In this document: piece by piece, positions 1 through 64,000 of the stretch
Layout: every line of letters starts with the position of its first letter
How positions within the stretch are numbered: position 1 is the first letter of the stretch
Origin: Cyanidioschyzon merolae
Taxonomy: Eukaryota
Direction: 5' to 3' (one strand)
NCBI GenBank assembly: GCA_000091205.1
Contig: AP006496.2
Length of the DNA stretch: 64,000 bases
Notes under the pieces: generated by a model
The model's input: only the letters and a program-made list of their open reading frames with translations
Database searches by the model: none
Told to the model about the DNA's origin: nothing
Made by a program: the position numbers and the translations under genes

Positions 1-2486
1 AATCTGGCCATGAATGGGAGCAGGTGGCGCACGAACTTGGGTGTGCGAGCGTTCTGCAACCGAAGGAAGAGCACTTGCAAGATGGCACCAAGATAAGCAT
101 CGAGACGGTCACCGGAAGCACAGGCATCAACGATCGCACTCAGCAGCCGCAGACCATCATGGTCGTGAGCGCGGAAAGCAACCAGCCTTTGGAAGACGCC
201 AAGCACGCGAGGCAGGTGCTCTGCATCGCAGAGCAGATCAGGGCTGGTGCGTAGGAAACAAACCAACAACGACACCATGCTGGGGATGTAGCTGTGTCGA
301 TCCCAGAGAGGCGGCGCCAGGAGCGGCGGCACCAATCGCTGGTAGGCGGGCGTCAGACCTTCGTCGCGCCAGAGAACCATTTGACCCAGCGTCTGGAATA
401 CGTACGGCGCTAACTCGACGATGTCCTGCTGAAGGATCCTTTCGAAGACTGGAAAGAGCAGCGATTCTATCGCCGACACGCCTGCATGACGCAGCAGCAG
501 CACCAGAGTCTCGAAGAGGTTGTGGGCGTACAGCGCATTCGCGTAGCCCCCGAGATGCTGTTCTAGATCCATGACCAGCAACTGCGCAACTGCCGGACCC
601 TCTTTGACGGGTACAAAAGCCGCCAGCTGAAGCAACAGTTTCATGAGGTATTCATTTTCGGGGTCCCGAACCATCTGTCGAGCAATCGCCTCGATACAGG
701 GCTTGATCTGGCTGCTGTCCATCTTCAGCTGCTGCATTTGCGGCTCCTGATGAGCGCTGGCTAGCACTCGTTCCAGGAAACGGGCCGCATAGCTGTGCAC
801 GACCGGATCCGCGTCATCCAAGAGGCGGACGAGGTAGGGCTCCAGACCCTTCAAATCCGCAGCCGTCAGTCGCGTACGAAACATGAGCAGGAACTTCAAC
901 GCCTCTGCAGTGAGGAGCGGTGGCGAACGTTGGCGCTTCGTCTGTGATACAACCTGGGTGATCTCGGGAAGTATATGTGTCTTGGTGAAGCTTGCCACAT
1001 CGATGAATTCGCTGGTGTTGACCGCACCGGATGTACGGGTGCCTGCTCGCCAGCTCAAAGCCGCTACAATCAATATGGCATTCACCTTTTGTCGCCAGTT
1101 GTGCCTGGGGTCCGATTCACATGCCTCCAGCATGCTGCGCACGTACCCCGAGAACACGTGTACGATGCGCTCCTCGAAACGCTCGAGCAGGGCCCGCAGA
1201 AGCTCACCGGCCGCCCGTCGCCGATTGGACACGTCACTTCCGTCGAGCTCTAGGCGGATAAAGTCTCGCGGCATCTCTGAGAAGAGATCGAGATCAGCCT
1301 GTCGAAGCTGCATGTTCGGTGCTACGACGCGTTCACAAACATAGTGGAGTAAACTCGTTCCACTGGCACTCTCTGAAGCCTCAATCAACGTATGCAGCAG
1401 CAGCAGATGATCCACGCCCCGCGCGATCGTTGTCAAGAACCGAATGCCCGCAATCACAACGCTGTCGTAGCGACTGCGCAAACCGCGATGAACCAGCAAG
1501 ACACAGATCGTCGTGAGAAAGTTGGGCAACAAAGAGCGAAACTCTTCTTCATACTTTTCAGCATAAAGAATCAGACATTCGATGATGCGGGCCTGGAGCG
1601 TGTCCAGCGGTGCTGGCTCCGCCTCGTCGTCGCTGTCGAGGTTGTAGGCGGCACCAGCAGCGCTTGACGCTGCCGGCGCTGACAATCCTGCGGTCGTAGG
1701 TGCGTCGCTCAGTGCCTGATCGGCCTGAAGAATCCACCCGAATTCACTCATCCATTCCGCCATGTGATCTTCGAAAAATTCCGGCAAATCCTGGTAGTTC
1801 AATGAATAGAATATCTCGGTAATGTGCTGCATCGCGGAGAGCACCAGCGTCGCCGTTGCGGTCTCCAATGGATTCGAGCCGCTGCGCCAAAACATACACA
1901 AGCGCTGGAAAAGACGTAGCAGGAGCGACTGCGTTGCCTGCAGAACGAGCAGAATTTCCTGGAAAAGCGGATCGCTGCGTGTCTCGTGTCGATACCGCTC
2001 AACCAGCGCCTCCAGCGTCTCGAGTGAACCAAGCAGAAGAGCGCTATCCCAGTGTTCGAAAGGCTGTTCCACACAGCGCTCCAGGCCGCCGCTAACGAAC
2101 GGCAATAGCTCTGGCCAGTTGTGCGGAAAGTCTTGCGCCGCGATGACAGCCACTGCTTCGATCAGCTGACGACGCACTGCCGCTTGACGCACTGTTGTGA
2201 GCGGCAGTATCATAGCGCGTAGCGCTGCCCGATCAGTCGGAGACTCGTCCTCCCAGCGTCTCTTCACCACATTTTTAAAGTATATCGCAGCTGCCTGGCG
2301 TACAGCCACTGCTGAGCCCGCTTGTGTCGCGGCAACTGGATCGGCCTCCGCAGAAGCGATCAGTTGCAGGAGCTGTGCCAGGAAGCCCGGTTTGCTAGAC
2401 GCCGACTCTAGCACCGCCTCCGCGCCACGTCTCGTTTCCGTTACAGGAGAGAGCGTAGCAAGCACATAACTGTACAGATCATCCAT
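1..2486 (-). CDS. CSE1: Exportin CSE1/CAS (importin-alpha re-exporter), 5' partial: the ATG is at 2486-2484 and the ORF runs off the left edge of the window (about 828 codons visible, no stop). It is absent from the ORF track because it is incomplete.
   Basis: Manual translation of the minus strand gives MDDLYSYVLATLSPVTETRRGAEAV...AVRQAAAIYFKNVVKRRW...AQDFPHNWPELLPFV...ERYRHETRSDPLFQEILLVLQ...FYSLNYQDLPEFFEDHMAEWM. These are the hallmark Cse1 N-terminal motifs (FKNxIKRxW, EDFPxKWPxLL, KRYRHEFxSxxL, FYSLNFQDLPEFFEDNMxxWM). The frame stays open and Cse1-like down to position 1. Confidence 0.85.
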   Translation of the reverse strand, partial: MDDLYSYVLATLSPVTETRRGAEAVLESASSKPGFLAQLLQLIASAEADPVAATQAGSAVAVRQAAAIYFKNVVKRRWEDESPTDRAALRAMILPLTTVRQAAVRRQLIEAVAVIAAQDFPHNWPELLPFVSGGLERCVEQPFEHWDSALLLGSLETLEALVERYRHETRSDPLFQEILLVLQATQSLLLRLFQRLCMFWRSGSNPLETATATLVLSAMQHITEIFYSLNYQDLPEFFEDHMAEWMSEFGWILQADQALSDAPTTAGLSAPAASSAAGAAYNLDSDDEAEPAPLDTLQARIIECLILYAEKYEEEFRSLLPNFLTTICVLLVHRGLRSRYDSVVIAGIRFLTTIARGVDHLLLLHTLIEASESASGTSLLHYVCERVVAPNMQLRQADLDLFSEMPRDFIRLELDGSDVSNRRRAAGELLRALLERFEERIVHVFSGYVRSMLEACESDPRHNWRQKVNAILIVAALSWRAGTRTSGAVNTSEFIDVASFTKTHILPEITQVVSQTKRQRSPPLLTAEALKFLLMFRTRLTAADLKGLEPYLVRLLDDADPVVHSYAARFLERVLASAHQEPQMQQLKMDSSQIKPCIEAIARQMVRDPENEYLMKLLLQLAAFVPVKEGPAVAQLLVMDLEQHLGGYANALYAHNLFETLVLLLRHAGVSAIESLLFPVFERILQQDIVELAPYVFQTLGQMVLWRDEGLTPAYQRLVPPLLAPPLWDRHSYIPSMVSLLVCFLRTSPDLLCDAEHLPRVLGVFQRLVAFRAHDHDGLRLLSAIVDACASGDRLDAYLGAILQVLFLRLQNARTPKFVRHLLPFMAR

Positions 2487-2600
2487 GCTCACGGTGTAAC
2501 GTACTCGGAACTGGCAGTCCAAAGACTTGTCGGGTCGCACACTGGCGGTACGCCGTAGACACGGCAGGCGCCGCGCGCGCAGCGCCACACGGCGGGACAG

Positions 2601-2637
2601 GACACACACACACACACACAGAGCGAGAGCGAGAGAA
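2601..2637. repeat. (CA)n followed by (GAGC/GAGA)n microsatellite in the CSE1 5' flank
   Basis: gacacacacacacacacacagagcgagagcgagaga read directly. Confidence 0.9.
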
Positions 2638-4370
2638 ACACAGCAGTGCGGCAGTGGGTCTAGTTGACGCCTTGCCAACTTTAACCAGGAGATGCTATGC
2701 GTCACCGGGAGCAGCTGGTGTGCTCGACACTCAAACGAGCGTATGAACGAGGCAAAGGCATGTCTGGTCTGTGGATCGGAGAACTTGAGAGGTTTTGCAT
2801 GGAATATGGAGAATGCCTCCGCAGACGCCGATACGCATCGCGCACTCCAGGATGCCCTGTATATTGGTCAATCCTAAATCCTAGATAGAAAATAGATAAT
2901 CGTCAGGGATGAATTTATCGTTTAGATCATCGAGTGAGCGCTCTCCCACGTGCGATGGTTCGGCATATTTTAATGGGTAGGCGCATTGAGGACACGACTA
3001 CTTTCGGATACACTGGCTGGAACGATCCATGGCTAACACTGGTGACGTTATCTTAACCATTGGACTCTAGCGTAACGTGAAAATGAGCTGAAACTGGTGT
3101 GTGTTTCTCAATGTATCGAGACTCGACGCGAACTAGATGCATGACTGATGCATCGACTGTAATAAAAAAGGCTTGACTGCTGGCGGCAGCAAGTGCTAAC
3201 CGCTCCATGCTGAACGTCTCTGGGATCTACTCGGTTGAGTGCAGTCGTTCCGAAGAGCGCTTTCTTTGCAAAACTTGCACCTGCATATCGGTACACGCGC
3301 ACCTGTGAGCAGGTTTTCTGTGCTGCAAGTATTGACGTTCGTGGTGGCGCTCGGGCCCCAGGCAGCGTTCCAAGGCAGGACAAAGCACTGACAACAGACA
3401 AGGTTGCTTGGCTGGACAGAGTATTCGGAACGCGTGTCTAAGCTATTCCTCCGCTCGAGCCGGGTCCCTGGGCTTGAGAGCGTTCGTTTCGCTTTCGTGA
3501 ACGCTGCACTGCCGCCGTTGTTGGTGACTGCTCTGAACCCTGTTCCAGTGTCGTTTTGCAGCGTTAGAACAGCTGTGCGCGTTCCAAAGGTCCAGCTGAC
3601 GGGGGGCTCCTCTCACAGACGACTGTGAGCAGATCAGTGCTGGTTTCAGGAAACCCAGTTGGACGCTGGGCGGTATCCTACGATGGGCGAGGAGTCTGCC
3701 GGGCGAACGCAAGCAGTCTCTCACGGTGTCTGAAGGGAGCGCTCGCGCCGCTTGCTATGCGGGACGGCGCCGGCAAGCCAGCGAAACCCTCCGAACTGGG
3801 CGGCGGTAGTCGCACTCGCTGCTGGGGATATGTGGACATCGGGCGTGAGCTATGCGGCTCAACGCCCAAGGCAGGCAGAGGGAACGCGTCGACACGCAGC
3901 GCAGTGTTTGTGATCGAAAATGCAAGGTGCACGAGGGACTAGTCTCGCGGGCCGGATTGCCACATAAACATTGAAGGAAGGTAAGCGGGATTTCGGGTGC
4001 CATTTTTTCACCGAATTTTCCGGAGAAACGGAATAGACTCTATCGCCTTTTTTTTGTGACGCTGGCGGCGAAGCATTGGACCAGACCTGCAGCGACTGCA
4101 CGGCAGTCTGGTTTCCGGTCGGCCAGCAGCGCGCACCGCGTCCTCATTCAGAGCATGCGTCGGGACAGAGGCCTTCGACCAGAGAGCCGCCTGGAGCCTT
4201 GGGTGTCTATGAGCGCGTCATGCTTGCGCTGCGAAGGCTGCTTGGCACGCAACCCTGGAATCCAGTGGCCATGTACACGACGCTGCGCTCTGCAAGAGAC
4301 AAGCAGCACACCTGTGATCACCGTGCAGTCGTTCTGCAGCTTGTCGCGTACGGATGCAAGTTAGTTATTA

Positions 4371-5882
4371 TCATTTCCGATGAGGCACGGAGGTTTCAGA
4401 GGGCTTCCCGAGACCTCGCCATTCGAAGCGCTGCAGTTGATCGAGAGCGCCGAACGGACCTCGAACTGGCCGCAGGAAACGCTGCAAATCCGATTCGGGA
4501 ATATCAGCTATGTACGGGTCAAGCTCTGTGCGTGTCCACTGTTTCTTGAGACCAAAGAGCATTGCGAGGCGCGTTTCTGGTTTCTGTGGCAAAGCATCGG
4601 CTTCCAAGAGCTGCACGCGCATGGATGCACTCGGGCATGATGGTAGAAGTGTTGCGGGGTCAGATAACAGCGAGCTCTGCTCTGACGAAACCAAGTGCTC
4701 AGGTGCAGGCGACGATTTGCTAGAGTTGCGGAAGCGCTCCAGCGATGGGAGCATGATTGCCACCCCATGGAGCGACTGCAGCGCATGCTCGGTGTCAAAA
4801 GATGTATCGGATGGTAGTCGTCGCTGGATCTGCTCCATGAGTTCTTTCAGATCCATTGAGGCGTTGCGTTGTCGTCGCAGCAAACATGGGACCAAGTCGC
4901 GAACGACATCCGAAATGTGCAGGTCGAGCATATCTGGTGTCTGTGGATTCGGGCGGAACCATCTGGCGATTGCAAAGGCCGCGAGATTTCCGTCAATAAT
5001 GTCCATTTCGAGGAGAGCCGTCTCCAACAACGGTCTTGAAACATTCGTGACCGGCAAACGGTGCACGAGGATTGTGTCAAGAAGATGCTCTAGAAGACGC
5101 TCGCGGCCCCGGGGGTCGAGGATCCAATACTTGGACGAAACGGGATCGAAGATGATGCCTATCTCTGACATGCTGGCACGCAGTTCGCTTTCGGAGGCAT
5201 GACTCAAACACAGGAGCGTTTCCCAGGAGACTCCTTCGAGATCCATTTCGTACACCGCGAAAGTCTTCATGAACTTGATTAGGGTACGAAATCGCGGTAC
5301 CATGCGTTGGCATTGCAAGACGCTGTGAAGCGCAGCGCGCAGGCGCAAGCAACGCGACTGCTTGGCGCCCGACGCCGACTCGCAAGGCTCAAAGACCAAC
5401 AACGAGTTGGAGGTTTCTTGTCGCCAGAGCGAAAAGACCGCATTTTTGCTGCAAAGCACAGACCGGCGCTCCTCGTCGTCCACGGTGAAACCTGTGTCCG
5501 AAGATATGGTATCTGGGGCGGTTGGACCGTCACAGTTACCGCGGCCTCGGCTGGTCGCGCCCATATCGTGCCTCATCCGCTCGACCAGAAACGACACCTC
5601 GTCCGGCAGCAAACCATCGAACACGAGTCCTTCGCCCGCACTGAAAGCGCCGTGAACAAAGTTTGCGAGAGGATCTTCCGAGTTCGCTGTATCGCCGGGC
5701 GGTGTGTCGGTTTTCAGAAGCATATCGAGGCTCAGGAGCAGGTACTCATTCTCTGCCACATTGCCGTCAAGAAAAAGCGGGAGAGCGTTACAGCGCGCTT
5801 CGGGTAAACTGCCCATAGTACTCGTCTGCGCTGAAGCGACAGTGAGCTGCAGCACCGCCAGAAAGCGAGTCGCGCGCGCCAA
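4371..5882 (-). CDS. DCC1: Sister chromatid cohesion protein DCC1 (Ctf18-RFC subunit) homolog. The start codon is uncertain; the true start may be the internal Met (MGSLPEAR...).
   Basis: 503-aa ORF. RRSVLCSKNAVFSLWRQETSNSLLVFEP matches DSCC1 AVLCSKDKTYDLKIADTSNMLLFIP. YWILDPRGRERLLEHLLDTI matches YWRILEFDYEMKLLNHVTQLV. LFGLKKQWTRTELDPYIADI matches LFSLREKWTEEDIAPYIQDL. Confidence 0.7.
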   Translation of the reverse strand: MARATRFLAVLQLTVASAQTSTMGSLPEARCNALPLFLDGNVAENEYLLLSLDMLLKTDTPPGDTANSEDPLANFVHGAFSAGEGLVFDGLLPDEVSFLVERMRHDMGATSRGRGNCDGPTAPDTISSDTGFTVDDEERRSVLCSKNAVFSLWRQETSNSLLVFEPCESASGAKQSRCLRLRAALHSVLQCQRMVPRFRTLIKFMKTFAVYEMDLEGVSWETLLCLSHASESELRASMSEIGIIFDPVSSKYWILDPRGRERLLEHLLDTILVHRLPVTNVSRPLLETALLEMDIIDGNLAAFAIARWFRPNPQTPDMLDLHISDVVRDLVPCLLRRQRNASMDLKELMEQIQRRLPSDTSFDTEHALQSLHGVAIMLPSLERFRNSSKSSPAPEHLVSSEQSSLLSDPATLLPSCPSASMRVQLLEADALPQKPETRLAMLFGLKKQWTRTELDPYIADIPESDLQRFLRPVRGPFGALDQLQRFEWRGLGKPSETSVPHRK

Positions 5883-6529
5883 TGTAAGATAATTCGGAGC
5901 AGGCGTGAAGTGGCCCTGGTCGAGCCTGATACTCCTTCAGGTGCGTGCCTCGAAGAACGGAGTTTATATTAGAACTTGCGGATCGGTGCGAAGAGTCGGT
6001 TGCAAGAGCGTACACGACTCGAGCGCCACAAACGAGCGCGGCGCACCCGAGTGCCTGCACCTGCACTACCGCGACCCGCGCCAGCGAAGTTTTTATGCTG
6101 TAGAATTATTGAGGAGAATCGTAGAAGTAAGCGTGCCTGCACCCGTGATGTTTTTGATGCGATAGGCTCGTTGAAGAGAGTCTGAGGCGTGCAGCTGCCC
6201 TCCGCTCACAAGAATCGAGCGGTATTCCACGAGCGCCTCTGTCGATGGCGCGCGATGTTGCCGCCCATGCGGGCACATCAACGACCTCAGGCTCGATTTG
6301 GCGTGCGCGCGCGCTCGTAGCGCCAGCGGGGCGTCTATGCGCAATGCTATCGACTGAAGGAACACTTTGATGGTCTACCACTTGTACTGGAATACTTCTC
6401 CGACTCTATCTATAGATATATGCGGTGCTTGATGTTCTATGGAGTGTTGAGGGCACCATGAACGTGCCTGGATCCGGACGGAATACTATGCAATGCATAT
6501 TGGGCACTGATTTTTCCAACGAGAGTTTG

Positions 6530-8268
6530 GAGCGTTGCAGCGCAGCGTCTGCATCAGTAAGAGTCGCTTCCCTGGCAAGCTCGCTCGACGTAAAGCCGGT
6601 GGACGATCTGGAAGCACGAGATATTGCCTGAGGTTGATCGAGGGGTTCAAGTCTCGATGCAGTATGGACGGGTATGTGTGTGTACTTGCTGCTGGCGTCA
6701 CGACGCAGCGAGCCTCACGCCTTTGATTGCCGCTGCATCTCATGGTCGAGCGGCTTACCGTACGCCATCTCGTGCGTCTGTCTCTGTTTCGCTCTCTGAT
6801 TCTCTACCGGATTCGGCACGCGCCCGTGCTCATGACACGTGTATGCCGTCCTGAACACATCGGCGGGCATCGTGCAGCGCGCATTTCTGTATTTACTTCT
6901 GTATTTCGGCATGCTCATTGCATGAGCAGGCGTCCAGCATTTCTGCGTTATAGCGCGCCCTGCTCCATGGGTTACCTATCAAAGAAAACTGAGCAGCTTC
7001 ATCTGCTTCGCACTGAGGCCTTCGGCTCCGTCCCCGCGCTCTAGACGCACAGCGAAGGCCATGGCGCTATCTGACCTGGGAATCACGCGCACAGCGAAGC
7101 CTTTCCCCGCATCTAGCTTGAACAGTTGGAAATGCGTCGCGCTGCCCGAAAGGATACTTTTCGGCACCTGCGCTGTCGAGGTCCCGTTCAAGGACGTGGT
7201 GCGTCGACCTTTCAAGGTATTCTGCGGGCTGTAGGTGCGAGTCTCTGACCCGACGCTCAGGCCGTGTTGCGGGTTTTGTTCCGGGCTTCATTCACGCTGT
7301 CCCTCGGGGAGGGTTCAGCCATAAAAAGCGCAGAGCAATGTGGACAGCTGGCAGCCCTGCGCCCGCAACACGTACGCATTGTTGGTGAACGAGCTGCGTC
7401 ACAGCGCGCGAAACTGAGAGAGTCCTCATCGAGTGCGAAGCAACGCGACGCCATTTGGCGACCTGTATCTCGCTTTACTGAATATTCTCCCTGCTAATGT
7501 GTCTTTGCAGGGAGGCGTCGAGAGTGGTTCCGGCGTCATGCGCCCGATCCGTGAGCTTTTCCTTCCTGTCCCTGCACATCCTCTTCGTCTGAGGGATCCT
7601 CCTGCTCGTGGCGGAGCGGCCTCTTCGCCTTTGCGTCCGCTCGGCTGCGCGCGCCTTGAGCGCTTTCGAGTAAGGGGGCGCATCGTACCCAACGATCAAC
7701 CCAGAAGAATGCGTGATAGAGACGCAACGGAGCGCTTCGACGGAGTATGAGGTGCTGAACGAAGCCGTCTGCTTGGCGATCACTAGGTGGCTCGGCAATG
7801 AAGTCGCCTCTGGGCCTGATGGTGTCGGAATGCTCGCTTATTTGTGCTTTGGGATCCGTCGTTCGCGCCTCGTTGGGTACCCTTGTGCGGGTCCACCATC
7901 GCTCCCGAACAAGTCCCTTTGCGGCGTTATACGGAAATCGAGCACCTCATGTGAGAATCATTGGCGCCGCAGTGCGAAATCGATAAATTGTGTCGTTCAG
8001 CACGAAACAGTCTCCCATACAAGTGCATTCCCTTCTGTATCCGTCTGTGTCTCTTCGGAGCAGCTCGTACCGACGGTACGGCATCATCACAGTCGATGAC
8101 TGCTTCCGTGGAATTCCGTATCGAAGAAATGGAGTGGCATAAATTGACGAGGAGACACACTGATCAACACAGGGTTTGGTACCGTCCGCATTGAGTGCGA
8201 ATCGTTCATCATGCAGAATACGAGTGGGTAGCTGCATCCAGCCGCTGACCCTGGACTGGCTGACTTGT
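6530..8268 (-). mobile_element. Copy 1 of a ~2-kb dispersed repeat family carrying a decayed TnpB/Fanzor-like ORF (sense on the minus strand), truncated at both ends relative to copies 2 and 3
   Basis: Near-identical DNA at 39945-41925 and 59294-61285. Minus-strand ORF pieces contain KLDAGKGFAVRVI (RuvC-I-like, compare [16 protein letters not shown]), AVRLERGDGAEGLSAKQMKLLSF (compare [25 protein letters not shown]), VFRTAYTCHEHG (compare B EFRTSYTNHELG) and ILHRDLNPSINLRQYLVL (compare B FVNHDLNAAINIKRCAVL). The reading frame is broken many times. Confidence 0.75.
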
Positions 8269-9718
8269 ACAAATCATGTCGCCTTTGGTACACCAGCACT
8301 GACACCATAGAAACTTTACGCCAACTCTCTCCAATCGATAGGCTCCATTCTCTTTGTCTTAGGCATGCGACAACCATGGATAAAGACGAAACCTGACCTG
8401 CTGGTACAGTTGGTACAAAATTCGCTGCTCGGATTATATCGATGATGCGCTGTGTGCCGAGGACAAGGTGCGCGGACATTACCGGCTGCCGCTGTGGTCA
8501 CTGCAAGCACCCGCTCATAGCTATGCACCCGCTCGAGTCAAGCATGTGTGGTTCACGCGTCATCGCTTAGGAACGAATATTTCATCGTCGCTGCATTATA
8601 TCGCAGGAGATCGATATCACGATGCAACTGACCGTATAGATCGTAGACGAATTGACTCCAGGATATATTCTTTACTGAATAGTTCAAGGAGGATTGCGTC
8701 CCTTTTTCAGATCAGTCATGCCATAGGACGCAGATGATTGAGGAACACTGTAAGGAACCAGTATATGCGATCTGCGTCAAAAACCGATATTTTTAAAGAC
8801 TGCTTGCCGTTTATGCTAGAAAACTTCCGATTGATCAAACTACGGAAAGCAAAACTGACGATCAGAGCCATCCCGGGCGTCACTGTTTCTCAACAGATCA
8901 ATTGTATGGTCCTGGAAACAGTAGGATAGTCTCAAGAGTCATAATTCACGCACGGCCATCTTCCATGGAGATCGCAATGTCGACGTTCCTCGAACGTCGC
9001 GATCTTCATCAAGCAGAGTGACGTCAGTCTGTTTTTCAGTTGATGCGACATCCTCCGGACGAAAAGGTTGGAGTATACATGAGTATTCGTGGAGCTGGGA
9101 ACCCGTTGTATGTACGATCGAACTCGAAGAGAACGAGGACGTCATCCATTCTTGCTGCAATCGATCCATTTGGCTGTCTCAGATTCGCTTGTGGAGAAGG
9201 CTGAAAGAAAAGCACCTGCTTCGTCTACTACTTGGAAACTTTTCTCCTGACATCTGGTGACGCCATCCTATTGGACAGTGTCGAATTTCGCCATCCGCTT
9301 TCCGTTCGAGCATTTGCCGATTCTATCGGGGAACGAGCTGTCTTTCATTCCTCAGTGTGCTGCGTGGTTCATCCCCATCAGAGGAATGTTTTTGATCATG
9401 AAACGCAGTGATCGCTCCACTGGGTGAATCGCTGAAGCGTTCAGCACACGCTGGCACAACGGAGCACATAAAATCTTCCTTCTGCATGTGCGTCTGTCTC
9501 TGGGAAGGTCAGCACCTAAGGGCATAAACAAGGGCGTTCGTTTGAATACATTAAAAAATCCAGGGAAAGTTATGGACTCGGAAGTCCGAGATGTTTGAGG
9601 CCCGGTGTTGCCAGCTGCCGGATAAAAAACGGAAAGAATCCTTTTCTCGACAAACATCAAGCGAACAAGAGTATGTGACGAAGAAGAAAAAGAAAAGAGG
9701 GGACACAGCACAGCAAAG

Positions 9719-10006
9719 ATGTTTGGCCGACGGGATAGTGACGATCCTGTTATGTCACAGAGGACACGAGTTCGAGGAATCCTTGCTTTGGTGAGTTCCA
9801 CCAGCGGCAATAAACGCATGAAGTTCGTGAACCGAGAATTCAACGTCACCATCAGGATCAGACGATCTGCGGTGCTAAACACGGGGACCGAGGACCCCGG
9901 GCGATTTAACTTCATGGGGCAGCCTCTCAGACTCGACTTGTACCCAGATAATTCGAAATCGATAGCAGACGGCCGGTCCAGGAAAAGCTGGGAGACGTCG
10001 GTGTAA
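9719..10006 (+). pseudogene. C-terminal fragment of a TnpB/Fanzor-like nuclease gene, divergent from copies A and B
   Basis: RTRVRGILALVSSTSGNKRMKFVNREFNVTIRIRRSAVL...FMGQPLRLDLY aligns with B RRAKVRGLLALMSTTNDSKKRMEFVNHDLNAAINIKRCAVL...FIGQPLKVKLY. The stop codon TAA sits inside a GTAAGT hexamer. There is no upstream N-terminal part. Confidence 0.6.
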
Positions 10007-10027
10007 GTTTCTCCTTGATTCATTGAG

Positions 10028-10650
10028 AGGAACAGAAACTAACCATTCACTATCAACTCGATAACAATTTCTTCCCTGCTCTACCGTACACGTTTACAAG
10101 GGGAAAAGATTTCCGTATTTTCGAAAGCTTTCCTTCTAAGCGGAAGGTCCCGCGAGCCGGACGAGTCTGATGGGCTCGTGCTCCGTGCACCTCTGAAGTG
10201 CCCGGTGCTATAGTGAGGCCTGAACAGCTCCTCCGCAACGCACTATATTCTGGGACCAGGAGCAGGTAGGATGCATCCAGGTGTCGCCATAATCACAGAG
10301 GTCTCCGGGAATATCGCTTCGCGCTGTCGCAGGAAGTAGGCCTGTCTGCGCAGTTTGCAGACCCCCAGAATGCTGACAAGTCTGAATTCCGTATCGGATG
10401 AACCAAGCATCAAACCGACGCCCTGAGTGGTATGGCAAAGCCGTTCTGTCTCCGTGCAGCATCTGCTTCAACGGCATACGCGCGATTGCGGATGCAGCAA
10501 GACAGGTACCCGGCGCACGATCGAGCGTACATAACGACCGGTACATCCGAGAGGAACTATGGATCAGGGAACTTGCAAGTAGGTTGCAGCATGAAGGATG
10601 CTTTCTCGGTAACCAATATCCATCCCACAATCTGCGATCCATGGTCCAAG
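10028..10650 (+). repeat. Conserved ~620-nt non-coding unit, copy 1 of 3. It corresponds to the left end and leader of Fanzor-like element B and is a candidate structured RNA or regulatory module.
   Basis: Collinear DNA similarity to 21828-22450 and 54858-55460 with indels. Shared blocks are gaacaga[ag]a[ct][ct]aac, aa[ag]gg[ag]aaa...tt[ct]ccg, cccgcgagcc[ag]gacgagt, gcagttaa[ag]ctgc[ag]tctgggcgtcg, ggctcccagaatg and tgcatc[cg]gcatcagcgg. Reading frames are not conserved across copies (the 22-kb copy has stops), and a stem such as gcgagcc...ggctcgc is retained with changes. Confidence 0.6.
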
Positions 10651-11019
10651 GGATCATTCTACCGAATAACAACAAAATCGTGCGCAGGTCGCCGACGGCG
10701 CCCGCGCCTCTACCAGCCACAGACGTATGCGCTTTGCGTAGGCTCTTTGCTGGAGGCCTGTCGCTCAACACTGCACGTGCTGCTTTTCCCTCTGTGTGTG
10801 ATGCGGAAACGACGCAGCAGTTTAGGTTTCGTTGAGAATGTCTGCCTTGTGTCGGGCGTCGGGAGCGTCACGCGCTGGAGCGCTCGCGCTTCATCCCAGC
10901 GTGCCACCTCGGAAGCGCTGGTGTTTCGTCAGCCACGTGTTAGGGTTACTCGGCAACCGTCGAGGCGCTTGCGGCACCCTTTGGATGGCACTGGTGCGGG
11001 ACTGCGGGGCGCACAGCAC

Positions 11020-12915
11020 ATGCACTGTGTTTCAAGGCTCACGGAGCGGTCCCTGGCTGTGATTCATCCAGGGAGCGCTCTGCAGACAGTGCGCCAAGTG
11101 CTCACGACGCTCCTGGTCGCGTGCAGCTCGGACGCTGCTGTTGTCACCGCTGCAATAGTTTGTCTCTCCGTGTACTTGTCGTTGCACGTTAACCAAGCAC
11201 GCCGGGCCGAAATCGCGCAGAACAGGCCAACCGACGGCCACGCTCAACGGCATGCACCTGGACTCTCAGATAAAGCGACCGCTAGACTAGTAGCAATAGA
11301 GATAGGACGTTCGAGCCGAACACTCTATGTTGACAAGGGCCCGCTGGATACAACAGCCTCAGAGCGATTGCTGCTGGCTATATCGGACGCAAGCTCCTTT
11401 CGCGCACGCGGAAGAAATGTATGGCGCGCTCTCGTGGGGTCGCTCTTGCCGGAGGGATTCGGCGACAAGACACGCTTCCCGCCCGTTGTTTCAGATGACT
11501 ACCTGCCGTATACCGTCCTTCACTTTATGCAGAACCTCGTCCACGCTGCAGCGTCAGTCATTGCGACGCAGTCGATGCTGATTGCCATCGGCGTCGCCAA
11601 GCAGGCCACCATCGGCGTCTCCGCTGCAGTGCAGTGGGTTCTCAAGGACGGGCTTGGGCGCATCGCTGCGATCATCTTCGGTTCGCTTCTGGGGAACCGC
11701 TACGACGCCGATCCGAAGCGTTGGCGAATGCGCGGCGATATGTTGTACACGCTGGGTGTGGGCACGGAGATCGCCACGCGCCTGGTACCGCAGTACTTTC
11801 TGCTGGTAGGCACCATGGCAAATGCCATCAAGTCCGTATCCTATATGATGCGATTGCCAACAGCTGCCGCCATTCGGAGGCATTTCTCCTTACGGGAAAA
11901 CTTTGGTGATCTATCTGCAAAGGCGAATTCGCAGGAGGTTCTCAGCATGTTGCTGGGTACTTTTGTAGGCATCGGCCTATCCTACATGATCGACAATAGT
12001 CTGAAGGCTCTCTTTGCATTCTACATCATTTATGTACAGATGTTCATTCTTTTTAACTACTGGTCACTTCGCGTTTTGCGGATGCGGACGCTGAACTTGC
12101 AGCGAACGCTCATTGTCATGAGGCGCTACTGGAACTCGGGTGGCGTTGAAACCTGCTCAGTGGCGATGGCGAACCAGGCGGAGAACTTTCTACTGCCATC
12201 GCGTTTGGGGCCCGCCCGCAGAGTGCGTTTCGGGTGTCGGCTGGGGGAAGCATTTCGAACGGTAGGCGAATTCGAAGAAGCGATTGCCAGGCAGCGATTA
12301 TGGCGAGGACAGTACCTCCAACAAACAGATGTCAGCAAGCGAAACGGCAATGCAGATGCTGACTTCACCAGTGTACCGGATGATGTACTCGATGAGCGCT
12401 ATTTGCTCGGCGTAGATGCAAAGCGTGGCCGAGTCTTCGTTGTCCTGCACCGGGACGCCAAAGTTGCAGATGAGCTGCAAGCGCTCATGCATGCGACCTA
12501 CTTGGTGCGTGCTGACTGGGGCCCGCCTCCCGACATGTCCATAGACAGGGTACGTGACGGCTACTTGCTGGCATGTGCAGAGACACCAGTCCTGGTTCAG
12601 CGCATGCGAGCAGTCGGTTGGAATGTGGACGAATTTGTGCACGCAGGCGGAGAGCGGGCAAGAGCCATCTGGGGAACGGAAATCGAACAGCTCGGCACAG
12701 CCGCTGCCGACGTCGAGCACCCGACGTCTGCGCTGACGCGCCTGCTTCATCCGGCAGTCACGAAGCAACCCTCATCGGTAGGTTCGTACGAGCTTCTCAC
12801 GACCGTTCAGGAATCAGCAGAGGCGACGGCAGCGGAGGAGTCGCTTGCCATGTCGCCATGGGGCCCTACGTTCCCCGAAGTGTCCTTCGGGTCCGAACTG
12901 GATATCGTATCTTGA
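11020..12915 (+). CDS. RUS-family protein (DUF647, root UV-B sensitive / vitamin B6 homeostasis family). The ORF is open upstream to 10432 and overlaps the repeat unit, so the start codon is uncertain.
   Basis: LLPEGFGDKTRFPPVVSDDYLPYTVLHFMQNLVHAAASVIATQSMLIAIGVAKQATIGVSAAVQWVLKDGLGRIAAIIFGSLLGNRYD matches the DUF647 core (LPxGFPxSVxxDY...QxxLxAIGVG...QWxLRD). Confidence 0.7.
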   Translation: MHCVSRLTERSLAVIHPGSALQTVRQVLTTLLVACSSDAAVVTAAIVCLSVYLSLHVNQARRAEIAQNRPTDGHAQRHAPGLSDKATARLVAIEIGRSSRTLYVDKGPLDTTASERLLLAISDASSFRARGRNVWRALVGSLLPEGFGDKTRFPPVVSDDYLPYTVLHFMQNLVHAAASVIATQSMLIAIGVAKQATIGVSAAVQWVLKDGLGRIAAIIFGSLLGNRYDADPKRWRMRGDMLYTLGVGTEIATRLVPQYFLLVGTMANAIKSVSYMMRLPTAAAIRRHFSLRENFGDLSAKANSQEVLSMLLGTFVGIGLSYMIDNSLKALFAFYIIYVQMFILFNYWSLRVLRMRTLNLQRTLIVMRRYWNSGGVETCSVAMANQAENFLLPSRLGPARRVRFGCRLGEAFRTVGEFEEAIARQRLWRGQYLQQTDVSKRNGNADADFTSVPDDVLDERYLLGVDAKRGRVFVVLHRDAKVADELQALMHATYLVRADWGPPPDMSIDRVRDGYLLACAETPVLVQRMRAVGWNVDEFVHAGGERARAIWGTEIEQLGTAAADVEHPTSALTRLLHPAVTKQPSSVGSYELLTTVQESAEATAAEESLAMSPWGPTFPEVSFGSELDIVS

Positions 12916-13556
12916 GGTCCGCTGAATAAAAGCCAGGATCTTGACGAGCGTGGCCGCAGGAACGCTTGGTGGTACGTTACGGCATCAGTCACGAATGCGG
13001 TTCACGAGGGCCGCGAAGAGCCTCCGCGGCAACCGAAAGACGCACGTGCTTTCGCAGCGGTTTACGGATACGAGCGCGTCGTACCAAGTGCACCTTTGCG
13101 GGGGATTTTGTGGGTAAGCACCGCTACCACCACCACCCCCACGATTTCCGTTGCGCAGCGAAACGAGGAGCAGTCCCTCCAGAAGCCGCGATCATTTGCA
13201 AGGCCAGAGGCTTTACGACACAGTAGAGCGGAATCATCGCAGATCCAAGGGAGAGTTGCACAATCGCAGGTAAGAGTTGGACCCAGTACGTCCAGAATCG
13301 ACCAAGCACCAACGCCTCTGCAGTGGCGGTGCGGTCCGTCGAGACGTTCCCGAGACAGCGTGCCCGTGCCAACCCAGCGAGGCGCCCTTTCTAGTTGTGA
13401 TATGTGTGACCGGCGATTCTCGAGGCGTCTAGGATGCACTGATCAACGAACGGTTTTCGATCGAAGCGATACGACTCCAGCGTAAACTGGCTCGCGCTCA
13501 CGTGCAACGGAATGGTAGGCATGAAGGTCGTTTCCCATCCCGCGCGCTTGCGTCCG

Positions 13557-14018
13557 TCACGTAGGGAAATAGCGCACCATCTGGAGACCTTTCCGCTCCA
13601 GACCGAGTTTCGCATAAAAGGCCTCGTTTTCTTCGACGCAGTCCAGGGTAACCTTGTAGCACTTGAACTGGTCCCGCGCTCGTGCACACAGCTCTCGAAC
13701 GAGGCGTGAGCCCAGGTTCCGCCGTCGATGCGCTGCGTCAACCACAACGTCCTCAATGTGACCGGCTTGCCCGCAGCTTCGCGTGAATTTGTACTCGATA
13801 AGCAGCGTTGCTGTCGCTGTTACGCGCTTTGTGGCGCTTTCGACGGCCACCAGCGTCACGTACGTGCCCGGCAGCTGCTGGCGAAGGCGGTAGCGTTCGC
13901 GCCAAAAGGACAACGGCAGCGTACCCGTCTGTGTAAGCTGGGCAAGCAACTCTGGAAACCCGTGCTCAAGATCTGTTTCGCATAGTTCACGTACTTCGTA
14001 TGAAGCAGTCTCGTCCAT
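13557..14018 (-). CDS. GNA1: Glucosamine-6-phosphate N-acetyltransferase (GNA1, GNAT family). I chose the internal Met start (MDETASY); the ORF track extends the frame to 14219.
   Basis: GFPELLAQLTQTG...GHIEDVVVDAAHRRRNLGSRLVRELCARARDQFKCYKVTLDCVEENEAFYAKLGLERKG matches GNA1 GHIEDIAVNSKYQGQGLGKLLI...GCYKIILDCDEKNVKFYEKCGF. Confidence 0.7.
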   Translation of the reverse strand: MDETASYEVRELCETDLEHGFPELLAQLTQTGTLPLSFWRERYRLRQQLPGTYVTLVAVESATKRVTATATLLIEYKFTRSCGQAGHIEDVVVDAAHRRRNLGSRLVRELCARARDQFKCYKVTLDCVEENEAFYAKLGLERKGLQMVRYFPT

Positions 14019-14231
14019 GCGCTGCTTCAACGTAGTGCGCTCGAGCAAGGTACGCAGCGCATGCCGCTTGGCATGCCGCAGCGCCAGCACCAACTGCAGT
14101 CGAGTGCGAGCGCATCCGCCTTGCAAGCGTAACGTCCTTAGGTCCGACTGTCCGCTCAGCGACTCGAGTGCTGCTATGCTGGTGCGCTTTATGGATTGTA
14201 CGCTTGTCATTGAGTACACTGAGCTGGGCTA

Positions 14232-15401
14232 ATGGCATCCGAGCAGCCTGCGGGCGTCGAAGACCCCGCGCAAGCGCACGACGCGGCAACCTTCAACCAG
14301 TCGGAGGAGCGACCAGTCAGCGCCCTAGCTTCGCAGCAGCGCTTACCATGGCAGCTACGCTGGCAACGAACCTTCAACGCACTGGGCGGCGTCGTGTCCA
14401 GGGCTCACGGCGGTATTACCGAGCAGTTTCGGGCTCTCTTTGCGCGCCGGATGGCCGCTGCCACTCCAGTGCTGCTATTTCTGGGTGACTCGCTGACACG
14501 TCGCGGCCTCGATATCAACGAATACGCTGGATACACCTCCGTTGGCTGGGGTCTGCGACTCGTTCACGCATACAACGGTGCGGCGGACTGCATCTTTCGT
14601 GGTCTGTCGGGTTATAACACGCGGTGGGCGCTGCCAGTGGTCCGGCATCACCTGTCGGATGTGGCACAGGAGCGTCTGCTGCTCGTTGGGATCTGGTTTG
14701 GAGCGAATGATGCCGCAGCACCCGGTACTGCACAGTGCATTCCACTGGATGAATACGCAAGCAATCTTTACGAGATGCTTCGGCTCATACTGGAGCGCTC
14801 GCACGACGCATCCCTGACCCTGACCAGCGAGAGGCATCCGCGGCGGCAGCAGCACGGTCGAACGCCACCGTCGCTCGCAGCGGCACCGGCACCTGATGCA
14901 TCGGAGGCGAATGAGATAGAGTCTGTTCGATACCCTCGTGTTCTGCTGATGACGCCACCGTGGGTAGACGAGGAAGCTCGGCGGCGCCATATCCAAAGCA
15001 GTCTCGCAGCGGAGCGCGCTGCGCCCGACGCCCACCAGCCATCGGACTCAGGTCAACGAACTGAGTCTGATCGTATGTGTGCACGAACTAGACAGTACGC
15101 GGCTGCTTGTCGCCGTGTTGCTGCGCAGATTCGACCCCGAGATCGAGTCTTGCTCCTAGATCTCTTTACGCAAATCGAGCAGCTGCCTCCAGCGGAACGT
15201 TCCGGCCTCTTCATCGATGGACTTCACCTGAGTGATCGAGGTCAGCGCTTCGTTTACGATGCCATTTTGGAGCTCATCGCCCGCGAGGCACCGGAGCTGT
15301 CACCGTCGAGCCTGGGTCAGTTTGCGATCCCGTGGTGCGATATAAATCCAGTTCGCCCACAGGAGCAACTGGCTGTGTATGACCAGCAGCGATGGTGGTA
15401 G
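14232..15401 (+). CDS. SGNH/GDSL hydrolase, isoamyl-acetate esterase (IAH1)-like
   Basis: VLLFLGDSLTRRG...GLSGYNTRWALPV...GIWFGANDAA...LFIDGLHLSDRGQRFVYD are the SGNH blocks I, II, III and V. Confidence 0.65.
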   Translation: MASEQPAGVEDPAQAHDAATFNQSEERPVSALASQQRLPWQLRWQRTFNALGGVVSRAHGGITEQFRALFARRMAAATPVLLFLGDSLTRRGLDINEYAGYTSVGWGLRLVHAYNGAADCIFRGLSGYNTRWALPVVRHHLSDVAQERLLLVGIWFGANDAAAPGTAQCIPLDEYASNLYEMLRLILERSHDASLTLTSERHPRRQQHGRTPPSLAAAPAPDASEANEIESVRYPRVLLMTPPWVDEEARRRHIQSSLAAERAAPDAHQPSDSGQRTESDRMCARTRQYAAACRRVAAQIRPRDRVLLLDLFTQIEQLPPAERSGLFIDGLHLSDRGQRFVYDAILELIAREAPELSPSSLGQFAIPWCDINPVRPQEQLAVYDQQRWW

Positions 15402-16285
15402 CGCTACCCTGCATGAGTGCCGCTGACGGGCTCCGAGCCCGAACGGAAGCCGAGGAAGGTGCACGCGCATCTACACTGCCGATTGATGCATGGTAGGACA
15501 AGAAGCACGCTGTTCTCAGTATGAATAGGAAACGAGTCTCGAATGTGGATACGTGCGACAAATAGGAAGCAGGCGCACCTGACAAAGCATTTGAAGTATC
15601 CGGGGTAAATCCAGACACCAAAATTTGACGCAGCATCCGAAGGTTTCATTCTGAGCGCGCACTACGGCGATGTGGTAGCACGCTGTGCCGTCTGCGTGCA
15701 GTGTACCGCACATCGTTCCCGTTGATATAGTCGATGACGCCTTTTCTTGGTCTCAGACTGGTGTCGAATGTATCCAGGAGACTGCGTGAGCGACGCTTGA
15801 GCGCACGTACGCGCACATGTATCCATGCATACATACGTCTAGGCACTGGCCAGTGATTACGACGCCTTGCGCAGTATGTCAGTTGCCGCGAGACCGGTGA
15901 GCGGGCGTTCACCAGCGAGCCATACCCGTGCACTCATGAACGTTTCGTGGCCAGGTGCGGCTCGCGCTGCCGTGTCCACCCTTGTGGCTCCAGCTGTTCC
16001 ACAGACGGGGAGCTTTCTGCGTTCGCGCGCTTCGGTATACGTGGTCGACACGCGCTCCCTCGTGAGTGGCAACTGCGGTCCACTTGGGCGATGCAGCGCC
16101 CTGGACCTGGCATTCTTACGGTCTCGGGAGCTTCATAGCATGAGTCGACGTTCGCAGCAGCCATCAAAGCATATGGAATGCTGCATGAATGACGTACGAG
16201 CGAATCCCGCCATGCATTGAAGCTGCGGGGCTGACGTTTTGCATCCTACACCTCCGAGGCCGCCAGCATACGTCCACGGTCCGCG

Positions 16286-16711
16286 CTAGAGTCGGAACGG
16301 CGCCATCGCGAGACCCTTTCCGCGCAACGCCTGTCGATAGACGACTTCGAAGAGGTCCACCAGCTGCTGCACGCTCGGCACCGGACGGGTCAGACGCGCC
16401 GTGTCTCCAGTACCACAGTCCACCTTGATGAGGCGCTTTCGATAATAGAACTGGAGCGACAGGGGTCGCCACGCCTCAACGCCGAAGCGCCGCGCAGCCT
16501 GCGGAACCTGCCGCAAGTCCACACCGTACACCACTGCGAACCTCCGCACGCGCGCTGCTGATCTTGCGAGGATTTCGTCCATGAAGACACAATCTACAGC
16601 TGCTGGATCGCTACTAAAGCGCAGGGCAACCAGACGCTCGGTTTCCTCAGCCAGTGCTTGTTGAATCGCCGCCATGGAGCCCAGTACCGGCACCAACGGT
16701 GCACTGTCCAT
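16286..16711 (-). CDS. DIM1: DIM1 / thioredoxin-like protein 4 (U5 snRNP 15-kDa, TXNL4 family)
   Basis: MDSAPLVPVLGSMAAIQQALAEETERLVALRFSSDPAAVDCVFMDEILARSAARVRRFAVVYGVDLRQVP...YYRKRLIKVDCGTGD...LFEVVYRQALRGKGLAMAP matches TXNL4A MSYMLPHLHNGWQVDQAILSEEDRVVVIRFGHDWDPTCMKMDEVLYSIAEKVKNFAVIYLVDITEVPDF...GTGNNNK...ETVYRGARKGRGLVVSP. Confidence 0.75.
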   Translation of the reverse strand: MDSAPLVPVLGSMAAIQQALAEETERLVALRFSSDPAAVDCVFMDEILARSAARVRRFAVVYGVDLRQVPQAARRFGVEAWRPLSLQFYYRKRLIKVDCGTGDTARLTRPVPSVQQLVDLFEVVYRQALRGKGLAMAPFRL

Positions 16712-17039
16712 ACCATCGGAGGTGTATGCAACCCCAACAAACAGCTATCGTTCACTGCAAGTCCATCGGCTGACGTTTGGCGTCACACGAGCGCTCGAGT
16801 CTGACGCTCGTGATACCACACGCGCATACGCAAGTCCGCACGCCCAGCCTTTCCTCTTCAATGGACAGCGTCCGCACAGGCGCACGTTTTCTGCCGCCTG
16901 CGCTGGCGCAGTTGCGCGCACGCAATCTGAAACGGTATGCACCTCTCCATTTACGCACCATCATGAATCTATAGTACTATGAATATACATAAATATATCA
17001 TTAGGTATCTATATGCCACCACAGCAGCACGTTCGGATT

Positions 17040-17230
17040 TTTTCGCTGACAAAACGTTTACTTCGGCCAGCGTTCTCCGATTAAGCGCATTTGTTTCTTA
17101 CTTTTTTTGTGGTTTTTTTCAGTGGGCGGTAAGGTGTCCATCAAACCCCCGACCTCCAAGTTACATTGCCGATACCTCTTCTCGGATATTCCGGTCGTTT
17201 CATACGTCCCATCGGGTGTGCCTAGTGCCT
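17040..17230 (+). repeat. ~150-190-nt conserved non-coding motif, copy 1 of 2 (second copy 28440-28620), containing a polypyrimidine tract followed by CAG, 6 nt, then GGTAAG
   Basis: ggccagcgttctccgattaagcgc...tttttttcagtgggcggtaaggtgtccatcaaacccccgacctccaag here, versus ggccagcgtcctccgattgtgcgc...ttttttttcagcgcgcggttaagcatccatcaaaccccctacttccaaa at 28.5 kb. Confidence 0.5.
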
Positions 17231-17905
17231 GCCGTTCCGTATCCGCCTTTGGACCTTAAATGCTAGAGCAGATAGTTCATAGAGCTAGAACAGCTTTTCT
17301 ATACCCGAGAGGACGTCGGCTCGAGGCGTGCTTCACCCAACGTAGAATCGGGTCTCGTCGTCAGTTTGTGCTCGGACAGTCTGCGGATGCAGGCTTGCCT
17401 TCGCTGCACGACACGCTGGAGAAACTTGGCTGTTAGGATGAATGCTGGGAGCCGCCTCTCTCCTTCGTGATCATGCATGGAATGCGTTGTTGTCGGTTGG
17501 CAATGCGGGTTTGTGCTTGACACCCACCACAGTGGGTAGGCGCAGAAAGCGCACTGGCCCCGTATGCGTATCCGATTCGCTGGACCTTGCGCCCAGAAGG
17601 TACCCTTGATGCCGATGCGCGTCGCGCACATTAGCATAAGCGCATAACCTGGACAATCCGACACCATCCACCATGCAAGCTGCGGAAGGCAGTTTGGTGG
17701 CGCCATTCGTGCCAGAGGCGCTGCTGCGCTTTCGGTTGCGCGCGCTGGCCATCGAGGTAGCGCGAATGCTCGCCAAAGTGCGCGCACAGCTCGCGCAACG
17801 GAATCCTGTGTGGGGTGTAGCGAATTCTCCCCCCCAGGTACCGCTACGCTGCTGCACTGAGGTCGACTCCAAAAGGGTGCCTGTTGGAGGCGTGAACCGC
17901 CATCA

Positions 17906-18541
17906 ATGCTGGTATCACTTGCTTCTAGTCCTTCTTTGGGTCTGAATTATTTGCGTTACCCAGCCAAAGCAGTGCGGGTAACGCGCTGTGAACGGCTTCG
18001 CCTCGCAAACGCGCGCCGGGGTGCAGGTCCCGCCAAGCTTGACGCGTGTGCACCTCGACCGGCCGGGGGCGACACGCTTCGCTGGCGTGATACTGTTGCG
18101 CTTTATGCACAGCTTTCCGCTGAACAAACTGTGGAGCACTTGCTCGAAGGTCTCTCGCGTCGACAGGCACTCACCACCGCGCAGGAGTGTGATGAGGGTA
18201 TTGAAGCGTTGTATGCCTTTGCGAACTTTGACGTCTGGTCGATCAAGAATGAGTTCTTCGGAAAGCGAATTGATTTGGGTCAGTTTGAACGCTTTAAGCG
18301 CATCATGATGGCGAGGCCGTATTCCGCGCTGCTCCGTCACAAGTGTCGATGCGTGCTTAGCTCAATGCGAGTCACCCCATACCTCTACCACTGCCGTATC
18401 CAGGTTCTCTCGAGCGTGGACGACGTTGCCGTTTTCAGGTTTTGCCTCAGCCGCCGAGCGTTGCCAGGCGCTCCACGTGCACCACGCCGTCCGCGTTTGT
18501 ACTGGATGGTTGACCAAATTCTCCATGAGCAAGTTTCATGA
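17906..18541 (+). CDS. Hypothetical protein with a conserved-looking core (EALYAFANFDVWSIKNEFFGKRIDLGQFERFKRIMMARPYSALL); family not recognised
   Basis: 211-aa ORF with mixed, moderately GC-biased third codon positions. A competing antisense ORF lies at 17915-18340. Confidence 0.3.
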   Translation: MLVSLASSPSLGLNYLRYPAKAVRVTRCERLRLANARRGAGPAKLDACAPRPAGGDTLRWRDTVALYAQLSAEQTVEHLLEGLSRRQALTTAQECDEGIEALYAFANFDVWSIKNEFFGKRIDLGQFERFKRIMMARPYSALLRHKCRCVLSSMRVTPYLYHCRIQVLSSVDDVAVFRFCLSRRALPGAPRAPRRPRLYWMVDQILHEQVS

Positions 18542-19286
18542 TGTCACTTCTTTGCACAGTCACATAAAGGCCGCCAATGGTGCCCCTTCATGTTTATGAT
18601 GTAGAAGGCTTGCTGTGCGCCATGCAGCGCAGGAGGCTGCTTCGTTCCGCTGCGCACTCTGGTGCGTGCTCGCTACCGAACGCTTGCATGCATCTCCATA
18701 GCGGGGCGCAGTCGCACGTCTCCACAGAGCCATTCCGGACATGATCGTCTTGAATGGTTTGTGTGTTGGAATACAACCCGTGGTGAAGCGTGATGCCGGC
18801 GAGGGTGACGCTTACCACGAAAACACCTCCTGCGACCAGTCGTCTTGCGGGCAGCTCCAGCCAGCGCTTTCCTGACAGTAACTGTCTTCCGAGCAAACTC
18901 GCGTACGTCATATAATTCTGCAGACACGTCCCCGTTTCACGGAAGGGAAAATCTCGAGGAGCAAAGCGGAGCCGCCCGCACGCCCACACACACACATCTA
19001 TGATAGGGACGAGAACGGATCACCCAGCACTTGTGTGACGAACAGTGCTCCGTGTCGCGTTCTGTTTCCGTGCACGAAAGGCTTGCTTTCAGCGCTACTT
19101 GTCGTAATTAAGGACCGGCCAGACCGTTGGAGCAGTGTCCGGTGCAGTAGACCGCGTACCTGAAAGCCACAAAAGGCGCACAGGGCAGAGCGCCGTACTG
19201 CGTCCAGCTCGCGAAACCGGTCGCTTCTTTCGGGCGATGGGCGCGGTCGCCTGCTGCTGGTCCGTGGTATCGCCGACACAAGGAGC

Positions 19287-21815
19287 GCCTTAAAAGTCGA
19301 ACGTCGCCGGCGGCCGTGTACAGTAGTGGCGAGAAACCCGCCCTAGATAAAACGTCTTCAGCTGACGTGCAGACGCCTCCCAGCTTTTTTGGACAGGCTA
19401 CCTACTACTGCCTCCAACTTTTTCTCATACAGCTCCACTTTGAATGATTGCGCAACAAAGTTCTCTCGTGTCAACTCTGGAGGTCTTCTTTCCACCACGG
19501 CACATCTCCTTATATTGATAGCGGCGTTAAAGTCACGATTCACAAACTCCATACGTTTCTTGCCATCTTTGTTTGTACACAGTAATGCGAGTAGTCCACG
19601 AGCTTTCGCCCTGCTTTCCATTTGCTCCTCCGTCAACGCTCCGTACTTTTTTACATCCTCAGGGCTTCACTGGTACTTTTCCATCTCCACTCTCTGAAGC
19701 GTACAACCCACTTCATGGTGTGTATACGACGTCCGGAACTCATCTACAGGTATCGTAACGAGATGCCTTTCACACACCTTGTGCGTTCTTGTAGCTGGAG
19801 CTAGCCTAGTCCCTTTTTCCCACGCCTACCGCCCTGCCCAATACGCTTCTACTAGCCTCTGACTGTCGCTCTCCTTCAAGGCGCTCAACTCATTGAAAAA
19901 ACTCGTGAACGCACGCTGCCTCCCACCGTGTAGATTCATACACAACCGAGCCCACCGGGGCTTTGTATACTCCTCCTACAGCGCCTCGCAATGAGCAACA
20001 CGAACTTCCATAAACTCCCGGAAAGCGTGAAAGTCCGCTCCCCGGCCCGTCACCTGGCTGATCGCTTCCAGGTGCTCTTTCAATCCTGCGTTCCACGCCC
20101 CACTTTTCTTCCTTTATTCATTACACTGAATTCTCGGTAATATCTCGTTCTTGAAAGCTTTAAAACACGCATGTGTTTTTGACGTAGGTTGCCGTCGATG
20201 CCATCATCCCCGCAATTGCGTGTTGTGATGGTCATGATATTCGTGTTCCCAGGGCCCGCGCCAACGACAAAGTGGTTCTCATGCACCTCCTGCTTCGTGG
20301 GGCTAGCCTCTTTGTTTTCTTCACGCTTTGCCAGCGACGGCAACGAAGACAGAACTGGACGATCCGCCTTCAAGCGCCGATAATGTACACGCATGGCTAT
20401 CGCATCACTTTCGATCATCCCAGTAAAGTCCTTTTTCTTGCTCGTTCTGAGACGTTTGGAATCGAAGATATTCTTCTTCCAGTACGTCTCCTGGTTTTCA
20501 CCGGTGAACTCCTTGTTGCTTACATCGAACACTGGACAGATCTCCGTAATGATGCCGTAAGGGATTTCGGAGTCGATACTCACAAAATGTGACTTGATGT
20601 TGCACAACGGAACGACGTTGAAGCGCTTCTCCAGAAGCGCAGCTTTCCGTTTCTCCGTCACTGCATTTGCTTCAACACCCTGCTCCATATCGGTCTTGCA
20701 TTTCAGTTGTCGGTTCAGGAATATGGTATAGCGCAAGATGAGGCGATCGTATCTTTCCGAATCTTTTTTCAACTCTGATATCTTTTCTGCTGGACTCGCC
20801 AGCCCCAAGACCACACGATGCTCTTTAATAGCTGCACGGATTACAGAATCCTCATTTGCTCTCCTGCGTGATGTCTTCTCGTGAACAAATTCGATCTACT
20901 GTTCATTCTTACTATCGTTTGTGATGCCATCGATGATGGTCCATATCCCTTTGCGAGAGGGGCCCGGGTAGCGCGTACAGACGGCGCGTATCATGAAACG
21001 TTCCAGGTTCATGGTCAAATAGTTCTTCAGGTTCGTGAGGTGCTTCATAACCCCGACGGTGTAAATACGCGAGTCACCCCTGTCTCGAGTACCGTTGAAG
21101 CGGAATTCGGCGTAATTTTCGTGGAGGGCATGCACCCGCTCATTTCTCCTCGACGTTTCCCCTGTACCAAGCATCAGGTGACGAATAAAGGTTTTGCCGA
21201 AAAATTCTTCCAGAACCTCGACTGTTTTGATGCCCGTTGCGTCGTCGCGCATCTCCTTCACCAAATGCATTATACCTGCAGAAGCCATCATAACACTCAT
21301 GGAGTCTGACTCGATACGGTTTCTGATGGCCTCTCGCAGCTTTCGCCGGGACGGATCCTTGATATGTGCGAGAAGACAGGTTTTCACCACCATCTGGTCG
21401 TACTGTCGTGTTTCGTTCAGCTTCTGACCTCGGGCCTCCCTCTTTTGCTCCATCGTCTTCTCATGTTCCTTTTAGCTCCGCCATGTTTTTCCTTAGTCTC
21501 CGGCAGTCGACGACACCAGATGTCCAGGATCCTCCAGTTTCTTTTCCACAACTTTTTCATTATTTTTGAAGAAGAAGAAGGCTCTTTCAACGCTTCTGAT
21601 ATGAATCGCTAAAATTGATTTGAATACACTAACTTGAGGTTTGAAACACAATTGCATTAAACAACTTTAATTTGTTACGACTTTAACGCAAATACAACTT
21701 GTACGGTAGAACAATAAGAAAACGGATTTTCACAATTTCGCGTTTCCTTTCAACGGCGACACGTGCGTCTTGTCTCGTACGACCTGATCTCCCCGGCGCG
21801 CTAACCGACCGCAGC
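19287..21815 (-). mobile_element. TnpB/Fanzor-like element copy A (pseudogene). Its 5' leader is truncated where element B begins, and it has an in-frame TAG, an internal deletion and frameshifts.
   Basis: ORF pieces 20896-21453, 20080-20814 and 19358-19636 on the minus strand are collinear with copy B at about 55-65% amino-acid identity ([17 protein letters not shown]; KRMEFVNRDFNAAINIRRCAVVERRPP...KVELYEKKLEAVVGS). The manual translation around 19985 reads VRVAHCEAL*EEYTKPR where B has VRVAHWDSLWEEYTKPR. The 3' tail after the stop codon matches B's tail (tcgccactactgtac...cttttaagg). Confidence 0.75.
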
Positions 21816-21827
21816 ATACAGAGCAAA

Positions 21828-22450
21828 GAACAGAGACTAACCATTAACTAGCAACGATATACCAATTTATCTTCCCTGCACGATAAACGATAAAAAGGAA
21901 ACACGATTCCCGTTTTGTCGAAAGTTGAATTTCTCGACGGAAAAACCCGCGAGCCAGACGAGTACCCCAGGCACGTGCTTCGTGCTCGCCTCCCAGTGGC
22001 GGGTGCTGCACTGAAATCTGAGCAATTCGTCTGCAGCACTGTTTATTCTGGTACTAGCGGCAGTTAAACTGCATCTGGGCGTCGATCCGGTCGCGGTGGA
22101 GTCCTAGTATAGAGCTTCACGCTATCGCAGGCAGTGTGTCTGTCTGCGGAGCTTGCTGGCTCCCAGAATGATCCTATACTCCAACTCTGTGTCAGGTGGA
22201 GCATTCCTCGATCCGACGCCCTCAGTAGTACGGCAACGCTGCTCTGTATCTGTGATGCATCGGCATCAGCGGATTAGACGCTAAGGCGGGTGCATCAACG
22301 CATGCACCCGGCGAATGACAGGAAGCACGAGACGAGTAGTACATCTGAAAGGAAGTATACGTAATGGAATCTGGAGTTAGAATGCAGCATGATGGACGCT
22401 TTCGCTGAATCCGATACCCATTTATAGCACAATCTGGGATCCATTGTCAA
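21828..22450 (+). repeat. Conserved ~620-nt non-coding unit, copy 2 of 3; this copy is the left end of Fanzor-like element B
   Basis: See 10028-10650. Copy A (minus strand) is collinear with B only from about 22215 onward and lacks 22340-22450. Confidence 0.6.
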
Positions 22451-22802
22451 TATAAGTGTTTTTCCATCGGAAAAATGAAGCGTGTAGCTCTAACGTACAA
22501 ATTGTAACGATGTTCAAGTCGTAGAAAAATACATTGTTTGTCCTCAATCGTGTTTCAACCTTCACTCTAGTGTATTCAAGTGCTTTTTCGTGCGTAATAG
22601 CTGTCCCATCCAAAGTGGTTTCGGTTTTTATATTGAAAAAGGAAAGTTACGGAAGTGGAAGTGTAGGATCCTGGGCGTCAATGTCGCCGGCAGCCCGAAA
22701 AAACGAAGAACAGTGCCAAGTGCAAAGGAACAGGATAAGAAGAAGAAGTAAAAGTGGAAGGCCCTACGTCAAAGGCTACACAAAAGACGACGGTACGACG
22801 AG

Positions 22803-24838
22803 ATGGCGGTGAAAGCCTGTCTTCTTCAACATACCAAGGATCCGTACAGGGAAAACGTTCGAGAGGCAATATGGAACCGTGTCGAGCCGAACTCCAGCGG
22901 TGTTCGTGATGCTTCTCAAGGAATGTTGCATTTCCTAAGAAAATGGTATCATGACGTTACGGACATCAAAACAGTCGATATTCTGGGTGAATTTTTCAAC
23001 AAAACCTTTATTCATCACTTTATGCTTGGCACCGGGGAAACGTCTAGGTGAAATGAGCGAGTTCATGCCCTCCACAAAATTTACGCCGAGTTCCGCTTCG
23101 ACGGTACTCGATACAGGGGGGATTGGGATATTTACATCTACGGGGCGATGAAGTACCTCACCAGTCTAAAGAACCATTTAACAATGAACCTCAAAAGCTT
23201 CATGATACGCTCCATCTTTGCACTCTACCCCGGTCTCACTCGTCAGGGGATATGGGCGATTGTCAATGGCAACACGAACGATCGCAAGCATGAAGATGAG
23301 ATTGAATTCATCGACGAGAAGAAATCACTCAGGAGCATGAATGAGGATTCCGTCATCCGAGCGGCTATACAAGAGCATCGTACGGTACTGGGGTTGGCGA
23401 ACCGAGCAGCAAAGATATCAGAGTTGAAAAAAGATAACGAAAGATACTATCGCCTCGTCCTGCGTTACTTTGTGTTTCTGGGCCGTGAGCTCGAACGCAA
23501 GGCAGAGATGAAGCTGAGTGAGGAAAAAATGAAGAGCGGGGGAAACGAAAGGCTGCGCTTCTGGGTAAGCGCTTCAACGTCGTTCCGTTGTCCAACATCA
23601 AGTCACGTTTTGTGACTATCGATTCCAGAATCCTTTACGGCATCATGAAAGACTTCAGCCCCGAGTTTAATGTCAGCAGGAAGGAGAGTACCGGTGAAAA
23701 CCGGGAGACGTACTGGAAGAATATGTTTGATTTCACACGTCTGAAAGTGGGCAAACAAAAGGTATTCACAGGGGTGATCGAAACCGATGGAGTAGCCATG
23801 TGTATTCACTATCGGCGCTTGAAGGCGGATCGTCCAGTTCCGTCTTCGATAGTGTCCGTGACGAAGCATGAAGATGAGAAGGAGGCGGATTGTGCCACAC
23901 AGAAAGTGCAGGATAACAACTTTGTCGTTGGCGCGGACCCTGGGATTACGAATATCGTAACCATCGCTGCTCCCAAGCGTGCGGAAGATGGTAACGACGG
24001 TAACACACGTCAGAAAGGCATGCGTCTGTTGAGGTTCTCGAGAGCGAGATACCACCGAGGATCCGGCGTAATGAATGCAAGGAAGAAAATCATTACATGG
24101 AATTCAGGAATGAAAGAGCACCTGGAAGCTTTGAGCGAGGTGACGAGCCGAGGAGCGGACTTTAACGCTTTTCGGGAGATTATGGAAGTTCGCGTTGCTC
24201 ATTGGGATTCGCTGTGGGAGGAGTATACAAAGCCTCGACGGGCTCGTCTGCTTATGAACCTGTATTGTGGGAAGCGGCTTGCATTCGCCAACTTTTTCAG
24301 TCAGTTGAGCGCCTTGAAGGAGGATGAAAGTCAGAGGCTCGTAGTAGCATACCGAGCAGGGCGCTGGGCGTCGAAAAAAGGAACTACGCCAACTCCAACG
24401 ACAAGAACGTACAAGGAGTGCGCACGGCGCTTCGCTACGATACCTGTAGATGAGTTCCGAACATCCTATACAAACCATGAACTGGGGTGCACGCCTCAGA
24501 CGGTCGAGATGGAGAAGTGTCAGCGAAGCCCTGAGGATATACAAAAGTACGGACCGCTGACGGAAGAGCATATGGGAAGGAGGGCGAAAGTTCGAGGGCT
24601 ACTTGCACTAATGAGTACAACCAATGATAGTAAGAAACGTATGGAGTTTGTGAATCATGACTTAAATGCCGCGATCAATATCAAGAGATGTGCGGTGCTG
24701 GAGAAGAGACCTCCAAACTGGACAAGAATGAACTTTATTGGACAACCTCTCAAAGTCAAACTATATGAGAAGAAGTTGGAAGCAGTAGTAGGCGGCCGGT
24801 CCAAGAAAACTGCGAGGCGTCTGTACGTAAGTTGGTGA
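22803..24838 (+). pseudogene. TnpB/Fanzor-like RuvC nuclease ORF of element B. It is nearly intact, with one in-frame TGA (23049-23051) and one 14-nt tandem duplication (23562-23575) that shifts the frame.
   Basis: N-terminus MAVKACLLQHTKDPYRENVREAIWNRVEP..., RuvC-I-like [31 protein letters not shown], and RuvC-III-like KRMEFVNHDLNAAINIKRCAVLEKRPP. Where A has TSRRNERVH, B has TSR*NERVH. Deleting tgggtaagcgcttc restores the frame (ERLRF|NVVPL, matching A EKRFNVVPL). Confidence 0.75.
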
Positions 24839-24905
24839 TGTCTAGTCTGGGGCGCGGCGATCGCCACTACTGTACCACTGGCGACAGCGTTTTTCTTTTG
24901 AAAGG
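24839..24905 (+). other. Right-end tail of element B: conserved hairpin-like segment followed by a T-run. It is a candidate terminal omega-RNA scaffold and/or terminator.
   Basis: gtaagttggtgatgtctagtctggggcgcggcgatcgccactactgtaccactggcgacagcgtttttcttttgaaagg. The matching tail of copy A runs from tctagggcgggtttctcgccactactgtacacggccgccggcgacg to ttcgacttttaagg. The two sequences diverge immediately after this point. Confidence 0.45.
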
Positions 24906-24944
24906 CGTTGGTTTCCAGGGGCGCGCGCTACAGCAACGCCTCTG

Positions 24945-25517
24945 GTGCGCCTGCTGGGTATGACGGCAGACGCAGCTTGGCCAGCGCTCGTGGTTAGCTT
25001 TCTCCTGGGGCTTTTCGCAGGGCGCCGCAGCAAGCACCAACGAACTGGTGCCAGCGGGCTGGACACGAGTGCATCGGGCGCGCCTGCTGGGTCAGTGATC
25101 GACAGCACGCCCGCTGATGCACCGTTCGCCTCGCTGGTGCCGCTCGCGTCGGCGCCGTCAGGGACCACCGCTGACGTTAAACTGATGCTCATCGTACGTC
25201 GTGACCTGAAGATGAGCCCTGGCAAAATTGCCGCTCAATGCGGGCATGCCTCTGTCGGTGCTTTTAGAGGGTGTACGGATCGCGCGCTGCTGGCTGCTTG
25301 GGATCGAAACGGCCAGCCGAAAATTGCGCTGCGCTGCAGCTCACTGAAAGAGCTGTTGGCGATCGAACGGGCGGCCCGGCAGCTTCGTATACCGACTTTT
25401 GCCGTACGCGACGCGGGGAGAACGCAGGTCGTGGCGGGCACGATTACGGTGCTGGCTGTTGGGCCTGCCGAGAGTGCCAAACTCCAGAGAATCACCGGCC
25501 ATTTGAAGCTACTTTAA
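24945..25517 (+). CDS. PTH2: Peptidyl-tRNA hydrolase 2 (PTH2/PTRH2 family) with an N-terminal membrane anchor
   Basis: KLMLIVRRDLKMSPGKIAAQCGHASVGAF...GQPKIALRCSS...RDAGRTQVVAGTITVLAVGP...ITGHLKLL matches PTH2 [22 protein letters not shown]...KIVLK...DAGRTQIAPGSxTVLAIGP...VTGHLKLL. Confidence 0.8.
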   Translation: MRLLGMTADAAWPALVVSFLLGLFAGRRSKHQRTGASGLDTSASGAPAGSVIDSTPADAPFASLVPLASAPSGTTADVKLMLIVRRDLKMSPGKIAAQCGHASVGAFRGCTDRALLAAWDRNGQPKIALRCSSLKELLAIERAARQLRIPTFAVRDAGRTQVVAGTITVLAVGPAESAKLQRITGHLKLL

Positions 25518-26141
25518 AAACATCGAAGTGCTGCGAGTATAAAGACGACACCCAGGGGCCAGAACACGTGCGCTGATGCTAGCGTCCAGTGTTGAGACGC
25601 CAAGGAGCCGCTGCTGAGAAGCCGGCAGCGCGAGACGCGGCTCGCAGTATCGCGCTGCACACCAGGATTCGAGTTCGCGAATCAGTGCAGTCGGCAGTTT
25701 ACGAGAACGGGCGGCAGGCTGCATCTGAGTGCATGTCGATGCACTCTCCGTGCTGCAGCGCGTCGTCACGCAAGGCTATCGCCATCATAGCGGAGCGCGG
25801 TGCTGGCCGTGCCTTTGTGCCGCATGCCATAGCCTAGCACTTGCCCGGTATTTTGGTTGGTCAAGTGCCGCGCTGACGCGTATTCACGCGAGTTGCGTTC
25901 TACATAAAAACACTAGATACAGCAGCTGAGCCTGTATCCACTCCTTTGCCCGTTAGCAGCCACACTTGGCGCTATGCTTTACGTTGCTGTGAAAGCGTGC
26001 AGCTTCAGCAGCAAGGCTTGCCTCCATGCGCGCACTCGTCTACACGCGATCCAATCAGCTCCCTCATTGTCGATAACGAGCGCGTTTCTAAAGATGCCCA
26101 TTCATGCCTAGCATGGTATCGCCAGGTTTCCAATCGCATCC

Positions 26142-28403
26142 CTACTCCATGCGATTCAGGAATCGTAAAAGAGCAGCGAGAACGCTGTCCACCCGGGGCG
26201 TCGATGCATCCGGCAACGCCGTTTCAAGACGCGCTTCCGCAATCTGATTTGCACCCAACGATTGGAGCAGGGATCCAAACCCCGTTTCAAGCAGGAGCGC
26301 CCCCATATTCTCTAGGAGGCTCGCAAGAAGCCCTGTCGATCGTGGACGCACCTCCATGAAACGCAGCGGTCGATCTGCGGCTAGTTCAAGACGTTCCCGA
26401 CACAGCTCGACAGCGCGATCAAAGCCGCCGAGTGCATCGACGAGCCCCACGGCGAGCGCTTGCGTACCCGACCAGACACGTCCTTGTGCGTAGCGATCGA
26501 ACTCGTGATGTTGGCGACCACGGCTCTCCGCTGCCTTGCGCACAAACGACTCGTAGACTCGCTCCGTACTCCGCGTGAAATAGGCATCCTCTTCGGGTGT
26601 GAAGGGCCGAAAATCCACATCGAGCTCCGCATAGCGCCCCCTACTCAAAACCTCTCGACGAAATCCAATGCGCTCAAAGAGTTGTTGCAGAGACGGTTTG
26701 GCAGTTACAACGCCGATGCTGCCTGTTAGGGTGAGAGGTTCCGCCACGATCGCCTGGCATCCCATGCTGATGTAGTAACCACCGCTACCGGCAACGTCGC
26801 CCATACTCGCAATGACCGGCTTGCGCTTGGCCAGCTCGCGGATGGAGTTCCAGATCAGGTCCGATGCTAGCGCGGAGCCTCCGGGCGAATCAACACGAAG
26901 TATCACAGCTGCGAGGCTTCGATCGTTTTTCGCTCGCTCCAACTGCTCCACAAGCGTGTCCGAGCCTATGCTGGGACTGAATAACGGGTTCGACGAGCTG
27001 CGTCCCGTTTGGATAGCGCCCAACGCCCGAATCACCCCAATTTTCGTGACACCTCGGCGACGCCCTTCGGGCAGGCCTAACACAGACGGACGCACCCGCC
27101 GATAGCGCTTAGCGGCCACTGCTCGCAATGGACGCACCAACAATCGTCGCAGGCGACGGTCTGCACTGCTCGAGCTGCTCTCCTTTTCGCTGGTTTCGGA
27201 TAGACCCCAGGCTTTGCCGACAAACCGCATTTTGAGCTTGTCTAGAAGATCATTCTCATAGGAGATACCATCTACGAATCCGAGCGCTTTCCATTCGGCT
27301 ACCGTCATGGGCGGATCGTCCAGGATGCGATGCACGACGGCTGCAGGGTCTGGCTCTGAACCCACTCGTGTGCTCAGCTCGCTGCACAGATGTTCATACT
27401 GTTGCTCCAGAAGCGATGTGAGGACTTCACGTTGGGCGTCGCTCATCGTGCGTCTGGCAAGCTGATCGCCTGCTGATTTATAGGCGCCAATGCGCTTCAC
27501 TTGCGGCTCAATGCCGATCTTGTCAAGGACGCCGCGTAGAAAGCTCGCGGAGACTTTCATGCCCCGAAGCGACAGGATACCCTCCGGAGGCATGTAGATC
27601 TCATCTGCGCCGAGCGCCAGATAGTACTCTCGTTCGGAAGCTACCGCCATGTAAACGATCACCGGTTTGCCTGATTGTCGGAAGTAGTCGAGATAGCGGC
27701 GCGCTTCCTGCAAACGAGCGTAGCCGCATGCCAGTGGACCTATCTTGACGTACATGGCGCAGATTCGCGGATCATGCGCTCCATTCCGGCATATTCGCTT
27801 CCAGTCTTCCAGCGAGATGCTGCTGGCGGCGGGGAAGGTAGCCGCGTGGCTGTCGGGAAACGGGCCCTCGAGATCGACGGTTATTGTCGTATAGCGACGA
27901 AGGCGGACGCGCACGAACACGAGCTTCCATGCAAGCCATACCCGCCATAGCCAACCCGTCTGTGGCTTGAACTCCAAACGATGTGCCTCCAGCGCACCCG
28001 GCACGCGCACATGGTTCACCGCGGACGGCTCAGGGAAGTTCACCGTGCCAGCGGCCTCGCCGAGTTCGCTGACGACGCTGTTTGGCGGGTCGCGCGAAGC
28101 TCCAGCCTCGTGAAGACTCGCGGACAGCGGGAGCCGTGGAGCACGCCCGCGTCGCGTTCTTGCCAAACGAGGAGCACGGGAAGTGCTCTCTCTGTGGCGC
28201 TGCACGCCGCTCCTGTTCGAGCGCTGACGGAGACGCGAAGCGCTGCCGGCCGGCGCCGCTACGAACGCCGCCGCTGACACGAGCATCGCGGGCTCCGTTC
28301 CAAACACGTTGGCAGACTGCGAAAACCTTCGTTCCAGCGAACAAACGACAAGCGGAAAGCGGTGGAATTCGCAACTGCGTCCACAACGCAGCTGTCGTTG
28401 CAC
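26142..28403 (-). CDS. sppA: Signal peptide peptidase SppA (protease IV, 67K two-domain type) with an Arg/Ser-rich N-terminal presequence; plastid-type
   Basis: VIASMGDVAGSGGYYISMGCQAIVAEPLTLTGSIGVVTAKPSLQQLFERIGF, and a second ClpP/crotonase-like half containing KPVIVYMAVASEREYYLALGADEIYMPPEGILSLRGM. Confidence 0.75.
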   Translation of the reverse strand: MQRQLRCGRSCEFHRFPLVVCSLERRFSQSANVFGTEPAMLVSAAAFVAAPAGSASRLRQRSNRSGVQRHRESTSRAPRLARTRRGRAPRLPLSASLHEAGASRDPPNSVVSELGEAAGTVNFPEPSAVNHVRVPGALEAHRLEFKPQTGWLWRVWLAWKLVFVRVRLRRYTTITVDLEGPFPDSHAATFPAASSISLEDWKRICRNGAHDPRICAMYVKIGPLACGYARLQEARRYLDYFRQSGKPVIVYMAVASEREYYLALGADEIYMPPEGILSLRGMKVSASFLRGVLDKIGIEPQVKRIGAYKSAGDQLARRTMSDAQREVLTSLLEQQYEHLCSELSTRVGSEPDPAAVVHRILDDPPMTVAEWKALGFVDGISYENDLLDKLKMRFVGKAWGLSETSEKESSSSSADRRLRRLLVRPLRAVAAKRYRRVRPSVLGLPEGRRRGVTKIGVIRALGAIQTGRSSSNPLFSPSIGSDTLVEQLERAKNDRSLAAVILRVDSPGGSALASDLIWNSIRELAKRKPVIASMGDVAGSGGYYISMGCQAIVAEPLTLTGSIGVVTAKPSLQQLFERIGFRREVLSRGRYAELDVDFRPFTPEEDAYFTRSTERVYESFVRKAAESRGRQHHEFDRYAQGRVWSGTQALAVGLVDALGGFDRAVELCRERLELAADRPLRFMEVRPRSTGLLASLLENMGALLLETGFGSLLQSLGANQIAEARLETALPDASTPRVDSVLAALLRFLNRME

Positions 28404-28439
28404 GTTTCACCAAGACGCGCAACGAAAGATGCTGCAAAT

Positions 28440-28620
28440 TTTTTCCCATTGCCAAGACGCGTACCAAGGCCAGCGTCCTCCGATTGTGCGCTTTTGCTTT
28501 TTTCTTTTTCTTTTCATTTTTTTTCAGCGCGCGGTTAAGCATCCATCAAACCCCCTACTTCCAAACTCCGTAACCCATACTACTCCTCGGATACACTGAT
28601 CGCTTCATAGGCTGTATCGT
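28440..28620 (+). repeat. Copy 2 of the ~150-190-nt conserved motif (see 17040-17230). It lies 40-200 nt upstream of the SppA start codon on the opposite strand.
   Basis: Direct similarity to 17040-17230. Confidence 0.5.
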
Positions 28621-29089
28621 TCGCTGAGCGCATGCCGCAAGCGTCCCTTGTGGAGCTTGTACCGTTGGCACGAATGCATCTCAATGACAGAACGGCTTTG
28701 CCGTACTAATGAGGACGCCGCCTCGGTGCTTGGTTTATCCAACATGGAATCGGGATTCACTATCATTACGAGAGCCTGCAAGCTGCGCAGACAGACCTAC
28801 TGCCTGCAACAGCGCGAAGAGATTTACCAGGATAATCCTGCGAACACGGGCGACTCCTAGACGCAGCGCACCAGCTCCTAGTCCCGAACTGAACTGCGTT
28901 GCGGGCGAGCTGCTCAAGTCTCGCCATTGCACCCACCACTTGGTGGAGCATGAAGTTTCAGCGCGGCGGAGTCGTCTGGCTCGCGGGACGCCCCGACTAA
29001 AAGGTGAACTTTCGACCATGCGAAACAATTTTGCCAGCTTCAACACGTACCGTCGAGGCAAATATTCGTATATCGTTGCTAGGTAGCGT

Positions 29090-30040
29090 TCGTTTCCGTG
29101 ATTATTTTCTACAGCGCAGTCGATACGCACACCATCATATTTGGGAGATGACATTGACGGCAGCCTGCGCCACAATGAGATGCGTCTTTTGAAGTTCTCG
29201 AGAGCTGCATATTGCCGACAGTCGGAGATAATGAAGCCCAAGAAATACTGCACCCTGCAACGCTGAACAGAAGGAGTACCTGGACGCGATGAGCAAAGTC
29301 GCGTCGCGCGGAGCGGACTTTCGAGCTTTTCTCGAATTCACGGAAACTCAAGCTGCTCATGCCGAGGAGCTGTGGAAAGAGAGTATCCAAAGCCCCGGTG
29401 GGCTCGTCAGCGCATGAACCTTCGCAGAGGGAAGAAGCGGGTACGCGGCATGTTCATGAATCAGTTGAGCGCCCTCAAGCAGGACAAGAGTCAAAGGCTC
29501 GTAATTGGATACGCAGCAGGGCGCCGGGTGTCCAAAAAGCTAGCGTACCAGCTCCATCGACAAGAGCGCGCAAGGAGTGCACACACCGTTTCATCGCAAT
29601 ACCGACAGATGAGTTCTGAACGTCCTACGTGCACCAGGGGCTGTGGTATACGCTTCTGGAGGTCGAGATGGAAAAGTGCCAGCGGAGGGCTGAGCATATA
29701 CAAAAGTGCGGAGACCTGACGGTGCAGGAAATGGCACGAAGGGCGCGAGTTCGAGTACTCCTCGCTCTAGTGGGTTCAAGCAGCGGCAACAAACACATGC
29801 AGATCGTGAATCGAGACTTTAACGCCGCTTTCAATATCAGGTGATGTGCGGTACTGGAGAAGAGATTCGAGGGGTTGACACGATCCAATTTTGTGCCACA
29901 AACTCTCCGAGTCCAACTGTAAAACGAGAACTTGAAACCAATAACAGGCGGCCGGTCGATAGAGACGGAGCGGCGTCAGCACGTCGGTACATAGGTACCC
30001 GCGCGATCATCGTACCGTATTCAAACGCGATCCCCAGAAG
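29090..30040 (+). pseudogene. 3' fragment of a TnpB/Fanzor-like element of the A/B subfamily, with multiple frameshifts and stops
   Basis: MRCVF*SSRE aligns with [63 protein letters not shown] and KHMQIVNRDFNAAFNIR align with B ALSEVTSRGADFNAFREI, SQLSALKEDESQRLVVAYRAGR, RFATIPVDEF and KRMEFVNHDLNAAINIK. The tail ggcggccggtc...cgcgcgatcatcgtaccg is similar to B's right end. Confidence 0.6.
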
Positions 30041-30346
30041 CAGCGCGCAATCGCAACCGCAGCTGTGCACTGCATCGGTGCGCGCGGAGGCGGCGGCGCG
30101 ATGCGTGAATCTGCTGCGGGCGTACGCTCGTCTGCCGGAGGCATCCAGCGCCTCCAGGTGACACTTCAGGGCTGGTAACGTCTTCGAAAAGCCAGAGCAA
30201 GGGATAGCTGTGTGTACCGAAGCACCGCCATAGATTGCTAAAGTCTTTTGCGGTACTTGTTTTTAGCACCTGGCTCGAGTCCCGGGCGCTCGTCGGGGCC
30301 ACTGTAGTTCGTGCGCGCGCGCGTTTCCGGAGTAACCAGTACTGCG

Positions 30347-30365
30347 GTGTGTGTGTGTGTGTGTG
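30347..30365. repeat. (GT)n microsatellite
   Basis: gtgtgtgtgtgtgtgtgtg. Confidence 0.9.
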
Positions 30366-30400
30366 GAAAGCGAGCCTCTGACCGCCTTCAACAGATTCCC

Positions 30401-32623
30401 ATGACGCAAGGAGTGAGCGTTGTCGGAGAGCGTGTTGCGATGGAGCCGCCAGCAACCGAGGCTGAGTTGCGGCTCCTCCCGGAGCTACTTGCAGTTCTCA
30501 AGGGCGCACCCAGTGAAGTTCTTCGGCATGAAGGAGAAACGTCTTTCTTTCAGGTCGCAAACTTGAGCCACGCAATTGATGACTCTGTCGTACACTTGGT
30601 GCGGTCGGTTGCCGAGGCTGGTTGGCTGTATGCTCACCGAATCCGGCCGTTTGTGCAGCCGCATCCACTCCCGGGATCGATGAAAGAGCGCTGGCGTGTC
30701 TGCAAGGATTCAACCCCTGCGCAAGAGAGTCGAACGCGAGCTGCTCTACGAAGTGCGCTCGTTGCAGAGCTCCAGCCCTACCATTTGACTTTGGATCAAG
30801 CGGAACGCATGCTTCTCCAGAATCGACTCTGTCTCCAGCAACTGGCAATGCTCATTGAGCCTCATCGTTGTACGCTGCTGCGTTGGTTAGCCATGATCGC
30901 TGAAGCTGCCGCTGAGGCAGCAAATACCGCAAACGATGCAGTTTCCATTCTGAACCTCGTGGGGAGGTTGCAGAACCATGGCGACCCCGCGGTCATTCAC
31001 ACCATGGGTCGAATCTTTTCCGAAGTTGTTCAGCCCTTACAAAGAATGGTGATTTCCTGGGTCGCGTACGGCGATCTCAAGGATGCGGGCTTCGAGTTTT
31101 TCATCCAGCTTGATGACCGAAAATTCCCTGCTTTGCACCCCGAATGCGTACCATATTGGATACCAAAACCGCTTGTAGAGCGTTTGTTCCACGCGGGACT
31201 CTCGCGGTTTCTCTGGGACAAATGGGCACAGTGCGCAACTTTCCAGAACGATGCGGTGCTTCTTGATTCGCAATACAGTCCGCCCGCAACGCTTGCCCGT
31301 ACCTCATCGTTCCTTGCATGGCTCGGATCGTTGTGCGCATCGGATGGACCTGGCAGCGGAGTCCCGGTTCGCTCGCTCTTTCTGGACCAATATCATCTCG
31401 TGCACCATCTGAGTATCCATCGCCATTTCGTGTTGCTCGAAGACGGCGATTTCGCCCTGCATTTGACAGAAAAGTTGGAGCCTGTCATGCTGCGTGCAAC
31501 CGCGAGTGTTGAACGCAGTGCCCTTCTGCAGGCACTGGTTGAAGCGCTGACGCACACTGGGCTGCATCGCGCGGGGCGAGCTGCCACAGAGCACCTGCTC
31601 GACCGCCTCGATGTGTATCTCGCGCGTCCCCAGACTCGCGATCAGGACTGTATCGCCAATGCGTTTACGCTTACCTATCTATTTCCGGATCCGATTGATT
31701 ACCTTATTCGGCAATGCCCCCATTTTGGAGAGTACAAGCGCCTCTACGGCGTTTTTTGGAAACTACGCCTTACCCAGTACCAGCTTGCTGTAGCGGCGCA
31801 CGAGCACAGCCGCCTCTATCAGGACCTCAAGCGCTGGGCGGCCCCAGGTCGTCGAATGCCGGCCCCAGCAGCGCATGACCGTGCCGGAAGCGCCGCCATT
31901 CGAACGCCGCTGGCGAACTGTGCACTCTTTCGTGCACATCTTCATCAATGCCTGCAAGCTGTTATCCAGTGTTTCTACCGGGATGTCGTGGACCCAGCCT
32001 GGCGTACCTGCGTTGCGAATCTACACGGCGAGCATGCCCAGGGCGCATCCTGGTGCACCCTCATCGAAGCGCTCGACGCCTACTTTGCCCAAGTGGTCCA
32101 CGAGCTGACGCCCGCCGACCAAAACACCACTGATAAGAAGCGCTCCAAGGTGCTGGCACCCGTCAACCATTTGGAATCCCCCGCGAATAACGCCACCGAA
32201 CGCGCTGGCGCTCGTCCGTCGCCCGGGAAGCCGCAGCAGGCCGTCAGCGCCGCCGCCGTTCCGCATTGCTGTCGCCCAGCGCCGTGTGGACTCGAGTCGT
32301 CGACCGCCGCCACAACACCGGCCATTGCATCGCTCTGTGTCATGATTCGGCAGTTTCTTGCACTGAATCAGGGCATCTGCCTGCGTCTGAATGGGTATGT
32401 GCGCTCGCTTGGCTACGCCGATCCAACATGCCCCAACGATGATCTCGCCTGCCTTGATGCCGCTTTACGACGACAGTTTCGTCAATGGCAGCGCGTTACC
32501 TGCCCAAAATGGCGAGCCGCTCTCGACGCAAGCCCCTCGGAGGCGCTTCGCCGCCTCGCAGCCGACGTGCCGTGCCCACCGGGGCCTTTGTGTGCGCTCG
32601 GACGCACCCCCGAGACGCCTTGA
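30401..32623 (+). CDS. Gamma-tubulin complex component (GCP / Spc97-Spc98 family). The start codon is uncertain; the ORF is open from 30311 across the (GT)n tract.
   Basis: ILNLVGRLQNHGDPAVIHTMGRIFSEVVQPLQRMVISWVAYGDLKDAGFEFFIQLD (GCP N-terminal GRIP1-like block) and HLSIHRHFVLLEDGDFALHLTEKLEP (GRIP2-like LxxGDF block). Confidence 0.55.
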   Translation: MTQGVSVVGERVAMEPPATEAELRLLPELLAVLKGAPSEVLRHEGETSFFQVANLSHAIDDSVVHLVRSVAEAGWLYAHRIRPFVQPHPLPGSMKERWRVCKDSTPAQESRTRAALRSALVAELQPYHLTLDQAERMLLQNRLCLQQLAMLIEPHRCTLLRWLAMIAEAAAEAANTANDAVSILNLVGRLQNHGDPAVIHTMGRIFSEVVQPLQRMVISWVAYGDLKDAGFEFFIQLDDRKFPALHPECVPYWIPKPLVERLFHAGLSRFLWDKWAQCATFQNDAVLLDSQYSPPATLARTSSFLAWLGSLCASDGPGSGVPVRSLFLDQYHLVHHLSIHRHFVLLEDGDFALHLTEKLEPVMLRATASVERSALLQALVEALTHTGLHRAGRAATEHLLDRLDVYLARPQTRDQDCIANAFTLTYLFPDPIDYLIRQCPHFGEYKRLYGVFWKLRLTQYQLAVAAHEHSRLYQDLKRWAAPGRRMPAPAAHDRAGSAAIRTPLANCALFRAHLHQCLQAVIQCFYRDVVDPAWRTCVANLHGEHAQGASWCTLIEALDAYFAQVVHELTPADQNTTDKKRSKVLAPVNHLESPANNATERAGARPSPGKPQQAVSAAAVPHCCRPAPCGLESSTAATTPAIASLCVMIRQFLALNQGICLRLNGYVRSLGYADPTCPNDDLACLDAALRRQFRQWQRVTCPKWRAALDASPSEALRRLAADVPCPPGPLCALGRTPETP

Positions 32624-32669
32624 TAGCGTCACCACACGCACATACGCACGCGCGCACCAAAGCATATCC

Positions 32670-35144
32670 TCAATTAGCGGGAAACGATCGCGAGTGAATG
32701 CTTTTCGTGCGTGCCGGAAACACCAGTCCAGTGCAGTCCGTGTGGAAGAGCGCGGCCAACATGCGCGCCCGTAAATCTGCCCACAGCATCGAAGGTACCG
32801 CCTTTTGCATCACCATATCCGTGAACTGCACGCATTCGTAGATGCGTGTTCCAAAGGTGCGGATGCGTGCGCGACGTACACGCATCCGCGCAGCATGCAT
32901 AAAGCGCAGCAGATCGCCGAGTTGACACGTGTGCGCGTACGCATGCAACGCCACGCAGGTGACCGCGCCGTCTCGCGCATTGCGCATGCAAATCGGATTC
33001 GCCACGGCGTCGAAGACGATGTTTCGTAAACGCGCTTTCCAGCGCTCAATGCCTGAATCAGCGGTGCCCGAGCTGCCGCCTTTGGTGTCCAGCATGTCGG
33101 CGCTTGCTAGAGCAGGCACTTGGAGCAGGAGCTCGGCAACAACGGCCTGGGGTGTGTCGGTAGCGCTGCTGGCTCCGAGGCGTTTCAGAGGCGGCCGTGT
33201 ATCGCGCGGGTCGGAGAGGCGCCCTCGAACAATGGTGCAACGGAGTGCGCGGAACGCTCTGATCAAGTCAAGGCCAATGCCGGGGCGTGAATGGGTGTGT
33301 ACGACAACGCGGAACTGCGTTGAGGTTTCATGTTCCACTGAGACACGGGGTATGTCCGGCGCAAACAGATAGCGTAGCGCATCGGCCAAGTGTTCTTGGT
33401 TCAGCGTGGTGCCGGCTATTTCGCTGTTGCTGACGGCAGCGATACCGGGAGGCGGTGCGCGCAGCGCAGCCGATGCCTCCGCAGCAGTGATCGTGTCGGG
33501 TGTTCGCGTCTCGGATGGCGACCATGCGCTTGATGCAAACGCCGAAGGCGAACGGAACGAAACCCCTGCTAGCTCCGCGCCTCGCATCACCTCCTGCTCT
33601 TCGGAAGAGGAGCGTGTTGTGTCGCTTTCCTGTAGTGTGTCATCAGACACCAGCGAAATGTCTCGCCCAGCTCCGACAGCGTCCGTCTTCAAGACTGGCA
33701 CTTTCTCGACTGGAATCCGAGCGACGGGCTCATCGGGCATGCGCATTCGAGCGCTCGTTTGGCGACGTTTTGTGACGAGCTCCGCCTCCGAGTCGCTGCG
33801 CACGGGTCCTGTTCGCTGCGCTGTCTGCTCGTTGCAGGCCTCGTGGCCCGCCATGGATAAAACCGATGCCTCCGATGCATGCCCCAGATCGCAGTGCTGA
33901 ACCTTCACCGCTGTCTGGCTAAAACTGCCGTTGGCGCCAGTGGTGGCCAAGCAGTAGCGGGGCGGTGACGCGCTCAAGCAAGTTGTTTCCGTACCAGAGC
34001 CGTCAGACGACCGGCGACAAGGATGCTCGACCCCGTATGGCGTCATGCGCTGCGTCCTAATCGAGCGTGTATCATCATATTCTGAGAACGACTCCAGATC
34101 AGAGACGCGCGGGATGTAGAGACTAATGCCCCTGCCGACGCCGGGCCCATCTTCCAGAGCGGCCACGACCACCGCCGTGTGCGGTGGATAGACTTCAACG
34201 GAGCACTCGGGGCCGGCCAGTTTTGTGCAAAGTGCACGTAAGCGATCCAGTCTCACACCAATCAAGTGGGCTATGTGGCTTGCAGAGCCCGTCAGGCCAA
34301 GCAGTAACGTCAATGGGACTCTGGCATTCAGAGCATCGGCCTGCGCTGCGGCCCACAGCTGCTGCGCCTGCACGAGGCATTCAGCACAGGGACAGGAAGG
34401 TGTTTCGGGAGTGACGACTCGACGATTATAGCCGCCCGCAATGATTTCAGCGCTGCGCACGACAAAGCCTTCCTGACCTAAATATTCTATGATTTGTTCA
34501 AGGGCGGTTGCTGTGCAGGCCGCGCTTCGCACGGTCACAACGCATTCACCCCGTCGTCGCCACTGGTCGATAAAGTGGACCCATGCGGTATCATCTCTGA
34601 CCTGAACGCCGGATGCGCTGCGGTCGTCATCGTCTTCGCCCGCAAAGTAGTCATCCAATAATACGTCGTCGAAACTGTCAGTACGATAGAGAGCTAGCCG
34701 TAACATTCGCTCAACCCCAGCACGTTGTTTGTGTATTTGGTATCCTCCAAAGACTTGTAACATGCCATGAGCGGTTTCATTTGGCTCAGGAGAGTGCTGC
34801 AGTGCCGCAGATTTCCACTCAAAGCCCTCAACTTCCAGCGAAATGTCCTCCAGAACGTGAATGATCCTACTGAGAAGCTCGTCAGCTGACCTATGGTGGC
34901 ACCGCAGACTCCATCGCCTCGCCTCCGAGTCAACTTCGATATACCATTGAGCTCGCTTGGTCCGGGCGAAGCTGTCCGCGCAAGCATACGCGAGCATCGA
35001 GTCACCGCTCGGTGACGGCGGGCACTCGGTATCGCTGGTTTCCGGCGAGACCGCTAAAGTCCTTGTCTGTCGGATCTGCCCAGCGCTCCATGTGGTCAGA
35101 ACGCCGCACTCCATCATCTTTTCGGTTCTCGACGGAGCACTCAT
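32670..35144 (-). CDS. Large protein with C-terminal ACT-like repeats; family otherwise not recognised
   Basis: 824-aa ORF. VVVHTHSRPGIGLDLIRAFRALRCTIVRGRL and VTCVALHAYAHTCQLGDLLRFMHAARMRVRRARIRTFGTRIYECVQFTD resemble ACT-domain signatures (DRPGLLxxI...I...A.I.T). Confidence 0.4.
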   Translation of the reverse strand: MSAPSRTEKMMECGVLTTWSAGQIRQTRTLAVSPETSDTECPPSPSGDSMLAYACADSFARTKRAQWYIEVDSEARRWSLRCHHRSADELLSRIIHVLEDISLEVEGFEWKSAALQHSPEPNETAHGMLQVFGGYQIHKQRAGVERMLRLALYRTDSFDDVLLDDYFAGEDDDDRSASGVQVRDDTAWVHFIDQWRRRGECVVTVRSAACTATALEQIIEYLGQEGFVVRSAEIIAGGYNRRVVTPETPSCPCAECLVQAQQLWAAAQADALNARVPLTLLLGLTGSASHIAHLIGVRLDRLRALCTKLAGPECSVEVYPPHTAVVVAALEDGPGVGRGISLYIPRVSDLESFSEYDDTRSIRTQRMTPYGVEHPCRRSSDGSGTETTCLSASPPRYCLATTGANGSFSQTAVKVQHCDLGHASEASVLSMAGHEACNEQTAQRTGPVRSDSEAELVTKRRQTSARMRMPDEPVARIPVEKVPVLKTDAVGAGRDISLVSDDTLQESDTTRSSSEEQEVMRGAELAGVSFRSPSAFASSAWSPSETRTPDTITAAEASAALRAPPPGIAAVSNSEIAGTTLNQEHLADALRYLFAPDIPRVSVEHETSTQFRVVVHTHSRPGIGLDLIRAFRALRCTIVRGRLSDPRDTRPPLKRLGASSATDTPQAVVAELLLQVPALASADMLDTKGGSSGTADSGIERWKARLRNIVFDAVANPICMRNARDGAVTCVALHAYAHTCQLGDLLRFMHAARMRVRRARIRTFGTRIYECVQFTDMVMQKAVPSMLWADLRARMLAALFHTDCTGLVFPARTKSIHSRSFPAN

Positions 35145-36478
35145 GGGTTTTCACCGTGTACTCCGCGAATAATTGTGGGCGTATCCGCTCTCAATGTGTG
35201 TCGTTCTCTGCGGAGTCGCAGAACGTGACCCAGGAGCTTCCAGTCCCTGGACGGACAGACAAAACGCTTGTTCGCGCTCCCTTGCAGAGCGAAATTTCAA
35301 GGGAGGTGAGCGGGCAAACGCAGTCGTGTTGCGGTCAGCGTTATAGCAGTAGCCGCTGGGATCACCAGAGGTTGCCCTCTGGTACGTTCAGCGTCGCGCG
35401 CTCGCAACAGTGTAACAAATTGCGTTGCTCTCGGGGTTGTGCAGCAGCACTAGTTCCACCCTTGCAACCTTAAACCAAGATTTGCAGCGAAATAGCTTCA
35501 ACCGATAGAGATCTACCAACAACGTGAGCGTCTCTCAAGCGTCTAAACACCAGATGAGCGTGCACTGCCAGCCTCAGGGGAACGCCACGAAGCGCCGCAA
35601 ACGTCGTTGACCTGCCTATCCAGAGACCACCACTACAACGACTACTACTACGCTTGGAGTTTCTGCGGCCTGATGCCTGCAGAATATCAGCCCAGCTTAT
35701 CACAAAGACGAAACGCCCGGGAGCGTACCCCGAGTTGCACGGAAACTGTAAGCTTCGACGCCTGGCCTCAATTGCTCTTCGAGGCGCCAGCGATGCCTTC
35801 GATGGAAGCCAGTCGCCCAGCCAAATGAAAGGAGGATCAGGTAACGGCCCCGCGAATTGAAGTCGAGCTGCGGTGGCGGCGGGCTAGCAAACCGCCTCCG
35901 TTTGCGCGCTGTTGACAGGGGCTCCGTTCTTTCATCGGTCACGTAGTATCAAATTAGCTATTTATATATTTAGTTTCCAATTATTGTACATCGATGATCC
36001 GACACCGCGCGATCGCTTATAGCGAGCGTTCCCCTAAGGGTATGCTGTGCATAGCGCTGTGCCTATCGCACACGCAGCGATTGACGTGCTGTTATAGTGC
36101 GGACGTCCCGCAGCTGTACGATCGCCATGGCTGAAGGGTCGCTGGTGTAAACGTGACAAAACGGCAGTTTTCTTTATACGAGGCCGGCGTATTGCCCTGA
36201 TCGCGTCATTCCCGCAATGCCATTCATTTTTCCCTTGGTTTGGTTCCGAGGTATAGGACAAACCGAGTCTGGGCCATAAAACGTCATGATTGTTCGCGAG
36301 CGTGCATATCGAACGACTGACTACCTGCCGCATACGCGTCTTTTATGTCTCACGGATCGATCACGAAGACGTACGGCATTATCGAACACGACATAGTTGA
36401 CAATCATGCGGGGGTGTTGATAGCGGTGTGTTCAGTTGCAGCGCACGTTTCCGCTCGGGCTTCATCCCGCCTGGGCAT

Positions 36479-36500
36479 TGTGTGTGTGTGTGTGTTTGTG
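36479..36500. repeat. (TG)n microsatellite
   Basis: tgtgtgtgtgtgtgtttgtg. Confidence 0.9.
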
Positions 36501-37245
36501 CAAACGCAGACAACGATGCTGTCGCTCGGACCTGCCTCGTCAGCTTTGTGTGCCGCAGTGAATGATTTTCGACGACAAGCCCCGTCACCGATGTGGCTCA
36601 GATGCGCGCATGCGAAGCGAATCGCAGCTTCTTCGTGCCCTCGTTCGCGCTGTTCTTTTCCTTCATTCGAAGCAGCGCCATTGTGCTGGGTGATCGCGAC
36701 GCCGCAAACGCGCCGACCGACCATCCGCGTAAAGTGCACGCGCCGCTAATGCCGATCGCCAAGAGCGTCAGGTCCTTGGTTCCTATCCTGGCCGGGCAAA
36801 ACGCAGATATCTGTGCTTCGCTTGCAGTGAGTCGAGCACTGCACCTAACGTACGTCCTCGTCCAGAAAACCGCAGACAAGGAGAGCGCGCGCACACGTCA
36901 AACTTTAGTCGGCTTCGCTTCCCGCAGATGCGATCCTGCAAGCCGGGGCGCCCACGACTGCGATTCCATCGCCTCACACCTGAGACGGATATTCCGCAGC
37001 TTGTCAACGCTGCAAGGCCATGCGTAACCCGTCTGCTCGGGTCGGCGCTATGTTTCAAGATCGTTTGCGTGTGCTAGTGCAAAAATGCAGGGATTCGCCC
37101 TGACGATACTTCTGTACAAGTTTGGAGAAATCTCCAAAGACCCTAGGCCCTGACCAGGAACGCTCCTTGGCGTCGGGCACCGAGTTCCCATTGGAAGCTC
37201 TCTTGATAGCGCGGGGGCTCGTCGACCTTCAAGGTCACAAACAGG

Positions 37246-37956
37246 TTACGTCGGCAGATCCGCCGGCTCGATGCTATCAAAATCAGGTAAGGTCCATGGG
37301 TTCGGGGCAGCGGTCTGCGCTTCTCCCAGAACGGGCTGCGTGCCATGCGTCGCTGGCCCGTTACCCGCACTTGTCGACTCCGTCGCTGCCGATGAAAAAA
37401 CGGCGGGTTTTGCAGACCTCAACTGCCGAACTTCTGTGCGCAAGTCGCGCAGCTGTTCTTGCGTGTCTCGCCATTGTTGCTGGGCTTGATCGCTCATCGT
37501 GCGAATCGTCGCGCTCAGGTCTTCAATGGACTGGCGCAACTGCCGCAGTTCTCTGCGAAGCACACTTGCTTCACTCGCTGGTTTTTTGGCAGCTTTATTT
37601 TGTTGAGGAAAGTACGCAGGTACGACATACTTTCGCAGAAACTCCCGAAGCACCGAGATAGCGCCAACTGTGAGCGCGAGGCGCCAGGCCCACGTCCAAG
37701 CTCCGGGTACTGCGCGCTTTGACTGCACACCAACACCCACTGCAGCTGGTGGAACGTAGCCGTTCCCCAGCGACAAATCCAAAGGAGGCGGCGGTTTCGA
37801 TTCCTCACCGAACTTGTTACCCGCCCGTCTCCAGGCTTCAGCGAGCTCCTCCTCCGTGTAACCCTTGGCGCGGAGGAACTGCGCAGCCTGAACGGGGTCT
37901 TTCACAACGTCGTTTTGCAGAAACTCCACAGCCCGTTGGACCCAGTCCTCACGCAT
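37246..37956 (-). CDS. PEX14: Peroxin-14 (PEX14), peroxisomal membrane docking protein
   Basis: MREDWVQRAVEFLQNDVVKDPVQAAQFLRAKGYTEEELAEAWRRAG matches the conserved PEX14 N-domain REDLVQSAVSFLQDPxV...FLKKKGLTxEEIDxAFQxxG. A TM segment and a coiled-coil follow. Confidence 0.75.
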   Translation of the reverse strand: MREDWVQRAVEFLQNDVVKDPVQAAQFLRAKGYTEEELAEAWRRAGNKFGEESKPPPPLDLSLGNGYVPPAAVGVGVQSKRAVPGAWTWAWRLALTVGAISVLREFLRKYVVPAYFPQQNKAAKKPASEASVLRRELRQLRQSIEDLSATIRTMSDQAQQQWRDTQEQLRDLRTEVRQLRSAKPAVFSSAATESTSAGNGPATHGTQPVLGEAQTAAPNPWTLPDFDSIEPADLPT

Positions 37957-37975
37957 AACGTAAAACTATAGCCCG

Positions 37976-38527
37976 GTGCAGCGGCCGAAGCCGACTGCTC
38001 GCCTCGCAACCATAAACGCTTCCTACGAAATGCAGGCGAGTGCGCTGTGCGACGCGATCGCGATCGGGAGCAGCAGGTGCGAAACAAAATGGATTATATC
38101 AGACATAATAGACATCAGTGGGATACACGCGTTCCTGAGAGGGAACGCGCCTGTGCAGTGCGGCGCGGGCATGCAATGCATCCGCGAGCCGCGCGATCTG
38201 CGCACCCCGCTGCTGGACGACGGGCACCAGCGTGTCGAACGCAGAAGCAGGTGTACGGACGAGACGATTTTTCGGCCGTACGCTATGGAGGAGCGACTTA
38301 GCGATGAACTGATAGGCAGGGCGGCGATACAGCGGATAAAGCGCGATGGAGCACGATCAATTCGGCTCTATGAACGAGAGCAGGAAATAAAAAAGTTGCA
38401 AGATGAACTGCGCGAGTGTTCACGGCGAGCTGGACTCGAGCGTTTCTCCGAGTGCCGGAGCCTCGTACAAGAGCTGATCAAGATTTTTGAGGAGCCTTGG
38501 TACGGTGCGTTCTCGAAAAACGACTGA
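37976..38527 (+). CDS. Hypothetical small protein. The real start is probably internal (e.g. MEERLSDE... near 38280), because the annotated ATG is only 19 bp from the divergent PEX14 ATG.
   Basis: ORF only; coiled-coil-like tail IRLYEREQEIKKLQDELRE...LVQELIKIFEEPWYG. Confidence 0.25.
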   Translation: MQRPKPTARLATINASYEMQASALCDAIAIGSSRCETKWIISDIIDISGIHAFLRGNAPVQCGAGMQCIREPRDLRTPLLDDGHQRVERRSRCTDETIFRPYAMEERLSDELIGRAAIQRIKRDGARSIRLYEREQEIKKLQDELRECSRRAGLERFSECRSLVQELIKIFEEPWYGAFSKND

Positions 38528-39944
38528 GGTGGTCTCCGAGACGGGTAATGATCATCCTGGGGCCGCGCGCCTCACTCACAAGCGACCCTGTGGACGGGAG
38601 TTGCAGCGGGAGTCCGAACTGCCAGGACCGTGTGCACGTGGACTGCCGCAGCGCCCGCGACCAAGGCGAGCTGGCCTCTACATCAGCGATCGCTGGTGCC
38701 GTCAACAAATTGGGAACTCTCTGAGAGGTTTTGCAGGTGCCGCGCTGGCTTTGGTTGCAAAGCCCGCGACGCCTGTGCGACCTGCACACGCCACACAGGT
38801 CCAGTGGGGTCGGTGCAGCGGCCCGCCTCCACCGGAACAAGCACTTTTGATACCTTTCGCAGTCGATCTTTTGCGTATAAGATGAGAGGCCTCGGACGCA
38901 ATTGTTATCGGCGGATTCATGTTTTCGATCTGCATGCGTGGCGGCAGAAGAATATCGTCGGGGATTTGTGCGAGAATCGTCGCTGCGACGCTCTGGTTGC
39001 CGGGGATCCTCTTCAGTCTGGTGAAGAGGACGCAGACATGATGCTTTTGCAGGCGTCGTTGCGAGGCCTGCACACACACCGTAATTTTTTGACGGCATGC
39101 CCCGCGTTTTACACAGGGCTCAGGGACACTCGCCTCTGGACTTGTTGCTCGTTACGATAATGATGTTGATGATGATGATGGGGTTTTTGGGTTGCAGTCC
39201 CGCCATTTACAGAGCGGAGCATGCTCTGTACTGAATGTTTGCGGCAACTTGGGACATTCGGTTTCCGCGTATCGACACGATAAACTTTGCGTCCAAAGAA
39301 GAGATTCGGAGAGCCTTTACCTGGATGTCGTACAATGCCGAGAAATCATATCGGGGACGAACTTTGCACGACTGCAGGCATGCAGGCCGCGCAAACACTG
39401 ACAGAACCGCTCCATACGCGGTTTTATACGCGAGGTAACAGGATAGAAAGACTGAGTATTCGGTGGTAAGCTGCACGTCAGGATAAAGCTTGTGCTTCCT
39501 TGATAGATCGCTGAGCAGTTACGGTGTATGCAGGCACGACATCAGCTGCTGGATGATCTCATGCACAGCGAGCTCTGAACCATAGAGTTTAAAGAGAAAG
39601 CGCGAAACTAGCGGCGCGATGTGAATCTGTTGCTCGGGAAAGACTCTCCAACTTGCCGCCTACGGATGCACTCGTGGCTAGCTCAGCGTATTCACTGAGA
39701 GTTTAGTCACTGTAACACCAGACATAATCACGGTCCGGATGCGATCTCCAGACGCGCTCAAAATCTACGAATAAAGTCTGCAAGGAAAGATGCGCACTTT
39801 TGGAGGCGACAGCGGTGGTGATCATAAATCTTCAAGCGCTCTTGCATCCGGACATGCGCACCCGATCAAATACTCGGTAATATCGAATCATGGAACAGCA
39901 TCAGCGTCGCTGAATCCCCAGGAAAATCGTTATCACGGAATATA

Positions 39945-41925
39945 TGTGGCGTTCCAGCCTCGCTCGACAGCTGACCAGTACCATACCAGTGTCTTGGCGC
40001 AGGCGAGGATCCGAATCTTCCCCCTGTTTCCTAACGTCTTTATTGCATCCGAACTCCACAGCGTTGCAGCGCAGCGTCTGCATCAGTAAGAGTCGATTCC
40101 CTGGCAAGCTCGCTCGACGTAAAGCCGGTGGACGATCTGGAAGCACGAGATATTGCCTGAGGTTGATCGAGGGGTTCAAGTCTCGATGCAGTATGGACGG
40201 GTATGTGTGTGTACTTGCTGCTGGCGTCACGACGCAGCGAGCCTCACGCCTTTGATTGCCGCTGCATCTCATGGTCGAGCGGCTTACCGTACGCCATCTC
40301 GTGCGTCTGTCTCTGTTTCGCTCTCTGATTCTCTACCGGATTCGACACGCGCCCGTGCTCATGACACGTGTATGTCGTCCTGAACACATCGGCGGGCATC
40401 GTGCAGCGCGCATTTCTGTATTTACTTCTGTATTTCGGCATGCTCATTGCATGAGCAGGCGTCCAGCATTTCTGCGTTATAGCGCGCCCTGCTCCATGGG
40501 TTACCTATCAAAGAAAACTGAGCAGCTTCATCTGCTTCGCATTGAGGCCTTCGGCTCCGTCCCCGCGCTCTAGACGCACAGCGAAGGCCATGGCGCTATC
40601 TGACCTGGGAATCACGCGCACAGCGAAGCCTTTCCCCGCATCTAGCTTGAACAGTTGGAAATGCGTCGCGCTGCCCGAAAGGATACTTTTCGGCACCTGC
40701 GCTGTCGAGGTCCCGATCAAGGACGTGGTGCGTCGACCTTTCAAGGTATTCTGCGGACTGTGGGTGCGAGTCTCTGACCCGAAGATCAGGCCGTGTTGCG
40801 GGTTTTGTACCGGGCTTCATTCACGCTGTCCCTCGGGGCGGGTTCAGCCGTAAAAAGCGCAGAGCAATGTGGACAGCTGGCAGCCCTGCGCCCGCAACAC
40901 GTACGCATTGTTGGTGAACGAGCTGCGTCACAGCGCGCGAAACTGAGAGAGTCCTCATCGAGTGCGAAGCAACGCGACGCCAATTGGCGACCTGTATCTC
41001 GCTTTACTGAATATTCTCCCTGCTGACGTGTCTTAGCAGGGAGGCGTCGAGAGTGGTTCCGGCGTCATGCGCCCGATCCGTGAGCTTTTCCTTCCTGTCC
41101 CTGTACATCCTCTTCGTCTGAGGGATCCTCCTGCTCGTGGCGGAGCGGCCTCTTCGCCTTTGCGTCCGCTCGGCTGCGCGCGCCTTGAGCGCTTTCGAGT
41201 AAGGGGGCGCATCGTACCCAACGATCAACCCAGAAGAATGCGTGATAGAGACGCAACGGAGCGCTTCGACGGAGTATGAGGTGCTGAACGAAGCCGTCTG
41301 CTGGGCGATCACTAGGTGGCTCTGCAATGAAGTTGCCTCTGGGCCTGATGGTGTCGGAATGCTCGCTTATCTGTGCTTTGGGATCCGTCGTTCGCGCCTC
41401 GTTGGGTACCCTTGTGCGGGTCCACCATCGCTCCCGAACAAGTCCCTTTGTGGCGTAATCCGGAAACCGAGCACCTCATGTGAGAATCATTGGCGCCGCA
41501 GTGCGAAATCGATAAATTGTGTCGTTCAGCACGAAACAGTCTCCCATACAAGTGCATTCCCTTCTGTATCCGTCTGTGTCTCTTTGGTGCCGCTCGTACC
41601 GACGGTACGGCATCATCACAGTCGATGACTGCTTCCGTGGAATTCCGTATCGAAGAAATGGAGTGGCGTAAATTGACGAGGAGACACACTGATCAACACA
41701 GGGTTTGGTACCGTCCGCATTGAGTGCGAATCGTTCATCATGCAGAATACGAGTGGGTAGCTTCATCCAGCCGCTGACCCTGGACTGACTGACTTGTCCA
41801 AGTAAGGCTGTTTTCTCGTGAACTACCGGTGACAACACCTTGTGTTTCCTGTTCCTGTCTCCATTCTGCAGGATACCCTCCGTTTTCTTGAATGCGTGTG
41901 AGAGATGTAGAGAAAAAGAACGTGC
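39945..41925 (-). mobile_element. Copy 2 of the ~2-kb Fanzor-relic repeat family (full-length relative to copy 1)
   Basis: The predicted ORF fragments are identical or near-identical to copy 3, and about 97% identical to copy 1. Confidence 0.8.
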
Positions 41926-42279
41926 TGATATAGCGACTGCATACGCGATCTGCGTAGGCAGCGATGCCCTGATGCCCCTGTCCGTAAAGATCCTAAATAT
42001 CGAAGATCTAAACACACCCCTGAGGCTCTGCAGCACAGGCCAGCGGGAGAACGTGTACTCCGGTGCGCGCGGAGACTGCCAGCCAGCTGGACGCAGCGTT
42101 GTTCGCGTCCCTTAGCTGAGCACGACTAGCGGGGCTCAAAGGTCCCCTTTTCTGACGCAAGCGCTTGGGGTTGTTGCTCTGGCACCAGTGCGCATAAGGC
42201 CCTGTGCGAAGCAAGCAACACTGTTGAAGGGCGAGCAGCGAACGACGACGCATACGCGACGGTTTCGCTCAAGATACTC

Positions 42280-45200
42280 ATGTTTTTTCGACCGCCGTAT
42301 CTAGGTTCGTCCCGCATCGATGAGATTCTCGATGAAGCCGAACGTGAAGGAAGGGTTGGGGATCAGGAGCGTTCGATTTTCCATAGTTCGGATCGGCAAG
42401 CGTCTCAGGATAGGACAAGTCCGAGTGCTGGTGACGGGCGTGCGGCCTCAAGCCAGCGACAAGGCGACGTGTCTGAAGAGTCTGACGCAACGGCGTCTGG
42501 TGGAACCTCAGTCGACCCTGTACGGCAATTCCAAGCGGATGAACAGCAACAATCGCGGATTAGGCGTACAGTTCGGACGATTCTCGCGGAAGACGACCTC
42601 ATTCCGGAGTGCAAGGCCATGAACTTGCGTCTTTTCGAATATTTCTCGCAACCGACTGCGCTGCGCTCGCTCGTCCAGTTCGCAATCGGTTGTGATGATG
42701 ATGAAGAACACAAGTACGCTGGCATGGCTACGGAGGTTCTATGCTCAGATGTTGAGCGCCTCAACGAGGCCTTTATCTCAAACGTGGATGTTTTGGAATT
42801 GTTCCTGGGCTTCGTGCGCCGCAAACCACCACTCGCGGCGGATCTGGTGTCGAATTTTGCAAAGATCTTTCTCTGTATGCTCCGAGCGAAATCGGAAGAG
42901 TTGCTTTCCGCAGTCGATGAGCACAAGTCATGGTTCTTCTCGCAGGGCATTTTACAACATTTACAGCACTCTGCGCTCAGCAATTTGATTATTGAGTTGC
43001 TGATCCAGAACGAGATCGTGATCTCCCGCAAAGCCGTGCACATATACGCACAAGCTGAATTGTTGAAACGCCTCGTGGATCTGTTTGTCAATGAAACAGA
43101 ATCGCCTGACGATGAAACGCTCAGCAATGTCATGAGTATCATTGTTTCGCTCAGTGGGCGAGCGGTGCCGCTTGCCGAAGCCGCGGATATCTTCCACTCG
43201 GTTGGCGGCATACCGGATGAACTCGAGGGCGGATCCATCCTCGAGACCGCTGCAAGAGCGAATCAGCAGCACCAGCTTCGAACGGCGGCGAGCGGGCAGA
43301 CCTCGATATGCCCCGATGAGCGCGACGAGTCGAGCGCCACGGCCATGAACCAGGAACGCAAAGCGCTCAAATCTCTGGACCTTTTGCGGCAACCGGAGCT
43401 TCTCGCGCGTTTGCTGAGCGCATTTCGCCAGAGCGATGCGCACCTGCTCTATGGTCTAAGTATGCTCACGGAGCTCGTGTCTATTAATAAGGAGCTTTCT
43501 CATGAGTACGAAACAGTGCAGCACCACTGGGAACAGACGAGCTTGCGCCTATCCACAGCCAATGAACGACAAGATGCGGACACAGCGCGAGCCCCGTTGT
43601 CTTTGCCATCGTCGTCGTTGTTGCGTCCATCGTCGGAAACGACTGCATTTGCCAGCAGCGCCGAAGACAGCGACACGAGCAGCACGTCCTCAAGCGAACT
43701 GGGACGGACGCCTGCGGCCGCACACTCCATACGAAGCAAGATGGGAGAATTTGAAACCGCTTTGCAGGCGCATTTGCCGTATCTGTTGTCGCGACTCGAG
43801 GATGATGCTGAATCGGGGCATTTCGGGGTGATTCGATTGAAGCTCGTCGAGTTTTTGATTCAGATGATGCTGGATGTATCGCCGCAGCTTTGCAGCAGGC
43901 TTCTTGCGATGGGAATCCCTGCAACGCTGACTCGCTTGCTACGAGCCTACCCATGGGTCTCCGTGTTCCATCATCTCTACCATCGTGCGCTTCAGGAGAC
44001 ACTCCTTACACCCTTTCAATCATTCCTTCAAGCAGTTCAACCGGCGCTCGATGAGGCAAATCTGCAGGCTATCGCGGATGGTACCCTGATCCCCGACCGT
44101 TTACGCGCATGGTTTCTCGAGGCAAATATAGTCCAGAGTTTCGTGCAGCTCCAGCAGGTTGCGCTCAATGCGGAAAGCGGCCGCATATCACCCGAAGATA
44201 TGCGAGCGCTTGTGCGCGCTGTACCCCAACTCGAGTGTACGGATCACGCGGCTCGAGCACCGCCTTCGCGCATACGAGTGGCACTTTCCGCGCATCTCGC
44301 GGAGATGATACTGGAAATCTACGAGCAGGTGTTCGTTCCGCTCAGCAAAATGACTGCCACATGCACTTCGGGACAAGAGGACGCTGCGCTGGCAACCGGT
44401 GCCCCTGGCTGGCAACCAGCAACGACCAAAGAGGCAACGGCGGGAACAGCGACTGTCGTGCCGCTGCTCCAGCGCACGAAACGCTCGAAGGTACCGCTTC
44501 TGGCGTTCCTGTCTCCGCTTCTCGGGCTAGATGAAGAGGGCGGCACGATGCTGGCGGCTTGGGCTGCCCTCGAGGCGATTGCTACCGGTCCCGTCTATGC
44601 CGAGAAATCCAAGCAGCACCGGCAGCTGGGTGGCCGTCGACCTAGCGGTCTCTCTTCGCACAGCCTGAGTGAAGATCTCGCTCAGCTGCCGACACTCACG
44701 ACCGACAACGCCACCTCTATGGGCGAGGGCGACGACGAGGACGGTGACGTCGGCATGATAGGTGGTGTCGAAGACCGCCAGGATGTGCTCGAAGATCGCC
44801 GACGCCCGAGACTACAAGGCAGACCCCCGGATGGTGCCGTCTTCCAGGAGGACGCGAGTTCGTTCGTGGAGCAGCATGATCGAATGGATCCACTGTTCGA
44901 GGATATGGACGAGGATCGCGATGAATATTTACCGGCACCACCGTTCATAGATAACGAACAGCAGCAAGCATCCTGCGGCGCCAAGGATGCGGGAACAGGG
45001 CCGAGTTCGGCACCGGAACTCAGCGTCGATGACATGATGACGGGTCTCAGCGAAGGCGAGCAGGAGTCGCTCACGCACTTCACGGATTATCTGTCACAGC
45101 GCGCACGACGAACACCGGCAAACAGCAATCAAAGTGGAGAGCGCTCTCAGCGAAAAGATGCTCGGGATAATCAAGAATACTCCGTAACGTCCGCCGGGGC

Positions 45201-45366
45201 GCTCGACCTCCCCACCGCAGCGTCTCGCAGTGGCGCTGTCGAACGCGAGTCAGCATCGCAACCAGCGCCTAGGAACGCATCCCAATTGAATGCCTTCAGG
45301 CAGAGTGAAGCACCCGATAACGACTGGGTTGCATTTGCTGATGATCAACACGAATCTGGCGACTGA
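42280..45366 (+). CDS. Protein phosphatase 6 regulatory subunit (SAPS / SIT4-associating protein family)
   Basis: MFFRPPYLGSSRIDEILDE...ILAEDDLIPECKAMNLRLFEYFSQPTALRSLVQFAI...KYAGMATEVLCSDV matches the SAPS N-terminal domain (MFWKF...IDxLL...LDEDDxLQECKxxNxKLIxFL...KYxxxAxEIL). Confidence 0.7.
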   Translation: MFFRPPYLGSSRIDEILDEAEREGRVGDQERSIFHSSDRQASQDRTSPSAGDGRAASSQRQGDVSEESDATASGGTSVDPVRQFQADEQQQSRIRRTVRTILAEDDLIPECKAMNLRLFEYFSQPTALRSLVQFAIGCDDDEEHKYAGMATEVLCSDVERLNEAFISNVDVLELFLGFVRRKPPLAADLVSNFAKIFLCMLRAKSEELLSAVDEHKSWFFSQGILQHLQHSALSNLIIELLIQNEIVISRKAVHIYAQAELLKRLVDLFVNETESPDDETLSNVMSIIVSLSGRAVPLAEAADIFHSVGGIPDELEGGSILETAARANQQHQLRTAASGQTSICPDERDESSATAMNQERKALKSLDLLRQPELLARLLSAFRQSDAHLLYGLSMLTELVSINKELSHEYETVQHHWEQTSLRLSTANERQDADTARAPLSLPSSSLLRPSSETTAFASSAEDSDTSSTSSSELGRTPAAAHSIRSKMGEFETALQAHLPYLLSRLEDDAESGHFGVIRLKLVEFLIQMMLDVSPQLCSRLLAMGIPATLTRLLRAYPWVSVFHHLYHRALQETLLTPFQSFLQAVQPALDEANLQAIADGTLIPDRLRAWFLEANIVQSFVQLQQVALNAESGRISPEDMRALVRAVPQLECTDHAARAPPSRIRVALSAHLAEMILEIYEQVFVPLSKMTATCTSGQEDAALATGAPGWQPATTKEATAGTATVVPLLQRTKRSKVPLLAFLSPLLGLDEEGGTMLAAWAALEAIATGPVYAEKSKQHRQLGGRRPSGLSSHSLSEDLAQLPTLTTDNATSMGEGDDEDGDVGMIGGVEDRQDVLEDRRRPRLQGRPPDGAVFQEDASSFVEQHDRMDPLFEDMDEDRDEYLPAPPFIDNEQQQASCGAKDAGTGPSSAPELSVDDMMTGLSEGEQESLTHFTDYLSQRARRTPANSNQSGERSQRKDARDNQEYSVTSAGALDLPTAASRSGAVERESASQPAPRNASQLNAFRQSEAPDNDWVAFADDQHESGD

Positions 45367-46050
45367 TGAGTTTGGTCATAGTCCGTGCCGCGTTGCACCA
45401 GCCGGTGTTTCTCGTTGCACTGTGAACGCAATGGCTTGCTGCGCTTGAGCTTGAGCTTTCGCTGACGACGTTGCGGACGCTGCTCCACATCTAGAATCGC
45501 TTCTAGCGCCATGGAAAATACGATACGTTGTTCCTCTGGGGTAAACGTACTCCTTCTGACTGCAGCGCCGGTAGCAACATAGCCTCTGCCCAGAGGCAAG
45601 CCTGCTGCACCCGAGCTCCCGGTCAACAGCCACTGCAAAAGCGGTTCCAGCAGCAGCGGCGGCGGCAGCAGCCGTCATCGTTGTTGCCATGATTCGAGTA
45701 GCCGTCGATGGGACTCACGGAGCGCGGAAACGTTTGTGTGAAGGCGGCGGTGGAGTCCCGGGCGCCCCGCAGCATCTGCGTCTCTTCGAGTGCCTCGATC
45801 GATGCGTCTACCCGGTTCCATAGAAGCGAACGAAAGCGTCCTAGCGCCGTTGGCAAAGGCTGCCACCATCCACTTGTGCTTTACGTTATCTGTGCTCTTA
45901 GTATCGAACCAGTATGCGTGGTTGCCTCCGAACACCGGCAACCAGCGTCCGAACGCAACTGCTCGGTGCTAGGTTGCAACAAACGGGGGCCACCAAAGCA
46001 CCCGTACCAATCGGTACGGCAGCGGACCCCAACGGATACCGCCCTGCGTT

Positions 46051-47340
46051 TTGCTGGTGCCGCTCATGTTCCTTCACGTGACGCGCTGCAGTTCTTTTCA
46101 AGAACGAGACTATGTCCGATCAACAAGGAATCAGTGCCAGACACCAGGATTTCTTTCGAGTCGCCGTCGCTTTCGGTCGGCGAAAAGGTTTGACCTGCAG
46201 TCCGCGACGACTGGGTTTGCGGAAGGCACCAGGCAGGCGGTAGCCATCCTCGGTGCGGCCGGGTATACGGGTTCGGAGCTCGTGCGCTTGCTTCTCAGGC
46301 ATCCGCACGTTGAGATCAAGGCTCTGAGCGGCACGGAACGTACCAGAGGGCGTCCCTACGGTCAGGTTTATCCGCAATACGCGTTCGAGAGCATCATTTC
46401 TGCGAACGGGAAGCAGGGACCTTCCCCAGTGCGCTCGTTGCCGCCGCTGTGTTTAACGGAGGAGGTTGATTTCAGTCAAGTGGACACTGTTTTCTGTTGT
46501 TTGCCGCATGCGACAACGCAGTCCATCGTCACAAGCATTCTCCAGAGCGCTGTCGGGCGTACCCCACGCGTCATTGACCTCTCGGCAGACTTTCGCTTAG
46601 CGGACGTGCACACATACGCCCACTGGTACGGAACGCCGCATCGGGCACCAGATCTTCAAGCTGAAGCAGTTTATGGTCTCACTGAGTTTGCCCGAGCTGA
46701 TATCAGGAGCGCGCGCTTGGTGGCCAACCCTGGCTGCTACCCAACGGGTGCCCAGCTGGCGCTGGTCCCGCTCATTCGCGCCCAGCTTATCGCGCTTGAC
46801 GACGTGATAATCGACGCCAAGTCTGGAGTGACTGGAGCAGGTCGCTCGGCAAAGGAAGCCAATTTATTCTGTGAAGTGACGGAGGGTATGCACGCGTATG
46901 CAGTGGCGAACCATCGTCACGCTCCCGAGATCGAACAGGGCCTCAGTCGGGCAGCGGGACTCGGGAACAGCGGTGTGGTGGTCAACTTCACCCCACATCT
47001 GGTGCCTATGGCACGCGGCATTCTTGAAACGATCTACGTGAGATGTCAGGCCGGAGTGACACCGGGCGACTTGCGCGCATGTCTCGAACAGGCGTACGGC
47101 GAGGAGAAGTTCGTGCATGTGCTTGCAGATCCACAGCAGGTTCCTCAGACGCGCTATGTGCGCGGAAGCAACCACGTCGTGATGAATGTCTTTCCGGATC
47201 GGTTACAAGGGCGAGCGATTCTAGTCGTTGCCTTTGATAACATCGTGAAGGGTGCCAGCGGTCAAGCAGTGCAGAATATGAACGTGATGATGGGTATACC
47301 GGAACACACGGCTTTGGAGCAGGGCCCGCTCTTTCCCTAA
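46051..47340 (+). CDS. argC: N-acetyl-gamma-glutamyl-phosphate reductase (ArgC), stand-alone, with a ~60-aa N-terminal presequence (likely organellar)
   Basis: VAILGAAGYTGSELVRLL..HP, RVIDLSADFRL, ANPGCYPTGAQLALVPL, IIDAKSGVTGAGR and FTPHLVPMARGIL are the canonical ArgC blocks, including the catalytic Cys in GCYPT. Confidence 0.9.
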   Translation: MLVPLMFLHVTRCSSFQERDYVRSTRNQCQTPGFLSSRRRFRSAKRFDLQSATTGFAEGTRQAVAILGAAGYTGSELVRLLLRHPHVEIKALSGTERTRGRPYGQVYPQYAFESIISANGKQGPSPVRSLPPLCLTEEVDFSQVDTVFCCLPHATTQSIVTSILQSAVGRTPRVIDLSADFRLADVHTYAHWYGTPHRAPDLQAEAVYGLTEFARADIRSARLVANPGCYPTGAQLALVPLIRAQLIALDDVIIDAKSGVTGAGRSAKEANLFCEVTEGMHAYAVANHRHAPEIEQGLSRAAGLGNSGVVVNFTPHLVPMARGILETIYVRCQAGVTPGDLRACLEQAYGEEKFVHVLADPQQVPQTRYVRGSNHVVMNVFPDRLQGRAILVVAFDNIVKGASGQAVQNMNVMMGIPEHTALEQGPLFP

Positions 47341-49489
47341 CGCTGTTCGATCGACCACGGGATGATTCCTCCTTGGATTTGGGTAAGGGTTTTAGGAATC
47401 ATGGAGCGCGTGCAGGGCGCCTGTCGCAATCGCAGCTAGCTGGTATGCATTCCGTGCTTTCTGGCGAGCTTGCGCTTGCACCTGCACGGTGCAGTCCATT
47501 AGGAGATGCCACTGCTGCCGAGCGGCCGCCTTTCCGTGCGAAAGCAATGAAATAGACGTGATTGTGGACCGCATGGAGAGGGTGAATGTTCTTTCCCTTG
47601 ACGTTGTCTCCCGGGAAGCAGCATGTCTGTGTGGATGTCCGGATCGCGTCACCGCAGCTGCCACTGCAGCCGTTCGTTTTTAAAACCGAATGCTGGACTG
47701 TCTGTTCTTTTTCTGCCTTTCGATTCTATTCCGAACTTGGTTTCGATCTGCAGCCTCGTCATTCCAAGTGCAGCAGTATGGGCTTGTGGATCCATACGTG
47801 GTTTTAGGATTCTCGGTCGTTGTTTTGGAGTGGCTCCTTGGCGGCTTTGGCACCGGAGTTGGTTCCGTCACCGTTTTCAAGATGATTCGTGACACCCTTC
47901 GACAAGGCTTCGTTGAATACATGATACCATCATCCAATTCATACGCACAAGCCTCCGCGCGTCTCTTGTATTCAATTCTAGCGTGCTCACATCACGAATG
48001 CGTCGTATGTTCAAGGTTTCTGGTCCACCACTGCGATTTCTGAGGTCAGCCATTTGTGCCGCTGCATGGGGAACGATAAGAACTCGATATCGTGCCTTGG
48101 CGAGTCGTTCCTAAGCAAATACCAGAAGCTCACGGATGTTCTCGTACCAGATGATAATCGATTCGGGTGAAAAGACAAATCTCCACCGCTTGAGGCCATC
48201 GACGCTGCGGCATTGAACAGCCGAAGTATACTAGCGCTCTCGGAATACGCTCCCATATGCTTCTGGCATTCCTGTTTGCATCGGAAAGGGTCTTGGACTT
48301 GGATTTCAGTTCGCCCAGCAATCGCTGCTAGGGCAATTCACGTCACCGCTTTGTACGAAGAGAGCGTTGACGGATCGGAATTTCTCGACTAGTTCTTCCT
48401 CTTTGATGCTCCACTCGGTACTTGTTTCATCATGGACAACATCGCGTTCCATGAATCCTTTACTGGATGAAACAGTGCGCGTTTGCGCGTGTCGCGAACA
48501 AAGTACTCACCAGCGGGCTTGCTCTGCTGAGGCCCGTGATCGTGAGATACGCCACGGGGCACGGTAACGAAGGAGGGTACCGCGTTGAGCCCTCTGCGCC
48601 CGCCAGGAGCATGTACTGGACAATGAAGCGAGCGTTTACGCGCCACTAGCCGGCCTCGGATGTAGAGGAGGAGAAGGAGGAGGAATTTTGGTGCCTGCAT
48701 GGGAACAAACGCACCACAGCAATGCGTAACCGCTGCATAATTCGCACCGAGGCTCTATCCGAGGAAGATGAGATTGGCAAGCGAAGCGTGGATCGCAACA
48801 TCTGCCTTTCCATGAAATGTGTCGACAGCAGCCTGAAGTAGCGAAATCAGGATCTTAAAGTTGCCATCAACATGCTTCTGCAGCTGGCAACAGTGCTGGA
48901 CCAAAAGGTTTGACCAGCATACCTGACGCCAGAAATAAGAGAGAGGCGGTGGAAGCAGCCTCAGAAAATCCCGCCACGATTCGTGTTGAAGATAGTGGCA
49001 AGCGTGACCAACCTATATGGTCTACTTCAGGAGTAGAAGACCCGTTCCGTTTTCTTCTGGAATGGGTGTCTAAAGATTCTGAGTGTATTCTGCGAGAGCA
49101 TGGTCTGCTATGAGCGCGATGCTGCAGCGCGACATGCGCATTCTTCCAAAATCAGTGTCGGGCAGATCACGGGCGCATCACTGGTATTGCTATCAGGGGC
49201 TGGAGCATGTGGCCACTAGCGGGCACTCTTTTCGCTCACGCTTCAATCATTTGGCCCGGACTCTCTCACATGGTACCTCCCTGCTGGCAGCACGACACCG
49301 GGATGGCGTATGAGATGAAATGCAATGTGTTGCTGGCGAAGCGCACGACCTGCAGAGCCTCGCAGCTGCGCTTGAGCCTTATATCATCTAGAACGCAGTC
49401 TTTTGCGCGCAGATTTTCCCCTGAAAGGCAAAGTACTGCCAGATTGACGCTGCATTCATGTGGCGCCCTCGTCAGCTCAGCCTTGCGAG

Positions 49490-52400
49490 TCACGAACCGA
49501 GTTGCAGCGGGCCATGCACTGGACTCGGAATTAATGGAGGTGGTGGAGGTGGTGGAGGTGGTGGAGGCGGAACGATCGCCCCTGGGGCCTTGGTCGCCAA
49601 GTCGGTGGTACCCGCATGAAACGTCGCTATCTGAGGTGCCATACCATCACCCGTTTTCCACCACAGGAGATGCGCGTTTTCTTTCTCGGCCTCGTCCAAG
49701 TCAGCGCCAACGCGCTGTCGCCAGGTACAAGCAGTATTTTCATTCAGAGCGCGAGTCTCAGCGAGTGATTGATCCCACAACTCTACGAACTGCCATAGAT
49801 AACGAAACAGATCATCACGAAGACTCGCTCGTCGAGTCGCGACTTCCGGGCCGCCCACAAAACCCTGCTCCGTCATAGGTAAAAGCAGGAGCGTATCTTC
49901 AACTGCTTCGTTCATTTCCCGCAGGCGCTGCGCAAGCTGTTGTAACTTCGCTCGCGCCGGTTCCAGCCAGCGACGAAAGCACCTTGAGAGCGCCCGCCCC
50001 GTCGGCTCATTTGCGGAGAGCTCGCACTCGGAGGTGAGCTCCTGTAGATCATGCTCTAGCTCGCTGAAACCGGTGGATATGTGATCGAGTTCAATTCGAG
50101 ACGCAGTTTGGACACTGGCGAGCTCAGTTCCTAGCTCCAAATCTGCAGCCTGATGCTCACTGCTTTTCCGGAGCACTGCGCCCGCATAGGATATCACTGA
50201 ACGAGAGCGAGCGAGCTGCGGAACCGAGTCGATGGTAAAGCCAGCGGCATTCGCCCGCGCAGAACCGGCATTGAGAACATTTCCAATCACGAGAAGCACT
50301 TCCAAAACAAGACGCAAGCGCCTGGACTGGCGAATCTCCAGACACGCTCGGGTCACGCTGGTCACCGCAGCGTCCAGTTCCTGGAAGGCTTCCGTGAAGC
50401 GCCGCATGGTGCTCCATGCCGCGGCCTTTGCAGCGATACGCGGTACCCGCTGCAGCATCGTGAGCATAAACCGTTCGGGATACAGCAGCCGTTCCAGAGC
50501 AATGTCCTTTCGGGTCTGGAAGGCCTCCAGCAGGCGCGCCTGCTCTGGTGCTGATGGAAGCATCGGTGCTAGAATTTCGAAAAAGTCTGGATCGAGGGCG
50601 TCGAGATCACCGTGTACAAACGCATCGGCTACAGCCTCGCTAGAAACGTTTCGGAATCTGCCCAGCAAAATATCGAGGTTGCGGACGTGCTTCGCGTCCA
50701 GCACTGCGAAGCTCTCCGGTGCGTCAGCTGGTGCCGTTGACCGGCCAGCAGCAGCGCCGAAACCGGATGCCACCTCTTGGCTGAAGAGCTTCGCCATTTC
50801 GTCCATATCCGGGATCCAGCGCAGTGGACGCAGATCTGACCAGATGGAGCCCGGTACTTGGTGCAATGGAACACAATTCCAGTGCAAGCGTCTCCAGACA
50901 CGCGTTCGGGGCCCATTGCCGCCATTGGCACCTGCTGGTGTCGCCAGGTCGAGAGCCGGTGACGGCAGCGGTGGCAGCGGCGCACGGGAGACCGACGGAA
51001 AACGGGGTCCCGGCCGACGTACCGGGGATCTGGCGTCTGATCTCGTTGCAGCAGCAACTGCAGCAGGCTGCTGTGCCTTACCCGAGGAGATGGACAGCCC
51101 GACGGGTCTCTGCTCGAACCTCGAGATCCTTTCCGAGATGGTGTCTGGGGGCGGATTTCCCGTATCCCTGATCACGTCTACATTCGTTGCAAAGTGCAGC
51201 ACCGTGAGACTCTGGTCCGGAGCCTCCAGCTGGGGCGCAATGGCCGATGTCTCCACCAGGGACTGCTCCACAGCGACGTTCGTGCAGGCGGCTCGTGAAA
51301 TGGATACTTGTCCACCATGGTCCACAACAGAGAGATCACCATTCGGTGCGAGTATGACAACGGCCTCTGACGAATGATCGGCAGCGAATGCGTCAGCGGC
51401 CTGGTGATCGCGCGCTGTTGCTACCGCAAGCGGATCCAGCATCGAAGTCTGGACCTGGACGGAACGCGTGCGCTTCGGCTGCACCGTCCGATGGCGTCCA
51501 TGGCCGATGCCGAAGCAACCGATTGGCAAACAGGCCGCGGATAAGTACGTGGACGTTAGTTCAGGAGCGAGCCTTGTACAGCCCATAAGAGCGAGTGCCC
51601 TGAACGCTCGAAATACCAGCAACACGCTATCCCGCTGGTATGCGTTCGGGGTGCGCACGCACAGGTGCACGCCCGCCGGCGCACGCATCGGAGCGGAGGC
51701 GGCACGCATCGGCCGTTCGTGAATCTCCAGCTGCAACGTGTCCTCGGCACGCATCGGCCGTTCGTGAATCTCCAGCTGCAACGTGTCCTCGGCACGCATG
51801 TCTATATGAAGGGATTCGCTCCACGGGCGGCATTTGGGGTAGAGGCCGATGATGCCGCGCTGCGATAGCGTCAGCGTGGTGCGCATCCGCCGGTTGGGTT
51901 TCCCCGGCGGTCTCTGGATCCAGGAGCGAGGCAGGCGCCAGGTGCCACGCTGGAGCACCGCTTCGACATCGACGCGCAGTTCCTCGTGAATGGTAATGAC
52001 GGATGCCGTACGAACCGTAGCACCAGTGTCCAAAACGGCTGCAATGATACAGCCGACGTCGTCTGCAGTGACTGGGTAGCGTGCTTGCGGAGGTCCGTAC
52101 TCGAGGTCGGCGCGTTCCACGATGGTTTCGGTGTCGCTGTACGGAAGGGTCCGTCGCCACTGCTGCACGACACCGTCCCAGTACAGGTACGCGGCTGTTT
52201 CGGTGCGTCCACGGAGGACGTTCGGTGGCGAGACAGGGTCGGTGGCCGCGAACGCTCCAGCTCGCTGCGAAGCGACGGACGCAGCGCTCGAGCCGACCGC
52301 TGCCTTCATCGATGAAGCCAGACTGCTTGAATCCATCTGCAACAGGACCAACTCTTCTCTCAGCGCTGCAACTCGTTGCATTCGATGGAGAAGTCGCAGC

Positions 52401-52798
52401 CAGGCTTCGGCTTCGAGCGCTTCAGCAAAGTCTATTCGATAGGCCACCGGGAAATCTCGCTCCGCCGCAACGCCGCTGACGAGAAGCAAACGTAAAGACG
52501 TCGAAGAAATCCGCTTTATATGCAGCTTCGAGACACGTAAACACAGGTTGTCATGATGAAAGTGCACGCGATCCAAGGTCGAGTTCACGCACGCGTTCGT
52601 GGCGACTGTCGTGCCGGAAACACCGTCCCCGCGCTCCACAGTGAGTAGAACCGAGGTTTCAGGTTGGAACGCAGCCCGAGCAACTGCCTCAGCAATACAG
52701 AGCCTCCGCTGCGTAACCAGAGCCAAAGCATTCGTTTCCATTTCAATGGAAAGGGAACGTGCTTGCCCAGAGTTTACCGAGCAGCCACGGAGACTCAC
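49490..52798 (-). CDS. Formin-like protein (FH2 domain) with short Pro-rich FH1-like stretches and a C-terminal poly-Pro tract
   Basis: RRLHWNCVPLHQVPGSIWSDL, DFFEILAPMLPSAPEQARLLEAF, LRLVLEVLLVIGNVLNAGSARANAAGFTIDSVPQLARSRS (FH2 GNxMN...GFxLxSLxKL block), and PPPPPPPPPPPP at the C-terminus. Confidence 0.7.
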   Translation of the reverse strand: MSLRGCSVNSGQARSLSIEMETNALALVTQRRLCIAEAVARAAFQPETSVLLTVERGDGVSGTTVATNACVNSTLDRVHFHHDNLCLRVSKLHIKRISSTSLRLLLVSGVAAERDFPVAYRIDFAEALEAEAWLRLLHRMQRVAALREELVLLQMDSSSLASSMKAAVGSSAASVASQRAGAFAATDPVSPPNVLRGRTETAAYLYWDGVVQQWRRTLPYSDTETIVERADLEYGPPQARYPVTADDVGCIIAAVLDTGATVRTASVITIHEELRVDVEAVLQRGTWRLPRSWIQRPPGKPNRRMRTTLTLSQRGIIGLYPKCRPWSESLHIDMRAEDTLQLEIHERPMRAEDTLQLEIHERPMRAASAPMRAPAGVHLCVRTPNAYQRDSVLLVFRAFRALALMGCTRLAPELTSTYLSAACLPIGCFGIGHGRHRTVQPKRTRSVQVQTSMLDPLAVATARDHQAADAFAADHSSEAVVILAPNGDLSVVDHGGQVSISRAACTNVAVEQSLVETSAIAPQLEAPDQSLTVLHFATNVDVIRDTGNPPPDTISERISRFEQRPVGLSISSGKAQQPAAVAAATRSDARSPVRRPGPRFPSVSRAPLPPLPSPALDLATPAGANGGNGPRTRVWRRLHWNCVPLHQVPGSIWSDLRPLRWIPDMDEMAKLFSQEVASGFGAAAGRSTAPADAPESFAVLDAKHVRNLDILLGRFRNVSSEAVADAFVHGDLDALDPDFFEILAPMLPSAPEQARLLEAFQTRKDIALERLLYPERFMLTMLQRVPRIAAKAAAWSTMRRFTEAFQELDAAVTSVTRACLEIRQSRRLRLVLEVLLVIGNVLNAGSARANAAGFTIDSVPQLARSRSVISYAGAVLRKSSEHQAADLELGTELASVQTASRIELDHISTGFSELEHDLQELTSECELSANEPTGRALSRCFRRWLEPARAKLQQLAQRLREMNEAVEDTLLLLPMTEQGFVGGPEVATRRASLRDDLFRYLWQFVELWDQSLAETRALNENTACTWRQRVGADLDEAEKENAHLLWWKTGDGMAPQIATFHAGTTDLATKAPGAIVPPPPPPPPPPPPLIPSPVHGPLQLGS

Positions 52799-54857
52799 GT
52801 TGCAGGCGAAAGGAGAGAAGCGAACCGATCCGCCCCGGGAATTTGAATCCGCGCAGCGCGATCGCTCGCCAGCGGCGGTATGATGGCGGCCTCATTCGCG
52901 TGCATGATAGGATGTACCACAACGGCCAGTATACCCGGGAGGGAGTATGGGTTATGGAGCTTGGACCTAGGTGTAACGATGGGTGCTTTACCGTACACCG
53001 ATATGAAACGTGCAATCGGTGAGCGCTGGTCTGCGCGTAAACGTTTCGTCAAAGAAGATAATCGGGTGGTTTCGTTCGCCTGTGTCTATGGTCATCGATG
53101 CTGTTGACACCGCAATATACGGAGCGCCGGAGGAAAGCATCGCAGCATATCAAAACTCTTGGATGGGCTAACTGGATCCCGGCATTTCCACTGAGATTCC
53201 CAGAATACGACGCTCGGACAAGGCGGAAGAACGCGGTGCGTCGCGCGTTCGTGCTCGTTTCAGGAGCGCATGATGCATAAACTCCATTTCGAAAAAACGT
53301 ACGCTGCGACCCGCATAGGTCCGTAGGTTCTGTGCGGAATTCAAGCTTTCATTCACGTTCTATCACAATACAGTTGAAACTGCGCCCAGCCGCGGTCTCG
53401 AAGCAGCCATCAATGCTGTTTGCGCGCACCATCTCGGGGCAAGCCTTGCTGGATGTGCGTTTTCAGCATGTTTCGAGGCGTCTCGCGCGACAGCGGCCAT
53501 GCTTTCGTGTGCAGGAGCGCTTCCATCTATCGCGCGGGTTGCCGGTCTTAGAAGGACGCGCATTGCGTTGCGGAGGCATGCCATCGGCTTGTCCAGACAT
53601 GCCTCGGGAACGAGACGCTCGTCGTGCACAGTATCGCTGCCGCCGTGCAGAGGTGACCCTGTTCATTAGCGGTGTCACCATGGCTCTGGGGCCGAATACC
53701 GGATGCAGCACTTTCCTCCATCTATCCATCCGAACGTCCGTCCGACCATTGATCTGCTGCCTTGTGTGCCAGTAGATGTAGACGACGTACGTAGACCAGC
53801 GAGCCGCTTGCTGCAGATCTATATCCTGGTGTCTGGTTCTATGGATGCGGAACGTCGCCAAGCTGTCCGGATCGGTCACGGAATCCGCCAAAGCCTACGT
53901 CGTGCGCCCCGAACATGCTCGTCTCTGTTCAACGGTACAGAAGCGGGATGTCCCGGGTCGTTACCTAGAGACATGATGCGTGTTCGGAGCGCATCATTCC
54001 CTGATCCGAGGTCCCTGTCAGACGCGTCTGCGATTCACATTCACCGGAAGAAGCCATCATCCATGTCACAAGGCTCACGATTGTACTCCATTATGGAATC
54101 GAAGCTCGTCGCTTCCGAGACTCGCAAACGAGGGATTGTACTGCGCGTCAAGCTTCCAGCTTACGGCAAATGTCATTATTCATTGGAGACCCAGCGAGGC
54201 AGGCCCACAAACCTATGTTACCTGGACGCCAACTCGCGACGCTGTCGTCTCGATGCACGCCTTGTAACGTCCTGGGATTTCAGGCGCACACACGAGAGAT
54301 ACCCGACTGCCCGCGTGCATCATCCGATACGGAGCGCGCACCAGCTGAGCGTTTTGATGAATTATGTCCAAAGGCTGTAGTTTATTTCCCACGAATACAG
54401 TGAGACAAGAGAGCGTAACAAAAGAGGAATCATGCGTTGTGCTCTCGATCTCCCTATCATTCAGAGCCGAGGAACGCTACGAGGTGTCCTCATGTCCGTG
54501 ATCATTTCGGGGCGGGAAAGCGAGGATGAATCACGACCGGATCCTCCGAATGCGCGAAAACCGTCAATTGCCTGTTGATGAAACTTTCTCGATGATGCGT
54601 CAACTGTGGGGTCGCGGGAAACGGGGTATACCTCGAGGCGACACTTCGTGGGGCACGGCGAATCTGTTTTGGACCTTTAGGGCATCGGCACGGTCGCATG
54701 GTGGATCAATTTGTTTATTCTTATCTGGGGAGGTGTTCTGGAGTCGCTCGTACGCGACAGCGTCTCTAGTGGAACAGAAATCTTGTTCTGGCTACGGGCA
54801 GCTTACACTGCTGTCAGAAGCATCTGATTTCATGCATGGATCCCTACGATGCGAAAA

Positions 54858-55460
54858 AGAACAGAGATCAACGAGTGATTAGCAACTCGAGAACAGCTTC
54901 TTCCCGGCTTCACGGTGAGCGTTGAAAGGGAAAAAAGTTTTCCGTAATTTCGAAAGTGTATCGTGTTGGTGGAATTTGGCGCGAACCGGATGAGTCCGTC
55001 AGGCCAGAGCTCGCTGTGCCTCTAAGGTGCCGGGCCAGTAGCGAGTTCTGAGCAGCTCGTCCGCAACGCAGTTTATTCTGCGACTAGGGGCAGTTAAGCT
55101 GCGTCTGGGCGTCGCCCATGTTGCAATTATCTCCTAGCATATCGCTTCGCTCTGTCGCAGGCGGCAGGTCTGCTTACCCATTTTTCAGGCTCCCAGAATG
55201 CTTACATAATCCGATTCCGTACCTGGTGAAGCGGCCCGCAATCCGATGCCCTCAGCAGTATGGCAAAGCGTTCTTGTCCCCGTGCTGCATCCGCATCAGC
55301 GGTTTAGGCGCAATCGCGGATGCAGCAAGACAGGCACTCGCAACACAATGGAACATTCAAAACGGCAAGTGCATCCAGGCAGAGGCAAGGGCCATGGAAC
55401 TTGGACGTAGAGTGCATCATGGTGGACGCTTTCCCGAATACCAGTTTCCAATCCGCAGGC
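54858..55460 (+). repeat. Conserved ~600-nt non-coding unit, copy 3 of 3 (solo; no adjacent nuclease ORF)
   Basis: See 10028-10650. It ends about 250 nt upstream of the eIF4E ATG on the same strand. Confidence 0.6.
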
Positions 55461-55708
55461 GAGGATCCCCGATCAACAGAAACGTTTTATCAAACGAAGA
55501 AAAAGATGCGTTGCACGTCGATACCCGAAAAGGGGCATCGCACGCCTGATGATGCAGCGTCGGCGCCGCCGCTGCCGCCGCTGCCGCCACTGCCCCAAAC
55601 GTACACCCATCCCAGCAAGGTGTCTAGTGACACCTGCTTCGTTTACGAAACAGCAATAGCACCGTTTGCGCTGGCACCGCACTCTAGAGACCGTACGTTG
55701 CTCCGGCT

Positions 55709-56326
55709 ATGAGTGAGAGAGAGAGTCCCGCAGATGCTGGGCCCGAGAAATCCGTGCACCCGCTTCAGTTTTCCTGGACGTTTTGGTATGATATGCCCCG
55801 GGGAATCAAGCCTTCCCAGGAGAACTGGAGCAACAACGTCAAGCCGTTTGCCGAGGTCGACACGGTGGAAAAGTTCTGGGCCGTCATGAATAATATCGTG
55901 GAACCGTCTCGGCTTCCGCCTGGTTCCAACCTGCACGTTTTCAAGCACGGAATCAGGCCTGAGTGGGAAGACGCCATGAACGAGGCCGGGGGCAAGTGGG
56001 TAGTCACCCTGCCAAAGAAGGAGCTCCCCCGAATCGATGAGTTCTGGCTGAACTCGCTCATTGGGATTCTGGGAGAACACTTTGAAGCGAAGGCGAGTGA
56101 TGACATTTGTGGGCTCGTGGTGAGTGTTCGCAAAGACAGAGGCCGACTGGCGCTTTGGAACAAGAGCGCTTTACGGGAGGACTTGCGGCGTTCTATTGGA
56201 AAAAGGTGGCGCGAAATCCTGTCTAGTGGCGGACTGCCGCGCGATCTTGATCTTGAATACATGGTACACAAGGACGCTATGGCGTATGATCGCTCGTATG
56301 TGAGTAAGGCGCTCGATCGCCTCTGA
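55709..56326 (+). CDS. EIF4E: Eukaryotic translation initiation factor 4E (cap-binding protein), single exon
   Basis: HPLQFSWTFWYD...VEKFWAVMNNIVEPSRLPPGSNLHVFKHGIRPEWEDAMNEAGGKWVV carries the canonical eIF4E Trp motifs (WTFWxD, FKxGIxPxWED, GGKW). Confidence 0.9.
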   Translation: MSERESPADAGPEKSVHPLQFSWTFWYDMPRGIKPSQENWSNNVKPFAEVDTVEKFWAVMNNIVEPSRLPPGSNLHVFKHGIRPEWEDAMNEAGGKWVVTLPKKELPRIDEFWLNSLIGILGEHFEAKASDDICGLVVSVRKDRGRLALWNKSALREDLRRSIGKRWREILSSGGLPRDLDLEYMVHKDAMAYDRSYVSKALDRL

Positions 56327-58300
56327 AACCTTGGCGCTGGGAGCGAGCTGTGGTGCGACTGCCAGCACCAACGGGTACGCGTGCGACACCTGGACTCGGC
56401 TTTGGAAACGATCACCGCACGCTGCGTGTAACGTCGTCGGCAAAGCCGTTTTCCCTGCGTCTAGCATGAGCCGGCGAAACGGAAATCGGGCACCGGTGTA
56501 GCGGGTCCAGGAAACGAACCCAACGACAGCATCCGGGGCAGCGGAGGCGGCTTCCACTGGCCAGTCGCGTCGTGAAAGCACTCTGCCGGTGCTGGACGCG
56601 GGAACGGGCATTGCAGCTCGATATCAACGCACGTTGAAACACATGTGCCGATATGCTGCTGGTGCGACTCGGAATGTGCGTTTCCATTCTGGTGCGGCAG
56701 CAAGATCCCTGTAAGAGGCGTAAGTTTGGCGAAGCGCCTTTCGTGACCGCTTCTCTCTGCTTTACGGTGCGGCTTTCGTCGCAAATGGGGTCCAACGGAA
56801 TCAGAGATCAAAAAGAGGCTCGGTTTGCACCAGAGTGTTTCGCCAGCACTTTCGGACGATGAAAATCTCTGAGCGCTGCGGATATTGGCAGCAAAGCCTT
56901 CACTGATGGGAGCGTTTCGGTGGCGCTTCGAGAGTATTTGCATGATTGCGTGCGCTGTTTTGGTGTATCGTGATTGTTTCAAGTCATTTCAAAAGCTATC
57001 CGGATTCTGACTTGAGCTGTACACATGCTTTACTAAATGTGAGCCTCGGTTCCACTGGCCAGTACCGACTGTAAGACTTGGAGTAACCTGCTTTGCGCCT
57101 TGTGAAGAAAACTGTAAACGCCCATCCAGCTCGTCTTGAAGAGCGAACGCGCACGCCTTTGTTGCGTTTCATGCACGCCCCAGCGCGTACTGGAAGCGCC
57201 CGAGACACAGCGCAGTCGTGCCGAGTTTATGTCCAGAGCTGGCATCTAACCTATGTACACTGCTAGGCATGAGACGCGATCGCGTTCCAGACGGAAGCGA
57301 GTGCATTCGAATCGGTCCCTGTTCATGATGCGGTTCGGCGCCCAAGCACAAAGTGCGACGCGCATTGATGGACGCTCACCACAACCAGGGCGCCACGGCT
57401 TTCCCTCGTTGCTGTCGCAAGATGCCGCATGTTATCCCGTCAGCAAGCGAGCCGGGCATCCAAACTTCTTCGCGCACCCGTCTCCATCCCATAAATAAGG
57501 ACTTGCTGCTTACGAAGATCTACACCCTCGATAGTACACTGCATAGGAAACATATGGCAGCTTCGCGTGGCCTTGCGCGGTGCCAACACGCGCACATGAC
57601 GTGTGGAAACGATGGACCGCAACGCCAGGGCGCAGATGCGAACAGCCTCGAGTCGATGCCCATACAGGTAAGACGACGCTGTGCAGTCATCATGTGGCGC
57701 TGGCGCCGGCCTTGCTGGCGCCGTCGTGGGCGCTCACCGCAGGCACTAGGCACCCGGAGGATCGCATGAATGCGCATGTAATTCCGAAGGCAGGCACATC
57801 CACTGCTGACCGATGGAACTCGAACGTGTCGCGCGGCATGGAAGACGCTCTCCCCGATACCGATAGCAATCGCGCTATCGGGCACGTCAGGTTCGTTGAA
57901 CGATTCTGTAGCCAAAAAGGGGTGATAAGCACAACGGGTCGAGCACGCACACATTCCCGTTCTTCCATCGTATTGAATGCGTTCCTGAGTGCCGCCACGC
58001 TGCGCAGACCTGCCCTCATGACCCTGAAACAACAATATCATGGATAAGCTGTCGATCCTCGATGAGTCCGTGAGGCAGCGTGCAGCGAGGCGCCTCCGAC
58101 GGACCCCGTCCAGGCGCGAAACTGCGGCACGCGCAACGTCCGTTCGCTGCTCAGCGTGTCGCCTGCCGGGAGCCTCTCTGCAGACAGGGCCTATCGCGGC
58201 CATTCACGGGATCATCCCGAGTTCCAGATGCCCGCCAGCAGTACCGAGAGGGTTTCCATTCATGACTGAACAGAAGGGGCATCGGAGGTGGCGGCAGGCC

Positions 58301-58816
58301 TCAGTGATGGCGGCCGTTTCGTGCGAGATGCTCCGCGGGACTCGATCGCAGGCTCGCACCTCGCTCCGCCTCGTACTCCCCGTAAAACGTGACCACATTC
58401 TTCTCAGTCTCCCAGAGACGAATTCTGTACAGCAATAATCCAAGGTGTGGCTCAAGCCAACCCCAAATGACCGCAGCGAGGTTCTCAGTCGTTGCCGGTA
58501 GAGCGTGCGCATAACCGCCGTTTTCTGAAGCAAACTCATTTACATCCTCGTCAATCGACGCATGATCGAGCTTCTCGAGCACATGTTTCTCGATTACTTC
58601 CTTCAATAGACGCATGTCGAGCACCATACCGGTCTGAGCATCGACTGGACCTCGAACCGTAACCTCCAGAACATAGTTGTGTCCGTGGCGTCGTGCGCAC
58701 GGCCCAAACAGCCTCTCGTTTTCTTCCGGACTAAGCTTGCCCGCTCTCAGCGCATGACATGCGGAAAACGTCACAGCGCGTGTTAACTCCACAACCGGCC
58801 TCTGGATATGAACCAT
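58301..58816 (-). CDS. 6-pyruvoyl-tetrahydropterin synthase (PTPS/QueD family). I chose the internal Met (MVHIQRP); the ORF is open to 59098.
   Basis: RAVTFSACHALR...CARRHGHNYVLEVTVRGPVDAQTGMVLDMRLLKEVIEKHVLEKLDHASIDEDVNEF...TTENLAAVIWGWL...YRIRLWETEKNVVTFYGE matches PTPS (CNNPNGHGHNY, TGMVMNLxDLK, LDHKNLDxDV, TTENVAVYIW, YETDNNIVVYKGE). Confidence 0.8.
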   Translation of the reverse strand: MVHIQRPVVELTRAVTFSACHALRAGKLSPEENERLFGPCARRHGHNYVLEVTVRGPVDAQTGMVLDMRLLKEVIEKHVLEKLDHASIDEDVNEFASENGGYAHALPATTENLAAVIWGWLEPHLGLLLYRIRLWETEKNVVTFYGEYEAERGASLRSSPAEHLARNGRHH

Positions 58817-59293
58817 TGGTCTCGAGCGACTCTGGAGCGAGAGCGCCCACCTGCAACGGATACAAAGCTCGCGAACGGTTTCGTGACGCTGCCCGATCAA
58901 TCTCCCGAAAATCGCGCCAAAAGAGGAGCCTGCGCAGTAGCGCCAGGCACCGTTTCTGGAGGACTGGCATTGAGGCATCGAACTGGTATCATCCGGTAGC
59001 AGTATTTTCGGGACCAGGGCCAAGACGATTGTGGCTCTCAAAACGTGTCTATGTGACGCTGATCCCGGTCCAGTGTTCACTGCAGGGCTAGCACACACAA
59101 CGAACCAGCGTCTTGCTGGTTGTAGCGTGTGTTGCAGGCGCTCGCGAAGGTGCTGGATGCGCAGCCTCCGCCGCCGCGAGGCTACTCTATGGTACCAGCA
59201 CGGAGCTGCGCCTGTCCGTACTCAGGGATATTGAACCTTGGAACGTCAATATACTTTCTTGATGGCATGGGAAGATCGTATGTGGTGTCGGCC

Positions 59294-61285
59294 TGTGGCG
59301 TTCCAGCCTCGCTCGACAGCTGACCAGTACCATACCAGTGTCTTGGCGCAGGCGAGGATCCGAATCTTCCCCCTGTTTCCTAATGTCTTTATTGCATCCG
59401 AACTCCACAGCGTTGCAGCGCAGCGTCTGCATCAGTAAGAGTCGATTCCCTGGCAAGCTCGCTCGACGTAAAGCCGGTGGACGATCTGGAAGCACGAGAT
59501 ATTGCCTGAGGTTGATCGAGGGGTTCAAGTCTCGATGCAGTATGGACGGGTATGTGTGTGTACTTGCTGCTGGCGTCACGACGAAGCGAGCCTCACGCCT
59601 TTGATTGCCGCTGCATCTCATGGTCGAGCGGCTTACCGTACGCCATCTCGTGCGTCTGCCTCAGTTTCGCTCTCTGATTCTCTACCGGATTCGACACGCG
59701 CCCGTGCTCATGACACGTGTATGTCGTCCTGAACACATCGGCGGGCATCGTGCAGCGCGCATTTCTGTATTTACTTCTGTATTTCGGCATGCTCATTGCA
59801 TGAGCAGGCGTCCAGCATTTCTGCGTTATAGCGCGCCCTGCTCCATGGGTTACCTATCAAAGAAAACTGAGCAGCTTCATCTGCTTCGCATTGAGGCCTT
59901 CGGCTCCGTCCCCGCGCTCTAGACGCACAGCGAAGGCCATGGCGCTATCTGACCTGGGAATCACGCGCACAGCGAAGCCTTTCCCCGCATCTAGCTTGAA
60001 CAGTTGGAAATGCGTCGCGCTGCCCGAAAGGATACTTTTCGGCACCTGCGCTGTCGAGGTCCCGATCAAGGACGTGGTGCGTCGACCTTTCAAGGTATTC
60101 TGCGGACTGTGGGTGCGAGTCTCTGACCCGAAGATCAGGCCGTGTTGCGGGTTTTGTACCGGGCTTCATTCACGCTGTCCCTCGGGGCGGGTTCAGCCGT
60201 AAAAAGCGCAGAGCAATGTGGACAGCTGGCAGCCCTGCGCCCGCAACACGTACGCATTGTTGGTGAACGAGCTGCGTCACAGCGCGCGAAACTGAGAGAG
60301 TCCTCATCGAGTGCGAAGCAACGCGACGCCAATTGGCGACCTGTATCTCGCTTTACTGAATATTCTCCCTGCTGACGTGTCTTAGCAGGGAGGCGTCGAG
60401 AGTGGTTCCGGCGTCATGCGCCCGATCCGTGAGCTTTTCCTTCCTGTCCCTGTACATCCTCTTCGTCTGAGGGATCCTCCTGCTCGTGGCGGAGCGGCCT
60501 CTTCGCCTTTGCGTCCGCTCGGCTGCGCGCGCCTTGAGCGCTTTCGAGTAAGGGGGCGCATCGTACCCAACGATCAACCCAGAAGAATGCGTGATAGAGA
60601 CGCAACGGAGCGCTTCGACGGAGTATGAGGTGCTGAACGAAGCCGTCTGCTGGGCGATCACTAGGTGGCTCTGCAATGAAGTTGCCTCTGGGCCTGATGG
60701 TGTCGGAATGCTCGCTTATCTGTGCTTTGGGATCCGTCGTTCGCGCCTCGTTGGGTACCCTTGTGCGGGTCCACCATCGCTCCCGAACAAGTCCCTTTGT
60801 GGCGTAATCCGGAAACCGAGCACCTCATGTGAGAATCATTGGCGCCGCAGTGCGAAATCGATAAATTGTGTCGTTCAGCACGAAACAGTCTCCCATACAA
60901 GTGCATTCCCTTCTGTATCCGTCTGTGTCTCTTTGGTGCCGCTCGTACAGACGGTACGGCATCATCACAGTCGATGACTGCTTCCGTGGAATTCCGTATC
61001 GAAGAAATGGAGTGGCGTAAATTGACGAGGAGACACACTGATCAACACAGGGTTTGGTACCGTCCGCATTGAGTGCGAATCGTTCATCATGCAGAATACG
61101 AGTGGGTAGCTTCATCCAGCCGCTGACCCTGGACTGACTGACTTGTCCAAGTAAGGCTGTTTTCTCGTGAACTACCGGTGACAACACCTTGTGTTTCCTG
61201 TTCCTGTCTCCATTCTGCAGGATACCTTCCGTTTTCTTGAATGCGTGTGAGAGATAAAAACAAAACCGGACGTGCTGGTAAAGTT
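59294..61285 (-). mobile_element. Copy 3 of the ~2-kb Fanzor-relic repeat family
   Basis: Near-identical to 39945-41925 over the whole length, with different flanks on both sides. Confidence 0.8.
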
Positions 61286-61654
61286 GGTACAGAAGGTACT
61301 GCTCTAAATGGAAAAGATGTCGGCCCGGAGCTGTGCACTCGTGTCGCGAAGCAGCAGAGCGCGAACTGGTGAGTCATGGGTCAGCGTTGCCACGCATCCA
61401 GCAGCTTACACACATAAAGCCACCTTCATTTCTGTGGGTAATATCGAAGGAGACCCCCCAGTGCCTTGACACTACCGTCATAGCAACACAGAACAAGTCT
61501 ATCTACCAAATCGAATCTAAACCCTAAAGGTAGAGTCTTTTGCCATGACCATCAATACCAGCTTCCACGTGCTTTTTCCGCAACTGACTCCATCCTGACT
61601 CAGTTACCTCAGGGTCTGAGTAGGTTAGTCTCCCCGGTCCCTCCGATACTGTCG

Positions 61655-62296
61655 TCAGCTGTCGAAGAATGGGGGTAGCTCCCGAATTGTCCTGATTCCA
61701 CGCTTCCGTCCATTATCCACGCAATTCATGCAGAGGCAAAAGTTGGGATCCCTGCTTTGCTCCGCACTCTCATTTCTCTTATGTACAGCCACGGTGCGCT
61801 CGACACAGCGACGGCACTTGCATGTGGTCAAGTGTTCCCATATGTGCATGACGCATTCTCCTGTTAGCGCCACCCTGTGGCTCGCGGACGCTTGCTTCAT
61901 CGCTCGGTACCTGTCCTTGACGGGCACAGAATGCTTCCACAAATGCCCTCCTCCAATACGGCGACAGGTGGCGAGCCTCACGATCATGTGCCTTTTCTGG
62001 ATGGTCTCGTCACCGAGTGCTTTGTCCGCCATACGCGCAAGCGCCTGATGCTCCATTCGGTAGAGTATGTTCGGAACGCGATCCTGTCCATTTTGAAACA
62101 AGTACCGAGAGGAAAATCCAGAATGAAAATGCCACGAAATTCGGATGTGTGCACGCTCAAGTGGAGGCGATCGCTGCGATGACTCAATGCCGAGTACAGG
62201 ATCCATACCCACGCACGCCGAACAGACGGTATCCTCTGGGAGCGCACCCCAGAAGAGGTACAAGGCTGGTGTCGGATCCCGATTCGTCGGCCGCAA
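61655..62296 (-). CDS. Hypothetical protein (Cys/His-rich C-terminus), family not recognised
   Basis: 213-aa ORF only. Confidence 0.2.
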   Translation of the reverse strand: MRPTNRDPTPALYLFWGALPEDTVCSACVGMDPVLGIESSQRSPPLERAHIRISWHFHSGFSSRYLFQNGQDRVPNILYRMEHQALARMADKALGDETIQKRHMIVRLATCRRIGGGHLWKHSVPVKDRYRAMKQASASHRVALTGECVMHIWEHLTTCKCRRCVERTVAVHKRNESAEQSRDPNFCLCMNCVDNGRKRGIRTIRELPPFFDS

Positions 62297-64000
62297 CGAA
62301 GACAGGAGGATTTGTCGTCCAAACGGAATCGACTGTTTGGCGTGAGAATTTCAGTGAACTTTCCCCATGGACTCGCTGACAAGCCCTGATGGGACGACGT
62401 CGCCTATCTCTTCCCTCGTCCGTCCACGAATGTCAATCGCGGCGCCCGTGAGTTGCCTTGAAATGTAAAGATCGAAAACTTCAAGAATATGTGGTTTGAG
62501 CGTGCTGCACGTAAGGAAATGGAGAAGAAACGAGGCTTGTACAGAAGAATCGGATAATGATATCGGTTATTTTACGGGTTGTTGTTCAGGAGCGTCGCCA
62601 GTCATCATGACACTCGTTGCGTTCTAGATTTCAGTGGCAAAACGGCGAAGGAGCGACTCCGAGACCACGCAAAAAACAGTAATGCCCTATGGCTGCACCT
62701 CGAATATCTAGAATGAACATCTAAACCAAGCTAGGTAAAATCGAAGGGCAGGAACAGAGCGTGCAGCTCAGTGCTGCGCTGCAATCCGCCACGAGTCTAC
62801 CACTCACCGTCTTTTGCGGCAGTACAGATTGAATAGAGGATGGTCCACGACAGCATGGACGCATATTGCACGGTTCAAGTCGCGAGCGGGCAGCTGACGT
62901 TGCTATCGCGGATCCACGGCGCCACTGACTCGTAACATGAACCCTTAGGGTACAGCGCCGGTCCAGCGCTGTGAGAATAAGGCGTCACCGATGCTAAAGG
63001 CGAGTCGCGGTCAAGAAGGGCGTTCGACTATGCGGAGAGATTCGCGACCCGCAATCTTGCACCGGGCTGATGTCGACGTTGTTCGCCTCGTGGATCCATC
63101 CAGCGCTGTCATACCGCGAAAGTCCTGACGCAAAGCCCCAAACTCCTGTCCAGCCCTCTACCCGATGAACCGCAGCAAACGCGCAACCAAGGTAAACAAG
63201 CCGTTTATATCGATTTCAAACCGTAAAAAACGCTCGTTGTCACCGCTTGGATCCGCTCACTCGGAAGAAATGTCGTCCAAGCAAAAATCAGAGACAGCAG
63301 CTAAAATCTTCCGAGTTGCAGAACTATTCGACAATCGTGGAACGAGGTGAACGCTCACGACCCAAGCTTAGTCTGCAAAAAATGTCGGGCCGACTGGAGA
63401 CGCAGTGGCGATGGTATATGCAAAGCGCCACTGCGCACGAGGAAGACTCTCGCCGCCCGTCCTCAGGCGCTGGAGTATTCTTGCACCGCATACAGGATCC
63501 GAACCATCAGAACGTTCCGTTGAACGCGATCCGGTCAATGCAGAACGGCTACTCATTTAGACCAGAGTTCCTGTCTGGCCAACGAGTGCCAAAGGCGACT
63601 GGCTCTCTCGCTCAGAGGACCTGAGACTGACAGCGCTCTTGCGGTGCGATCATCGCTGGATCGGAAGCGAGGCGCACTCACGTGCACCGAGTATGATCCC
63701 CGATACAGCTGTACGTGCCTAGTGCGACCGAACGAAGCCTCGGTGCTGTCCATGTACACCGGACTCATCAATCTGGAAGGTTACGAGTGTGCCGGGTTCC
63801 GGACCCCAGTCGCTGAAACAAACGCTCGCAGAGCGCAGTGCACCTGCTGGAGTCGATGCCGCATCTGACTGAGATGGAAAGACTCCGCGAACACTGCGCT
63901 GTAACCGGATACGGGTGTTAACGCATTGCGACCAGACAGCGCCGAGTGCCGGCACAAGCTCTCCGTCAGCTCGCTGGGCGACTTGATTCGATGCCACCAC

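Follow-up and report, generated by a model that had tools for sequence, protein, structure and literature searches.

The window, a 64,000-nucleotide stretch of contig AP006496.2 from Cyanidioschyzon merolae, contains an AT-richer interval of 5.6 kb that separates host genes of this very compact algal genome and is explained by two relics of a transposon family already published. The products of the flanking genes, PTH2 and SppA, are identical to XP_005537212.1 and XP_005537213.1, which gives the host as C. merolae 10D, and the PTH2 ATG lies 38 bp downstream of the nearer relic. The two elements, copy A (19273-22477, minus strand) and copy B (22479-24921, plus strand), have 2.4 kb in common at 77% identity and are inverted relative to each other.

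A first-pass annotation, made from the letters alone, had proposed a head-to-head homologous pair, and this is borne out both by gapless inverted blocks that are 73–83% complementary and by a gapped alignment of B 22489-24907 with A 21710-19286 (77.4% identity over 2403 nt, far beyond chance). The outer ends that it gave (19287 and 24905) are close to those placed here at ~19273 and ~24921, and the pair is indeed AT-richer than its surroundings, with 47–51% GC as compared to 55–60% in the flanks. It also had the two elements abutting, which they do, but the junction is at 22475-22479, where B adjoins the 5′ terminus of A within ~3 bp, and not near 21.8 kb. Five more related fragments are present elsewhere in the window, and Rfam and ARAGORN searches gave no match anywhere in it. 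The features of the pair are as follows:

19273..21812, minus strand: Fanzor module of copy A, colinear with copies at loci L007, L009, L036, and L058
~19273-19286 and ~21812, minus strand: right (3′) and left ends of the copy A Fanzor module; 3′ end motif located
19273..19330, minus strand: non-coding 3′ end of copy A, with GCCACTACTGTAC at 19318-19330 and a degraded terminal hairpin at 19284-19304
19358..21453, minus strand: predicted Fanzor1 pseudogene of copy A
21826..22477, minus strand: TE-N2-like 5′ module of copy A, ~650 bp, resembling solo copies at 10030-10646 and 54856-55433
22479..24921, plus strand: copy B, a 5′-truncated CMe-1A-type element of ~2.4 kb
22803..24838, plus strand: predicted Fanzor1 pseudogene of copy B
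24863..24921, plus strand: non-coding 3′ end of copy B, with the conserved motif GCCACTACTGTAC at 24863-24875 and a terminal sense-strand hairpin at 24886-24909

Structure of the two copies and their family

Copy A lines up with copies at other loci throughout 3.2 kb and is the structurally full-length unit (~3.2 kb), with a TE-N2-like 5′ module, a leader, a Fanzor1 gene, and a conserved 3′ end. For example, window 22475..19292 aligns with L007 21..3184 as one match of 3199 nt at 75% identity. The first-pass annotation had taken A to be the 5′-truncated copy, and these roles are reversed, as A together with the 650-bp TE-N2-like segment at 21826-22475 makes up the complete element. The module ends outwardly in a hairpin (TTTTTCC-ATC-GGAAAAA, 22459-22475), and its orientation relative to the Fanzor gene is the reverse of that of solo TE-N2 copies; in 8 loci, copies without it stop at window 21812/21813. 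It is copy B that lacks the TE-N2 module, along with ~74 nt of the left end of the Fanzor module; its similarity to other copies begins at 22479-22483 in 15 loci, and its 3′ end (...GGTTTCCAGGGG, 24910-24921) belongs to a subfamily common to L014/L028, L007/L010, and L051/L032. Nesting of A within B was considered and rejected, there being no remnant of a B 5′ end to the left of A (Smith-Waterman score of 17, with a shuffle maximum of 23). Neither do the data support insertion at a preferred site, as had been suggested; the junction of TE-N2 and Fanzor modules recurs because the copies descend from one composite, and it is not re-created at each locus.

This organization is that of CMe-1A, described in C. 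merolae by Bao and Jurka in 2013 (Mobile DNA 4:12; PMC3627910) as ~150 copies of ~3 kb with ~80% identity to their consensus; terminal inverted repeats (TIRs) are lacking, and TE-N2_CMe makes up the 5′ 635 bp. We infer that the window elements are CMe-1A because they agree with this published description in host, in copy structure, and in carrying the TE-N2 module. Both sets share the host, a full length of ~3 kb, a 5′ module of ~650 bp that is also a separate short repeat, and copies that are ~75–80% alike, most of them decayed and rare ones intact; no TIRs were found in the window elements, and nothing essential distinguishes the two. The details that are new relative to the published description are the orientation of the TE-N2 module, the sense-strand hairpins at the termini, and the absence of a zinc finger from the encoded protein.

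The encoded protein and its clade

The identification of the proteins as TnpB/Fanzor-like RuvC nucleases in the first-pass annotation was right, as judged by profile-to-PDB, Pfam, and fold searches. The three motifs on which it was based are present in the window, namely GADPG at RuvC-I (in copy B, which alone retains the Asp), the central DEFRTSYT, and KRMEFVN(R/H)D(F/L)NAAINI at RuvC-III. The repaired B protein finds no match as a single sequence, either in Pfam or by phmmer against PDB, and a small profile also gave no match in PDB; only a diverse profile did so, and the link to Fanzor thus rests on profile and fold evidence. The HMM comparison suggested at the outset fails for the single B sequence in Pfam and succeeds against PDB with a profile of 52 relatives, which matches PpFz1 (9cf0, E 6.9e-22), SpuFz1 (8gkh, 4.5e-14), and GtFz1 (9cer, 1.5e-9). 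The alignment spans the WED and RuvC regions and includes the motifs iDPGr / IDPNK, dEFrTS / DEYKTS, and nRDlNAA; in addition, 28 of the 52 relatives match PF07282 (Cas12f1-like TNB; best E 2e-8). A structural comparison had also been suggested, and the AlphaFold model of the 416-aa open reading frame (ORF) of copy B (pLDDT 84, pTM 0.78) is closest to SpuFz in Foldseek; the seven best matches are SpuFz, PpFz, and GtFz (E 3e-12 to 4.5e-8, TM ≤0.57), Cas12o and ISDra2 TnpB come next, and every match is a Fanzor, Cas12, or TnpB protein. We therefore regard the assignment of the predicted proteins to the TnpB/Fanzor-family RuvC nucleases of mobile elements, and to Fanzor1, as strongly supported by the profiles and the modelled fold. 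The notion that the likeness is superficial, with an NRDxNAAINI block from an unrelated repeat protein, draws on the lack of single-sequence matches and has next to no chance of being correct, as it is refuted by the profile matches to three solved Fanzor1 proteins, by the restricted set of fold matches, and by the invariance of the D-E-D residues.

Across the relatives, D422-P-G424 (RuvC-I), E593, and D662 are invariant, as are R661, N664, A666, and N668 in RuvC-III. The canonical RuvC-II position is an invariant Gly (AYGAG), and the invariant Glu of DEFRTS is 33 residues downstream, in agreement with the published rearrangement of the Fanzor active site, in which the RuvC-II Glu is replaced by Gly or Pro and an alternative Glu lies downstream (PMC10530073; PMC10711439). 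The clade has this rearranged active site, made up of the Asp of DPG, the alternative Glu of DEFRTS, and the Asp of RD-NAA-NI. By analogy with the solved and tested Fanzor1 enzymes, an intact protein of ~700 aa would act as a RuvC endonuclease that makes double-strand cuts in DNA under RNA guidance. The guide RNA bound by the protein would be transcribed from the element's own 3′ end and run on into the flank, and cleavage of matching DNA beside a short motif would favour retention or spread of the element.

A C4 zinc finger between RuvC-II and RuvC-III is a motif of Bao and Jurka (PMC3627910), although "many", and not all, Fanzors are stated to carry a zinc finger in a 2023 NAR paper (PMC10711439). 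None of 56 aligned family members has a complete CxxC...CxxC finger in this segment; most have 0–3 cysteines there, and four have a single CxxC or Cx4C pair. The first-pass annotation had noted that the expected cysteines are replaced, and the finger is indeed missing; this is not a peculiarity of the locus, however, as all 56 members lack it. We treat its absence as a stable variant of the clade, representing neither decay nor a reason for exclusion from Fanzor1.

The clade has the WED and RuvC fold of SpuFz1 (8GKH), PpFz1 (9CF0), and GtFz1 (9CER), with DPG at RuvC-I, RD at RuvC-III, and the alternative Glu in D-E-[FY]-x-T-S, and is likewise eukaryotic and transposon-borne. However, it has only 14–20% identity to these proteins, and they retain pairs of cysteines in the segment from RuvC-II to RuvC-III, where the window clade has no complete finger. 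ISDra2 TnpB (8H1J; IS200/IS605, IS607) is more distant: its RuvC core is homologous, its gene fills most of a small element, and TnpB elements resemble the TIR-less window elements in having a conserved hairpin-bearing 3′ end, but it has the canonical RuvC-II Glu and a C4 zinc ribbon, is partnered by TnpA, and occurs in bacteria or archaea, and its fold match to the copy B model is far weaker (E 1e-4, TM 0.27). Carriers of the Tc1/mariner type, such as that at L002, encode a distant relative within the same zinc-finger-less clade (P0050, 30% identity); there, a DDE_3 transposase and 41-nt TIRs accompany the Fanzor gene, whereas the window elements have neither.

Decay and origin of the pair

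The copy A pseudogene has four in-frame stops (20898-20896, 19978-19976, 19828-19826, and 19669-19667) and a 1-nt deletion near 20115. Its RuvC-I motif is GAGPG, with Gly at 20256-20254, so that the catalytic Asp is lost, and at 19840-19838 Trp takes the place of the family-invariant Gly of RuvC-II. Two catalytic residues are retained, namely the alternative Glu at 19741-19739 and, within NRDFNAAINI, the RuvC-III Asp at 19534-19532. The TAG reported opposite a Trp of B is among these lesions (19978-19976), although the list in which it stood was too short. In copy B the reported TGA is likewise present (23049-23051), but a scan for tandem duplications of 8–30 nt found none, and in place of the reported 14-nt duplication it is the loss of a single nucleotide from the A6 run at 23524-23529 that shifts the frame. 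Its description as nearly intact does not hold, as B is 5′-truncated, another stop and frameshift disrupt its N-terminal basic extension, and two family-invariant residues are altered, Gly to Arg at the RuvC-II position (24353-24355) and Arg to His (24656-24658) before the RuvC-III Asp (NHDLNAAINI). Judged by these lesions, neither copy can make an active enzyme, and both are relics.

We consider it very probable that the region is a small transposon graveyard on a C. merolae 10D nuclear chromosome, containing two independent, ancient, and inactivated CMe-1A (Fanzor1) insertions. Identity of the window copies to those at other loci is 75–82%: the 3′ part of B is 82% identical to L001, and A is 75% identical to L007 over its full length and 78–80% identical to copies on other contigs in its 3′ part. 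A and B (77–80%) are thus no closer to each other than to copies on other contigs, and they differ in 3′-end subtype, A having a CGTTCGAC-type hairpin, and B a TTTTTC...GAAAGG hairpin with a TTTCCAGGGG tail; both observations argue for independent insertions. These identities, with A and B ~77% alike and the locus 95–98% conserved in related strains, also speak against the earlier suggestion that the elements are recent. Derivation of the pair by local inverted duplication of one element would account for copies that are adjacent, inverted, and ~3 bp apart, but seems very unlikely given that A and B are no more alike than copies on unrelated contigs, differ in 5′ structure as well as 3′-end subtype, and are not accompanied by any duplication of flanking host DNA.

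Even less credible is a remaining function for copy B or its 416-codon ORF (23588-24838), be it that of a nuclease shortened at its N terminus or of a protein domesticated by the host. This ORF is uninterrupted, folds confidently in silico, and keeps the codons for the RuvC-I Asp (23936-23938), the alternative Glu (24452-24454), and the RuvC-III Asp (24659-24661), and the locus is kept at 93–98% identity in related strains. Such conservation is nonetheless the expectation for neutral sequence in close strains, and the ORF starts with TTG, lacks the entire N-terminal half of the family protein, lies downstream of the TGA and the frameshift, and contains both of the substitutions at positions invariant in 52 relatives. 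We give least credit among readings of the pair to A, TE-N2, and B forming a composite mobile unit with inverted Fanzor arms, in the manner of IS-flanked composite transposons. Both outer termini are indeed element 3′ ends with sense-strand hairpins facing outward, and a related strain has kept the A/B arrangement (L039); yet the same A-B junction is absent among 85 loci, likely orthologues aside, B is truncated, and the family has no known transposase.

Conserved 3′ ends and implications for the family

A conservation profile of the copies shows that the non-coding 3′ end of the element is strongly conserved, and its terminal hairpin has a mean z of -2.2, the sense strand being more stable in 39 of 44 copies. 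RNAalifold gave -4.8 kcal/mol for the 44 3′ ends with no compensatory pairs, and a hand-specified long-range stem has only two double changes, with 19–24 of 500 shuffles as high, such that covariation is weak. The 3′ end of copy B is a weakly supported candidate for the scaffold end of a right-end guide RNA.

Most copies bear hairpins both at the 3′ end and at the outer terminus of the TE-N2 module; searches of the window and of the loci found no transposase. The lack of TIRs, the 5′-truncated copies, and the sense-strand hairpins at the outer ends raise the idea that CMe-1/TE-N2 elements move in a eukaryote as single strands with the help of hairpins, in the manner of IS200/IS605 or Helitron2. 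Their partner would be a Fanzor1 that lacks the zinc finger, with the conserved 3′ hairpin as the end of its guide RNA, and rare intact copies, such as the open frames at L001 and L018, could still be active RNA-guided nucleases in the Cyanidiales, red algae of acid hot springs. As a whole we think this unlikely.

The element was described in 2013 as CMe-1A, and the find is an ordinary one; its value for annotation is modest, correcting which of the two copies is complete. Of some interest is the large clade of Fanzor1 proteins that lack the zinc ribbon and retain the catalytic D-E-D, with 2317 cluster representatives at E < 1e-3. Stretches related to the window elements number at least 208 in metagenomes from hot springs. 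Although nothing in the window is functional, intact members of the clade, which are rare and come from red algae of acid hot springs (Cyanidiales), could be considered as candidate compact nucleases for genome editing.

The inverted pair and its protein family

The two elements have the following positions.
19273–22477, minus strand: copy A, including a TE-N2-like module
22479–24921, plus strand: copy B

Gapless inverted-repeat blocks at 19318–21555 and 22643–24875 are 73–83% complementary, and in gapped local alignment copy B (22489–24907) matches copy A (21710–19286) with 77.4% identity over 2403 nt. The inverted pair is real and far beyond chance. On six-frame translation each arm shows a single long but interrupted reading frame with the motifs VVGA(D/G)PG, VDEFRTSYT and KRMEFVN(R/H)D(F/L)NAAINI, so that the head-to-head homologous pair with RuvC-like motifs proposed in the first-pass annotation is borne out, as is its AT-richness (47–51% G+C, against 55–60% in the surroundings).

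The repaired copy B protein on its own has no match in Pfam, nor in a single-sequence search of the PDB, but its family can be placed. A word-indexed protein search returned 50 and then 550 close relatives, all metagenomic, with one apparently intact close relative of 702 aa (P0053) and a distant one at 30% identity (P0050); an exhaustive search by profile gave 2317 cluster representatives with E ≤ 1e-3, of which 373 reached E ≤ 1e-30; their length is typically 600–700 aa. A profile of 52 diverse family members matched only three sequences in the PDB, all three of them Fanzor1 proteins:
Parasitella parasitica Fanzor1, E 6.9e-22
Spizellomyces punctatus Fanzor1, E 4.5e-14
Guillardia theta Fanzor1, E 1.5e-9

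These alignments span the WED and RuvC regions, with iDPGr opposite IDPNK, dEFrTS opposite DEYKTS, and nRDlNAA opposite NRDM. Pfam PF07282 (Cas12f1-like TNB) is recognised in 28 of the 52 profile members (best E 2e-8). In a Foldseek search of the PDB, an AlphaFold2 model of the intact 416-codon ORF of copy B (pLDDT 84, pTM 0.78) is closest to SpuFz, PpFz and GtFz (E 3e-12 to 4.5e-8, TM ≤ 0.57), ahead of Cas12o, ISDra2 TnpB and further Cas12 structures. Three acidic residues do not vary across relatives, namely Asp in DPG, Glu in DEFRTS and Asp in RD, and the canonical RuvC-II glutamate position is an equally invariant Gly. This pattern is the published Fanzor signature of DPG, a Glu to Gly or Pro replacement, and a compensating downstream Glu (PMC10530073; PMC10711439). 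Profile and fold evidence thus uphold the suggested Fanzor/TnpB-like RuvC nuclease identity, and the family forms a clade of Fanzor1.

The zinc-finger cysteines are indeed missing, as had been noticed, but this is no peculiarity of these copies: a complete CxxC...CxxC finger between DEFRTS and NRD is present in none of 56 aligned family members, the segment having mostly 0–3 cysteines, with a single CxxC or Cx4C pair in four of the 56. It is otherwise conserved (L..V...RGLLW) and is modelled in copy B with pLDDT of about 80–85. Absence of the finger is a stable feature of the clade, not decay. Directly before the RuvC-I motif lies a 25-aa unit (about 23860–23935 and 20256–20336), present in one to about five tandem copies among family members (for example the related proteins P0001, P0009 and P0021), which is probably the source of a weak precomputed PF26935 (DUF8286) label.

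Structure and age of the two copies

One Fanzor1 family was listed for C. merolae by Bao and Jurka in 2013 (PMC3627910). This element, CMe-1A, has about 150 copies and a complete 3-kb consensus (approximate length), to which individual copies are about 80% identical; it lacks terminal inverted repeats (TIRs), its target-site duplications could not be determined, some intact copies remain, and its 5′ 635 bp are 95% identical to TE-N2_CMe, itself repeated in about 70 copies (PMC3627910). The window elements match this description, and the element family is therefore one already described.

The TE-N2-like module beside copy A (21826–22475, 620–650 bp) resembles solo copies at 10030–10646 and 54856–55433 and a partial copy at 28674–29016. 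Among 80 related metagenome loci, minus-strand window 22475..19292 aligns with one (L007) in a single 3199-nt match at 75%, is equally colinear with L009 and L036, and matches L008, L016, L023 and L069 too, interrupted solely at a variable internal repeat; at eight loci, copies without TE-N2 terminate at window 21812/21813. Copy A together with the TE-N2-like module therefore makes up the full-length element, about 3.2 kb long, in which the module's orientation with respect to the Fanzor gene is opposite relative to the solo copies. Copy B can be aligned to other copies only from 22479–22483 onward (15 loci), and hence lacks both the TE-N2 module and about 74 nt of the left end of the Fanzor module. 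Copy B, rather than copy A as first thought, is thus the 5′-truncated one.

The 5′ terminus of copy A (22475–22477) and the truncated start of copy B (22479) are about 3 bp apart. The close abutment that had been noticed therefore stands, but the nested insertion read from it does not, as no remnant of the missing 5′ part of copy B lies beyond copy A. The copies are no closer to each other (77–80% identity) than to copies on unrelated contigs (75–82%), and they differ in 3′-end subtype; from these comparisons we conclude that A and B most probably represent old insertions that occurred independently. Across the A/B junction, a contig from a related strain (L039) has 95% identity, and the arrangement is therefore older than strain divergence. 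With this and the 77–80% identity, the supposed recency of the elements has to be abandoned. We note that L039:1–3400 is 95% identical to window 21495–22748 and only about 81% identical over the 3′ end of copy B, a difference due either to ectopic conversion among copies or to chimerism in the metagenome assembly.

Immediately right of copy B, the ORF at 24960–25517, read from its ATG, has the same protein sequence as PTH2 peptidyl-tRNA hydrolase XP_005537212.1, and the next (26142–28286, minus strand) the same as SppA XP_005537213.1, both proteins of C. merolae strain 10D. The locus including copy B is also present on metagenome contigs L003–L005 at 97–98% identity, and the copy B/PTH2 junction is kept at 97–98% in related strains. 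The PTH2 start codon is 38 bp downstream of the end of copy B (24921–24960), so that the 3′ end of the element must supply or adjoin the PTH2 promoter or 5′ UTR. Searches of the whole 64 kb (1–64000) gave neither a tRNA gene nor an Rfam match at gathering threshold.

Other Fanzor-related repeats in the window are as follows.
6531–8272, 39945–41933 and 59294–61283: three repeats of 1.7–2.0 kb, 98–99% mutually identical, each with a degenerate Fanzor-like C-terminal remnant (minus strand)
9752–10009: short Fanzor C-terminal fragment, 45% aa identity to B, within about 20 bp of the TE-N2-like copy 10030–10646, in which the start of a mechanical ORF (10432–12915) falls
28674–29016 (minus strand) and 29120–29985 (plus strand): TE-N2-like piece and Fanzor C-terminal half, the latter with about 42% aa and 70% nt identity to B
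54856–55433: solo TE-N2-like copy, 68% identical to 21825–22310

The three-repeat remnants have 33–36% identity to copy B residues 515–648 (tblastn), with motifs DVFRTTYT and HRDLNPSINL, and the repeats themselves are a second family, much younger than CMe-1A. The pieces within 28674–29985, just left of SppA, keep the relative orientation of the full-length composite and resemble a CMe-1A copy with an internal deletion.

Condition of the coding sequences

Both copies carry multiple lesions.
Copy A (minus strand):
20898–20896, 19978–19976, 19828–19826 and 19669–19667: in-frame stops
near 20115: 1-nt deletion
20256–20254: RuvC-I catalytic Asp to Gly
a family-invariant Gly to Trp
Copy B (plus strand):
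23049–23051: TGA
23524–23529: 1-nt loss in an A6 run
24353–24355: family-invariant Gly to Arg
24656–24658: family-invariant Arg before the RuvC-III Asp to His

The N-terminal basic extension of copy B, present in relatives such as protein P0019, contains a further stop and frameshift. Copy B had been described as nearly intact, with one TGA and a 14-nt duplication; however, its frameshift is the 1-nt loss, and there is no tandem duplication of 8–30 nt anywhere in it. The lesions were also undercounted, with four stops and the Asp loss in copy A and two changed invariant residues in copy B. Both copies are pseudogenes, and nothing here is functional. Of 85 related loci, L001 and L018 are the only two where all three motifs lie in an uninterrupted frame of 720 codons or more, in agreement with the rarity of intact copies stated in 2013.

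The 3′ end and mobilisation

About 85 nt lie beyond the family's usual stop codon and include GCCACTACTGTAC, among the best-conserved motifs of the last 350 nt; homology between independent copies ends 10–15 nt past a terminal hairpin. The hairpin occurs in two sequence versions with different registers, GCGTCGTTCGA-CTT-TCGAACGGCGT and AACGTTTTTC-TTTT-GAAAGGCGTT, and in 44 distinct copies has a mean z-score of −2.2 against shuffles (below −2 in 21). The sense strand is more stable than its complement in 39 of the 44 (−8.2 versus −4.8 kcal/mol) because of G-U pairs, a bias that favours constraint either on the sense transcript or on the top strand as single-stranded DNA. Formal covariation is weak: RNAalifold gives no compensatory pairs at the 3′ ends, and when GCAGTAGT..GGC in the ORF is matched by hand with GCCACTACTG as a long-range stem of 10 bp, pairing reaches 91%, with two double changes only, and 19–24 of 500 shuffles score as high. 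Analogy to solved Fanzor1 and TnpB systems makes a right-end guide RNA plausible, as a candidate only.

The distant relative P0050 (contig L002:304–3804) adjoins a DDE_3 transposase (E 2.7e-23) within 41-nt TIRs and so forms a complete Tc1/mariner-like transposon in which Fanzor1 rides as a passenger, a classic arrangement, whereas the window elements have neither transposase nor TIRs. At its outer end the TE-N2 module tends toward a hairpin (22459–22475 here), the stems differing in other copies; this, the absence of TIRs and the 5′-truncated copies are compatible with hairpin-dependent single-strand mobilisation.

What the first reader, a model, noticed from the sequence alone, without database searches (positions are those of the whole stretch)
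21828..22450. Conserved ~620-nt non-coding unit in three copies (10028-10650, 21828-22450, 54858-55460), left end of the Fanzor-like element: candidate structured RNA or mobile promoter module
The three copies are collinear at the DNA level with many substitutions and indels, but retain the same ordered sequence blocks. None retains a common reading frame: the 22-kb copy has stops where the others are open. Several blocks form inverted pairs whose partners change between copies (for example gcgagcc...ggctcgc versus cgagcc...ggctcg), the pattern expected for an RNA under structural constraint. In element B this unit is the left end immediately 5' of the nuclease leader. At 10.0 kb it follows a Fanzor C-terminal fragment by only about 20 nt. 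At 54.9 kb it is solo. All three copies are in the plus orientation and end 250-370 nt upstream of a plus-strand start codon (RUS, Fanzor B, eIF4E). It could be the element's own promoter or regulatory RNA, an omega-RNA-like guide scaffold encoded at an unusual 5' location, or a left end that has been co-opted as a host promoter module.
Basis: partly seen in the sequence, partly recalled or inferred. Interest (0 to 1): 0.75.

Follow-up and report, generated by a model that had tools for sequence, protein, structure and literature searches.

The report
Known retroposon sharing a LINE tail
The repeated ~650-nt non-coding unit is a catalogued repeat of the red alga Cyanidioschyzon merolae (TE-N2_CMe, the 5' module of the Fanzor1 element CMe-1A); about 550 nt of it matches the 3' end of this genome's reverse-transcriptase retrotransposon, so it is best read as a decaying LINE-dependent retroposon and not as a guide RNA or a promoter module.

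Summary
The repeat is real and larger than reported. The window (C. merolae 10D) holds four full copies, one LINE-type copy and two fragments, and I collected 26 distinct full copies species-wide. It is already published: Bao & Jurka 2013 call it TE-N2_CMe, identical to the 5' 635 bp of the ~3-kb Fanzor1 element CMe-1A, and Nozaki 2007 describe the 3.2-kb, 253-copy element.

New here: from TACCTTCTAGG to its A-rich end (~550 nt), the unit is collinear and co-terminal with the 3' end of five independent RT-encoding retrotransposon copies. Only a 108-nt head is unit-specific. Truncated copies keep the 3' end 19:2. The unit is non-coding.

Three covariation tests are negative: among copies, between subfamilies, and unit versus LINE tail. 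Polymorphism looks neutral. In composites the unit lies head-to-head with, and antisense to, the Fanzor gene; unit B belongs to the minus-strand Fanzor A', not Fanzor B. Intact Fanzor genes exist without it, and they carry their own conserved 3' tail with compensatory changes, which is the canonical omega-RNA position. Closeness to host gene starts is family-wide and explained by residence in divergent intergenic regions.

Verdict: a known, ordinary mobile element, with a probably unreported LINE relationship.

The parts
10030..10672 (+). Unit copy A (TE-N2 type). Head 10030-10129, LINE-derived tail 10130-10672. 81% identical to the 26-copy consensus. The annotated CDS BAM81171.1 starts inside it, at 10432.
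9680..9988 (+). Fanzor1 C-terminal fragment (about aa 504-582 plus the first part of the 3' tail), fused upstream of copy A on the same strand. The same chimeric junction occurs in L075.
17038..17607 (-). Copy E: a 5'-truncated 3' end of the non-LTR retrotransposon. 93.4% identical to the LINE-tail consensus, against 68.6% to the unit tail. It has no unit head.
19283..21819 (-). Fanzor1 core A' (degenerate ORF 21135->19457, 680-nt leader, 3' tail 19543->19283). Its 5' end abuts the 5' end of unit B, and the two together make one CMe-1A composite.
21820..22475 (+). Unit copy B (the stretch named in the finding). Head 21820-21926, tail 21927-22475. Paired head-to-head with Fanzor A'.
22487..24925 (+). 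Fanzor1 core B, 5'-truncated at about -575 relative to the ORF. ORF homology 23061-24742 with frameshifts. Conserved 3' tail to about 24912-24925. It abuts the 3' end of unit B.
28440..29110 (-). Unit copy D (TE-N2 head plus a tail carrying the LINE-like A-rich insertion). Head-to-head with the Fanzor fragment at 29120. Its 3' end lies 145 nt upstream of the SppA start codon.
29120..30045 (+). Fanzor1 fragment (aa ~322 to the end, plus the 3' tail), joined to unit D through an internal deletion of the leader and N-terminal part.
54854..55504 (+). Unit copy C, solo. Head/tail boundary at 54959. About 205 nt upstream of eIF4E. Present in all 10 related strain contigs (99.2-99.5% identical).
52854..53066 (+). 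5'-truncated unit fragment (consensus positions 447-656) that keeps the 3' end.
57645..57918 (+). 5'-truncated unit fragment (consensus positions 385-649) that keeps the 3' end.

Best explanation
The unit is a copy of TE-N2_CMe, a ~650-nt non-coding, non-autonomous retroposon of Cyanidioschyzon merolae. It has two parts:
- a 108-nt head of unknown origin (AAAGAACAGAGACTAAC...TTTTCGAAAGTT);
- a ~545-nt tail that is homologous to, and ends at the same A-rich terminus as, the 3' end of the genome's RT-encoding non-LTR retrotransposon.

Inferred mechanism: a unit transcript is recognised through its LINE-like 3' end by the retrotransposon's reverse transcriptase and copied into new sites by target-primed reverse transcription. 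That would account for the defined 3' end, the frequent 5' truncation, the chimeras, the lack of terminal inverted repeats and the lack of any ORF.

One ancestral copy became joined 5'-end to 5'-end with a Fanzor1 gene module, so both 3' ends face outward. This is the geometry expected from twin priming, but that origin is inferred. The ~3.2-kb composite (CMe-1A) then amplified.

The copies in this window are old (19-24% from the consensus), and copy C is fixed in all sampled strains. They evolve neutrally and are relics rather than working parts.

Shown: identity with the published family by description; homology and shared terminus with the LINE; non-coding status; architecture; truncation bias; absence of covariation.
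Inferred: mobilisation by the LINE enzyme; the twin-priming origin; how the composite spreads.
For: - Source and literature. The window is C. merolae 10D. Bao & Jurka 2013 describe a 635-bp TE-N2_CMe (~70 copies) that equals the 5' end of the ~3-kb Fanzor1 element CMe-1A (~150 copies, ~80% identical to the consensus, no TIRs, class unknown). Nozaki 2007 describe 253 copies of a 3.2-kb transcribed element. My measurements match: 26 distinct full copies, 60-85% identical to the consensus (most 72-85%; the 60% copy is LINE-type E); 12 of 26 abut a Fanzor core.
- LINE link. In five independent RT loci with different host neighbours (L049, L096, L098, L100, L101), unit profile positions 136-684 follow the RVT_1 domain on the same strand. 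LINE-to-LINE homology (89-90%) runs continuously to the unit's 3' terminus and stops there.
- Tail identity. The tail consensus sequences are 67% identical. Window copy E is 93% identical to the LINE tail.
- Head. It is unit-specific and never found separately: all 98 hits fall inside units.
- Truncation. Of 49 distinct copies, 26 are full, 19 are 5'-truncated with the 3' end kept, and 2 are 3'-truncated (p = 2e-4).
- Non-coding.
- 3' end. It is A-rich, with an A-run of variable length.
- Chimera. A same-strand Fanzor-fragment-plus-unit chimera has an identical junction at two loci.
- Neutral decay. No covariation, a star-shaped tree, and polymorphism of 14.6 per kb against a locus mean of 17.1 and 4.9 in eIF4E.
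Against: - Target-site duplications are only marginal: 4 of 11 solo copies against 13.6% in controls (p = 0.05), and no signal in the unconstrained test.
- The A-run is often followed by TCGAT(GA), which can pair with the preceding TCATCGA. So the terminus is a hairpin with an A-rich loop rather than a plain poly(A) tail.
- The head has no tRNA-, 5S- or 7SL-like signature (Rfam gives no hit at E <= 1), so the unit is not a canonical SINE.
- No endonuclease domain was found in the fragmentary LINE copies. The 'non-LTR' label rests on Nozaki 2007.
- The Fanzor core's own 3' end has no similarity to the LINE tail, yet 5'-truncated Fanzor copies that keep that end are common. How the composite and the unit-less cores move is therefore unexplained.
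- I could not compare directly with the Repbase consensus.
- All extra copies come from metagenome contigs that are ~99% identical to 10D where tested, not from the finished genome.
Confidence: 0.8

Rival explanations
1. The unit encodes a structured RNA that works with the Fanzor nuclease. It would be an omega-RNA-like guide scaffold transcribed outward from the left end of the composite, with its 3' end reading into flanking DNA to supply a guide.
For: - The ancestral consensus folds far better than shuffles: plus strand z = -7.3 with 20 shuffles and -5.0 with 150; independent half-sets give -4.5 and -4.7; the genomic background is +1.1 to -1.9.
- The plus strand has an advantage of 10-28 kcal/mol, and 26 of 214 consensus pairs are G.U.
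- In the composite the unit's 3' end is the outer boundary, so a read-through transcript would carry flank sequence at its 3' end.
- Jiang 2023 note conserved non-coding sequence on the 5' side of some Fanzor ORFs.
Against: - No covariation among 26 copies, between subfamilies (0 compensatory doubles; single changes keep versus break pairing 13:13), or between unit and LINE tails (z = -0.75; 12 compensatory pairs against 11.2 expected).
- Intact Fanzor ORFs occur without any unit (L003/L011, L006, L010).
- The canonical position, the 3' end of the ORF running to the element end, holds a better-conserved tail (83% against 68% column identity) with a long-range stem and compensatory changes.
- All experimentally defined Fanzor guide RNAs come from the 3' end next to the right end.
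- The unit shares nothing with that tail.
- Most of the unit is a retrotransposon 3' end.
- A scaffold of ~650 nt would be several times longer than known ones.
Confidence: 0.04
2. The unit is a mobile promoter or regulatory module. It drives the Fanzor gene, or has been co-opted to drive the host genes just downstream of it (RUS-family gene, SppA, eIF4E and others).
For: - In 18 of 22 scorable copies the unit's 3' end faces a same-strand host ORF. In about 13 of them the gap is only 100-330 nt, while the 5' side is usually 1-2 kb from the next gene.
- Copy C is fixed in all sampled strains.
- The family is reported as transcribed (Nozaki 2007).
- The junction with the Fanzor leader forms a divergent arrangement that could share control elements.
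Against: - Region types are 9 divergent, 5 tandem and 2 convergent, and in tandem regions the orientation is 3 same to 2 opposite. The bias therefore reflects residence in 5' intergenic regions, where either orientation faces a gene start.
- The Fanzor core's 3' end also lies 13-435 nt upstream of same-strand host ORFs in 8 of the 10 same-strand cases among 17 scorable, so closeness to genes is family-wide in this compact genome.
- Intact Fanzor genes lack the unit.
- Polymorphism in unit C is at the locus average, three times that of eIF4E.
- No expression or 5'-end data could be examined. The only promoter scanner available is bacterial and does not apply.
Confidence: 0.1
3. The unit is the left-end cis module of a DNA transposon that carries Fanzor: a 'ghost' or MITE-like non-autonomous derivative, or a hairpin-ended single-strand or rolling-circle element, mobilised by a DNA transposase.
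For: - Bao & Jurka treat CMe-1A and TE-N2 as transposable elements of unknown class.
- There are hairpins at the unit's 3' end (TCATCGA-A(n)-TCGATGA), at the core's 5' end (GCGCTC-GGT-GAGCGC) and near the core's 3' end.
- TSDs are not clear.
- The self-complementarity shows on both strands, as expected of DNA-level palindromes.
- Fanzor1 genes are usually found in DNA transposons, and ORF-less ghost loci exist elsewhere.
Against: - About 545 of 650 nt are the sense-strand 3' end of an RT-encoding element and share its terminus.
- There is a strong excess of 5' truncation (19:2).
- No terminal inverted repeats can be seen by reading the ends.
- The unit shares neither end nor the omega-RNA region with the Fanzor core, which is the defining feature of ghost loci.
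- No transposase was seen in any locus.
Confidence: 0.06

Closest known systems
TE-N2_CMe, and the 5' 635 bp of CMe-1A (Repbase; Bao & Jurka 2013, Mob DNA 4:12). Also the '3.2-kb novel interspersed repetitive element' of Nozaki et al. 2007.
   Same: Same organism, length (~635-650 nt) and non-coding nature. The unit occurs both alone and as the 5' module of a ~3-kb Fanzor1 (WSV486-like) element. Copies are ~80% identical to the consensus and have no terminal inverted repeats. The composite is 0.65 + 2.55 = 3.2 kb.
   Different: Nothing observed differs. I could not align to the Repbase consensus itself. The papers leave the class 'unknown', do not mention the retrotransposon relationship, and do not say that the module is antisense to the Fanzor gene.
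LINE-dependent non-autonomous retroposons that share their partner LINE's 3' end (SINEs with LINE-derived tails; RIME/ingi-type derivatives).
   Same: A 3' region homologous to, and ending at the same point as, an RT-encoding element of the same genome. No ORF, a defined 5' end, an A-rich terminus, 5'-truncated copies, chimeras, and higher copy number than the autonomous partner (about 70-250 against 26).
   Different: The shared tail is very long (~545 nt, against tens of nt in most SINEs). The head is not tRNA-, 5S- or 7SL-like. TSDs are not demonstrable. The head is not known to derive from the LINE 5' end, so it is not shown to be a simple internal-deletion derivative.
Fanzor/TnpB omega-RNA (fRNA) and ORF-less 'ghost' loci (Saito 2023; Jiang 2023).
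   Same: A non-coding, foldable sequence physically linked to a Fanzor gene that also occurs without the gene in many copies.
   Different: Omega-RNAs and ghosts lie at, or share, the 3' right end of the nuclease locus on the sense strand and have scaffolds of about 75-300 nt. The unit is upstream, antisense, ~650 nt, unrelated in sequence to the Fanzor 3' tail, dispensable for intact Fanzor genes, and derived from a retrotransposon.
L1 twin-priming inversions and template-switch chimeric retrocopies.
   Same: The composite joins two segments 5'-end to 5'-end with both 3' ends outward. A second form joins a Fanzor mRNA fragment upstream of the unit on the same strand. Both geometries are classic by-products of target-primed reverse transcription.
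   Different: Here the two arms are different RNAs (a Fanzor module and the unit). The product then amplified to more than 100 copies. The resemblance rests on geometry only, and no mechanism was tested.

Membership tests
TE-N2_CMe / 5' module of CMe-1A (Bao & Jurka 2013) | A ~635-bp non-coding repeat of C. merolae, present both alone and as the 5' end of a ~3-kb Fanzor1 element. | tested here: met
   The organism was identified. Copies are 643-656 nt. 12 of 26 copies abut the Fanzor core 5' end, and the others are solo or chimeric. Unit plus core comes to about 3.2 kb.
TE-N2_CMe / 5' module of CMe-1A (Bao & Jurka 2013) | [quoted passage not shown] | tested here: met
   72-85% identity for 25 of 26 copies. 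The 5' end (AAAGAACAGAGACT) and the 3' end (GTCATCGAAAAAAA) are not complementary, as seen by reading.
TE-N2_CMe / 5' module of CMe-1A (Bao & Jurka 2013) | Sequence identity to the Repbase consensus. | not testable with these tools
   Repbase is not available here. The assignment rests on the published description.
LINE-dependent non-autonomous retroposon (SINE-like) | A 3' region homologous to, and ending at the same point as, an RT-encoding non-LTR element of the same genome. | tested here: met
   Five independent RVT_1 loci end in unit profile positions 136-684. Homology stops at the shared terminus. Consensus identity is 67%.
LINE-dependent non-autonomous retroposon (SINE-like) | No coding capacity, and a defined 5' end distinct from the LINE. 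| tested here: met
   Stops in all frames of the consensus. 26 full copies start at the same head. The head is absent from LINE copies and never found alone.
LINE-dependent non-autonomous retroposon (SINE-like) | 5'-truncated copies that retain the 3' end. | tested here: met
   19 5'-truncated against 2 3'-truncated among 49 distinct copies, p = 2e-4.
LINE-dependent non-autonomous retroposon (SINE-like) | Variable-length target-site duplications flanking insertions. | tested here: inconclusive
   4 of 11 solo copies have an abutting repeat of at least 6 nt, against 13.6% in controls (p = 0.05). The unconstrained test gives no excess. The copies are old.
LINE-dependent non-autonomous retroposon (SINE-like) | Canonical SINE head derived from tRNA, 5S or 7SL with a Pol III promoter. 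| tested here: not met
   No Rfam match at E <= 1 on the best-preserved copy, and none at gathering score in the window. It is therefore SINE-like, not a canonical SINE.
LINE-dependent non-autonomous retroposon (SINE-like) | RT-dependent mobilisation. | not testable with these tools
   This needs a retrotransposition assay or young polymorphic insertions.
Fanzor/TnpB omega-RNA (guide RNA scaffold) | Encoded at or overlapping the 3' end of the nuclease ORF on the sense strand and reaching the element's right end. | tested here: not met
   The unit lies upstream of the 680-nt leader and antisense to the ORF. The 3' position is occupied by a different conserved tail.
Fanzor/TnpB omega-RNA (guide RNA scaffold) | A conserved secondary structure supported by compensatory change. 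| tested here: not met
   Searches are negative for the unit. By contrast, the Fanzor 3' tail keeps a stem with compensatory doubles.
Fanzor/TnpB omega-RNA (guide RNA scaffold) | Accompanies functional nuclease genes. | tested here: not met
   The intact 586-593-aa ORFs in L011 and L003 have no unit, and the Fanzor cores in L006 and L010 also lack one.
Ghost locus (ORF-less Fanzor element; Saito 2023) | Shares the terminal repeats and the omega-RNA region with the nuclease-bearing locus. | tested here: not met
   No similarity between the unit and the Fanzor 3' tail or leader (best hit 15 nt, E = 1.8; nhmmer finds nothing). Definition taken.
Fanzor1 (the associated protein) | RuvC-like motifs in order: D ... 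E/[TS][TS] ... RD. | tested here: met
   The family consensus shows GADPGNTN, VDEFRTS and NRDFNAAIN. The literature assigns CMe-1A to Fanzor1.
Fanzor1 (the associated protein) | Detectable homology or fold match to solved Fanzor/TnpB structures. | tested here: inconclusive
   No Pfam or PDB sequence hits. The AlphaFold model was unusable (pLDDT 36), so no fold search was run.

The most novel reading that the evidence does not exclude
The ~150-250-copy Fanzor1 family, about 5% of this genome, may have spread by retroposition and not by DNA transposition. A twin-priming-like event fused a Fanzor gene module head-to-head with a LINE-tail retroposon, and the composite was then copied by the LINE reverse transcriptase through the unit's LINE-like 3' end. 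That would be an RNA-guided nuclease gene hitch-hiking, in antisense, on a retroposon.

The unit's unusually high self-complementarity, gained after it split from the LINE tail, could then be an adaptation for RT recognition or transcript stability.
Probability: 0.25. Interest if true: 0.6.

Novelty: already known. Interest (0 to 1): 0.3.

Why it matters
As flagged, the finding is a published repeat family, so it does not reveal a new kind of RNA or regulatory element.

What this analysis adds is a classification that the 2013 description left open. Most of the module is the 3' end of the alga's own retrotransposon. That explains why the family has no inverted repeats, no clear duplications and no transposase.

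If the link holds genome-wide, the most abundant repeat of one of the most compact eukaryotic genomes is a Fanzor gene welded to a retroposon. That bears on how Fanzor nucleases spread in eukaryotes; one survey already notes a LINE association for one Fanzor1 clade.

There is also a practical point for annotation: at least one GenBank protein (BAM81171.1) is annotated as starting inside a copy.

Tried and rejected
- Rfam at gathering score on the window, and at E <= 1 on the best copy: nothing.
- RNAalifold on 26 copies: almost no consensus structure.
- SINE test against the first RT locus (L011): it failed only because that contig ends before the LINE 3' end. It was resolved with L049 and four more loci.
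- Presence/absence polymorphism of copy C, to define the ends: all 10 strain contigs carry it.
- TSD searches: inconclusive.
- Young 1.9-kb repeat family as a guide to element ends: the boundaries are unequal and nested, so I abandoned it.
- Fanzor membership by sequence or structure: no Pfam or PDB hits, and the AlphaFold model was too poor for a fold search.
- Bacterial promoter/terminator scan: not applicable to a eukaryote.
- Idea that a long LINE abuts the Fanzor core head-to-head in L011: the alignment shows no homology at the junction, so I dropped it.
- Endonuclease domain in LINE fragments: not found.
- The orientation bias toward host genes first looked like support for a promoter role. 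Region type and the same behaviour of Fanzor 3' ends explained it.
- The strand asymmetry of the fold shrank in subset consensus sequences, so I do not use it as evidence for a plus-strand RNA.
Full report
OBSERVATION
A self-comparison of the window also shows:
- a fourth copy on the minus strand near 28.4-29.1 kb;
- a 2.4-kb inverted duplication (19318-21710 versus 24875-22489, 76.6% identical) that brackets copy B;
- an unrelated young ~1.9-kb repeat in three copies.

A profile search adds a fifth copy at 17.0-17.6 kb (minus strand) and two fragments. After consensus mapping the extents are:

| Copy | Window coordinates | Strand |
|---|---|---|
| A | 10030-10672 | + |
| B | 21820-22475 | + |
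| C | 54854-55504 | + |
| D | ~28440-29110 | - |
| E | 17038-17607 | - |
| fragment | 52854-53066 | + |
| fragment | 57645-57918 | + |

No reading frame is open in any copy or in the 26-copy consensus.

SOURCE AND PRIOR KNOWLEDGE
Exact protein look-ups place the window on the 852,727-bp chromosome of Cyanidioschyzon merolae 10D.
- Bao & Jurka 2013 report about 150 copies of a ~3-kb Fanzor1 element, CMe-1A. They state that its 5' 635 bp is 95% identical to a separate ~70-copy element, TE-N2_CMe. Both lack TIRs and are of unknown class.
- Nozaki et al. 2007 had described the same thing as 253 copies of a transcribed 3.2-kb element with a WSV486-like ORF, making up about 5% of the genome.

The unit is therefore already catalogued. 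Its nature was not.

MORE COPIES
I fetched loci around Fanzor homologues. I also ran one metagenome scan with a unit-derived pattern, which gave 73 loci. The contigs come from hot-spring populations that are 99.2-99.5% identical to 10D where tested. Clustering gave 26 distinct full-length copies, and 49 distinct copies and fragments in all.
Caveat: the scan pattern makes the columns TCGAAAS and GCGARCCRGAYGAST look over-conserved.

ARCHITECTURE
All Fanzor elements share a core that runs from about 680 nt upstream of the ORF to about 100 nt past the stop codon. Context of the 26 copies:
- 12 have the core's 5' end abutting the unit's 5' end on the opposite strand, with a constant junction.
- 11 are solo.
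- 2 follow a short Fanzor C-terminal fragment on the same strand, with an identical junction (window A and L075).
- 1 is convergent with a Fanzor 3' end.

Intact Fanzor ORFs in L003/L011 have no unit, and the Fanzor cores in L006 and L010 also lack one.

STRUCTURE TESTS
- The consensus folds unusually well. The plus strand gives -257 kcal/mol, with z = -7.3 (20 shuffles) and -5.0 (150 shuffles). The minus strand gives z about -2.5.
- The signal repeats in random half-sets of copies: plus -4.5 and -4.7, minus -3.0 and -3.8.
- It is an outlier against the genomic background (+1.1 to -1.9) and against the Fanzor leader (+1.1 and -0.3).
- There is no evolutionary support:
  - RNAalifold finds almost nothing.
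  - On 214 consensus pairs, paired cells, double-sided changes and the covariation score all equal their shuffled values.
  - Between the one younger subfamily and the rest, 61% of 54 differences fall in stems (59% of columns are paired), single changes keep versus break pairing 13:13, and there are no compensatory doubles.
- The Fanzor 3' tail behaves as a positive control. It has 83% column identity, a retained long-range stem, and compensatory doubles in L064 and L086. This is the canonical omega-RNA position.

THE RETROTRANSPOSON LINK
- In L049 a unit-like sequence lies downstream of an RVT_1 domain on the same strand, and it is 88% identical to window copy E.
- Four further independent RT loci, next to different host genes, show the same thing. 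Homology between the RT elements (89-90%) is uninterrupted from the RT region to the unit's 3' terminus and stops there.
- The alignment shows units and LINE copies collinear from TACCTTCTAGGCGGAAGG to GTAAACGTTTTGTCAnnGnAAAAAA. Upstream of that point the LINE copies and the units differ.
- The tail consensus sequences are 67% identical. A conserved-structure test between them is negative: z = -0.75, with 12 compensatory pairs against 11.2 +/- 2.7 expected. The LINE tail itself folds much less well, -171 against -225 kcal/mol.
- Copy E is 93% identical to the LINE tail, so it is a 5'-truncated LINE. Copies A-D are TE-N2 type.
- The 108-nt head never occurs apart from units and has no Rfam match.
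- Truncated copies keep the 3' end 19:2.
- TSDs are marginal.

PROMOTER IDEA
- The unit's 3' end faces a same-strand host ORF in 18 of 22 scorable cases, often only 100-330 nt away.
- But 9 of 16 elements sit in divergent intergenic regions, and in tandem regions the orientation is 3:2.
- Fanzor 3' ends lie just as close to host starts.
- Unit C carries 14.6 variable sites per kb, against 17.1 for the locus and 4.9 for eIF4E.
- No expression data could be examined.

INTERPRETATION
The unit is TE-N2_CMe, a non-autonomous retroposon that shares about 545 nt and its terminus with the genome's non-LTR retrotransposon. Mobilisation by that element's reverse transcriptase is inferred from homology, the truncation bias, the A-rich end, the chimeras and the absence of TIRs or an ORF.

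The head-to-head composite with Fanzor has the geometry of a twin-priming product, and the same-strand chimera has the geometry of a template switch. Both origins are inferences.

Still unexplained:
- why the unit lineage became so self-complementary;
- where the head came from;
- how the composite and the unit-less Fanzor cores are copied.

COMPARISON WITH KNOWN SYSTEMS
- It matches the published TE-N2_CMe/CMe-1A description.
- It works like a LINE-dependent retroposon but is not a canonical SINE.
- It fails the defining features of omega-RNAs and of ghost loci.
- A LINE association for one Fanzor1 clade has been noted computationally. I found no paper that links TE-N2_CMe to a LINE.

VERDICT
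A real repeat, already known, mostly explained as a decaying retroposon. The structured-RNA, guide-RNA and promoter readings are not supported. Modest interest attaches to the apparently unreported LINE relationship and what it implies for the spread of this Fanzor family.

Noticed in passing
window 6531-8420, 39945-41933, 59294-61294: A young repeat family in three copies, 95-99% identical. Its minus strand has weak protein-level similarity (35-38% over ~90 aa) to the Fanzor C-terminus. The boundaries are unequal or nested. It may be a second, more recently active Fanzor-like family; Bao & Jurka list only one for this species.
   Followed up: partly
window 10432-12915 (+): GenBank protein BAM81171.1 (827 aa; RUS/UVB-sensitive family, Pfam domain from aa 328) is annotated as starting at 10432, inside unit copy A. 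Its first ~80 codons are therefore retroposon-tail sequence. Gene calls in related strains start 53-123 codons later. This is either a mis-annotated start or an exonised repeat.
   Followed up: partly
window 24780-24925 (+) and 19283-19420 (-); loci in alignment A4: The Fanzor core's 3' tail overlaps the stop codon and keeps a long-range stem (GTAGTAGGTGG / CGCCACTAC) plus small hairpins, with compensatory changes in L064 and L086. It is the likely omega-RNA scaffold of this Fanzor1 family.
   Followed up: partly
Fanzor ORF about +800 to +950 nt from the start (for example window ~23860-24010; L001, L010): A 75-nt (25-aa) tandem repeat inside the Fanzor ORF varies in copy number between elements.
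   Followed up: no
L006 5585-6790 (-) and 6890-7852 (+); window 19283-21819 (-) and 22487-24925 (+): Fanzor copies recur as head-to-head inverted pairs. In L006 both members are 5'-truncated. The arrangement recalls the unit/core junction.
   Followed up: no
unit profile positions 410-457 (for example window 57645; L004:6669-6889; L011:10101-10324): Eight of the 19 5'-truncated unit copies start within a ~50-nt zone. This suggests a preferred truncation point or an unrecognised short subfamily.
   Followed up: no
L004/L005 (L005:1959->1972), L011/L012 (L012:5999->6055), L006:5447->5421, L048:3648->3739: Fanzor element 3' ends lie only 13-91 nt upstream of the first ATG of long same-strand host ORFs. 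These genes' promoters or 5' UTRs must overlap the element, or the true start codons lie further downstream.
   Followed up: partly
window 48410-48646 versus 62113-61877: An inverted similarity of 238 nt at 67.6% identity, not examined.
   Followed up: no

Follow-up and report, generated by a model that had tools for sequence, protein, structure and literature searches.

Introduction

The closest described relatives of the elements analysed here are CMe-1A and TE-N2_CMe of Cyanidioschyzon merolae, published by Bao & Jurka 2013 (PMC3627910). The CMe-1A consensus is ~3 kb in length, and its ~635-bp 5′ part is a separate solo element, TE-N2 (PMC3627910). Many CMe-1A copies are old, with ~80% identity to the consensus, and the family was described as having neither terminal inverted repeats (TIRs) nor target-site duplications (TSDs) (PMC3627910). 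The Fanzor1/TnpB proteins are characterized by the motif D-X(125-275)-[TS][TS]-X-X-zinc finger-X(5-50)-RD (Bao & Jurka 2013, PMC3627910). CMe-1A/TE-N2_CMe corresponds to the interspersed 'WSV486-like' repeat that Nozaki et al. 2007 (PMC1955436) described in 253 copies and found to be transcribed. That study also lists eight 'bacterial-type transposase' elements. In published ChIP and RNA-seq data, C. merolae repeats were weakly expressed, about half of them with H3K27me3 (PMC5405695). The WSV486-like/CMe-1A repeat is the main interspersed repeat of this alga, makes up ~5% of the genome, and has been described as randomly distributed. C. merolae is a model alga, with a genome among the simplest of eukaryotes.

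Several transposons are known to target promoters, among them Tf1 of S. pombe, Ty elements, P elements, Mutator and MITEs. All belong to the retrotransposons or the DDE transposons, whose integrases are known, and they usually insert 100-400 bp upstream, where the promoter stays usable. Host transcription initiation may also come to depend on an element, as in promoters and leaders derived by LTR or MITE exaptation, and such cases are usually sporadic. Transcription that runs outward into the flanking DNA is an inherent part of TnpB/Fanzor systems. The guide RNA (omega RNA) of IS200/IS605-type TnpB and Fanzor elements is reportedly read out via the right end. No published link between TnpB/Fanzor elements and host start codons was found in the literature searched. 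The CMe-1A and TE-N2 elements described below do not differ from the published ones; it is their placement that is new.

Fanzor elements of the window

The window, a stretch of 64,000 nucleotides, belongs to chromosome 14 of C. merolae 10D, and its proteins match BAM81170-81185 exactly. The host genes PTH2, RUS, eIF4E, GCP, DCC1 and PTPS each had a Pfam match and had been named correctly in the first-pass annotation of this DNA. Repeat coordinates were confirmed by self-BLAST, and Fanzor-coding homology by tblastn. CMe-1A (Fanzor1)/TE-N2_CMe is represented in the window by elements A and B and by units at 10, 28.7 and 55 kb. They resemble the published elements in organism, in the ~3.2 kb length, and in a ~600-650-bp 5′ part that is also found solo. 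The resemblance extends to old copies at ~80% to the consensus, a D...E...[TS][TS]...Zn...RD protein, and the reported lack of TIRs. Matching stretches numbered 364 in metagenome contigs. Pairwise identity between copies was 67-80% and their ORFs were decayed, while the 3′ 700 bp showed 83-94% identity to a consensus built in this analysis. A second family in the window (fam2) is younger, 2 kb long and Fanzor-like, with copies 95-99% identical.

The Fanzor motif was found in protein alignment A2, in which D318 (GADPG), E490, S494/T496 and H497-H498...C502 were invariant, as was N557-x-D559 (NRDFNAAINI), at spacings of 176 and ~45 residues. The zinc ligands appear to form an HH/CC set and not a C4 one. 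Searches of the Fanzor ORF against Pfam and PDB profiles returned no match, and a match to NCBIfam guided_TnpB was faint (E = 0.11, across the RuvC-I region). The precomputed Pfam annotation of the protein collection names DUF8286. The AlphaFold model, made from a shallow 13-sequence alignment, had a pLDDT of 33, too low to be of use.

Element A (19270..22470, minus strand) is a full-length CMe-1A of ~3.2 kb with a decayed Fanzor ORF. It includes a TE-N2 5′ part at 21825-22470, which had been assigned to B as a left-end unit. Four full-length copies (L022, L025, L040 and L041) are collinear with the reverse complement of window 22476..19292, placing this unit in A as its 5′ part. It follows that TE-N2 units run opposite to the Fanzor ORF, and not in the same direction as had been thought. 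Solo copies of this 600-650-bp 5′ part are found in the window at 10030-10627 and at 54856-55456, and many loci elsewhere have them as well.

The right end of A had been described as lying ~290 bp before a small ORF (18594..18995, minus strand). This ORF is found in neither the official annotation nor the protein collection, has no Pfam match, and has a codon log-likelihood of ~0 (-0.1 to -0.7), so it is unsupported as a gene and A becomes an exception to the pattern reported below. What the 3′ end of A actually faces is the 3′ end of CMN035C, ~740 bp off. The official neighbours of the ORF are BAM81175 (17906-18541) and BAM81176, which is PTH2.

Element B and the start of PTH2

Element B (22489..24922, plus strand) is a 5′-truncated CMe-1A copy, without TE-N2 and the first ~780 bp, and its 5′ end lies ~18 bp from the 5′ terminus of A. 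The Fanzor ORF of B carries at least two frameshifts, and D, E and D are retained in its last 416 codons. The 3′ tail (24839..24922, plus strand) is non-coding and hairpin-rich. It contains two short conserved hairpins, of the AGAC-N5-GTCT and GGCG-N5-7-CGCC types, and closes in a terminal hairpin of ~60 nt (...CCACTGGCGACAGCGTTTTTC-TTTT-GAAAGGCGTTGGTTTCCAGGGG). As a single-sequence fold, the tail gave -37.9 kcal/mol and z = -2.0.

Immediately downstream is the gene for PTH2 peptidyl-tRNA hydrolase (BAM81176; 24960..25517, plus strand), which matches Pfam PF01981 and is identical to the GenBank protein. Its start codon, at 24960, and its N-terminus are both conserved in three relatives. The spacer between the terminus of B and PTH2 (24923..24959, plus strand), read straight from the sequence, is ~37 bp. 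The CMe-1A 3′ consensus reaches ~24909-24922, giving a gap of ~37-50 bp, in agreement with the 39 bp noted earlier. Homology of the ~37-bp spacer to the sequence upstream of PTH2 in the relatives was not detected. The earlier argument, that B has to provide the core promoter of PTH2 or be situated inside it, is sound, because no more than ~37 bp lie between the terminus and an ATG shared with the relatives. PTH2 is one instance of a family-wide habit of CMe-1A.

The ancestral arrangement could be observed directly. DIM1 (16286..16711, minus strand) is the direct divergent neighbour of PTH2 in three relatives (Cyanidiococcus and two other lineages), where the spacer between the two genes is TE-free, divergent and 310-390 bp in length. 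The ancestral DIM1/PTH2 spacer was thus a TE-free bidirectional one of this size. In C. merolae, the distance is 8.25 kb and contains a short repeat, CMN035C, A and B. Alignment of the C. merolae flanks with those of the three relatives, performed to place the exact insertion point in the ancestral spacer, scored no better than shuffles, the intergenic DNA being saturated. The argument left is one of length, with 325 + 37 bp in C. merolae against 310-390 bp in the relatives. Comparison between strains revealed no particular constraint on the 3′ tail, which diverged by 1.4-2.1% where the element interior diverged by 1.0-1.2%. The CDS adjoining the tail diverged by just 0.25%.

Element ends and start codons in 80 further loci

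Seven cases in one window cannot show more than chance, whereas a sample of 80 loci can. The sample consisted of 80 further loci on metagenome contigs of C. merolae-like strains, rather than the 10D assembly. Genes were called by codon score, with a Pfam check limited to 17 of them, and loci were clustered by their downstream flanks only, since upstream TE sequence merges unrelated loci. With regard to INDEPENDENCE and the reality of the downstream genes, 43 downstream genes were mutually non-homologous. Those checked were conserved housekeeping genes with Pfam domains starting at residues 1-27, and included KTI12, Tim17, a COPI-associated protein, a TPT transporter, zuotin, SUMO and eIF5B. 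The start codons next to the elements are bona fide. The KTI12 ATG lies 0-1 nt after an intact element terminus, and that of Tim17 directly after a truncated tail.

Locations, orientations and distances were read directly from these loci, and the association of element ends with start codons, first noted in the window, proved real and general across them. True 3′ termini faced a same-strand start in 30 of 34 cases and a stop in the other 4 (p = 6e-6). The 5′ termini of TE-N2 likewise faced gene starts, with 20 of 22 directed at a divergent start and 2 at a stop. The first-pass annotation had placed all ends in the same relative orientation, and this does not hold given the behaviour of the 5′ termini. 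Its count of 7 of 7 was upheld for four clean 3′-end-to-start cases; two of the others are 5′ ends, one is without a gene, and one contrary case had been omitted. Such selective counting would favour chance, or some peculiarity of the window, as the source of the pattern. The independent loci of the wider sample, however, gave p values of 1e-4 to 1e-13, and the probability that we leave to this explanation is close to nil. Chance and an unrepresentative window are both refuted by the wider sample.

The two ends differed in their distance from the gene. The median from 3′ terminus to ATG was 61-86 bp, and that for 5′ termini ~320-360 bp (Mann-Whitney p = 1.7e-4). The outer terminus of TE-N2 was overshot by ~50 bp for two query units, so the 5′ distances are slight underestimates, and true values would only strengthen the asymmetry. 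Within 150 bp of a gene boundary, there were 20 cases of a 3′ terminus at a start, 2 of a 5′ terminus at a start, and none of a 3′ terminus at a stop. Typically, then, the 3′ terminus lies 0-150 bp upstream of a co-oriented start, and the 5′ (TE-N2) terminus a few hundred bp from a divergent gene.

CMe-1A/TE-N2 elements occupy promoter-side spacers, mostly divergent ones. Occupied spacers comprised 26 divergent, 16 tandem (15 without one duplicate locus) and 2 convergent, where ~7, 26 and 11, respectively, were expected from the lengths of TE-free spacers (chi-square p ~1e-13). Promoter-containing spacers were thus in excess and convergent spacers in deficit. Within tandem spacers, the orientation bias was weak and not significant (11 vs 6). 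Like the promoter-targeting transposons, the elements are enriched in promoter-containing intergenic DNA in a genome that is compact, with divergent > tandem >> convergent. CMe-1A differs from these in two respects, as many of its 3′ termini come within 0-50 bp of the ATG and the effect is tied to one end.

Survivorship might produce such a distribution from random insertion, if copies in coding sequence and 3′ spacers had been purged by selection and by deletion bias in a streamlined genome. The genome is indeed very compact, and the age of the copies and decay of their ORFs, as given above, are what this would predict. Several of the very close copies also have truncated tails, consistent with later deletions between tail and ATG. 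However, among TE-free spacers the convergent ones have a median of 710 bp and the divergent ones of 481 bp, so the former are no shorter, yet occupied spacers numbered 2 convergent and 26 divergent. Promoter insertions are moreover normally the more harmful kind in compact genomes. Copy age did not correlate with spacer length (Spearman rho = -0.08), against the prediction of a deletion model. On balance, survivorship acting by itself appears rather improbable.

Termini and tail structure

Alignment of 48-50 independent copies showed that the CMe-1A 3′ consensus ends in ...GAA(A/C)GGCGTT, followed by a ~13-nt subfamily-specific extension. There is no inverted-repeat relation between the 5′ terminus (TTTTTCAGATGACAAAACGTTTAC...) and the 3′ terminus (...GAAAGGCGTT + ~13 nt). 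Another tail subfamily folded with z = -4.2, its arm sequences being different yet complementary. RNAalifold returned no consensus structure from the raw tail alignment, because the hairpins of the two subfamilies are out of register in it. No clear hairpin was found at the CMe-1A 5′ terminus.

The conserved hairpins come right after the stop codon and, with their subfamily-specific complementary arms, would fit a putative guide-RNA scaffold at the 3′ end. By analogy with TnpB and Fanzor, both where the tail lies and which hairpins it contains agree with a scaffold that stops at the element boundary, which could favour homing, whereby a Fanzor ribonucleoprotein sends copies to sites beside a conserved motif near gene starts. 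A search for such a flanking motif, as the first-pass annotation had envisaged, found no conserved sequence beyond the 3′ terminus or before the 5′ terminus across 29-50 independent junctions. Nor are the 43 flanking genes related to each other, and most of the ORFs are decayed. Guide-RNA-directed homing is a highly improbable cause of the placement. No tRNA genes or other known RNAs that might be the real insertion target were found in the window, although ARAGORN may miss the permuted tRNA genes of C. merolae.

In common with TnpB/Fanzor elements, CMe-1A is reported to be without TIRs or TSDs, and its nuclease ORF is followed at once by a structured right end. In contrast to IS200/IS605 TnpB elements, it has no known TnpA partner, and a target-adjacent motif by the left end was not seen; no transposase was found in or near the window elements. 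The hallmarks of IS200/IS605 are subterminal hairpins at both ends, a left-end target motif and a Y1 TnpA, and CMe-1A has the 3′ hairpin only. The missing hallmarks lower the claim that CMe-1A is such an element, but not the claim that it works like one.

Proposed integration bias and promoter donation

A preference for insertion in promoter regions and donation of a promoter or leader both fit the data, and both are probably needed. Donation we infer from the geometry of the junctions. The best reading, which we hold at about even odds, is that CMe-1A integrates into promoter DNA and that outward transcription from its 3′ end serves as promoter or leader for the adjacent gene. Integration would be biased to promoter or TSS-proximal DNA. 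As elements of the TnpB/Fanzor type, the copies would need transcription outward through the right end to make guide RNA, and this would supply the promoter of the downstream gene, or at least its whole 5′ leader. Copies between a gene and its own promoter would then be tolerated in the sense orientation only. Antisense copies would survive only further upstream, with the native promoter left intact, which would explain the difference between 3′ and 5′ distances. Beside the distribution of the termini, the TE-free ancestral spacer and the reported transcription of the repeats (Nozaki et al. 2007) speak for this reading. Against it stand the 3′ tail's lack of extra conservation between strains, the weak expression and H3K27me3 of C. 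merolae repeats in published data (PMC5405695), and the non-significant orientation bias in tandem spacers. The exact spacing of 0-3 nt at intact tails is also poorly explained by tolerance alone, and hints at a more specific integration rule.

Integration preference might suffice on its own, with the element donating nothing. Insertion would be strand-specific and would take place in DNA that is open or single-stranded, be it at active promoters or in transcription bubbles. If the non-template strand were used, for example by an HUH mechanism of the IS200/IS605 kind, a sense 3′ end would be left by the TSS, and hosts would keep their own minimal promoters. This agrees with the strong preference for divergent spacers and avoidance of convergent ones, and with the 20 to 2 ratio favouring 3′ termini within 150 bp of a start codon. 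Conservation of the terminal hairpin, the fact that TIRs and TSDs are not reported, and the intact tails 0-3 nt from ATGs point in the same direction. On the other hand, in about half of the cases the terminus is 0-50 bp from the ATG, which leaves no room for a native core promoter and leader. CMe-1A also has no known transposase partner, and a target motif was found at neither junction. We therefore regard integration preference without donation as possible but unlikely.

A more specific form of donation would have the guide-RNA read-out of Fanzor double as the host promoter, the last few hundred bases driving both the guide RNA and the adjacent housekeeping mRNA. Since the terminus abuts the start codon, the guide of each copy would be the 5′ end of an essential gene. 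Mutation could not remove such a target, and Fanzor might thus cleave empty alleles and home into them during the recently described sexual cycle. This proposal is speculative and, in our estimate, decidedly improbable; its fallback would be strand-specific integration into the single-stranded DNA of the transcription bubble.

Under the best reading, of integration into promoters combined with donation, CMe-1A would differ from the sporadic TE-derived promoters in affecting a large fraction of one family, and housekeeping genes at that. If its 3′ ends supply promoters or leaders, dozens to >100 housekeeping genes would depend on a transposon, and promoter fragments used for transgene expression in C. 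merolae may be transposon tails. The placement would also provide a handle on how a eukaryotic Fanzor guide RNA is transcribed, and on how elements without a known transposase choose and keep their sites.

Other elements in the window

An internally deleted CMe-1-type element (28674..30070, plus strand) consists of a TE-N2 part (28674-29016) and a Fanzor 3′ part (29120-29994) followed by its tail, a structure that recurs in L001-L006. It sits in the divergent SppA/GCP spacer, and its 3′ boundary is approximate. Its 5′ end is ~390 bp from the SppA ATG (28286), and its 3′ end ~330-400 bp from the official GCP ATG (30401), in keeping with the ~360 bp given earlier. The TE-N2 part faces the SppA start, a case that had gone uncounted and that fits the pattern.

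At 10 kb, a short Fanzor 3′ fragment (9680..10029, plus strand), running from about amino acid 508 to the end and carrying a tail of a separate subfamily, abuts the inner end of a solo TE-N2 unit (10030..10627, minus strand in the CMe-1A frame). The outer (5′) terminus of this unit faces RUS and, read towards that gene, is ...GTCATCTGAAAAA-like. The official start of the RUS CDS (10432) lies inside the TE-N2 unit, and the start supported by coding score is at ~11020. The corrections arising from this analysis are local, concerning this gene model and the anatomy of the A/B pair. The second solo unit (54856..55456, minus strand in the CMe-1A frame) is in the divergent formin/eIF4E spacer, with its outer terminus 253 bp before the eIF4E ATG (55709). 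For both units, the distances reported earlier were right (termini at ~10627 and ~55456), but the orientation was not, as the end nearest the gene is the 5′ terminus of the CMe-1A frame.

The only young family is fam2. Of its four copies, three occupy promoter-containing spacers and the fourth a convergent one. Copy 1 (6416..8420, minus strand) has its 3′ end 600-715 bp before the official DCC1 ATG (5816, minus strand), matching the earlier ~650 bp in distance and orientation. Copy 3 (59294..61294, minus strand) ends ~316 bp before the official PTPS ATG (58978, minus strand), not ~480 bp, and its orientation was as described. The orientation of both is confirmed by Fanzor-like homology on the minus strand. 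Copy 2 (39945..41933, minus strand) had not been counted, and either is an exception to the pattern or has to be called ambiguous. The SAPLb ATG lies 347 bp from its 5′ end, and its 3′ end faces the 3′ end of an unannotated ORF (38030-38527) or, if this is no gene, the PEX14 start, 2 kb off.

Genes and Fanzor elements of the window

Proteins of the window matched GenBank entries BAM81170-BAM81185 (CMN locus tags) exactly, among them eIF4E, PTH2, SAPLb, an esterase, DCC1, RUS, GCP, PTPS and CMN035C, and the gene names of the first-pass annotation were borne out by Pfam. Searches across the window found no tRNA genes or Rfam families. Self-BLAST, and tblastn with metagenomic homologues, recovered every repeat that had been listed: the inverted pair A and B (about 19.3-21.7 kb and 22.5-24.9 kb, 77% identical to each other), Fanzor 3′ fragments at 9.7 kb and 29.1-30.0 kb, ~600-bp units at 10.0, 21.8, 28.7 and 54.9 kb, and three 2-kb repeats, 95-99% identical, with a distant Fanzor-like RuvC segment on the minus strand.

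The elements themselves are already published. CMe-1A is a Fanzor1 element of ~3 kb with ~150 copies, ~80% identity to consensus and no TIRs, and TE-N2_CMe (~70 copies) is identical to its 5′ 635 bp (Bao & Jurka 2013, PMC3627910); evidently the same family was described by Nozaki et al. 2007 (PMC1955436). The Fanzor protein alignment has the D...E...[TS][TS]...Zn...RD arrangement, with spacings as published. Profile searches for TnpB/Fanzor similarity gave no Pfam or PDB match, and for NCBIfam guided_TnpB a faint one (E = 0.11) over the RuvC-I region. Fanzor proteins of the family, such as P0002 and P0003, carry a variable number of ~25-aa tandem repeats (KHEEKKEASLETQKVQDNVLVVDAM) N-terminal to the RuvC-I motif. 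Orthologous copies of this repeat region in different strains (loci L018 and L020) differ by indels of ~300 bp, with a total alignment gap of 594 bp.

The anatomy of A, B and the units was revised because the reverse complement of 22476..19292 was collinear with four full-length copies from other loci. By this alignment, A (minus strand, ~3.2 kb) takes in the unit at 21825-22470 as its 5′ part, and B is a 5′-truncated copy whose broken 5′ end lies ~18 bp from the 5′ terminus of A. The unit at 28674-29016 and the fragment at 29.1-30.0 kb form one internally deleted element within the divergent SppA/GCP spacer. The two solo units, at 10 kb and 55 kb, lie on the minus strand when read in the Fanzor-ORF frame, with their outer 5′ termini facing RUS and eIF4E, respectively. 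The head-to-head architecture of A and B (19270-24922) recurs at an unrelated metagenome-contig locus (L038:6117-11987). At both loci, an inverted 5′-truncated copy adjoins a full-length element, beginning at the latter's 5′ terminus, and the two 3′ ends face outward, toward genes 35-140 bp away.

Short Fanzor 3′ fragments (from ~aa 476-534 to the end) have a distinct common tail, GGTGGATATTCATTTAC..., found at 9680-10029 and 29120-29994 and in loci L013, L016, L028, L049, L054, L067 and L082. These fragments resemble a short non-autonomous subfamily of their own, and the majority directly precede same-strand gene starts.

Element ends and start codons within the window

The first-pass annotation had counted seven of seven element ends as pointing into a same-strand start codon 40-650 bp downstream. 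The distances were accurate; only four of the cases are true 3′ ends upstream of a same-strand start, namely B before PTH2, the 29-kb element before GCP, and repeat copies 1 and 3 before DCC1 and PTPS. At RUS and eIF4E the ends are 5′ termini facing divergent genes. ORF 18594-18995, proposed as the gene downstream of A, is unannotated and missing from the protein collection, and its codon score is close to zero; the 3′ end of A thus really faces the 3′ end of CMN035C. Repeat copy 2 (39945..41933), left out of the original count, is a contrary or ambiguous case, its classification depending on whether ORF 38030-38527 is a real gene. The ORF, unannotated and 165 aa long, scores borderline-positive for coding (8.8) and is called as a gene in several metagenome assemblies.

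In the official annotation, RUS (BAM81171, 827 aa) begins at 10432, within TE-N2. Its first 196 codons score negative, and the RUS proteins of relatives have 595-708 aa. At its 5′ end (10432-11019) the gene model looks over-extended into transposon sequence, and the genuine start codon probably lies near 11020 or 10801.

Placement of elements in a wider sample

The analysis was extended to the best 80 further loci with near full-length copies, a choice that favours long copies, on hot-spring metagenome contigs of C. merolae-like strains rather than the reference genome. Genes were called with our own codon-score caller, elements were masked, and redundant loci were removed. On the window, the caller recovered 16/16 official genes, the only extra calls being decayed Fanzor ORFs and ORF 38030-38527. 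Start codons were confirmed only where anchored by Pfam domains or orthologues.

A same-strand host gene lay downstream of 52 of the 65 unique 3′ ends that had a downstream host gene; two of the 13 exceptions were host ORFs opening within the element tail. When termini were defined by consensus, 30 of 34 true 3′ termini faced a same-strand start (p = 6 × 10−6), and 20 of 22 TE-N2 5′ termini faced a divergent start. Median distance to the ATG was 61-86 bp for 3′ termini and ~320-360 bp, a slight underestimate, for 5′ termini (Mann-Whitney p = 1.7 × 10−4). Among termini no more than 150 bp from a gene boundary, there were 20 pairings of 3′ terminus with start, two of 5′ terminus with start and none of 3′ terminus with stop. 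If placement and orientation were random, ~6% of 3′ ends would fall within 150 bp of a same-strand start (a hand estimate from spacer totals), compared with the observed 20/34.

Occupied spacers were divergent in 26 cases, tandem in 16 (15 without one duplicate) and convergent in two (chi-square p about 1 × 10−13), although TE-free convergent spacers were not shorter than divergent ones (medians 710 and 481 bp). Within tandem spacers, 11 elements were co-oriented and six anti-oriented, which was not significant. A general orientation rule does not hold. Two facts are robust: promoter-side residence, and closeness to the ATG that is specific to the 3′ end.

Random insertion followed by survivorship is a poor explanation, because convergent spacers, despite their sufficient length, are nearly unoccupied, and insertions into promoters are normally the harmful ones. 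Integration bias toward promoter DNA is more likely.

Ancestral state in related lineages

Synteny was kept in Cyanidiococcus yangmingshanensis and two further lineages (SppA 63-77% identical to that of C. merolae), and no Fanzor or TE-N2 sequence was found in 61 kb of these three. There, PTH2 lies right next to DIM1 in divergent orientation, with 310-390 bp between them; in C. merolae the two genes are separated by 8.25 kb that hold a short repeat, CMN035C, A and B. The PTH2 ATG at 24960 is orthologous to that of the relatives. The SppA/GCP spacer is 709 bp in L089 and 1229 bp in Cyanidiococcus vs 2.1 kb in C. merolae, and the RUS/DCC1 spacer 1018 bp in Cyanidiococcus vs 4.6-5.2 kb. Hence it was short bidirectional promoter spacers that the elements entered. 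Intergenic DNA is no longer alignable to the relatives, and exact insertion points could not be mapped.

CMN035C (17906-18541, 211 aa), within the expanded DIM1/PTH2 spacer, has a good coding score and no Pfam match, and is missing from that position in the three lineages. Either the gene is lineage-specific or it arrived together with the repeats.

Element tails and downstream genes

The non-coding tail of B (24839-24922) is followed by a unique spacer (24923-24959) before the PTH2 ATG. Across ~50 copies, the tail has two small conserved hairpins and a ~60-nt terminal hairpin, and its consensus ends ...GGCGTT plus ~13 nt. The arms of the terminal hairpin vary by subfamily yet stay complementary (CGTTCGA-CTT-TCGAACG vs AACGTTTTTC-TTTT-GAAAGACGTT), its outer arms pairing CACCGTTG with TGATGGTG, or GTACC with GGTAC. 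No conserved motif followed the 3′ terminus or preceded the 5′ terminus, so neither a short target motif flanking the ends nor guide-RNA homing to a shared motif, both raised earlier, was supported.

In about half of the cases, the 3′ terminus lies ≤50 bp from a genuine start codon; therefore, transcription would start inside the element, or its tail would at least serve as leader. The 43 downstream proteins shared no homology with each other. Most of the 17 closest genes have conserved housekeeping roles and Pfam domains beginning at residues 1-27, among them KTI12, Tim17, a COPI-associated protein, a TPT transporter, zuotin, SUMO, eIF5B, glutaredoxin, an amine oxidase and a helicase. At L057 the KTI12 ATG immediately follows an intact element terminus (...TGTTGTTGACGGTG), and the protein begins MPVVVLCGLPRAGKS, which we take to be the canonical KTI12 N-terminus; at L015 the Tim17 ATG directly follows a truncated tail. 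Judging from this adjacency, the entire 5′ leader of such genes must be element sequence.

In TnpB/Fanzor elements, the guide RNA comes from outward transcription through the right end. Such transcription would be a natural source of transcription for adjoining host genes, and could explain why only sense copies are tolerated very near the ATG, with 5′ termini a few hundred bp off. We infer from this geometry that host genes are transcribed from or through the element tail. Against this, the tail is no more conserved between strains than the interior, weak expression of C. merolae repeats has been reported, with H3K27me3 on about half of them (PMC5405695), and spacings of 0-3 nt beside intact tails suggest an integration rule more specific than tolerance alone. 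Between orthologous pairs from different strains (L017-L085), element sequence diverges by 1-2% vs 0.25% for adjacent coding sequence, a difference due either to neutral decay or to copies converting one another.

Transposons that target the promoter side of genes, and promoters that derive from transposons, are both known in kind. For this Fanzor family the placement, especially of the 3′ terminus right before housekeeping start codons, was unreported in the literature found, in which one paper calls the distribution random.

Other repeats and duplications

A short direct repeat (17037-17204 and 28438-28609, 73% identical) stands 150-490 bp upstream of minus-strand DIM1 and SppA; at SppA it takes the place of an outer TE-N2 part still present in other strains, at L001-L003 and L005. 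An inverted pair (48396-48646 and 61877-62127, 68-73% identical) may be a third decayed element family. Its second copy is covered by ORF 61655-62296 (minus strand), which has an 'EHLTT' motif followed by CxCxxC...CxCxxC spacing reminiscent of a TnpB-type zinc finger, no Pfam match and a coding score near zero. Esterase BAM81173 (14232-15401) has a paralogue, BAM82670, on the 1,282,939-bp chromosome; their identity of at least 90% indicates that the gene or a segment was duplicated recently. The formin (FH2) gene contains a perfect 45-bp tandem duplication at 51700-51789, doubling 15 residues (MRAEDTLQLEIHERP twice).

Follow-up and report, generated by a model that had tools for sequence, protein, structure and literature searches.

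The closest described counterparts of the locus studied here are the guide RNAs of Fanzor1 (Fz1) proteins. The omega-RNA of SpuFz1 from Spizellomyces punctatus is 88-90 nt long and consists of a 75-nt scaffold followed by 14-15 variable bases of the flank, with the whole scaffold falling in the interval from the stop codon to the element's right end (Saito et al. 2023, PMC10432273). Solved structures of Fz1 complexes show a stem-loop 1 of 7 bp, and in SpuFz1 and PpFz1 only one more stem-loop stands before the guide (Xu et al. 2024, PMC11423790). The RNA that co-purifies with four further Fanzors comes from the 3' non-coding stretch bordering the right end (PMC10530073), and all tested Fanzors co-purify with RNA from the right-end region (PMC10530073, PMC10432273). 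A Fanzor1 family of Cyanidioschyzon merolae, CMe-1A, comprises ~150 copies, each ~80% identical to a ~3-kb consensus (Bao and Jurka 2013, PMC3627910). It is without inverted repeats, its target duplications were not determined, and its 5' 635 bp are common to TE-N2_CMe (PMC3627910). CMe-1A equals the 3.2-kb repeat of Nozaki et al. (2007, PMC1955436), who reported 253 copies of a transcribed 'novel interspersed repetitive element' that makes up 5% of the C. merolae genome and bears a truncated ORF similar to WSV486 of white spot syndrome virus. A 3' tail, hairpins or any RNA of CMe-1A are not described in PMC3627910 or PMC1955436, and C. merolae is absent from the supplements of PMC10432273.

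The present study concerns a 64,000-nt stretch of DNA (the window) that carries two copies of this family, A on the minus strand and B on the plus strand. The window is nuclear DNA of C. merolae 10D, chromosome 14 by its gene names, and the neighbours of B's tail match 10D proteins residue for residue: PTH2 (BAM81176.1), SppA (BAM81177.1) and CMN041C (BAM81178.1). The original prediction for this locus held that the tail shared by A and B after their stop codons is the 3' scaffold of an omega-RNA whose guide would be read from the 5' region of PTH2. Our results lead to the conclusion that the segment 24839-24921 is the right end of a degraded CMe-1A Fanzor1 element and that, by analogy with the systems above, this segment probably encoded an omega-RNA scaffold in the ancestor.

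Coordinates of copies A and B, their 3' tails and the neighbouring gene in the window
Feature	Position	Strand	Basis
Copy B, Fanzor module of CMe-1A element (AT-rich leader, degraded ORF, tail)	22479-24921	+	clustered alignment ends
Degraded Fanzor1 coding region of B	22782-24838	+	ORF list, tblastn frame change with family proteins
Degraded Fanzor1 coding region of A	19358-21456	-	several stops, one frameshift
3' tail of B, right-end non-coding segment, candidate omega-RNA scaffold relic	24839-24921	+	nhmmer, conservation profile
3' tail of A, decayed terminal hairpin of other variant	19286-19353	-	nhmmer E 4e-19
Candidate stem-loop 1, UGGGGCG / CGCC-A-CUA, 7 bp with one bulge, 7-nt loop	24848-24869	+	52-copy pairing
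Most conserved tail block CGCCACTACTGTAC	24862-24875	+	conservation profile; exact 15-mer common to A and B
Terminal stem-loop 2, CAGCGUUUUUC-UUUU-GAAAGGCGUUG, 11 bp, three U.G pairs, T-run inside	24885-24910	+	folding
Subgroup-specific terminal bases GTTTCCAGGGG, element's last bases or shared target flank	24911-24921	+	locus alignment
Would-be guide CGCGCGCTACAGCAAC if scaffold ends at 24921	24922-24937	+	inference from SpuFz1 guide length
PTH2, ATG at 24960	24960-25517		exact match to BAM81176.1

A and B are degraded members of CMe-1A. They align with each other at 76.6% identity over 2.4 kb (B, plus strand, 22489-24875; A, minus strand, 21710-19318), and family copies are ~75-80% alike when compared with one another. 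The assignment is set by the published description of the ~3-kb, ~80%-identical element: the window is C. merolae 10D, A and B agree with the family in their degree of identity, no terminal inverted repeats were seen, and the 5' module recurs separately in the window and in the related loci.

Relatives of B are found by the hundred in hot-spring metagenomes, with 1,436 at E <= 0.001 in a 50% representative library, many of them 600-700 aa long. A profile built from 47 diverse relatives together with B matched the solved structures of PpFz1 from Parasitella (9CF0, E 2.6e-19), SpuFz1 from Spizellomyces (8GKH, E 2.8e-11) and GtFz1 from Guillardia (9CER, E 1e-5). This broader profile was needed, as a search of the PDB with a profile of B's close copies alone gave no match; the 416-aa open stretch of B gave nothing usable against Pfam and NCBIfam. 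Residues D117, E289 and D358 of the open stretch are invariant across the 47 relatives and constitute the RuvC D-E-D triad, within the motifs GADPG (GxDPG), DEFRT and N(R/H)DLNAAINI (NRDxNAAxNI). For the TNB or zinc-ribbon domain (PF07282), B has no Pfam match, distant full-length relatives have sub-threshold matches in the right place (E 0.002-0.09), and the cysteine pairs of the ribbon are incomplete in B's family. On these profile matches and motifs, the coding region of the A/B family is a Fanzor1 relative. Just upstream of RuvC-I, a tandem unit of ~25 aa (e.g. VQDNVLVVDAMKHEEKKEASLETQK) varies in number among P0002, P0003, P0017, L031 and L012, and in this region B has an exact direct repeat of 16 nt (23286-23301 and 23864-23879).

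Both copies are pseudogenes. B is interrupted by an in-frame TGA at 23049-23051 and by a frameshift near 23528-23558, leaving a last open stretch at 23588-24838, and A is in worse condition; the tail in the window is therefore a relic. No intact full-length ORF was found among 80 related metagenome loci or in any copy in the window, and the longest stop-to-stop frame in the 80 loci, 623 aa, is inflated by internal repeats and falls short of the family's full length. One related locus, L039, shares 89.6% identity with the window over 21500-23600 but only ~81% in the final 300 nt of B, which suggests recombination or gene conversion between copies.

The 3' ends of the 80 related metagenome loci were fetched and aligned to B, and a tail profile was built from 52 non-redundant copies. 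Within the window this profile matched only B at 24841-24909 (E 1.5e-17) and A at 19353-19286 on the minus strand (E 4e-19), so that the common tail of A and B, as first noticed, is real. Gapless complementarity between the two copies extends to 24875 in B and 19318 in A; up to this point they carry the same tail, and beyond it they carry different variants of the terminal hairpin. In the related loci, one tail lay directly 3' of the ORF in 78 of 80, and a search for solo tails ('ghost' copies) in ~600 kb of these loci yielded a single additional match. The tail thus belongs to the element as a constant component and does not occur as scattered solo copies. A third match to TCGCCACTACTGTAC in the window, at 52154, was set aside as a chance match.

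The divergence of A and B immediately after the tail had been taken as the exact right end of the element. This proved roughly correct for the family at large, as alignments with B stop at 24909 or 24910 in 34 of ~80 loci, but B's own subgroup shares a further segment, 24911-24921. The bases GTTTCCAGGGG are common to B and its orthologous contigs, to L009/L024, to L006/L003 and to L033, after which the flanks differ; L047 has a close variant. In other subgroups GWTGGTGYG or TGYTGTYGCTG takes their place. The left ends of the alignments cluster at 22479-22487 and the right ends at 24909/24910, or at 24921 in B's subgroup, and three orthologous contigs continue into PTH2. From the locus alignment we put the end of B's element at 24921, unless the GTTTCCAGGGG bases are shared target. 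Beyond 24909 or 24921 the flanks of independent copies differ, so that the conserved candidate scaffold is followed by variable sequence that could serve as guide.

Majority-base conservation follows the same boundary: it is 0.78-0.87 over 24838-24877, 0.60 over 24878-24887, 0.72-0.74 over 24888-24907 and 0.41 after 24908. Third codon positions are conserved at ~0.82, and the tail is no higher than that. In the alignment, B 24848-24850 takes the place of the family stop codon, which is TAG in most copies. The first ~10 bases of the tail as delimited here are thus former coding sequence, and the non-coding tail of the family is ~59-71 nt long. Synonymous-site conservation at the 3' end of the ORF was not raised, which suggests that the scaffold extends little, if at all, into the ORF.

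The element ends in a strong hairpin. In B, stem-loop 2 folds as sense RNA at -13.5 kcal/mol (z -5.67), a value equalled by 0 of 200 dinucleotide shuffles, whereas the antisense strand folds at only -2.7 kcal/mol (z -0.85) because three of the pairs are U.G. The T-run near the right end noticed in the original prediction is in fact the 5' arm and loop of this hairpin. The hairpin noticed at the time is also present (TCGCCA 24861-24866 with TGGCGA 24879-24884); stem-loop 2 is stronger, and the earlier hairpin competes with pairing of the same CGCC to the upstream GGGCG. A terminal hairpin of -8 kcal/mol or lower occurs in 39 of the 52 copies, and in 48 of the 52 the sense strand gives the more stable fold, with a mean advantage of 4.05 kcal/mol over the antisense strand; as the copies are related, this count overstates the independent support. 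In A the terminal hairpin reaches only -4.5 kcal/mol.

When the copies were aligned by their 3' arms and own folds, two hairpin variants could be compared. The first, AACGUUUUUC-UUUU-GAAAGACGUU, is found in 19 copies including B (TTTTTC-TTTT-GAAAG form), and the second, GGCGUCGUUCGA-CUU-UCGAACGGCGUU, in 17 copies (GTTCGAC-TTT-CGAAC form), with A as a decayed form of it. Both retain a 10-12 bp stem with different sequence. Between the variants, one position shows U-A (13 copies) or G-C (15 copies), another is U.G, U-A, C-G or A-U, and three further positions alternate A-U or C-G with G.U. Within the variants pairing is kept in 95% and 89% of cells, and covariation was not above shuffles.

Candidate stem-loop 1 has the family form UAGGGCG paired with CGCC-A-CUA. 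Its 5' arm covers the position of the family stop codon, and its loop varies between subfamilies. Across the 52 copies 86% of cells are paired, and four pairs show a double change, a number reached by 16 of 500 shuffles; covariation thus lends weak support to this predicted stem. A test of covariation between A and B, originally proposed as a check, has little power with two copies, and the signal is still weak with 52. RNAalifold predicted no pairs on a mixed alignment of all 52 tails because the two hairpin variants stand in different register there. Rfam 15 gave nothing at gathering score in the window, and at a permissive threshold gave chance-level miRNA matches around the tail (E 0.57 and 8.4). 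Pairing at long range, of the bases downstream of the hairpin with the segment that follows the conserved block, was considered and is not claimed (own partner -10.44 kcal/mol versus -9.84 for others' partners, permutation p 0.08).

Since the tail resembles published Fz1 omega-RNAs in position, size, strand and layout, we take it as the omega-RNA region of the family. In an active ancestor the scaffold would have been transcribed from the sense strand, with short stem-loop 1 over the stop codon, then the conserved single-stranded block CACUACUGUAC, then the strong terminal stem-loop at the element end. The RNA would have continued ~15-20 nt into flanking DNA as the guide, and with this guide the nuclease could cleave its own insertion site wherever that site stands empty. 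Transcription, protein binding and guide use of this kind are modelled on SpuFz1 and PpFz1; the repeat family itself is reported to be transcribed (PMC1955436).

The likeness to SpuFz1 and PpFz1 goes beyond the presence of a Fanzor1 protein. In CMe-1A too the region lies between stop codon and right end, measures ~60-75 nt, and has two predicted stem-loops followed by variable sequence derived from the flank; the first stem is of 7 bp in the solved complexes and of 7 bp in the CMe-1A candidate. A tail of ~65 nt had seemed short for a scaffold, an objection that falls away given the 75-nt scaffold of SpuFz1 (PMC10432273) and the finding that two stem-loops can suffice in Fz1 (PMC11423790). However, the CMe-1A tail is without RNA sequence similarity to these scaffolds. 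Furthermore, inverted repeats of 30 nt and numerous 'ghost' copies without an ORF are features of Spu-1; CMe-1A lacks such repeats, and hardly any solo tails of it were found. For SpuFz1, expression, binding and cleavage have been demonstrated; for CMe-1A they are predictions from sequence. The omega-RNA of TnpB (reRNA; IS200/IS605 elements such as ISDra2) is likewise encoded at the right end, takes its guide from the flank and directs homing to the empty site. In contrast to the TnpB scaffold, which overlaps the 3' end of the gene by ~100 nt or more, the ORF end of CMe-1A is without extra synonymous conservation, and CMe-1A differs from ISDra2-type elements in having no TnpA.

The guide first proposed for B, 24906-24933, starts within the terminal hairpin and so could not stand as drawn. 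The family end at 24909/24910 and the extra bases that B shares with its subgroup (to 24921) would place the start of a guide at 24910, directly after stem-loop 2, or at 24922. In the latter case it would be CGCGCGCTACAGCAAC, 23-38 nt upstream of the PTH2 ATG. The Fanzor1 ORF and the conserved non-coding right end uphold the scaffold part of the original prediction; a working guide aimed at PTH2 is unlikely, since both copies are pseudogenes. A guide that matches its own insertion flank is the normal design of such systems, so that the overlap with the region upstream of PTH2 has no special meaning, and the closeness of the tail to PTH2 is an accident of B's landing site.

No empty site was found upstream of PTH2: the element is present in all ten contigs with an identical PTH2, which points to an insertion that is old and fixed. 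Two loci with longer PTH2 calls, L092 and L093, were considered as empty-site candidates and rejected as assembly chimeras or artefacts joined inside the tail. In these loci (L092:1-330, L093:1-84) foreign or circularly repeated sequence is joined at the equivalents of 24858 and 24881, and L092 fuses an AT-rich ribosomal protein S27e gene to the tail; the junctions are most likely assembly chimeras at the repeat. Element B stops 38 nt before the PTH2 start codon (24922-24959), an arrangement kept in all strains sampled, and with such a gap the PTH2 promoter region must either lie within the element or be displaced by it.

The tail, above all its terminal hairpin, could instead be a DNA-level end signal for the transposase of CMe-1A, an alternative that we consider unlikely while giving it some weight. 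Subterminal hairpins of IS200/IS605 elements and the Helitron 3' hairpin act as end signals at the DNA level. The two roles are compatible, since in TnpB elements one sequence has both. A hairpin that closes the element, with 7-12 subgroup-specific bases after it, suits a signal of this type, and T.G pairs are tolerated in single-stranded DNA too; yet no transposase gene lies in or beside the elements examined, and a sense transcript would explain the hairpin's strand bias at least equally well. CMe-1A resembles hairpin-dependent single-strand transposons in having no terminal inverted repeats or determined target duplications (PMC3627910), although the RepBase curators could not classify it (PMC3627910). 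The CTRR terminus of Helitrons is absent: a Helitron 3' end was considered for the hairpin followed by 7-12 nt and rejected, as the termini are ...CCAGGGG, ...GGTGCG and ...GCTGG/GCTGC, with no consistent CTRR. Helitrons have their subterminal hairpin ~10-12 nt ahead of the CTRR, begin with 5' TC and insert between A and T. The subgroup-specific bases themselves (GTTTCCAGGGG, GWTGGTGYG, TGYTGTYGCTG) might be the first guide or target bases and not part of the element, for which we see very little chance. If this were true, CMe-1A would have inserted beside matching targets chosen by the Fanzor RNP, or daughter copies would have carried the parent's guide in a read-through transcript.

Two other readings dispense with a guide RNA of any kind. 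The tail may have served as a plain 3' UTR, which we hold to be improbable, or it may have no function of its own, being ancestral sequence that decays neutrally with incidental hairpins, which appears more improbable still. Both are made less likely by the sharp boundary, the two stem-preserving variants and the strand bias. A 3' UTR would account for the place of the tail directly after the stop codon on the sense strand, for its strand-specific structure and for the reported transcription of the repeat (PMC1955436), but not for conservation that stops exactly at the element boundary; moreover, no known red-algal 3'-end signal was recognised, Rfam was without a match, and the right-end RNA that co-purifies with all tested Fanzors argues against it (PMC10530073, PMC10432273). 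Neutral decay agrees with a tail conservation equal to that of third codon positions, with covariation tests that were not significant and with the pseudogene state of all copies, yet 0 of 200 dinucleotide shuffles match the terminal hairpin, two sequence variants each keep a 10-12 bp stem, and the sense-strand bias is strong. The original prediction also raised a short RNA ending at the right end, with the T-run as a Pol III-type terminator. B does carry TTTTTCTTTT at 24890-24899, but this run is base-paired inside the hairpin, only 23 of the 52 copies have at least 4 T in their last 31 nt (at least 5 T in 18, and none in the second hairpin variant), and termination at the run would remove the guide; we regard this possibility as scarcely credible.

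Several other repeats lie in the window. A and B stand head to head around one stretch of ~0.8 kb (21621-22478), where matches to the 5' module of other copies run in opposite orientations for A (22031-21621) and B (21845-22474). Both elements thus appear to use this module, probably TE-N2_CMe, as their upstream part. It recurs at 10030-10646, 28674-29140 and 55241-55433. The 5' module, of ~0.6 kb, is common to other repeats and is found in two orientations and several variants. Fanzor-like fragments of the window other than A and B are also broken. Three distant ones lie on the minus strand at 6567-6975, 40090-40504 and 59439-59853, with 33-36% amino-acid identity to B, and two of them are nearly identical in DNA (6520-6640 and 40060-40160). 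The CMe-1A tail is absent from these three in the window, and their 3' ends are different. Additionally, degraded Fanzor1 fragments with ~40% amino-acid identity to B lie on the plus strand at 29120-29985 and 9680-9988. The former has a different 3' end with AAACGCGATCC, a motif also found at the junction of 5' module and Fanzor module in other copies, and the latter is cut off by a TE-N2-like insertion near 10000. The motif CGTTGWTGGTG, allowing at most 1 mismatch, has 10 sites in the window (3516, 7377, 40906 and 60255 among them) versus 2.55 expected, and 0 of 100 shuffles reach 10; three of them (CATTGTTGGTG) are close to the distant Fanzor-like fragments on the minus strand.

For the window itself the result is modest: neither copy is alive, and the tail is connected with PTH2 by position only. 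For the family, the tail appears to be the undescribed but expected omega-RNA region of a known element, preserved here as a relic, and is a reasonable if unproven candidate. C. merolae has one of the smallest genomes among free-living eukaryotes and lives at 45 degrees C and pH 1.5. The ~60-70-nt candidate scaffold with two stem-loops outside the ORF gives a concrete target to seek in C. merolae RNA-seq, and it could be paired with a reconstructed nuclease from this alga.

What the first reader, a model, noticed from the sequence alone, without database searches (positions are those of the whole stretch)
39945..41925. Host-GC ~2-kb repeat family (three copies in 64 kb) carrying a heavily decayed Fanzor-like ORF, yet near-identical between two copies
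Copies at 39945-41925 and 59294-61285 are essentially identical over about 2 kb and have unrelated flanks on both sides, so they are independent insertions rather than a segmental duplication. The copy at 6530-8268 is about 97% identical and truncated at both ends. On the minus strand all three retain recognisable but broken pieces of a TnpB-like protein (KLDAGKGFAVRVI, GDGAEGLSAKQMKLLSF, VFRTAYTCHEHG, ILHRDLNPSINLRQYLVL), with frameshifts shared by all copies. A coding-dead element that is still very similar among copies implies recent amplification of a non-autonomous derivative, presumably mobilised in trans. The third RuvC motif has drifted from NRDxNAAINI to HRDLNPSINL identically in all copies, so this family is a distinct, older lineage from A/B.
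Basis: seen in the sequence. Interest (0 to 1): 0.65.

Follow-up and report, generated by a model that had tools for sequence, protein, structure and literature searches.

The report
Dead Fanzor relic kept uniform by conversion

Summary
The repeat is real. c2 (39945-41933) and c3 (59294-61283) are 99.3% identical over 1,990 bp. c1 (6531-8272) is about 98% identical over 1,742 bp. The flanks are unrelated. The window is C. merolae 10D chromosome 14.

On the minus strand every copy carries a relic of a Fanzor1 gene. It matches aa 5-180 and aa 567-720 of the published C. merolae Fanzor1 protein CMe-1 at 26-35% identity. The middle of the protein is largely missing, and stops and frameshifts are shared by all copies. 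There is no DNA similarity to the known CMe-1A element, so this is a second, dead lineage.

The "recent amplification" reading is not supported. All three copies sit at the same sites, with the same boundaries, in environmental C. merolae strains that differ by about 1% at neutral sites. No fourth site was found. c2 and c3 share 10D-specific substitutions, while their last 25 bp differ at 8 positions. That pattern indicates non-allelic gene conversion among old copies. The c3 site is empty in the sister genus Cyanidiococcus. I found no inverted terminal repeats, target-site duplications, structured RNA or intact relative. This is a new member of a known kind, of low interest.

The parts
39945..41933 (-). 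Copy c2 of the repeat (family C). Identity to c3 is near-perfect up to 41906 and then decays over 41907-41933.
59294..61283 (-). Copy c3. Homology to c1 continues, diverged, to about 61304.
6531..8272 (-). Copy c1: a 1,742-bp core about 98% identical to c2 and c3.
8273..8430 (-). Diverged right-hand continuation of c1. About 105 nt are barely alignable to c2/c3 (global z 2.8-3.1). They are followed by a 42-52-nt motif (8379-8430), GATAAAGACGAAACCTGACCTGCTGGTACAGTTGGTACA..., that is about 86% identical to c3 61253-61304. c2 has a weaker version at 41905-41933.
40039..40504 (-). C-terminal Fanzor1 relic, equivalent to CMe-1 aa 567-720, about 35% identity, with 1 stop and 2 frameshifts.
40352..40384 (-). 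FRTTYTCHEHG, the [TS][TS] motif. It aligns to CMe-1 FRTSYTHHELG. The preceding PVDEF of CMe-1 reads PADVF here.
40159..40188 (-). HRDLNPSINL, the 'RD' (third RuvC) motif, identical in c1, c2 and c3. CMe-1 has NRDFNAAINI.
40514..40627 (-). Possible remnant of the first RuvC region (CMe-1 aa 426-464). GDGAEGLNAKQMKLLSF resembles EDGTDGNLRQKDMRLLRF, but GADPGNT is replaced by VRVIPRS. It is followed by two in-frame stops at 40505-40510.
   Evidence: score 49 vs 38.7+-5.7, not significant on its own
40652..41199 (-). N-terminal Fanzor1 relic, equivalent to CMe-1 aa 5-180, 26% identity, with 2 stops and 2 frameshifts. CMe-1 aa ~184-425 and ~465-566 have no counterpart.
41200..41933 (-). About 730 nt of 5' non-coding leader of the relic. 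It matches nothing else.
39945..40038 (-). 3' tail of c2/c3. It ends about where a CMe-1-like ORF plus a short 3' UTR would end. It has no stable RNA fold and no Rfam match.

Best explanation
The repeat is the relic of a second Fanzor1 (eukaryotic TnpB-like) element lineage in Cyanidioschyzon merolae, distinct from the known CMe-1A family. It cannot encode a nuclease. About half of the protein is deleted and the rest is broken by stops and frameshifts.

Three copies lie in direct orientation within 55 kb of chromosome 14. They entered the C. merolae lineage after its split from Cyanidiococcus; this is shown only for the c3 site. They were already in place before the sampled C. merolae strains diverged.

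Their near-identity does not date their origin. The interiors, above all those of c2 and c3, have been homogenised by non-allelic gene conversion since the strains split, while the edges keep the older divergence.

Shown here: the homology to Fanzor1, the decay of the ORF, the fixation at orthologous sites, and the substitutions shared between paralogs. Inferred: gene conversion as the mechanism, and an ancient origin of the copies. How the copies were first dispersed (transposition of an already dead element, or ectopic DNA duplication) is unresolved.
For: 1. Organism. Ten window ORFs were looked up; seven are in the collection, and six of those are exact C. merolae 10D proteins on an 852,727-bp contig (CMN035C, CMN042C and others).

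2. Fanzor homology. The CMe-1 protein from Bao & Jurka 2013 (PMC3627910, supplementary file 3) aligns to the minus strand of each copy. tblastn covers aa 567-702 at E 1e-12 to 5e-13. The frameshift-aware alignment scores 184 vs 53+-6.5 and 105 vs 48.6+-5. The N-terminal part without the basic leader scores 76 vs 37.8+-5.4, and a reversed-protein control scores 35.

3. Distinct family. The CMe-1A consensus maps to 19286-22469, 22479-24907, 28537-29988 and other places, but nowhere in the repeat. GC content is 0.56 for the repeat against 0.48-0.49 for CMe-1A copies.

4. Old and fixed. Metagenome contigs 99.3-99.6% identical to the window carry c1, c2 and c3 at the same sites with the same limits.

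5. Only three sites found. A 28-mer at the core edge found just c1', c2' and c3' in the JGI metagenome collection. A look-up of an internal 100-aa ORF found 7 contigs, all of them c1/c2/c3 or repeat-only.

6. Concerted evolution. Intergenic divergence between strains is 0.8-1.2%. The interiors of 10D c2 and c3 differ at only 6 of 1,962 sites (Poisson P 0.0003-0.05 for an expectation of 20-12). At 5 sites only 10D c2 and c3 share a base. At 2 sites all three 10D copies differ from every metagenome sequence. At 3-4 sites only the metagenome c2' and c3' share a base.

7. Old edges. There are 8 differences in 25 nt at 41907-41931, conserved copy by copy across strains. The c1-specific states at 41451-41798 are shared by 10D and the junction contigs L017 and L028.

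8. The c3 site is empty in Cyanidiococcus: about 0.4 kb lie between the PTPS and Rad51-like genes, against 4.5 kb in the window.

9. From the literature: C. merolae recombines homologous DNA efficiently (gene targeting, PMC3764038, listed).
Against: The environmental sequences come from short-read metagenome assemblies, and these can mix the copies. One contig (L034) joins the left flank of c1 to the right flank of c2. Repeat-only collapsed contigs also exist. The phase of variants inside the metagenome copies is therefore unreliable, and the c2'=c3' identity in contig Ga0080006_1125336 could be assembly collapse.

The argument then rests mainly on three points: the finished 10D sequence, the sites at which no metagenome sequence shows the 10D base, and the junction-proximal bases.

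The Poisson test is only marginal (P 0.05) if neutral divergence is taken as 0.6%.

The copy number in the complete 10D genome could not be counted here.

The residual homology at the edges is short: 27 nt for c2/c3 and 52 nt for c1/c3. It could be a shared target or an unrelated small repeat rather than old element sequence.
Confidence: 0.7

Rival explanations
1. One reading: a non-autonomous, coding-dead derivative that was amplified recently by transposition, mobilised in trans by an active relative.
For: Identity among copies is 98-99.3% and the flanks are unrelated. All lesions are shared. The c3 site is empty in Cyanidiococcus, so at least that copy arrived as an insertion. CMe-1A copies that could supply functions lie in the same window.
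Against: All three copies are fixed in every strain sampled, with about 1% neutral divergence between strains. No fourth site was found. c1 has different ends from c2 and c3, and there are no inverted terminal repeats or target-site duplications. Substitutions specific to 10D are shared by c2 and c3 although both copies predate the strain split. Fanzor is not itself a transposase, and the relic shares no terminal DNA with CMe-1A. No intact relative turned up among 1.84 billion representative proteins.
Confidence: 0.12
2. The copies were made by non-transpositional local DNA duplication, for example templated repair of a double-strand break using a nearby copy. They are simply moderately young, and no later gene conversion took place.
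For: All three copies lie in the same orientation within 55 kb. The ends are ragged and differ between copies, with no target-site duplications. The copy number is low.
Against: This does not explain derived bases shared by paralogs in only one strain lineage. It does not explain why the c2/c3 interiors are about three times less diverged than orthologous neutral DNA. It also does not explain the abrupt switch from about 100% to 68% identity at 41906/41907, which is conserved across strains.
Confidence: 0.12
3. The repeat is a domesticated non-coding module, such as a regulatory element or a source of RNA, kept similar by selection.
For: Identity is high despite the age of the copies. Nozaki et al. 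2007 report that the related 3.2-kb repeats are transcribed (PMC1955436).
Against: Orthologous divergence of the element (1.06-1.6%) is as high as, or higher than, that of neighbouring intergenic DNA, so there is no sign of constraint. There is no Rfam or tRNA hit. The 3' tail folds less stably than its shuffles (z +2.06). The copies sit in no consistent position relative to neighbouring genes.
Confidence: 0.04
4. The repeat is an assembly artefact that duplicated or collapsed the region in the 10D sequence.
Against: Independent assemblies from at least 10 samples span each junction between the repeat and its unique flank.
Confidence: 0.01

Closest known systems
CMe-1A / CMe-1, the Fanzor1 family of C. 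merolae (Bao & Jurka 2013, PMC3627910). This is the '253 copies of a 3.2-kb interspersed element with a truncated ORF related to WSV486' of Nozaki et al. 2007 (PMC1955436).
   Same: Same host. It has a Fanzor1-type protein with colinear N-terminal and C-terminal homology, an [TS][TS] motif and an RD motif, no inverted terminal repeats, a long 5' non-coding leader, and an old age.
   Different: There is no DNA similarity and only 26-38% protein identity. GC content is host-like (0.56 vs 0.48-0.49). The relic is about 2 kb rather than 3.2 kb, with aa ~184-425 and ~465-566 missing. Three copies were found rather than 150-250. The copies are 98-99% alike rather than about 80%.
TE-N2_CMe and internally deleted CMe-1A copies (non-autonomous derivatives of a Fanzor element; Bao & Jurka 2013)
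   Same: A shortened derivative of a Fanzor-bearing element that cannot encode the protein.
   Different: TE-N2_CMe is the 635-bp 5' part of CMe-1A and has about 70 copies. Copies in this window lie at 10030-10646 and 54856-55492. The present repeat shares no sequence with it and shows no sign of amplification.
Concerted evolution of dispersed repeats by non-allelic gene conversion (described for Alu, LTR elements and ISX; e.g. PMC8230782, PMC4384637, listed)
   Same: Paralogs share lineage-specific substitutions. The interior is homogenised while the edges stay diverged. The copies are linked on one chromosome.
   Different: Here only three copies of a relic are involved, in a very compact haploid algal genome. 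The evidence is comparative; no conversion event was observed directly.
Short 'HEHG-type' Fanzor fragments in hot-spring metagenomes (P0082-P0087; loci L029-L031)
   Same: They share ...TIPIDALRT..TNHEHG... and ...YG.LTE.QMARQSK... with the relic at 35-47% identity. L029 is 68.5% identical at the DNA level to 40050-40391.
   Different: They lie at other loci, are much more diverged, and are also fragmentary. None is an intact gene.

Membership tests
Fanzor1 / TnpB-like protein (motif of Bao & Jurka 2013: D-X(125,275)-[TS]-[TS]-X-X-[C4 zinc finger]-X(5,50)-RD) | Significant colinear homology to a curated Fanzor1 protein | tested here: met
   Aligned to CMe-1: aa 567-720 scores 184 vs 53+-6.5, and aa 5-180 scores 105 vs 48.6+-5. 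tblastn E 1e-12 to 5e-13.
Fanzor1 / TnpB-like protein (motif of Bao & Jurka 2013: D-X(125,275)-[TS]-[TS]-X-X-[C4 zinc finger]-X(5,50)-RD) | First conserved Asp (the GxDxG region, first RuvC motif) | tested here: not met
   The only candidate segment (40514-40627) reads FAVRVIPRS where CMe-1 has FVVGADPGN. The alignment is not significant on its own (49 vs 38.7+-5.7).
Fanzor1 / TnpB-like protein (motif of Bao & Jurka 2013: D-X(125,275)-[TS]-[TS]-X-X-[C4 zinc finger]-X(5,50)-RD) | [TS]-[TS] dipeptide | tested here: met
   FRTTYT in c2 and c3, aligned to CMe-1 FRTSYT. c1 reads FRTAYT, so there the second residue is lost.
Fanzor1 / TnpB-like protein (motif of Bao & Jurka 2013: D-X(125,275)-[TS]-[TS]-X-X-[C4 zinc finger]-X(5,50)-RD) | C4 zinc finger (OrfB_Zn_ribbon, PF07282) | tested here: not met
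   There is one Cys (CHEHG) and no second Cys pair before the RD motif. Pfam gave no hit even at E <= 10. The window's own CMe-1A-type ORFs also gave no Pfam hit.
Fanzor1 / TnpB-like protein (motif of Bao & Jurka 2013: D-X(125,275)-[TS]-[TS]-X-X-[C4 zinc finger]-X(5,50)-RD) | C-terminal RD motif (third RuvC motif) | tested here: met
   HRDLNPSINL at 40159-40188, identical in c1, c2 and c3.
Fanzor1 / TnpB-like protein (motif of Bao & Jurka 2013: D-X(125,275)-[TS]-[TS]-X-X-[C4 zinc finger]-X(5,50)-RD) | Open reading frame able to make the protein | tested here: not met
   Within the aligned parts there are at least 3 stops plus the double stop at 40505-40510, and 3-6 frameshifts. About 340 residues are missing. 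The longest ORF in the relic is 125-186 aa. It is a relic of the family, not a functional member.
CMe-1A transposable-element family | DNA similarity to the 3,169-bp CMe-1A consensus | tested here: not met
   blastn with word size 7 and E <= 1e-3 maps the consensus to seven other places in the window and to none of the three copies.
Recently active non-autonomous transposon | Insertion polymorphism between closely related strains | tested here: not met
   c1, c2 and c3 are present with identical limits in all environmental contigs that reach the sites.
Recently active non-autonomous transposon | Common termini in all copies, with inverted terminal repeats or target-site duplications | tested here: not met
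   c1 differs from c2 and c3 at both ends. No terminal inverted repeats or flanking direct repeats were found.
Recently active non-autonomous transposon | Further copies elsewhere in the genome | tested here: inconclusive
   No fourth site appeared in the metagenome scan or the ORF look-up. The complete 10D genome was not available to the tools.
Repeats evolving in concert by non-allelic gene conversion | Lineage-specific substitutions shared by paralogs that predate the lineage split | tested here: met
   Seven sites are specific to 10D (5 shared by c2 and c3, 2 by all three copies). Three to four are specific to the metagenome c2' and c3'. Caveat: the assemblies can be chimeric.
Repeats evolving in concert by non-allelic gene conversion | Paralog divergence below orthologous neutral divergence | tested here: met
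   6 differences in 1,962 sites (0.3%), against 0.8-1.2% in intergenic DNA and 1.06-1.31% for the orthologous copies.
Repeats evolving in concert by non-allelic gene conversion | Sharp step to older divergence at the tract edges, stable across strains | tested here: met
   Eight differences in 41907-41931 are locus-specific in all contigs. For c1 vs c3, identity drops from 98% to barely alignable and then to about 86% in the terminal motif.

The most novel reading that the evidence does not exclude
The homogenised relic is not junk. On this reading it is a retained non-coding module, for example a source of a guide-like or regulatory RNA left over from an extinct Fanzor lineage, and its three copies are kept alike because the sequence matters. 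The evidence does not strictly exclude this, because expression could not be examined. Nothing found here points to it either: divergence between strains is at the neutral level, and no structured RNA was detected.
Probability: 0.04. Interest if true: 0.6.

Novelty: new member of a known kind. Interest (0 to 1): 0.2.

Why it matters
The practical lesson concerns scans of this kind. Near-identity between dispersed repeat copies was read as recent transposition. Comparison with sister strains instead shows old, fixed copies that exchange sequence. Identity histograms therefore overestimate transposon activity in a genome that recombines as readily as that of C. merolae.

The finding also adds a second, extinct Fanzor1 lineage to a genome for which one family (CMe-1A) was listed. 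It gives a small natural example of ectopic gene conversion in a compact red-algal genome. It opens no new mechanism and offers no usable nuclease.

Tried and rejected
- Pfam scan of a 217-aa stitched C-terminal translation of the relic and of the window's CMe-1A-type ORFs: no hit.
- Word-indexed search of 5.8 billion proteins with a 511-aa stitched pseudo-protein: no hit at E <= 0.01. The query was probably too degenerate for the 5-residue word filter.
The 86-aa single-frame piece was used instead and returned only fragments.
- Exact look-ups of the SAPLb protein and of the c2 67-aa ORF: not on record.
- Rfam and tRNA scans: nothing.
- RNA fold of the 3' tail, as a test for a guide-RNA-like scaffold: less stable than its shuffles.
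- Search for terminal inverted repeats or flanking direct repeats: only short chance-level pairs. No tandem repeats in the element.
- Residual homology left of 39945 (c2 vs c3): a colinear 26-nt match with z 3.2, too weak to use.
- Homology of c1's left flank to c2/c3 or to the L029 relic: none.
- Introns as the cause of the frame breaks: rejected. The breaks include in-frame stops and 1-nt shifts inside well-aligned stretches, two large parts of the protein are absent, and only 0.5% of C. merolae genes have introns (PMC1955436).
- GC-biased conversion as the cause of the host-like GC: the 10D-specific changes shared by c2 and c3 are mostly GC to AT, so this is not supported.
Full report
**Where the window comes from.** Of ten window ORFs looked up, seven are in the collection, and six of those are exact matches to annotated proteins of Cyanidioschyzon merolae strain 10D (CMN035C, CMN042C, eIF-4E, SAPLb and others) on an 852,727-bp contig, which is chromosome 14. 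Pfam hits on the long ORFs are ordinary eukaryotic genes: gamma-tubulin complex protein, formin, Dcc1 and aspartate-semialdehyde dehydrogenase.

**The observation.**
- Self-blastn confirms the repeat. c2 39945-41933 vs c3 59294-61283 is 99.25% over 1,990 columns. c2 40060-41801 vs c1 6531-8272 is 98.16% without gaps.
- A three-way alignment and shuffle-controlled local alignments show that the flanks are unrelated.
- There is one exception. About 100-106 nt to the right of the 1,742-bp core, c1 (8379-8430) and c3 (61253-61304) share a 42-52-nt motif at about 86% identity (z 14.6 local, 9.3 global). It occurs nowhere else in the window. c2 has a weaker version at 41905-41933.
- c1 is therefore not truncated at that end. 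Identity there falls from 98% to barely alignable and then rises to about 86% in the motif.
- The repeat has host-like GC content (0.56). The CMe-1A copies have 0.48-0.49.

**What the sequence is.**
- Bao & Jurka 2013 (PMC3627910) describe one Fanzor1 family in C. merolae, CMe-1A. It has about 150 copies roughly 80% identical to a 3,169-bp consensus, no inverted terminal repeats, and a 734-aa protein, CMe-1.
- Nozaki et al. 2007 (PMC1955436) describe the same thing as 253 copies of a 3.2-kb element.
- I took the protein and the consensus from the supplementary files of Bao & Jurka.
- The consensus maps to 19286-22469 (-), 22479-24907 (+), 28537-29988 (+), 10030-10646 (-), 54856-55492 (-) and smaller pieces.
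- At the protein level, CMe-1 aa 567-702 hits the minus strand of each copy (tblastn E 1e-12 to 5e-13).
- A frameshift-tolerant protein-to-DNA alignment gives aa 567-720 = 40504-40039 (score 184 vs 53+-6.5 for shuffled protein; 35% identity). It also gives aa 5-180 = 41199-40652 (105 vs 48.6+-5). Without the basic leader the N-terminal part scores 76 vs 37.8+-5.4, and a reversed-protein control scores 35.
- Between these two blocks only about 49 codons remain. Their similarity to the first RuvC region is suggestive (GDGAEGLNAKQMKLLSF vs EDGTDGNLRQKDMRLLRF) but not significant, and GADPG reads VRVIP.
- The relic therefore lacks roughly aa 184-425 and 465-566. It carries stops and frameshifts in every copy. 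It keeps the [TS][TS] and RD motifs but has no zinc finger.
- An exhaustive HMMER search of 1.84 billion representative proteins with the 86-aa single-frame piece found only the element's own 67-aa ORF and six short decayed fragments at 35-47% identity. It found no intact relative.
- Two of those fragments lie at other loci of C. merolae-like contigs. One of them is 68.5% identical at the DNA level to 40050-40391. The lineage is therefore old and has other, more diverged relics.

**Age of the insertions.**
- Look-ups of neighbouring genes returned contigs from hot-spring metagenomes (JGI, ENA, Logan) that are 99.3-99.6% identical to the window.
- All contigs that reach the sites carry c1, c2 and c3 at the same positions and with the same limits. 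Many contigs break inside the repeat, as expected for a repeat in a short-read assembly.
- A 28-mer at the right edge of the core found only these three sites in the JGI metagenome collection.
- An internal 100-aa ORF is carried by seven contigs. All of them are c1/c2/c3 or repeat-only contigs.
- In Cyanidiococcus yangmingshanensis the gene order SAPLb-ASADH-formin-eIF4E-PTPS-Rad51-like-Rad1 is conserved. Only about 0.4 kb separates the PTPS and Rad51-like homology there, against 4.5 kb in the window, and nothing matches the repeat.
- The c3 insertion is thus bracketed between the split of the two genera and the divergence of the sampled C. merolae strains.

**Why the copies look young.**
- Mismatch density between 10D and the 50-kb contig Ga0080006_1125336 is 8-12 per kb in intergenic DNA, and 10-18 per kb in the repeat copies.
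- Duplicates older than the strain split should therefore differ by at least about 1%. The interiors of 10D c2 and c3 (39945-41906) differ at 6 sites (0.3%). The Poisson P is 0.0003 for an expectation of 20, 0.004 for 16 and 0.05 for 12.
- I tabulated 63 variable sites over 22 sequences:
  - At five sites only 10D c2 and c3 share a base (40542, 40757, 40783, 40785, 41104).
  - At two sites all three 10D copies differ from every environmental sequence (40948, 41139).
  - At three to four sites only the environmental c2' and c3' share a base (41207, 41231, 41324, 40817).
- By contrast, the eight differences at 41907-41931 follow the locus in every contig. The c1-specific bases at 41451-41798 are shared by 10D and the junction contigs L017 and L028.
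- Substitutions shared by paralogs within a lineage, together with edges that keep an older locus-specific divergence, are the signature of non-allelic gene conversion.
- The three copies are direct repeats 33.5 and 19.3 kb apart, and C. merolae is known for efficient homologous recombination (PMC3764038).

**Caveat.**
- Metagenome assemblies mix the copies. Contig k141_433619 (L034) runs from the left flank of c1 through the repeat into the right flank of c2, skipping 33.5 kb that contain presumably essential genes. Repeat-only collapsed contigs also exist.
- I therefore rely on sites where no environmental sequence shows the 10D base, on junction-proximal bases, and on the finished 10D sequence.
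- The complete 10D genome was not available, so the copy number in 10D itself remains to be counted.

**Other checks.** There are no inverted terminal repeats, flanking direct repeats or tandem repeats. There is no Rfam or tRNA match. The 3' tail, where a Fanzor guide RNA would lie, folds less stably than its shuffles (z +2.06). Orthologous divergence of the repeat is not below that of neighbouring intergenic DNA, so there is no sign of selective constraint.

**Verdict.**
- The identification as a decayed Fanzor-like relic of a lineage distinct from A/B is supported and made more precise: an internally deleted Fanzor1 relic, 26-38% identical to CMe-1.
- The inference of recent amplification in trans is not supported. 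The copies are old and fixed, apparently only three in number, and most likely homogenised by gene conversion.
- How they were first dispersed is unresolved.
- This is a new member of a known kind and of low general interest. Its main value is as a caution for dating transposons by copy identity.

Noticed in passing
window 19286-24907: Two CMe-1A Fanzor1 elements lie 5'-end to 5'-end: a full-length copy at 19286-22469 (-) and a 5'-truncated copy at 22479-24907 (+). Together they form a 5.6-kb imperfect palindrome (arms about 80% complementary) of low GC content (0.48-0.49). The + copy keeps a 416-aa ORF with GADPG, RTSYT and HDLNAAINI motifs.
   Followed up: partly
window 10030-10646 (-), 54856-55492 (-), 28537-29988 (+), 17127-17337, 9530-9876: There are solo 5' parts of CMe-1A (TE-N2_CMe-like, about 620 bp), an internally deleted CMe-1A copy (consensus 65-666 joined to 2243-3092), and small fragments. 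Fanzor-derived DNA is dense in this 64-kb stretch.
   Followed up: partly
L034 (ENA ERZ27247235, contig k141_433619), locus coordinates 1-10303: This metagenome contig joins the left flank of c1 (Cse1, Dcc1) through the repeat to the right flank of c2 (SAPLb), skipping 33.5 kb of the window. It is most likely an assembly chimera. If real, it would be a deletion by unequal recombination between c1 and c2.
   Followed up: partly
L039-L041 (Cyanidiococcus yangmingshanensis GCA_013995675.1 and GCA_026122185.1, plus a Logan contig SRR7903764_5125 with the same gene order) vs window 58371-63991: Gene order is conserved between the two genera. The PTPS to Rad51-like interval is about 0.4 kb in Cyanidiococcus and 4.5 kb in C. 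merolae. The extra DNA holds c3 and a further ~2.1 kb (61284-63383) that includes a 213-aa ORF at 61655-62296 (-).
   Followed up: partly
L029 6138-6481, L030 1171-1514, L031 1819-3013: Other decayed Fanzor1 relics of the same 'HEHG-type' lineage lie at unrelated loci in hot-spring metagenome and Logan contigs. Their DNA is 66-69% identical to 40050-40391. The L031 relic covers CMe-1 aa 274-699.
   Followed up: partly
window 48396-48646 and 61876-62127: A small inverted repeat pair of about 110-240 nt, 67-73% identical, belongs to an unidentified family. One member lies just right of c3.
   Followed up: no
window 8603-9943 and L026 8280-9632 (about 5-6 kb beyond the right end of the window): The stretch to the right of c1 contains a CMe-1 C-terminal remnant (9752-9988, +) and an antisense 223-aa ORF (9352-10023, -) that metagenome annotation calls a gene. 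It has a 70%-identical inverted copy just outside the window.
   Followed up: no
window 41476-42036 (-): A 186-aa ORF starts in unique DNA 244 bp upstream of SAPLb and runs into the right end of c2. It is called as a gene in several metagenome contigs but has no Pfam hit and is probably spurious.
   Followed up: no
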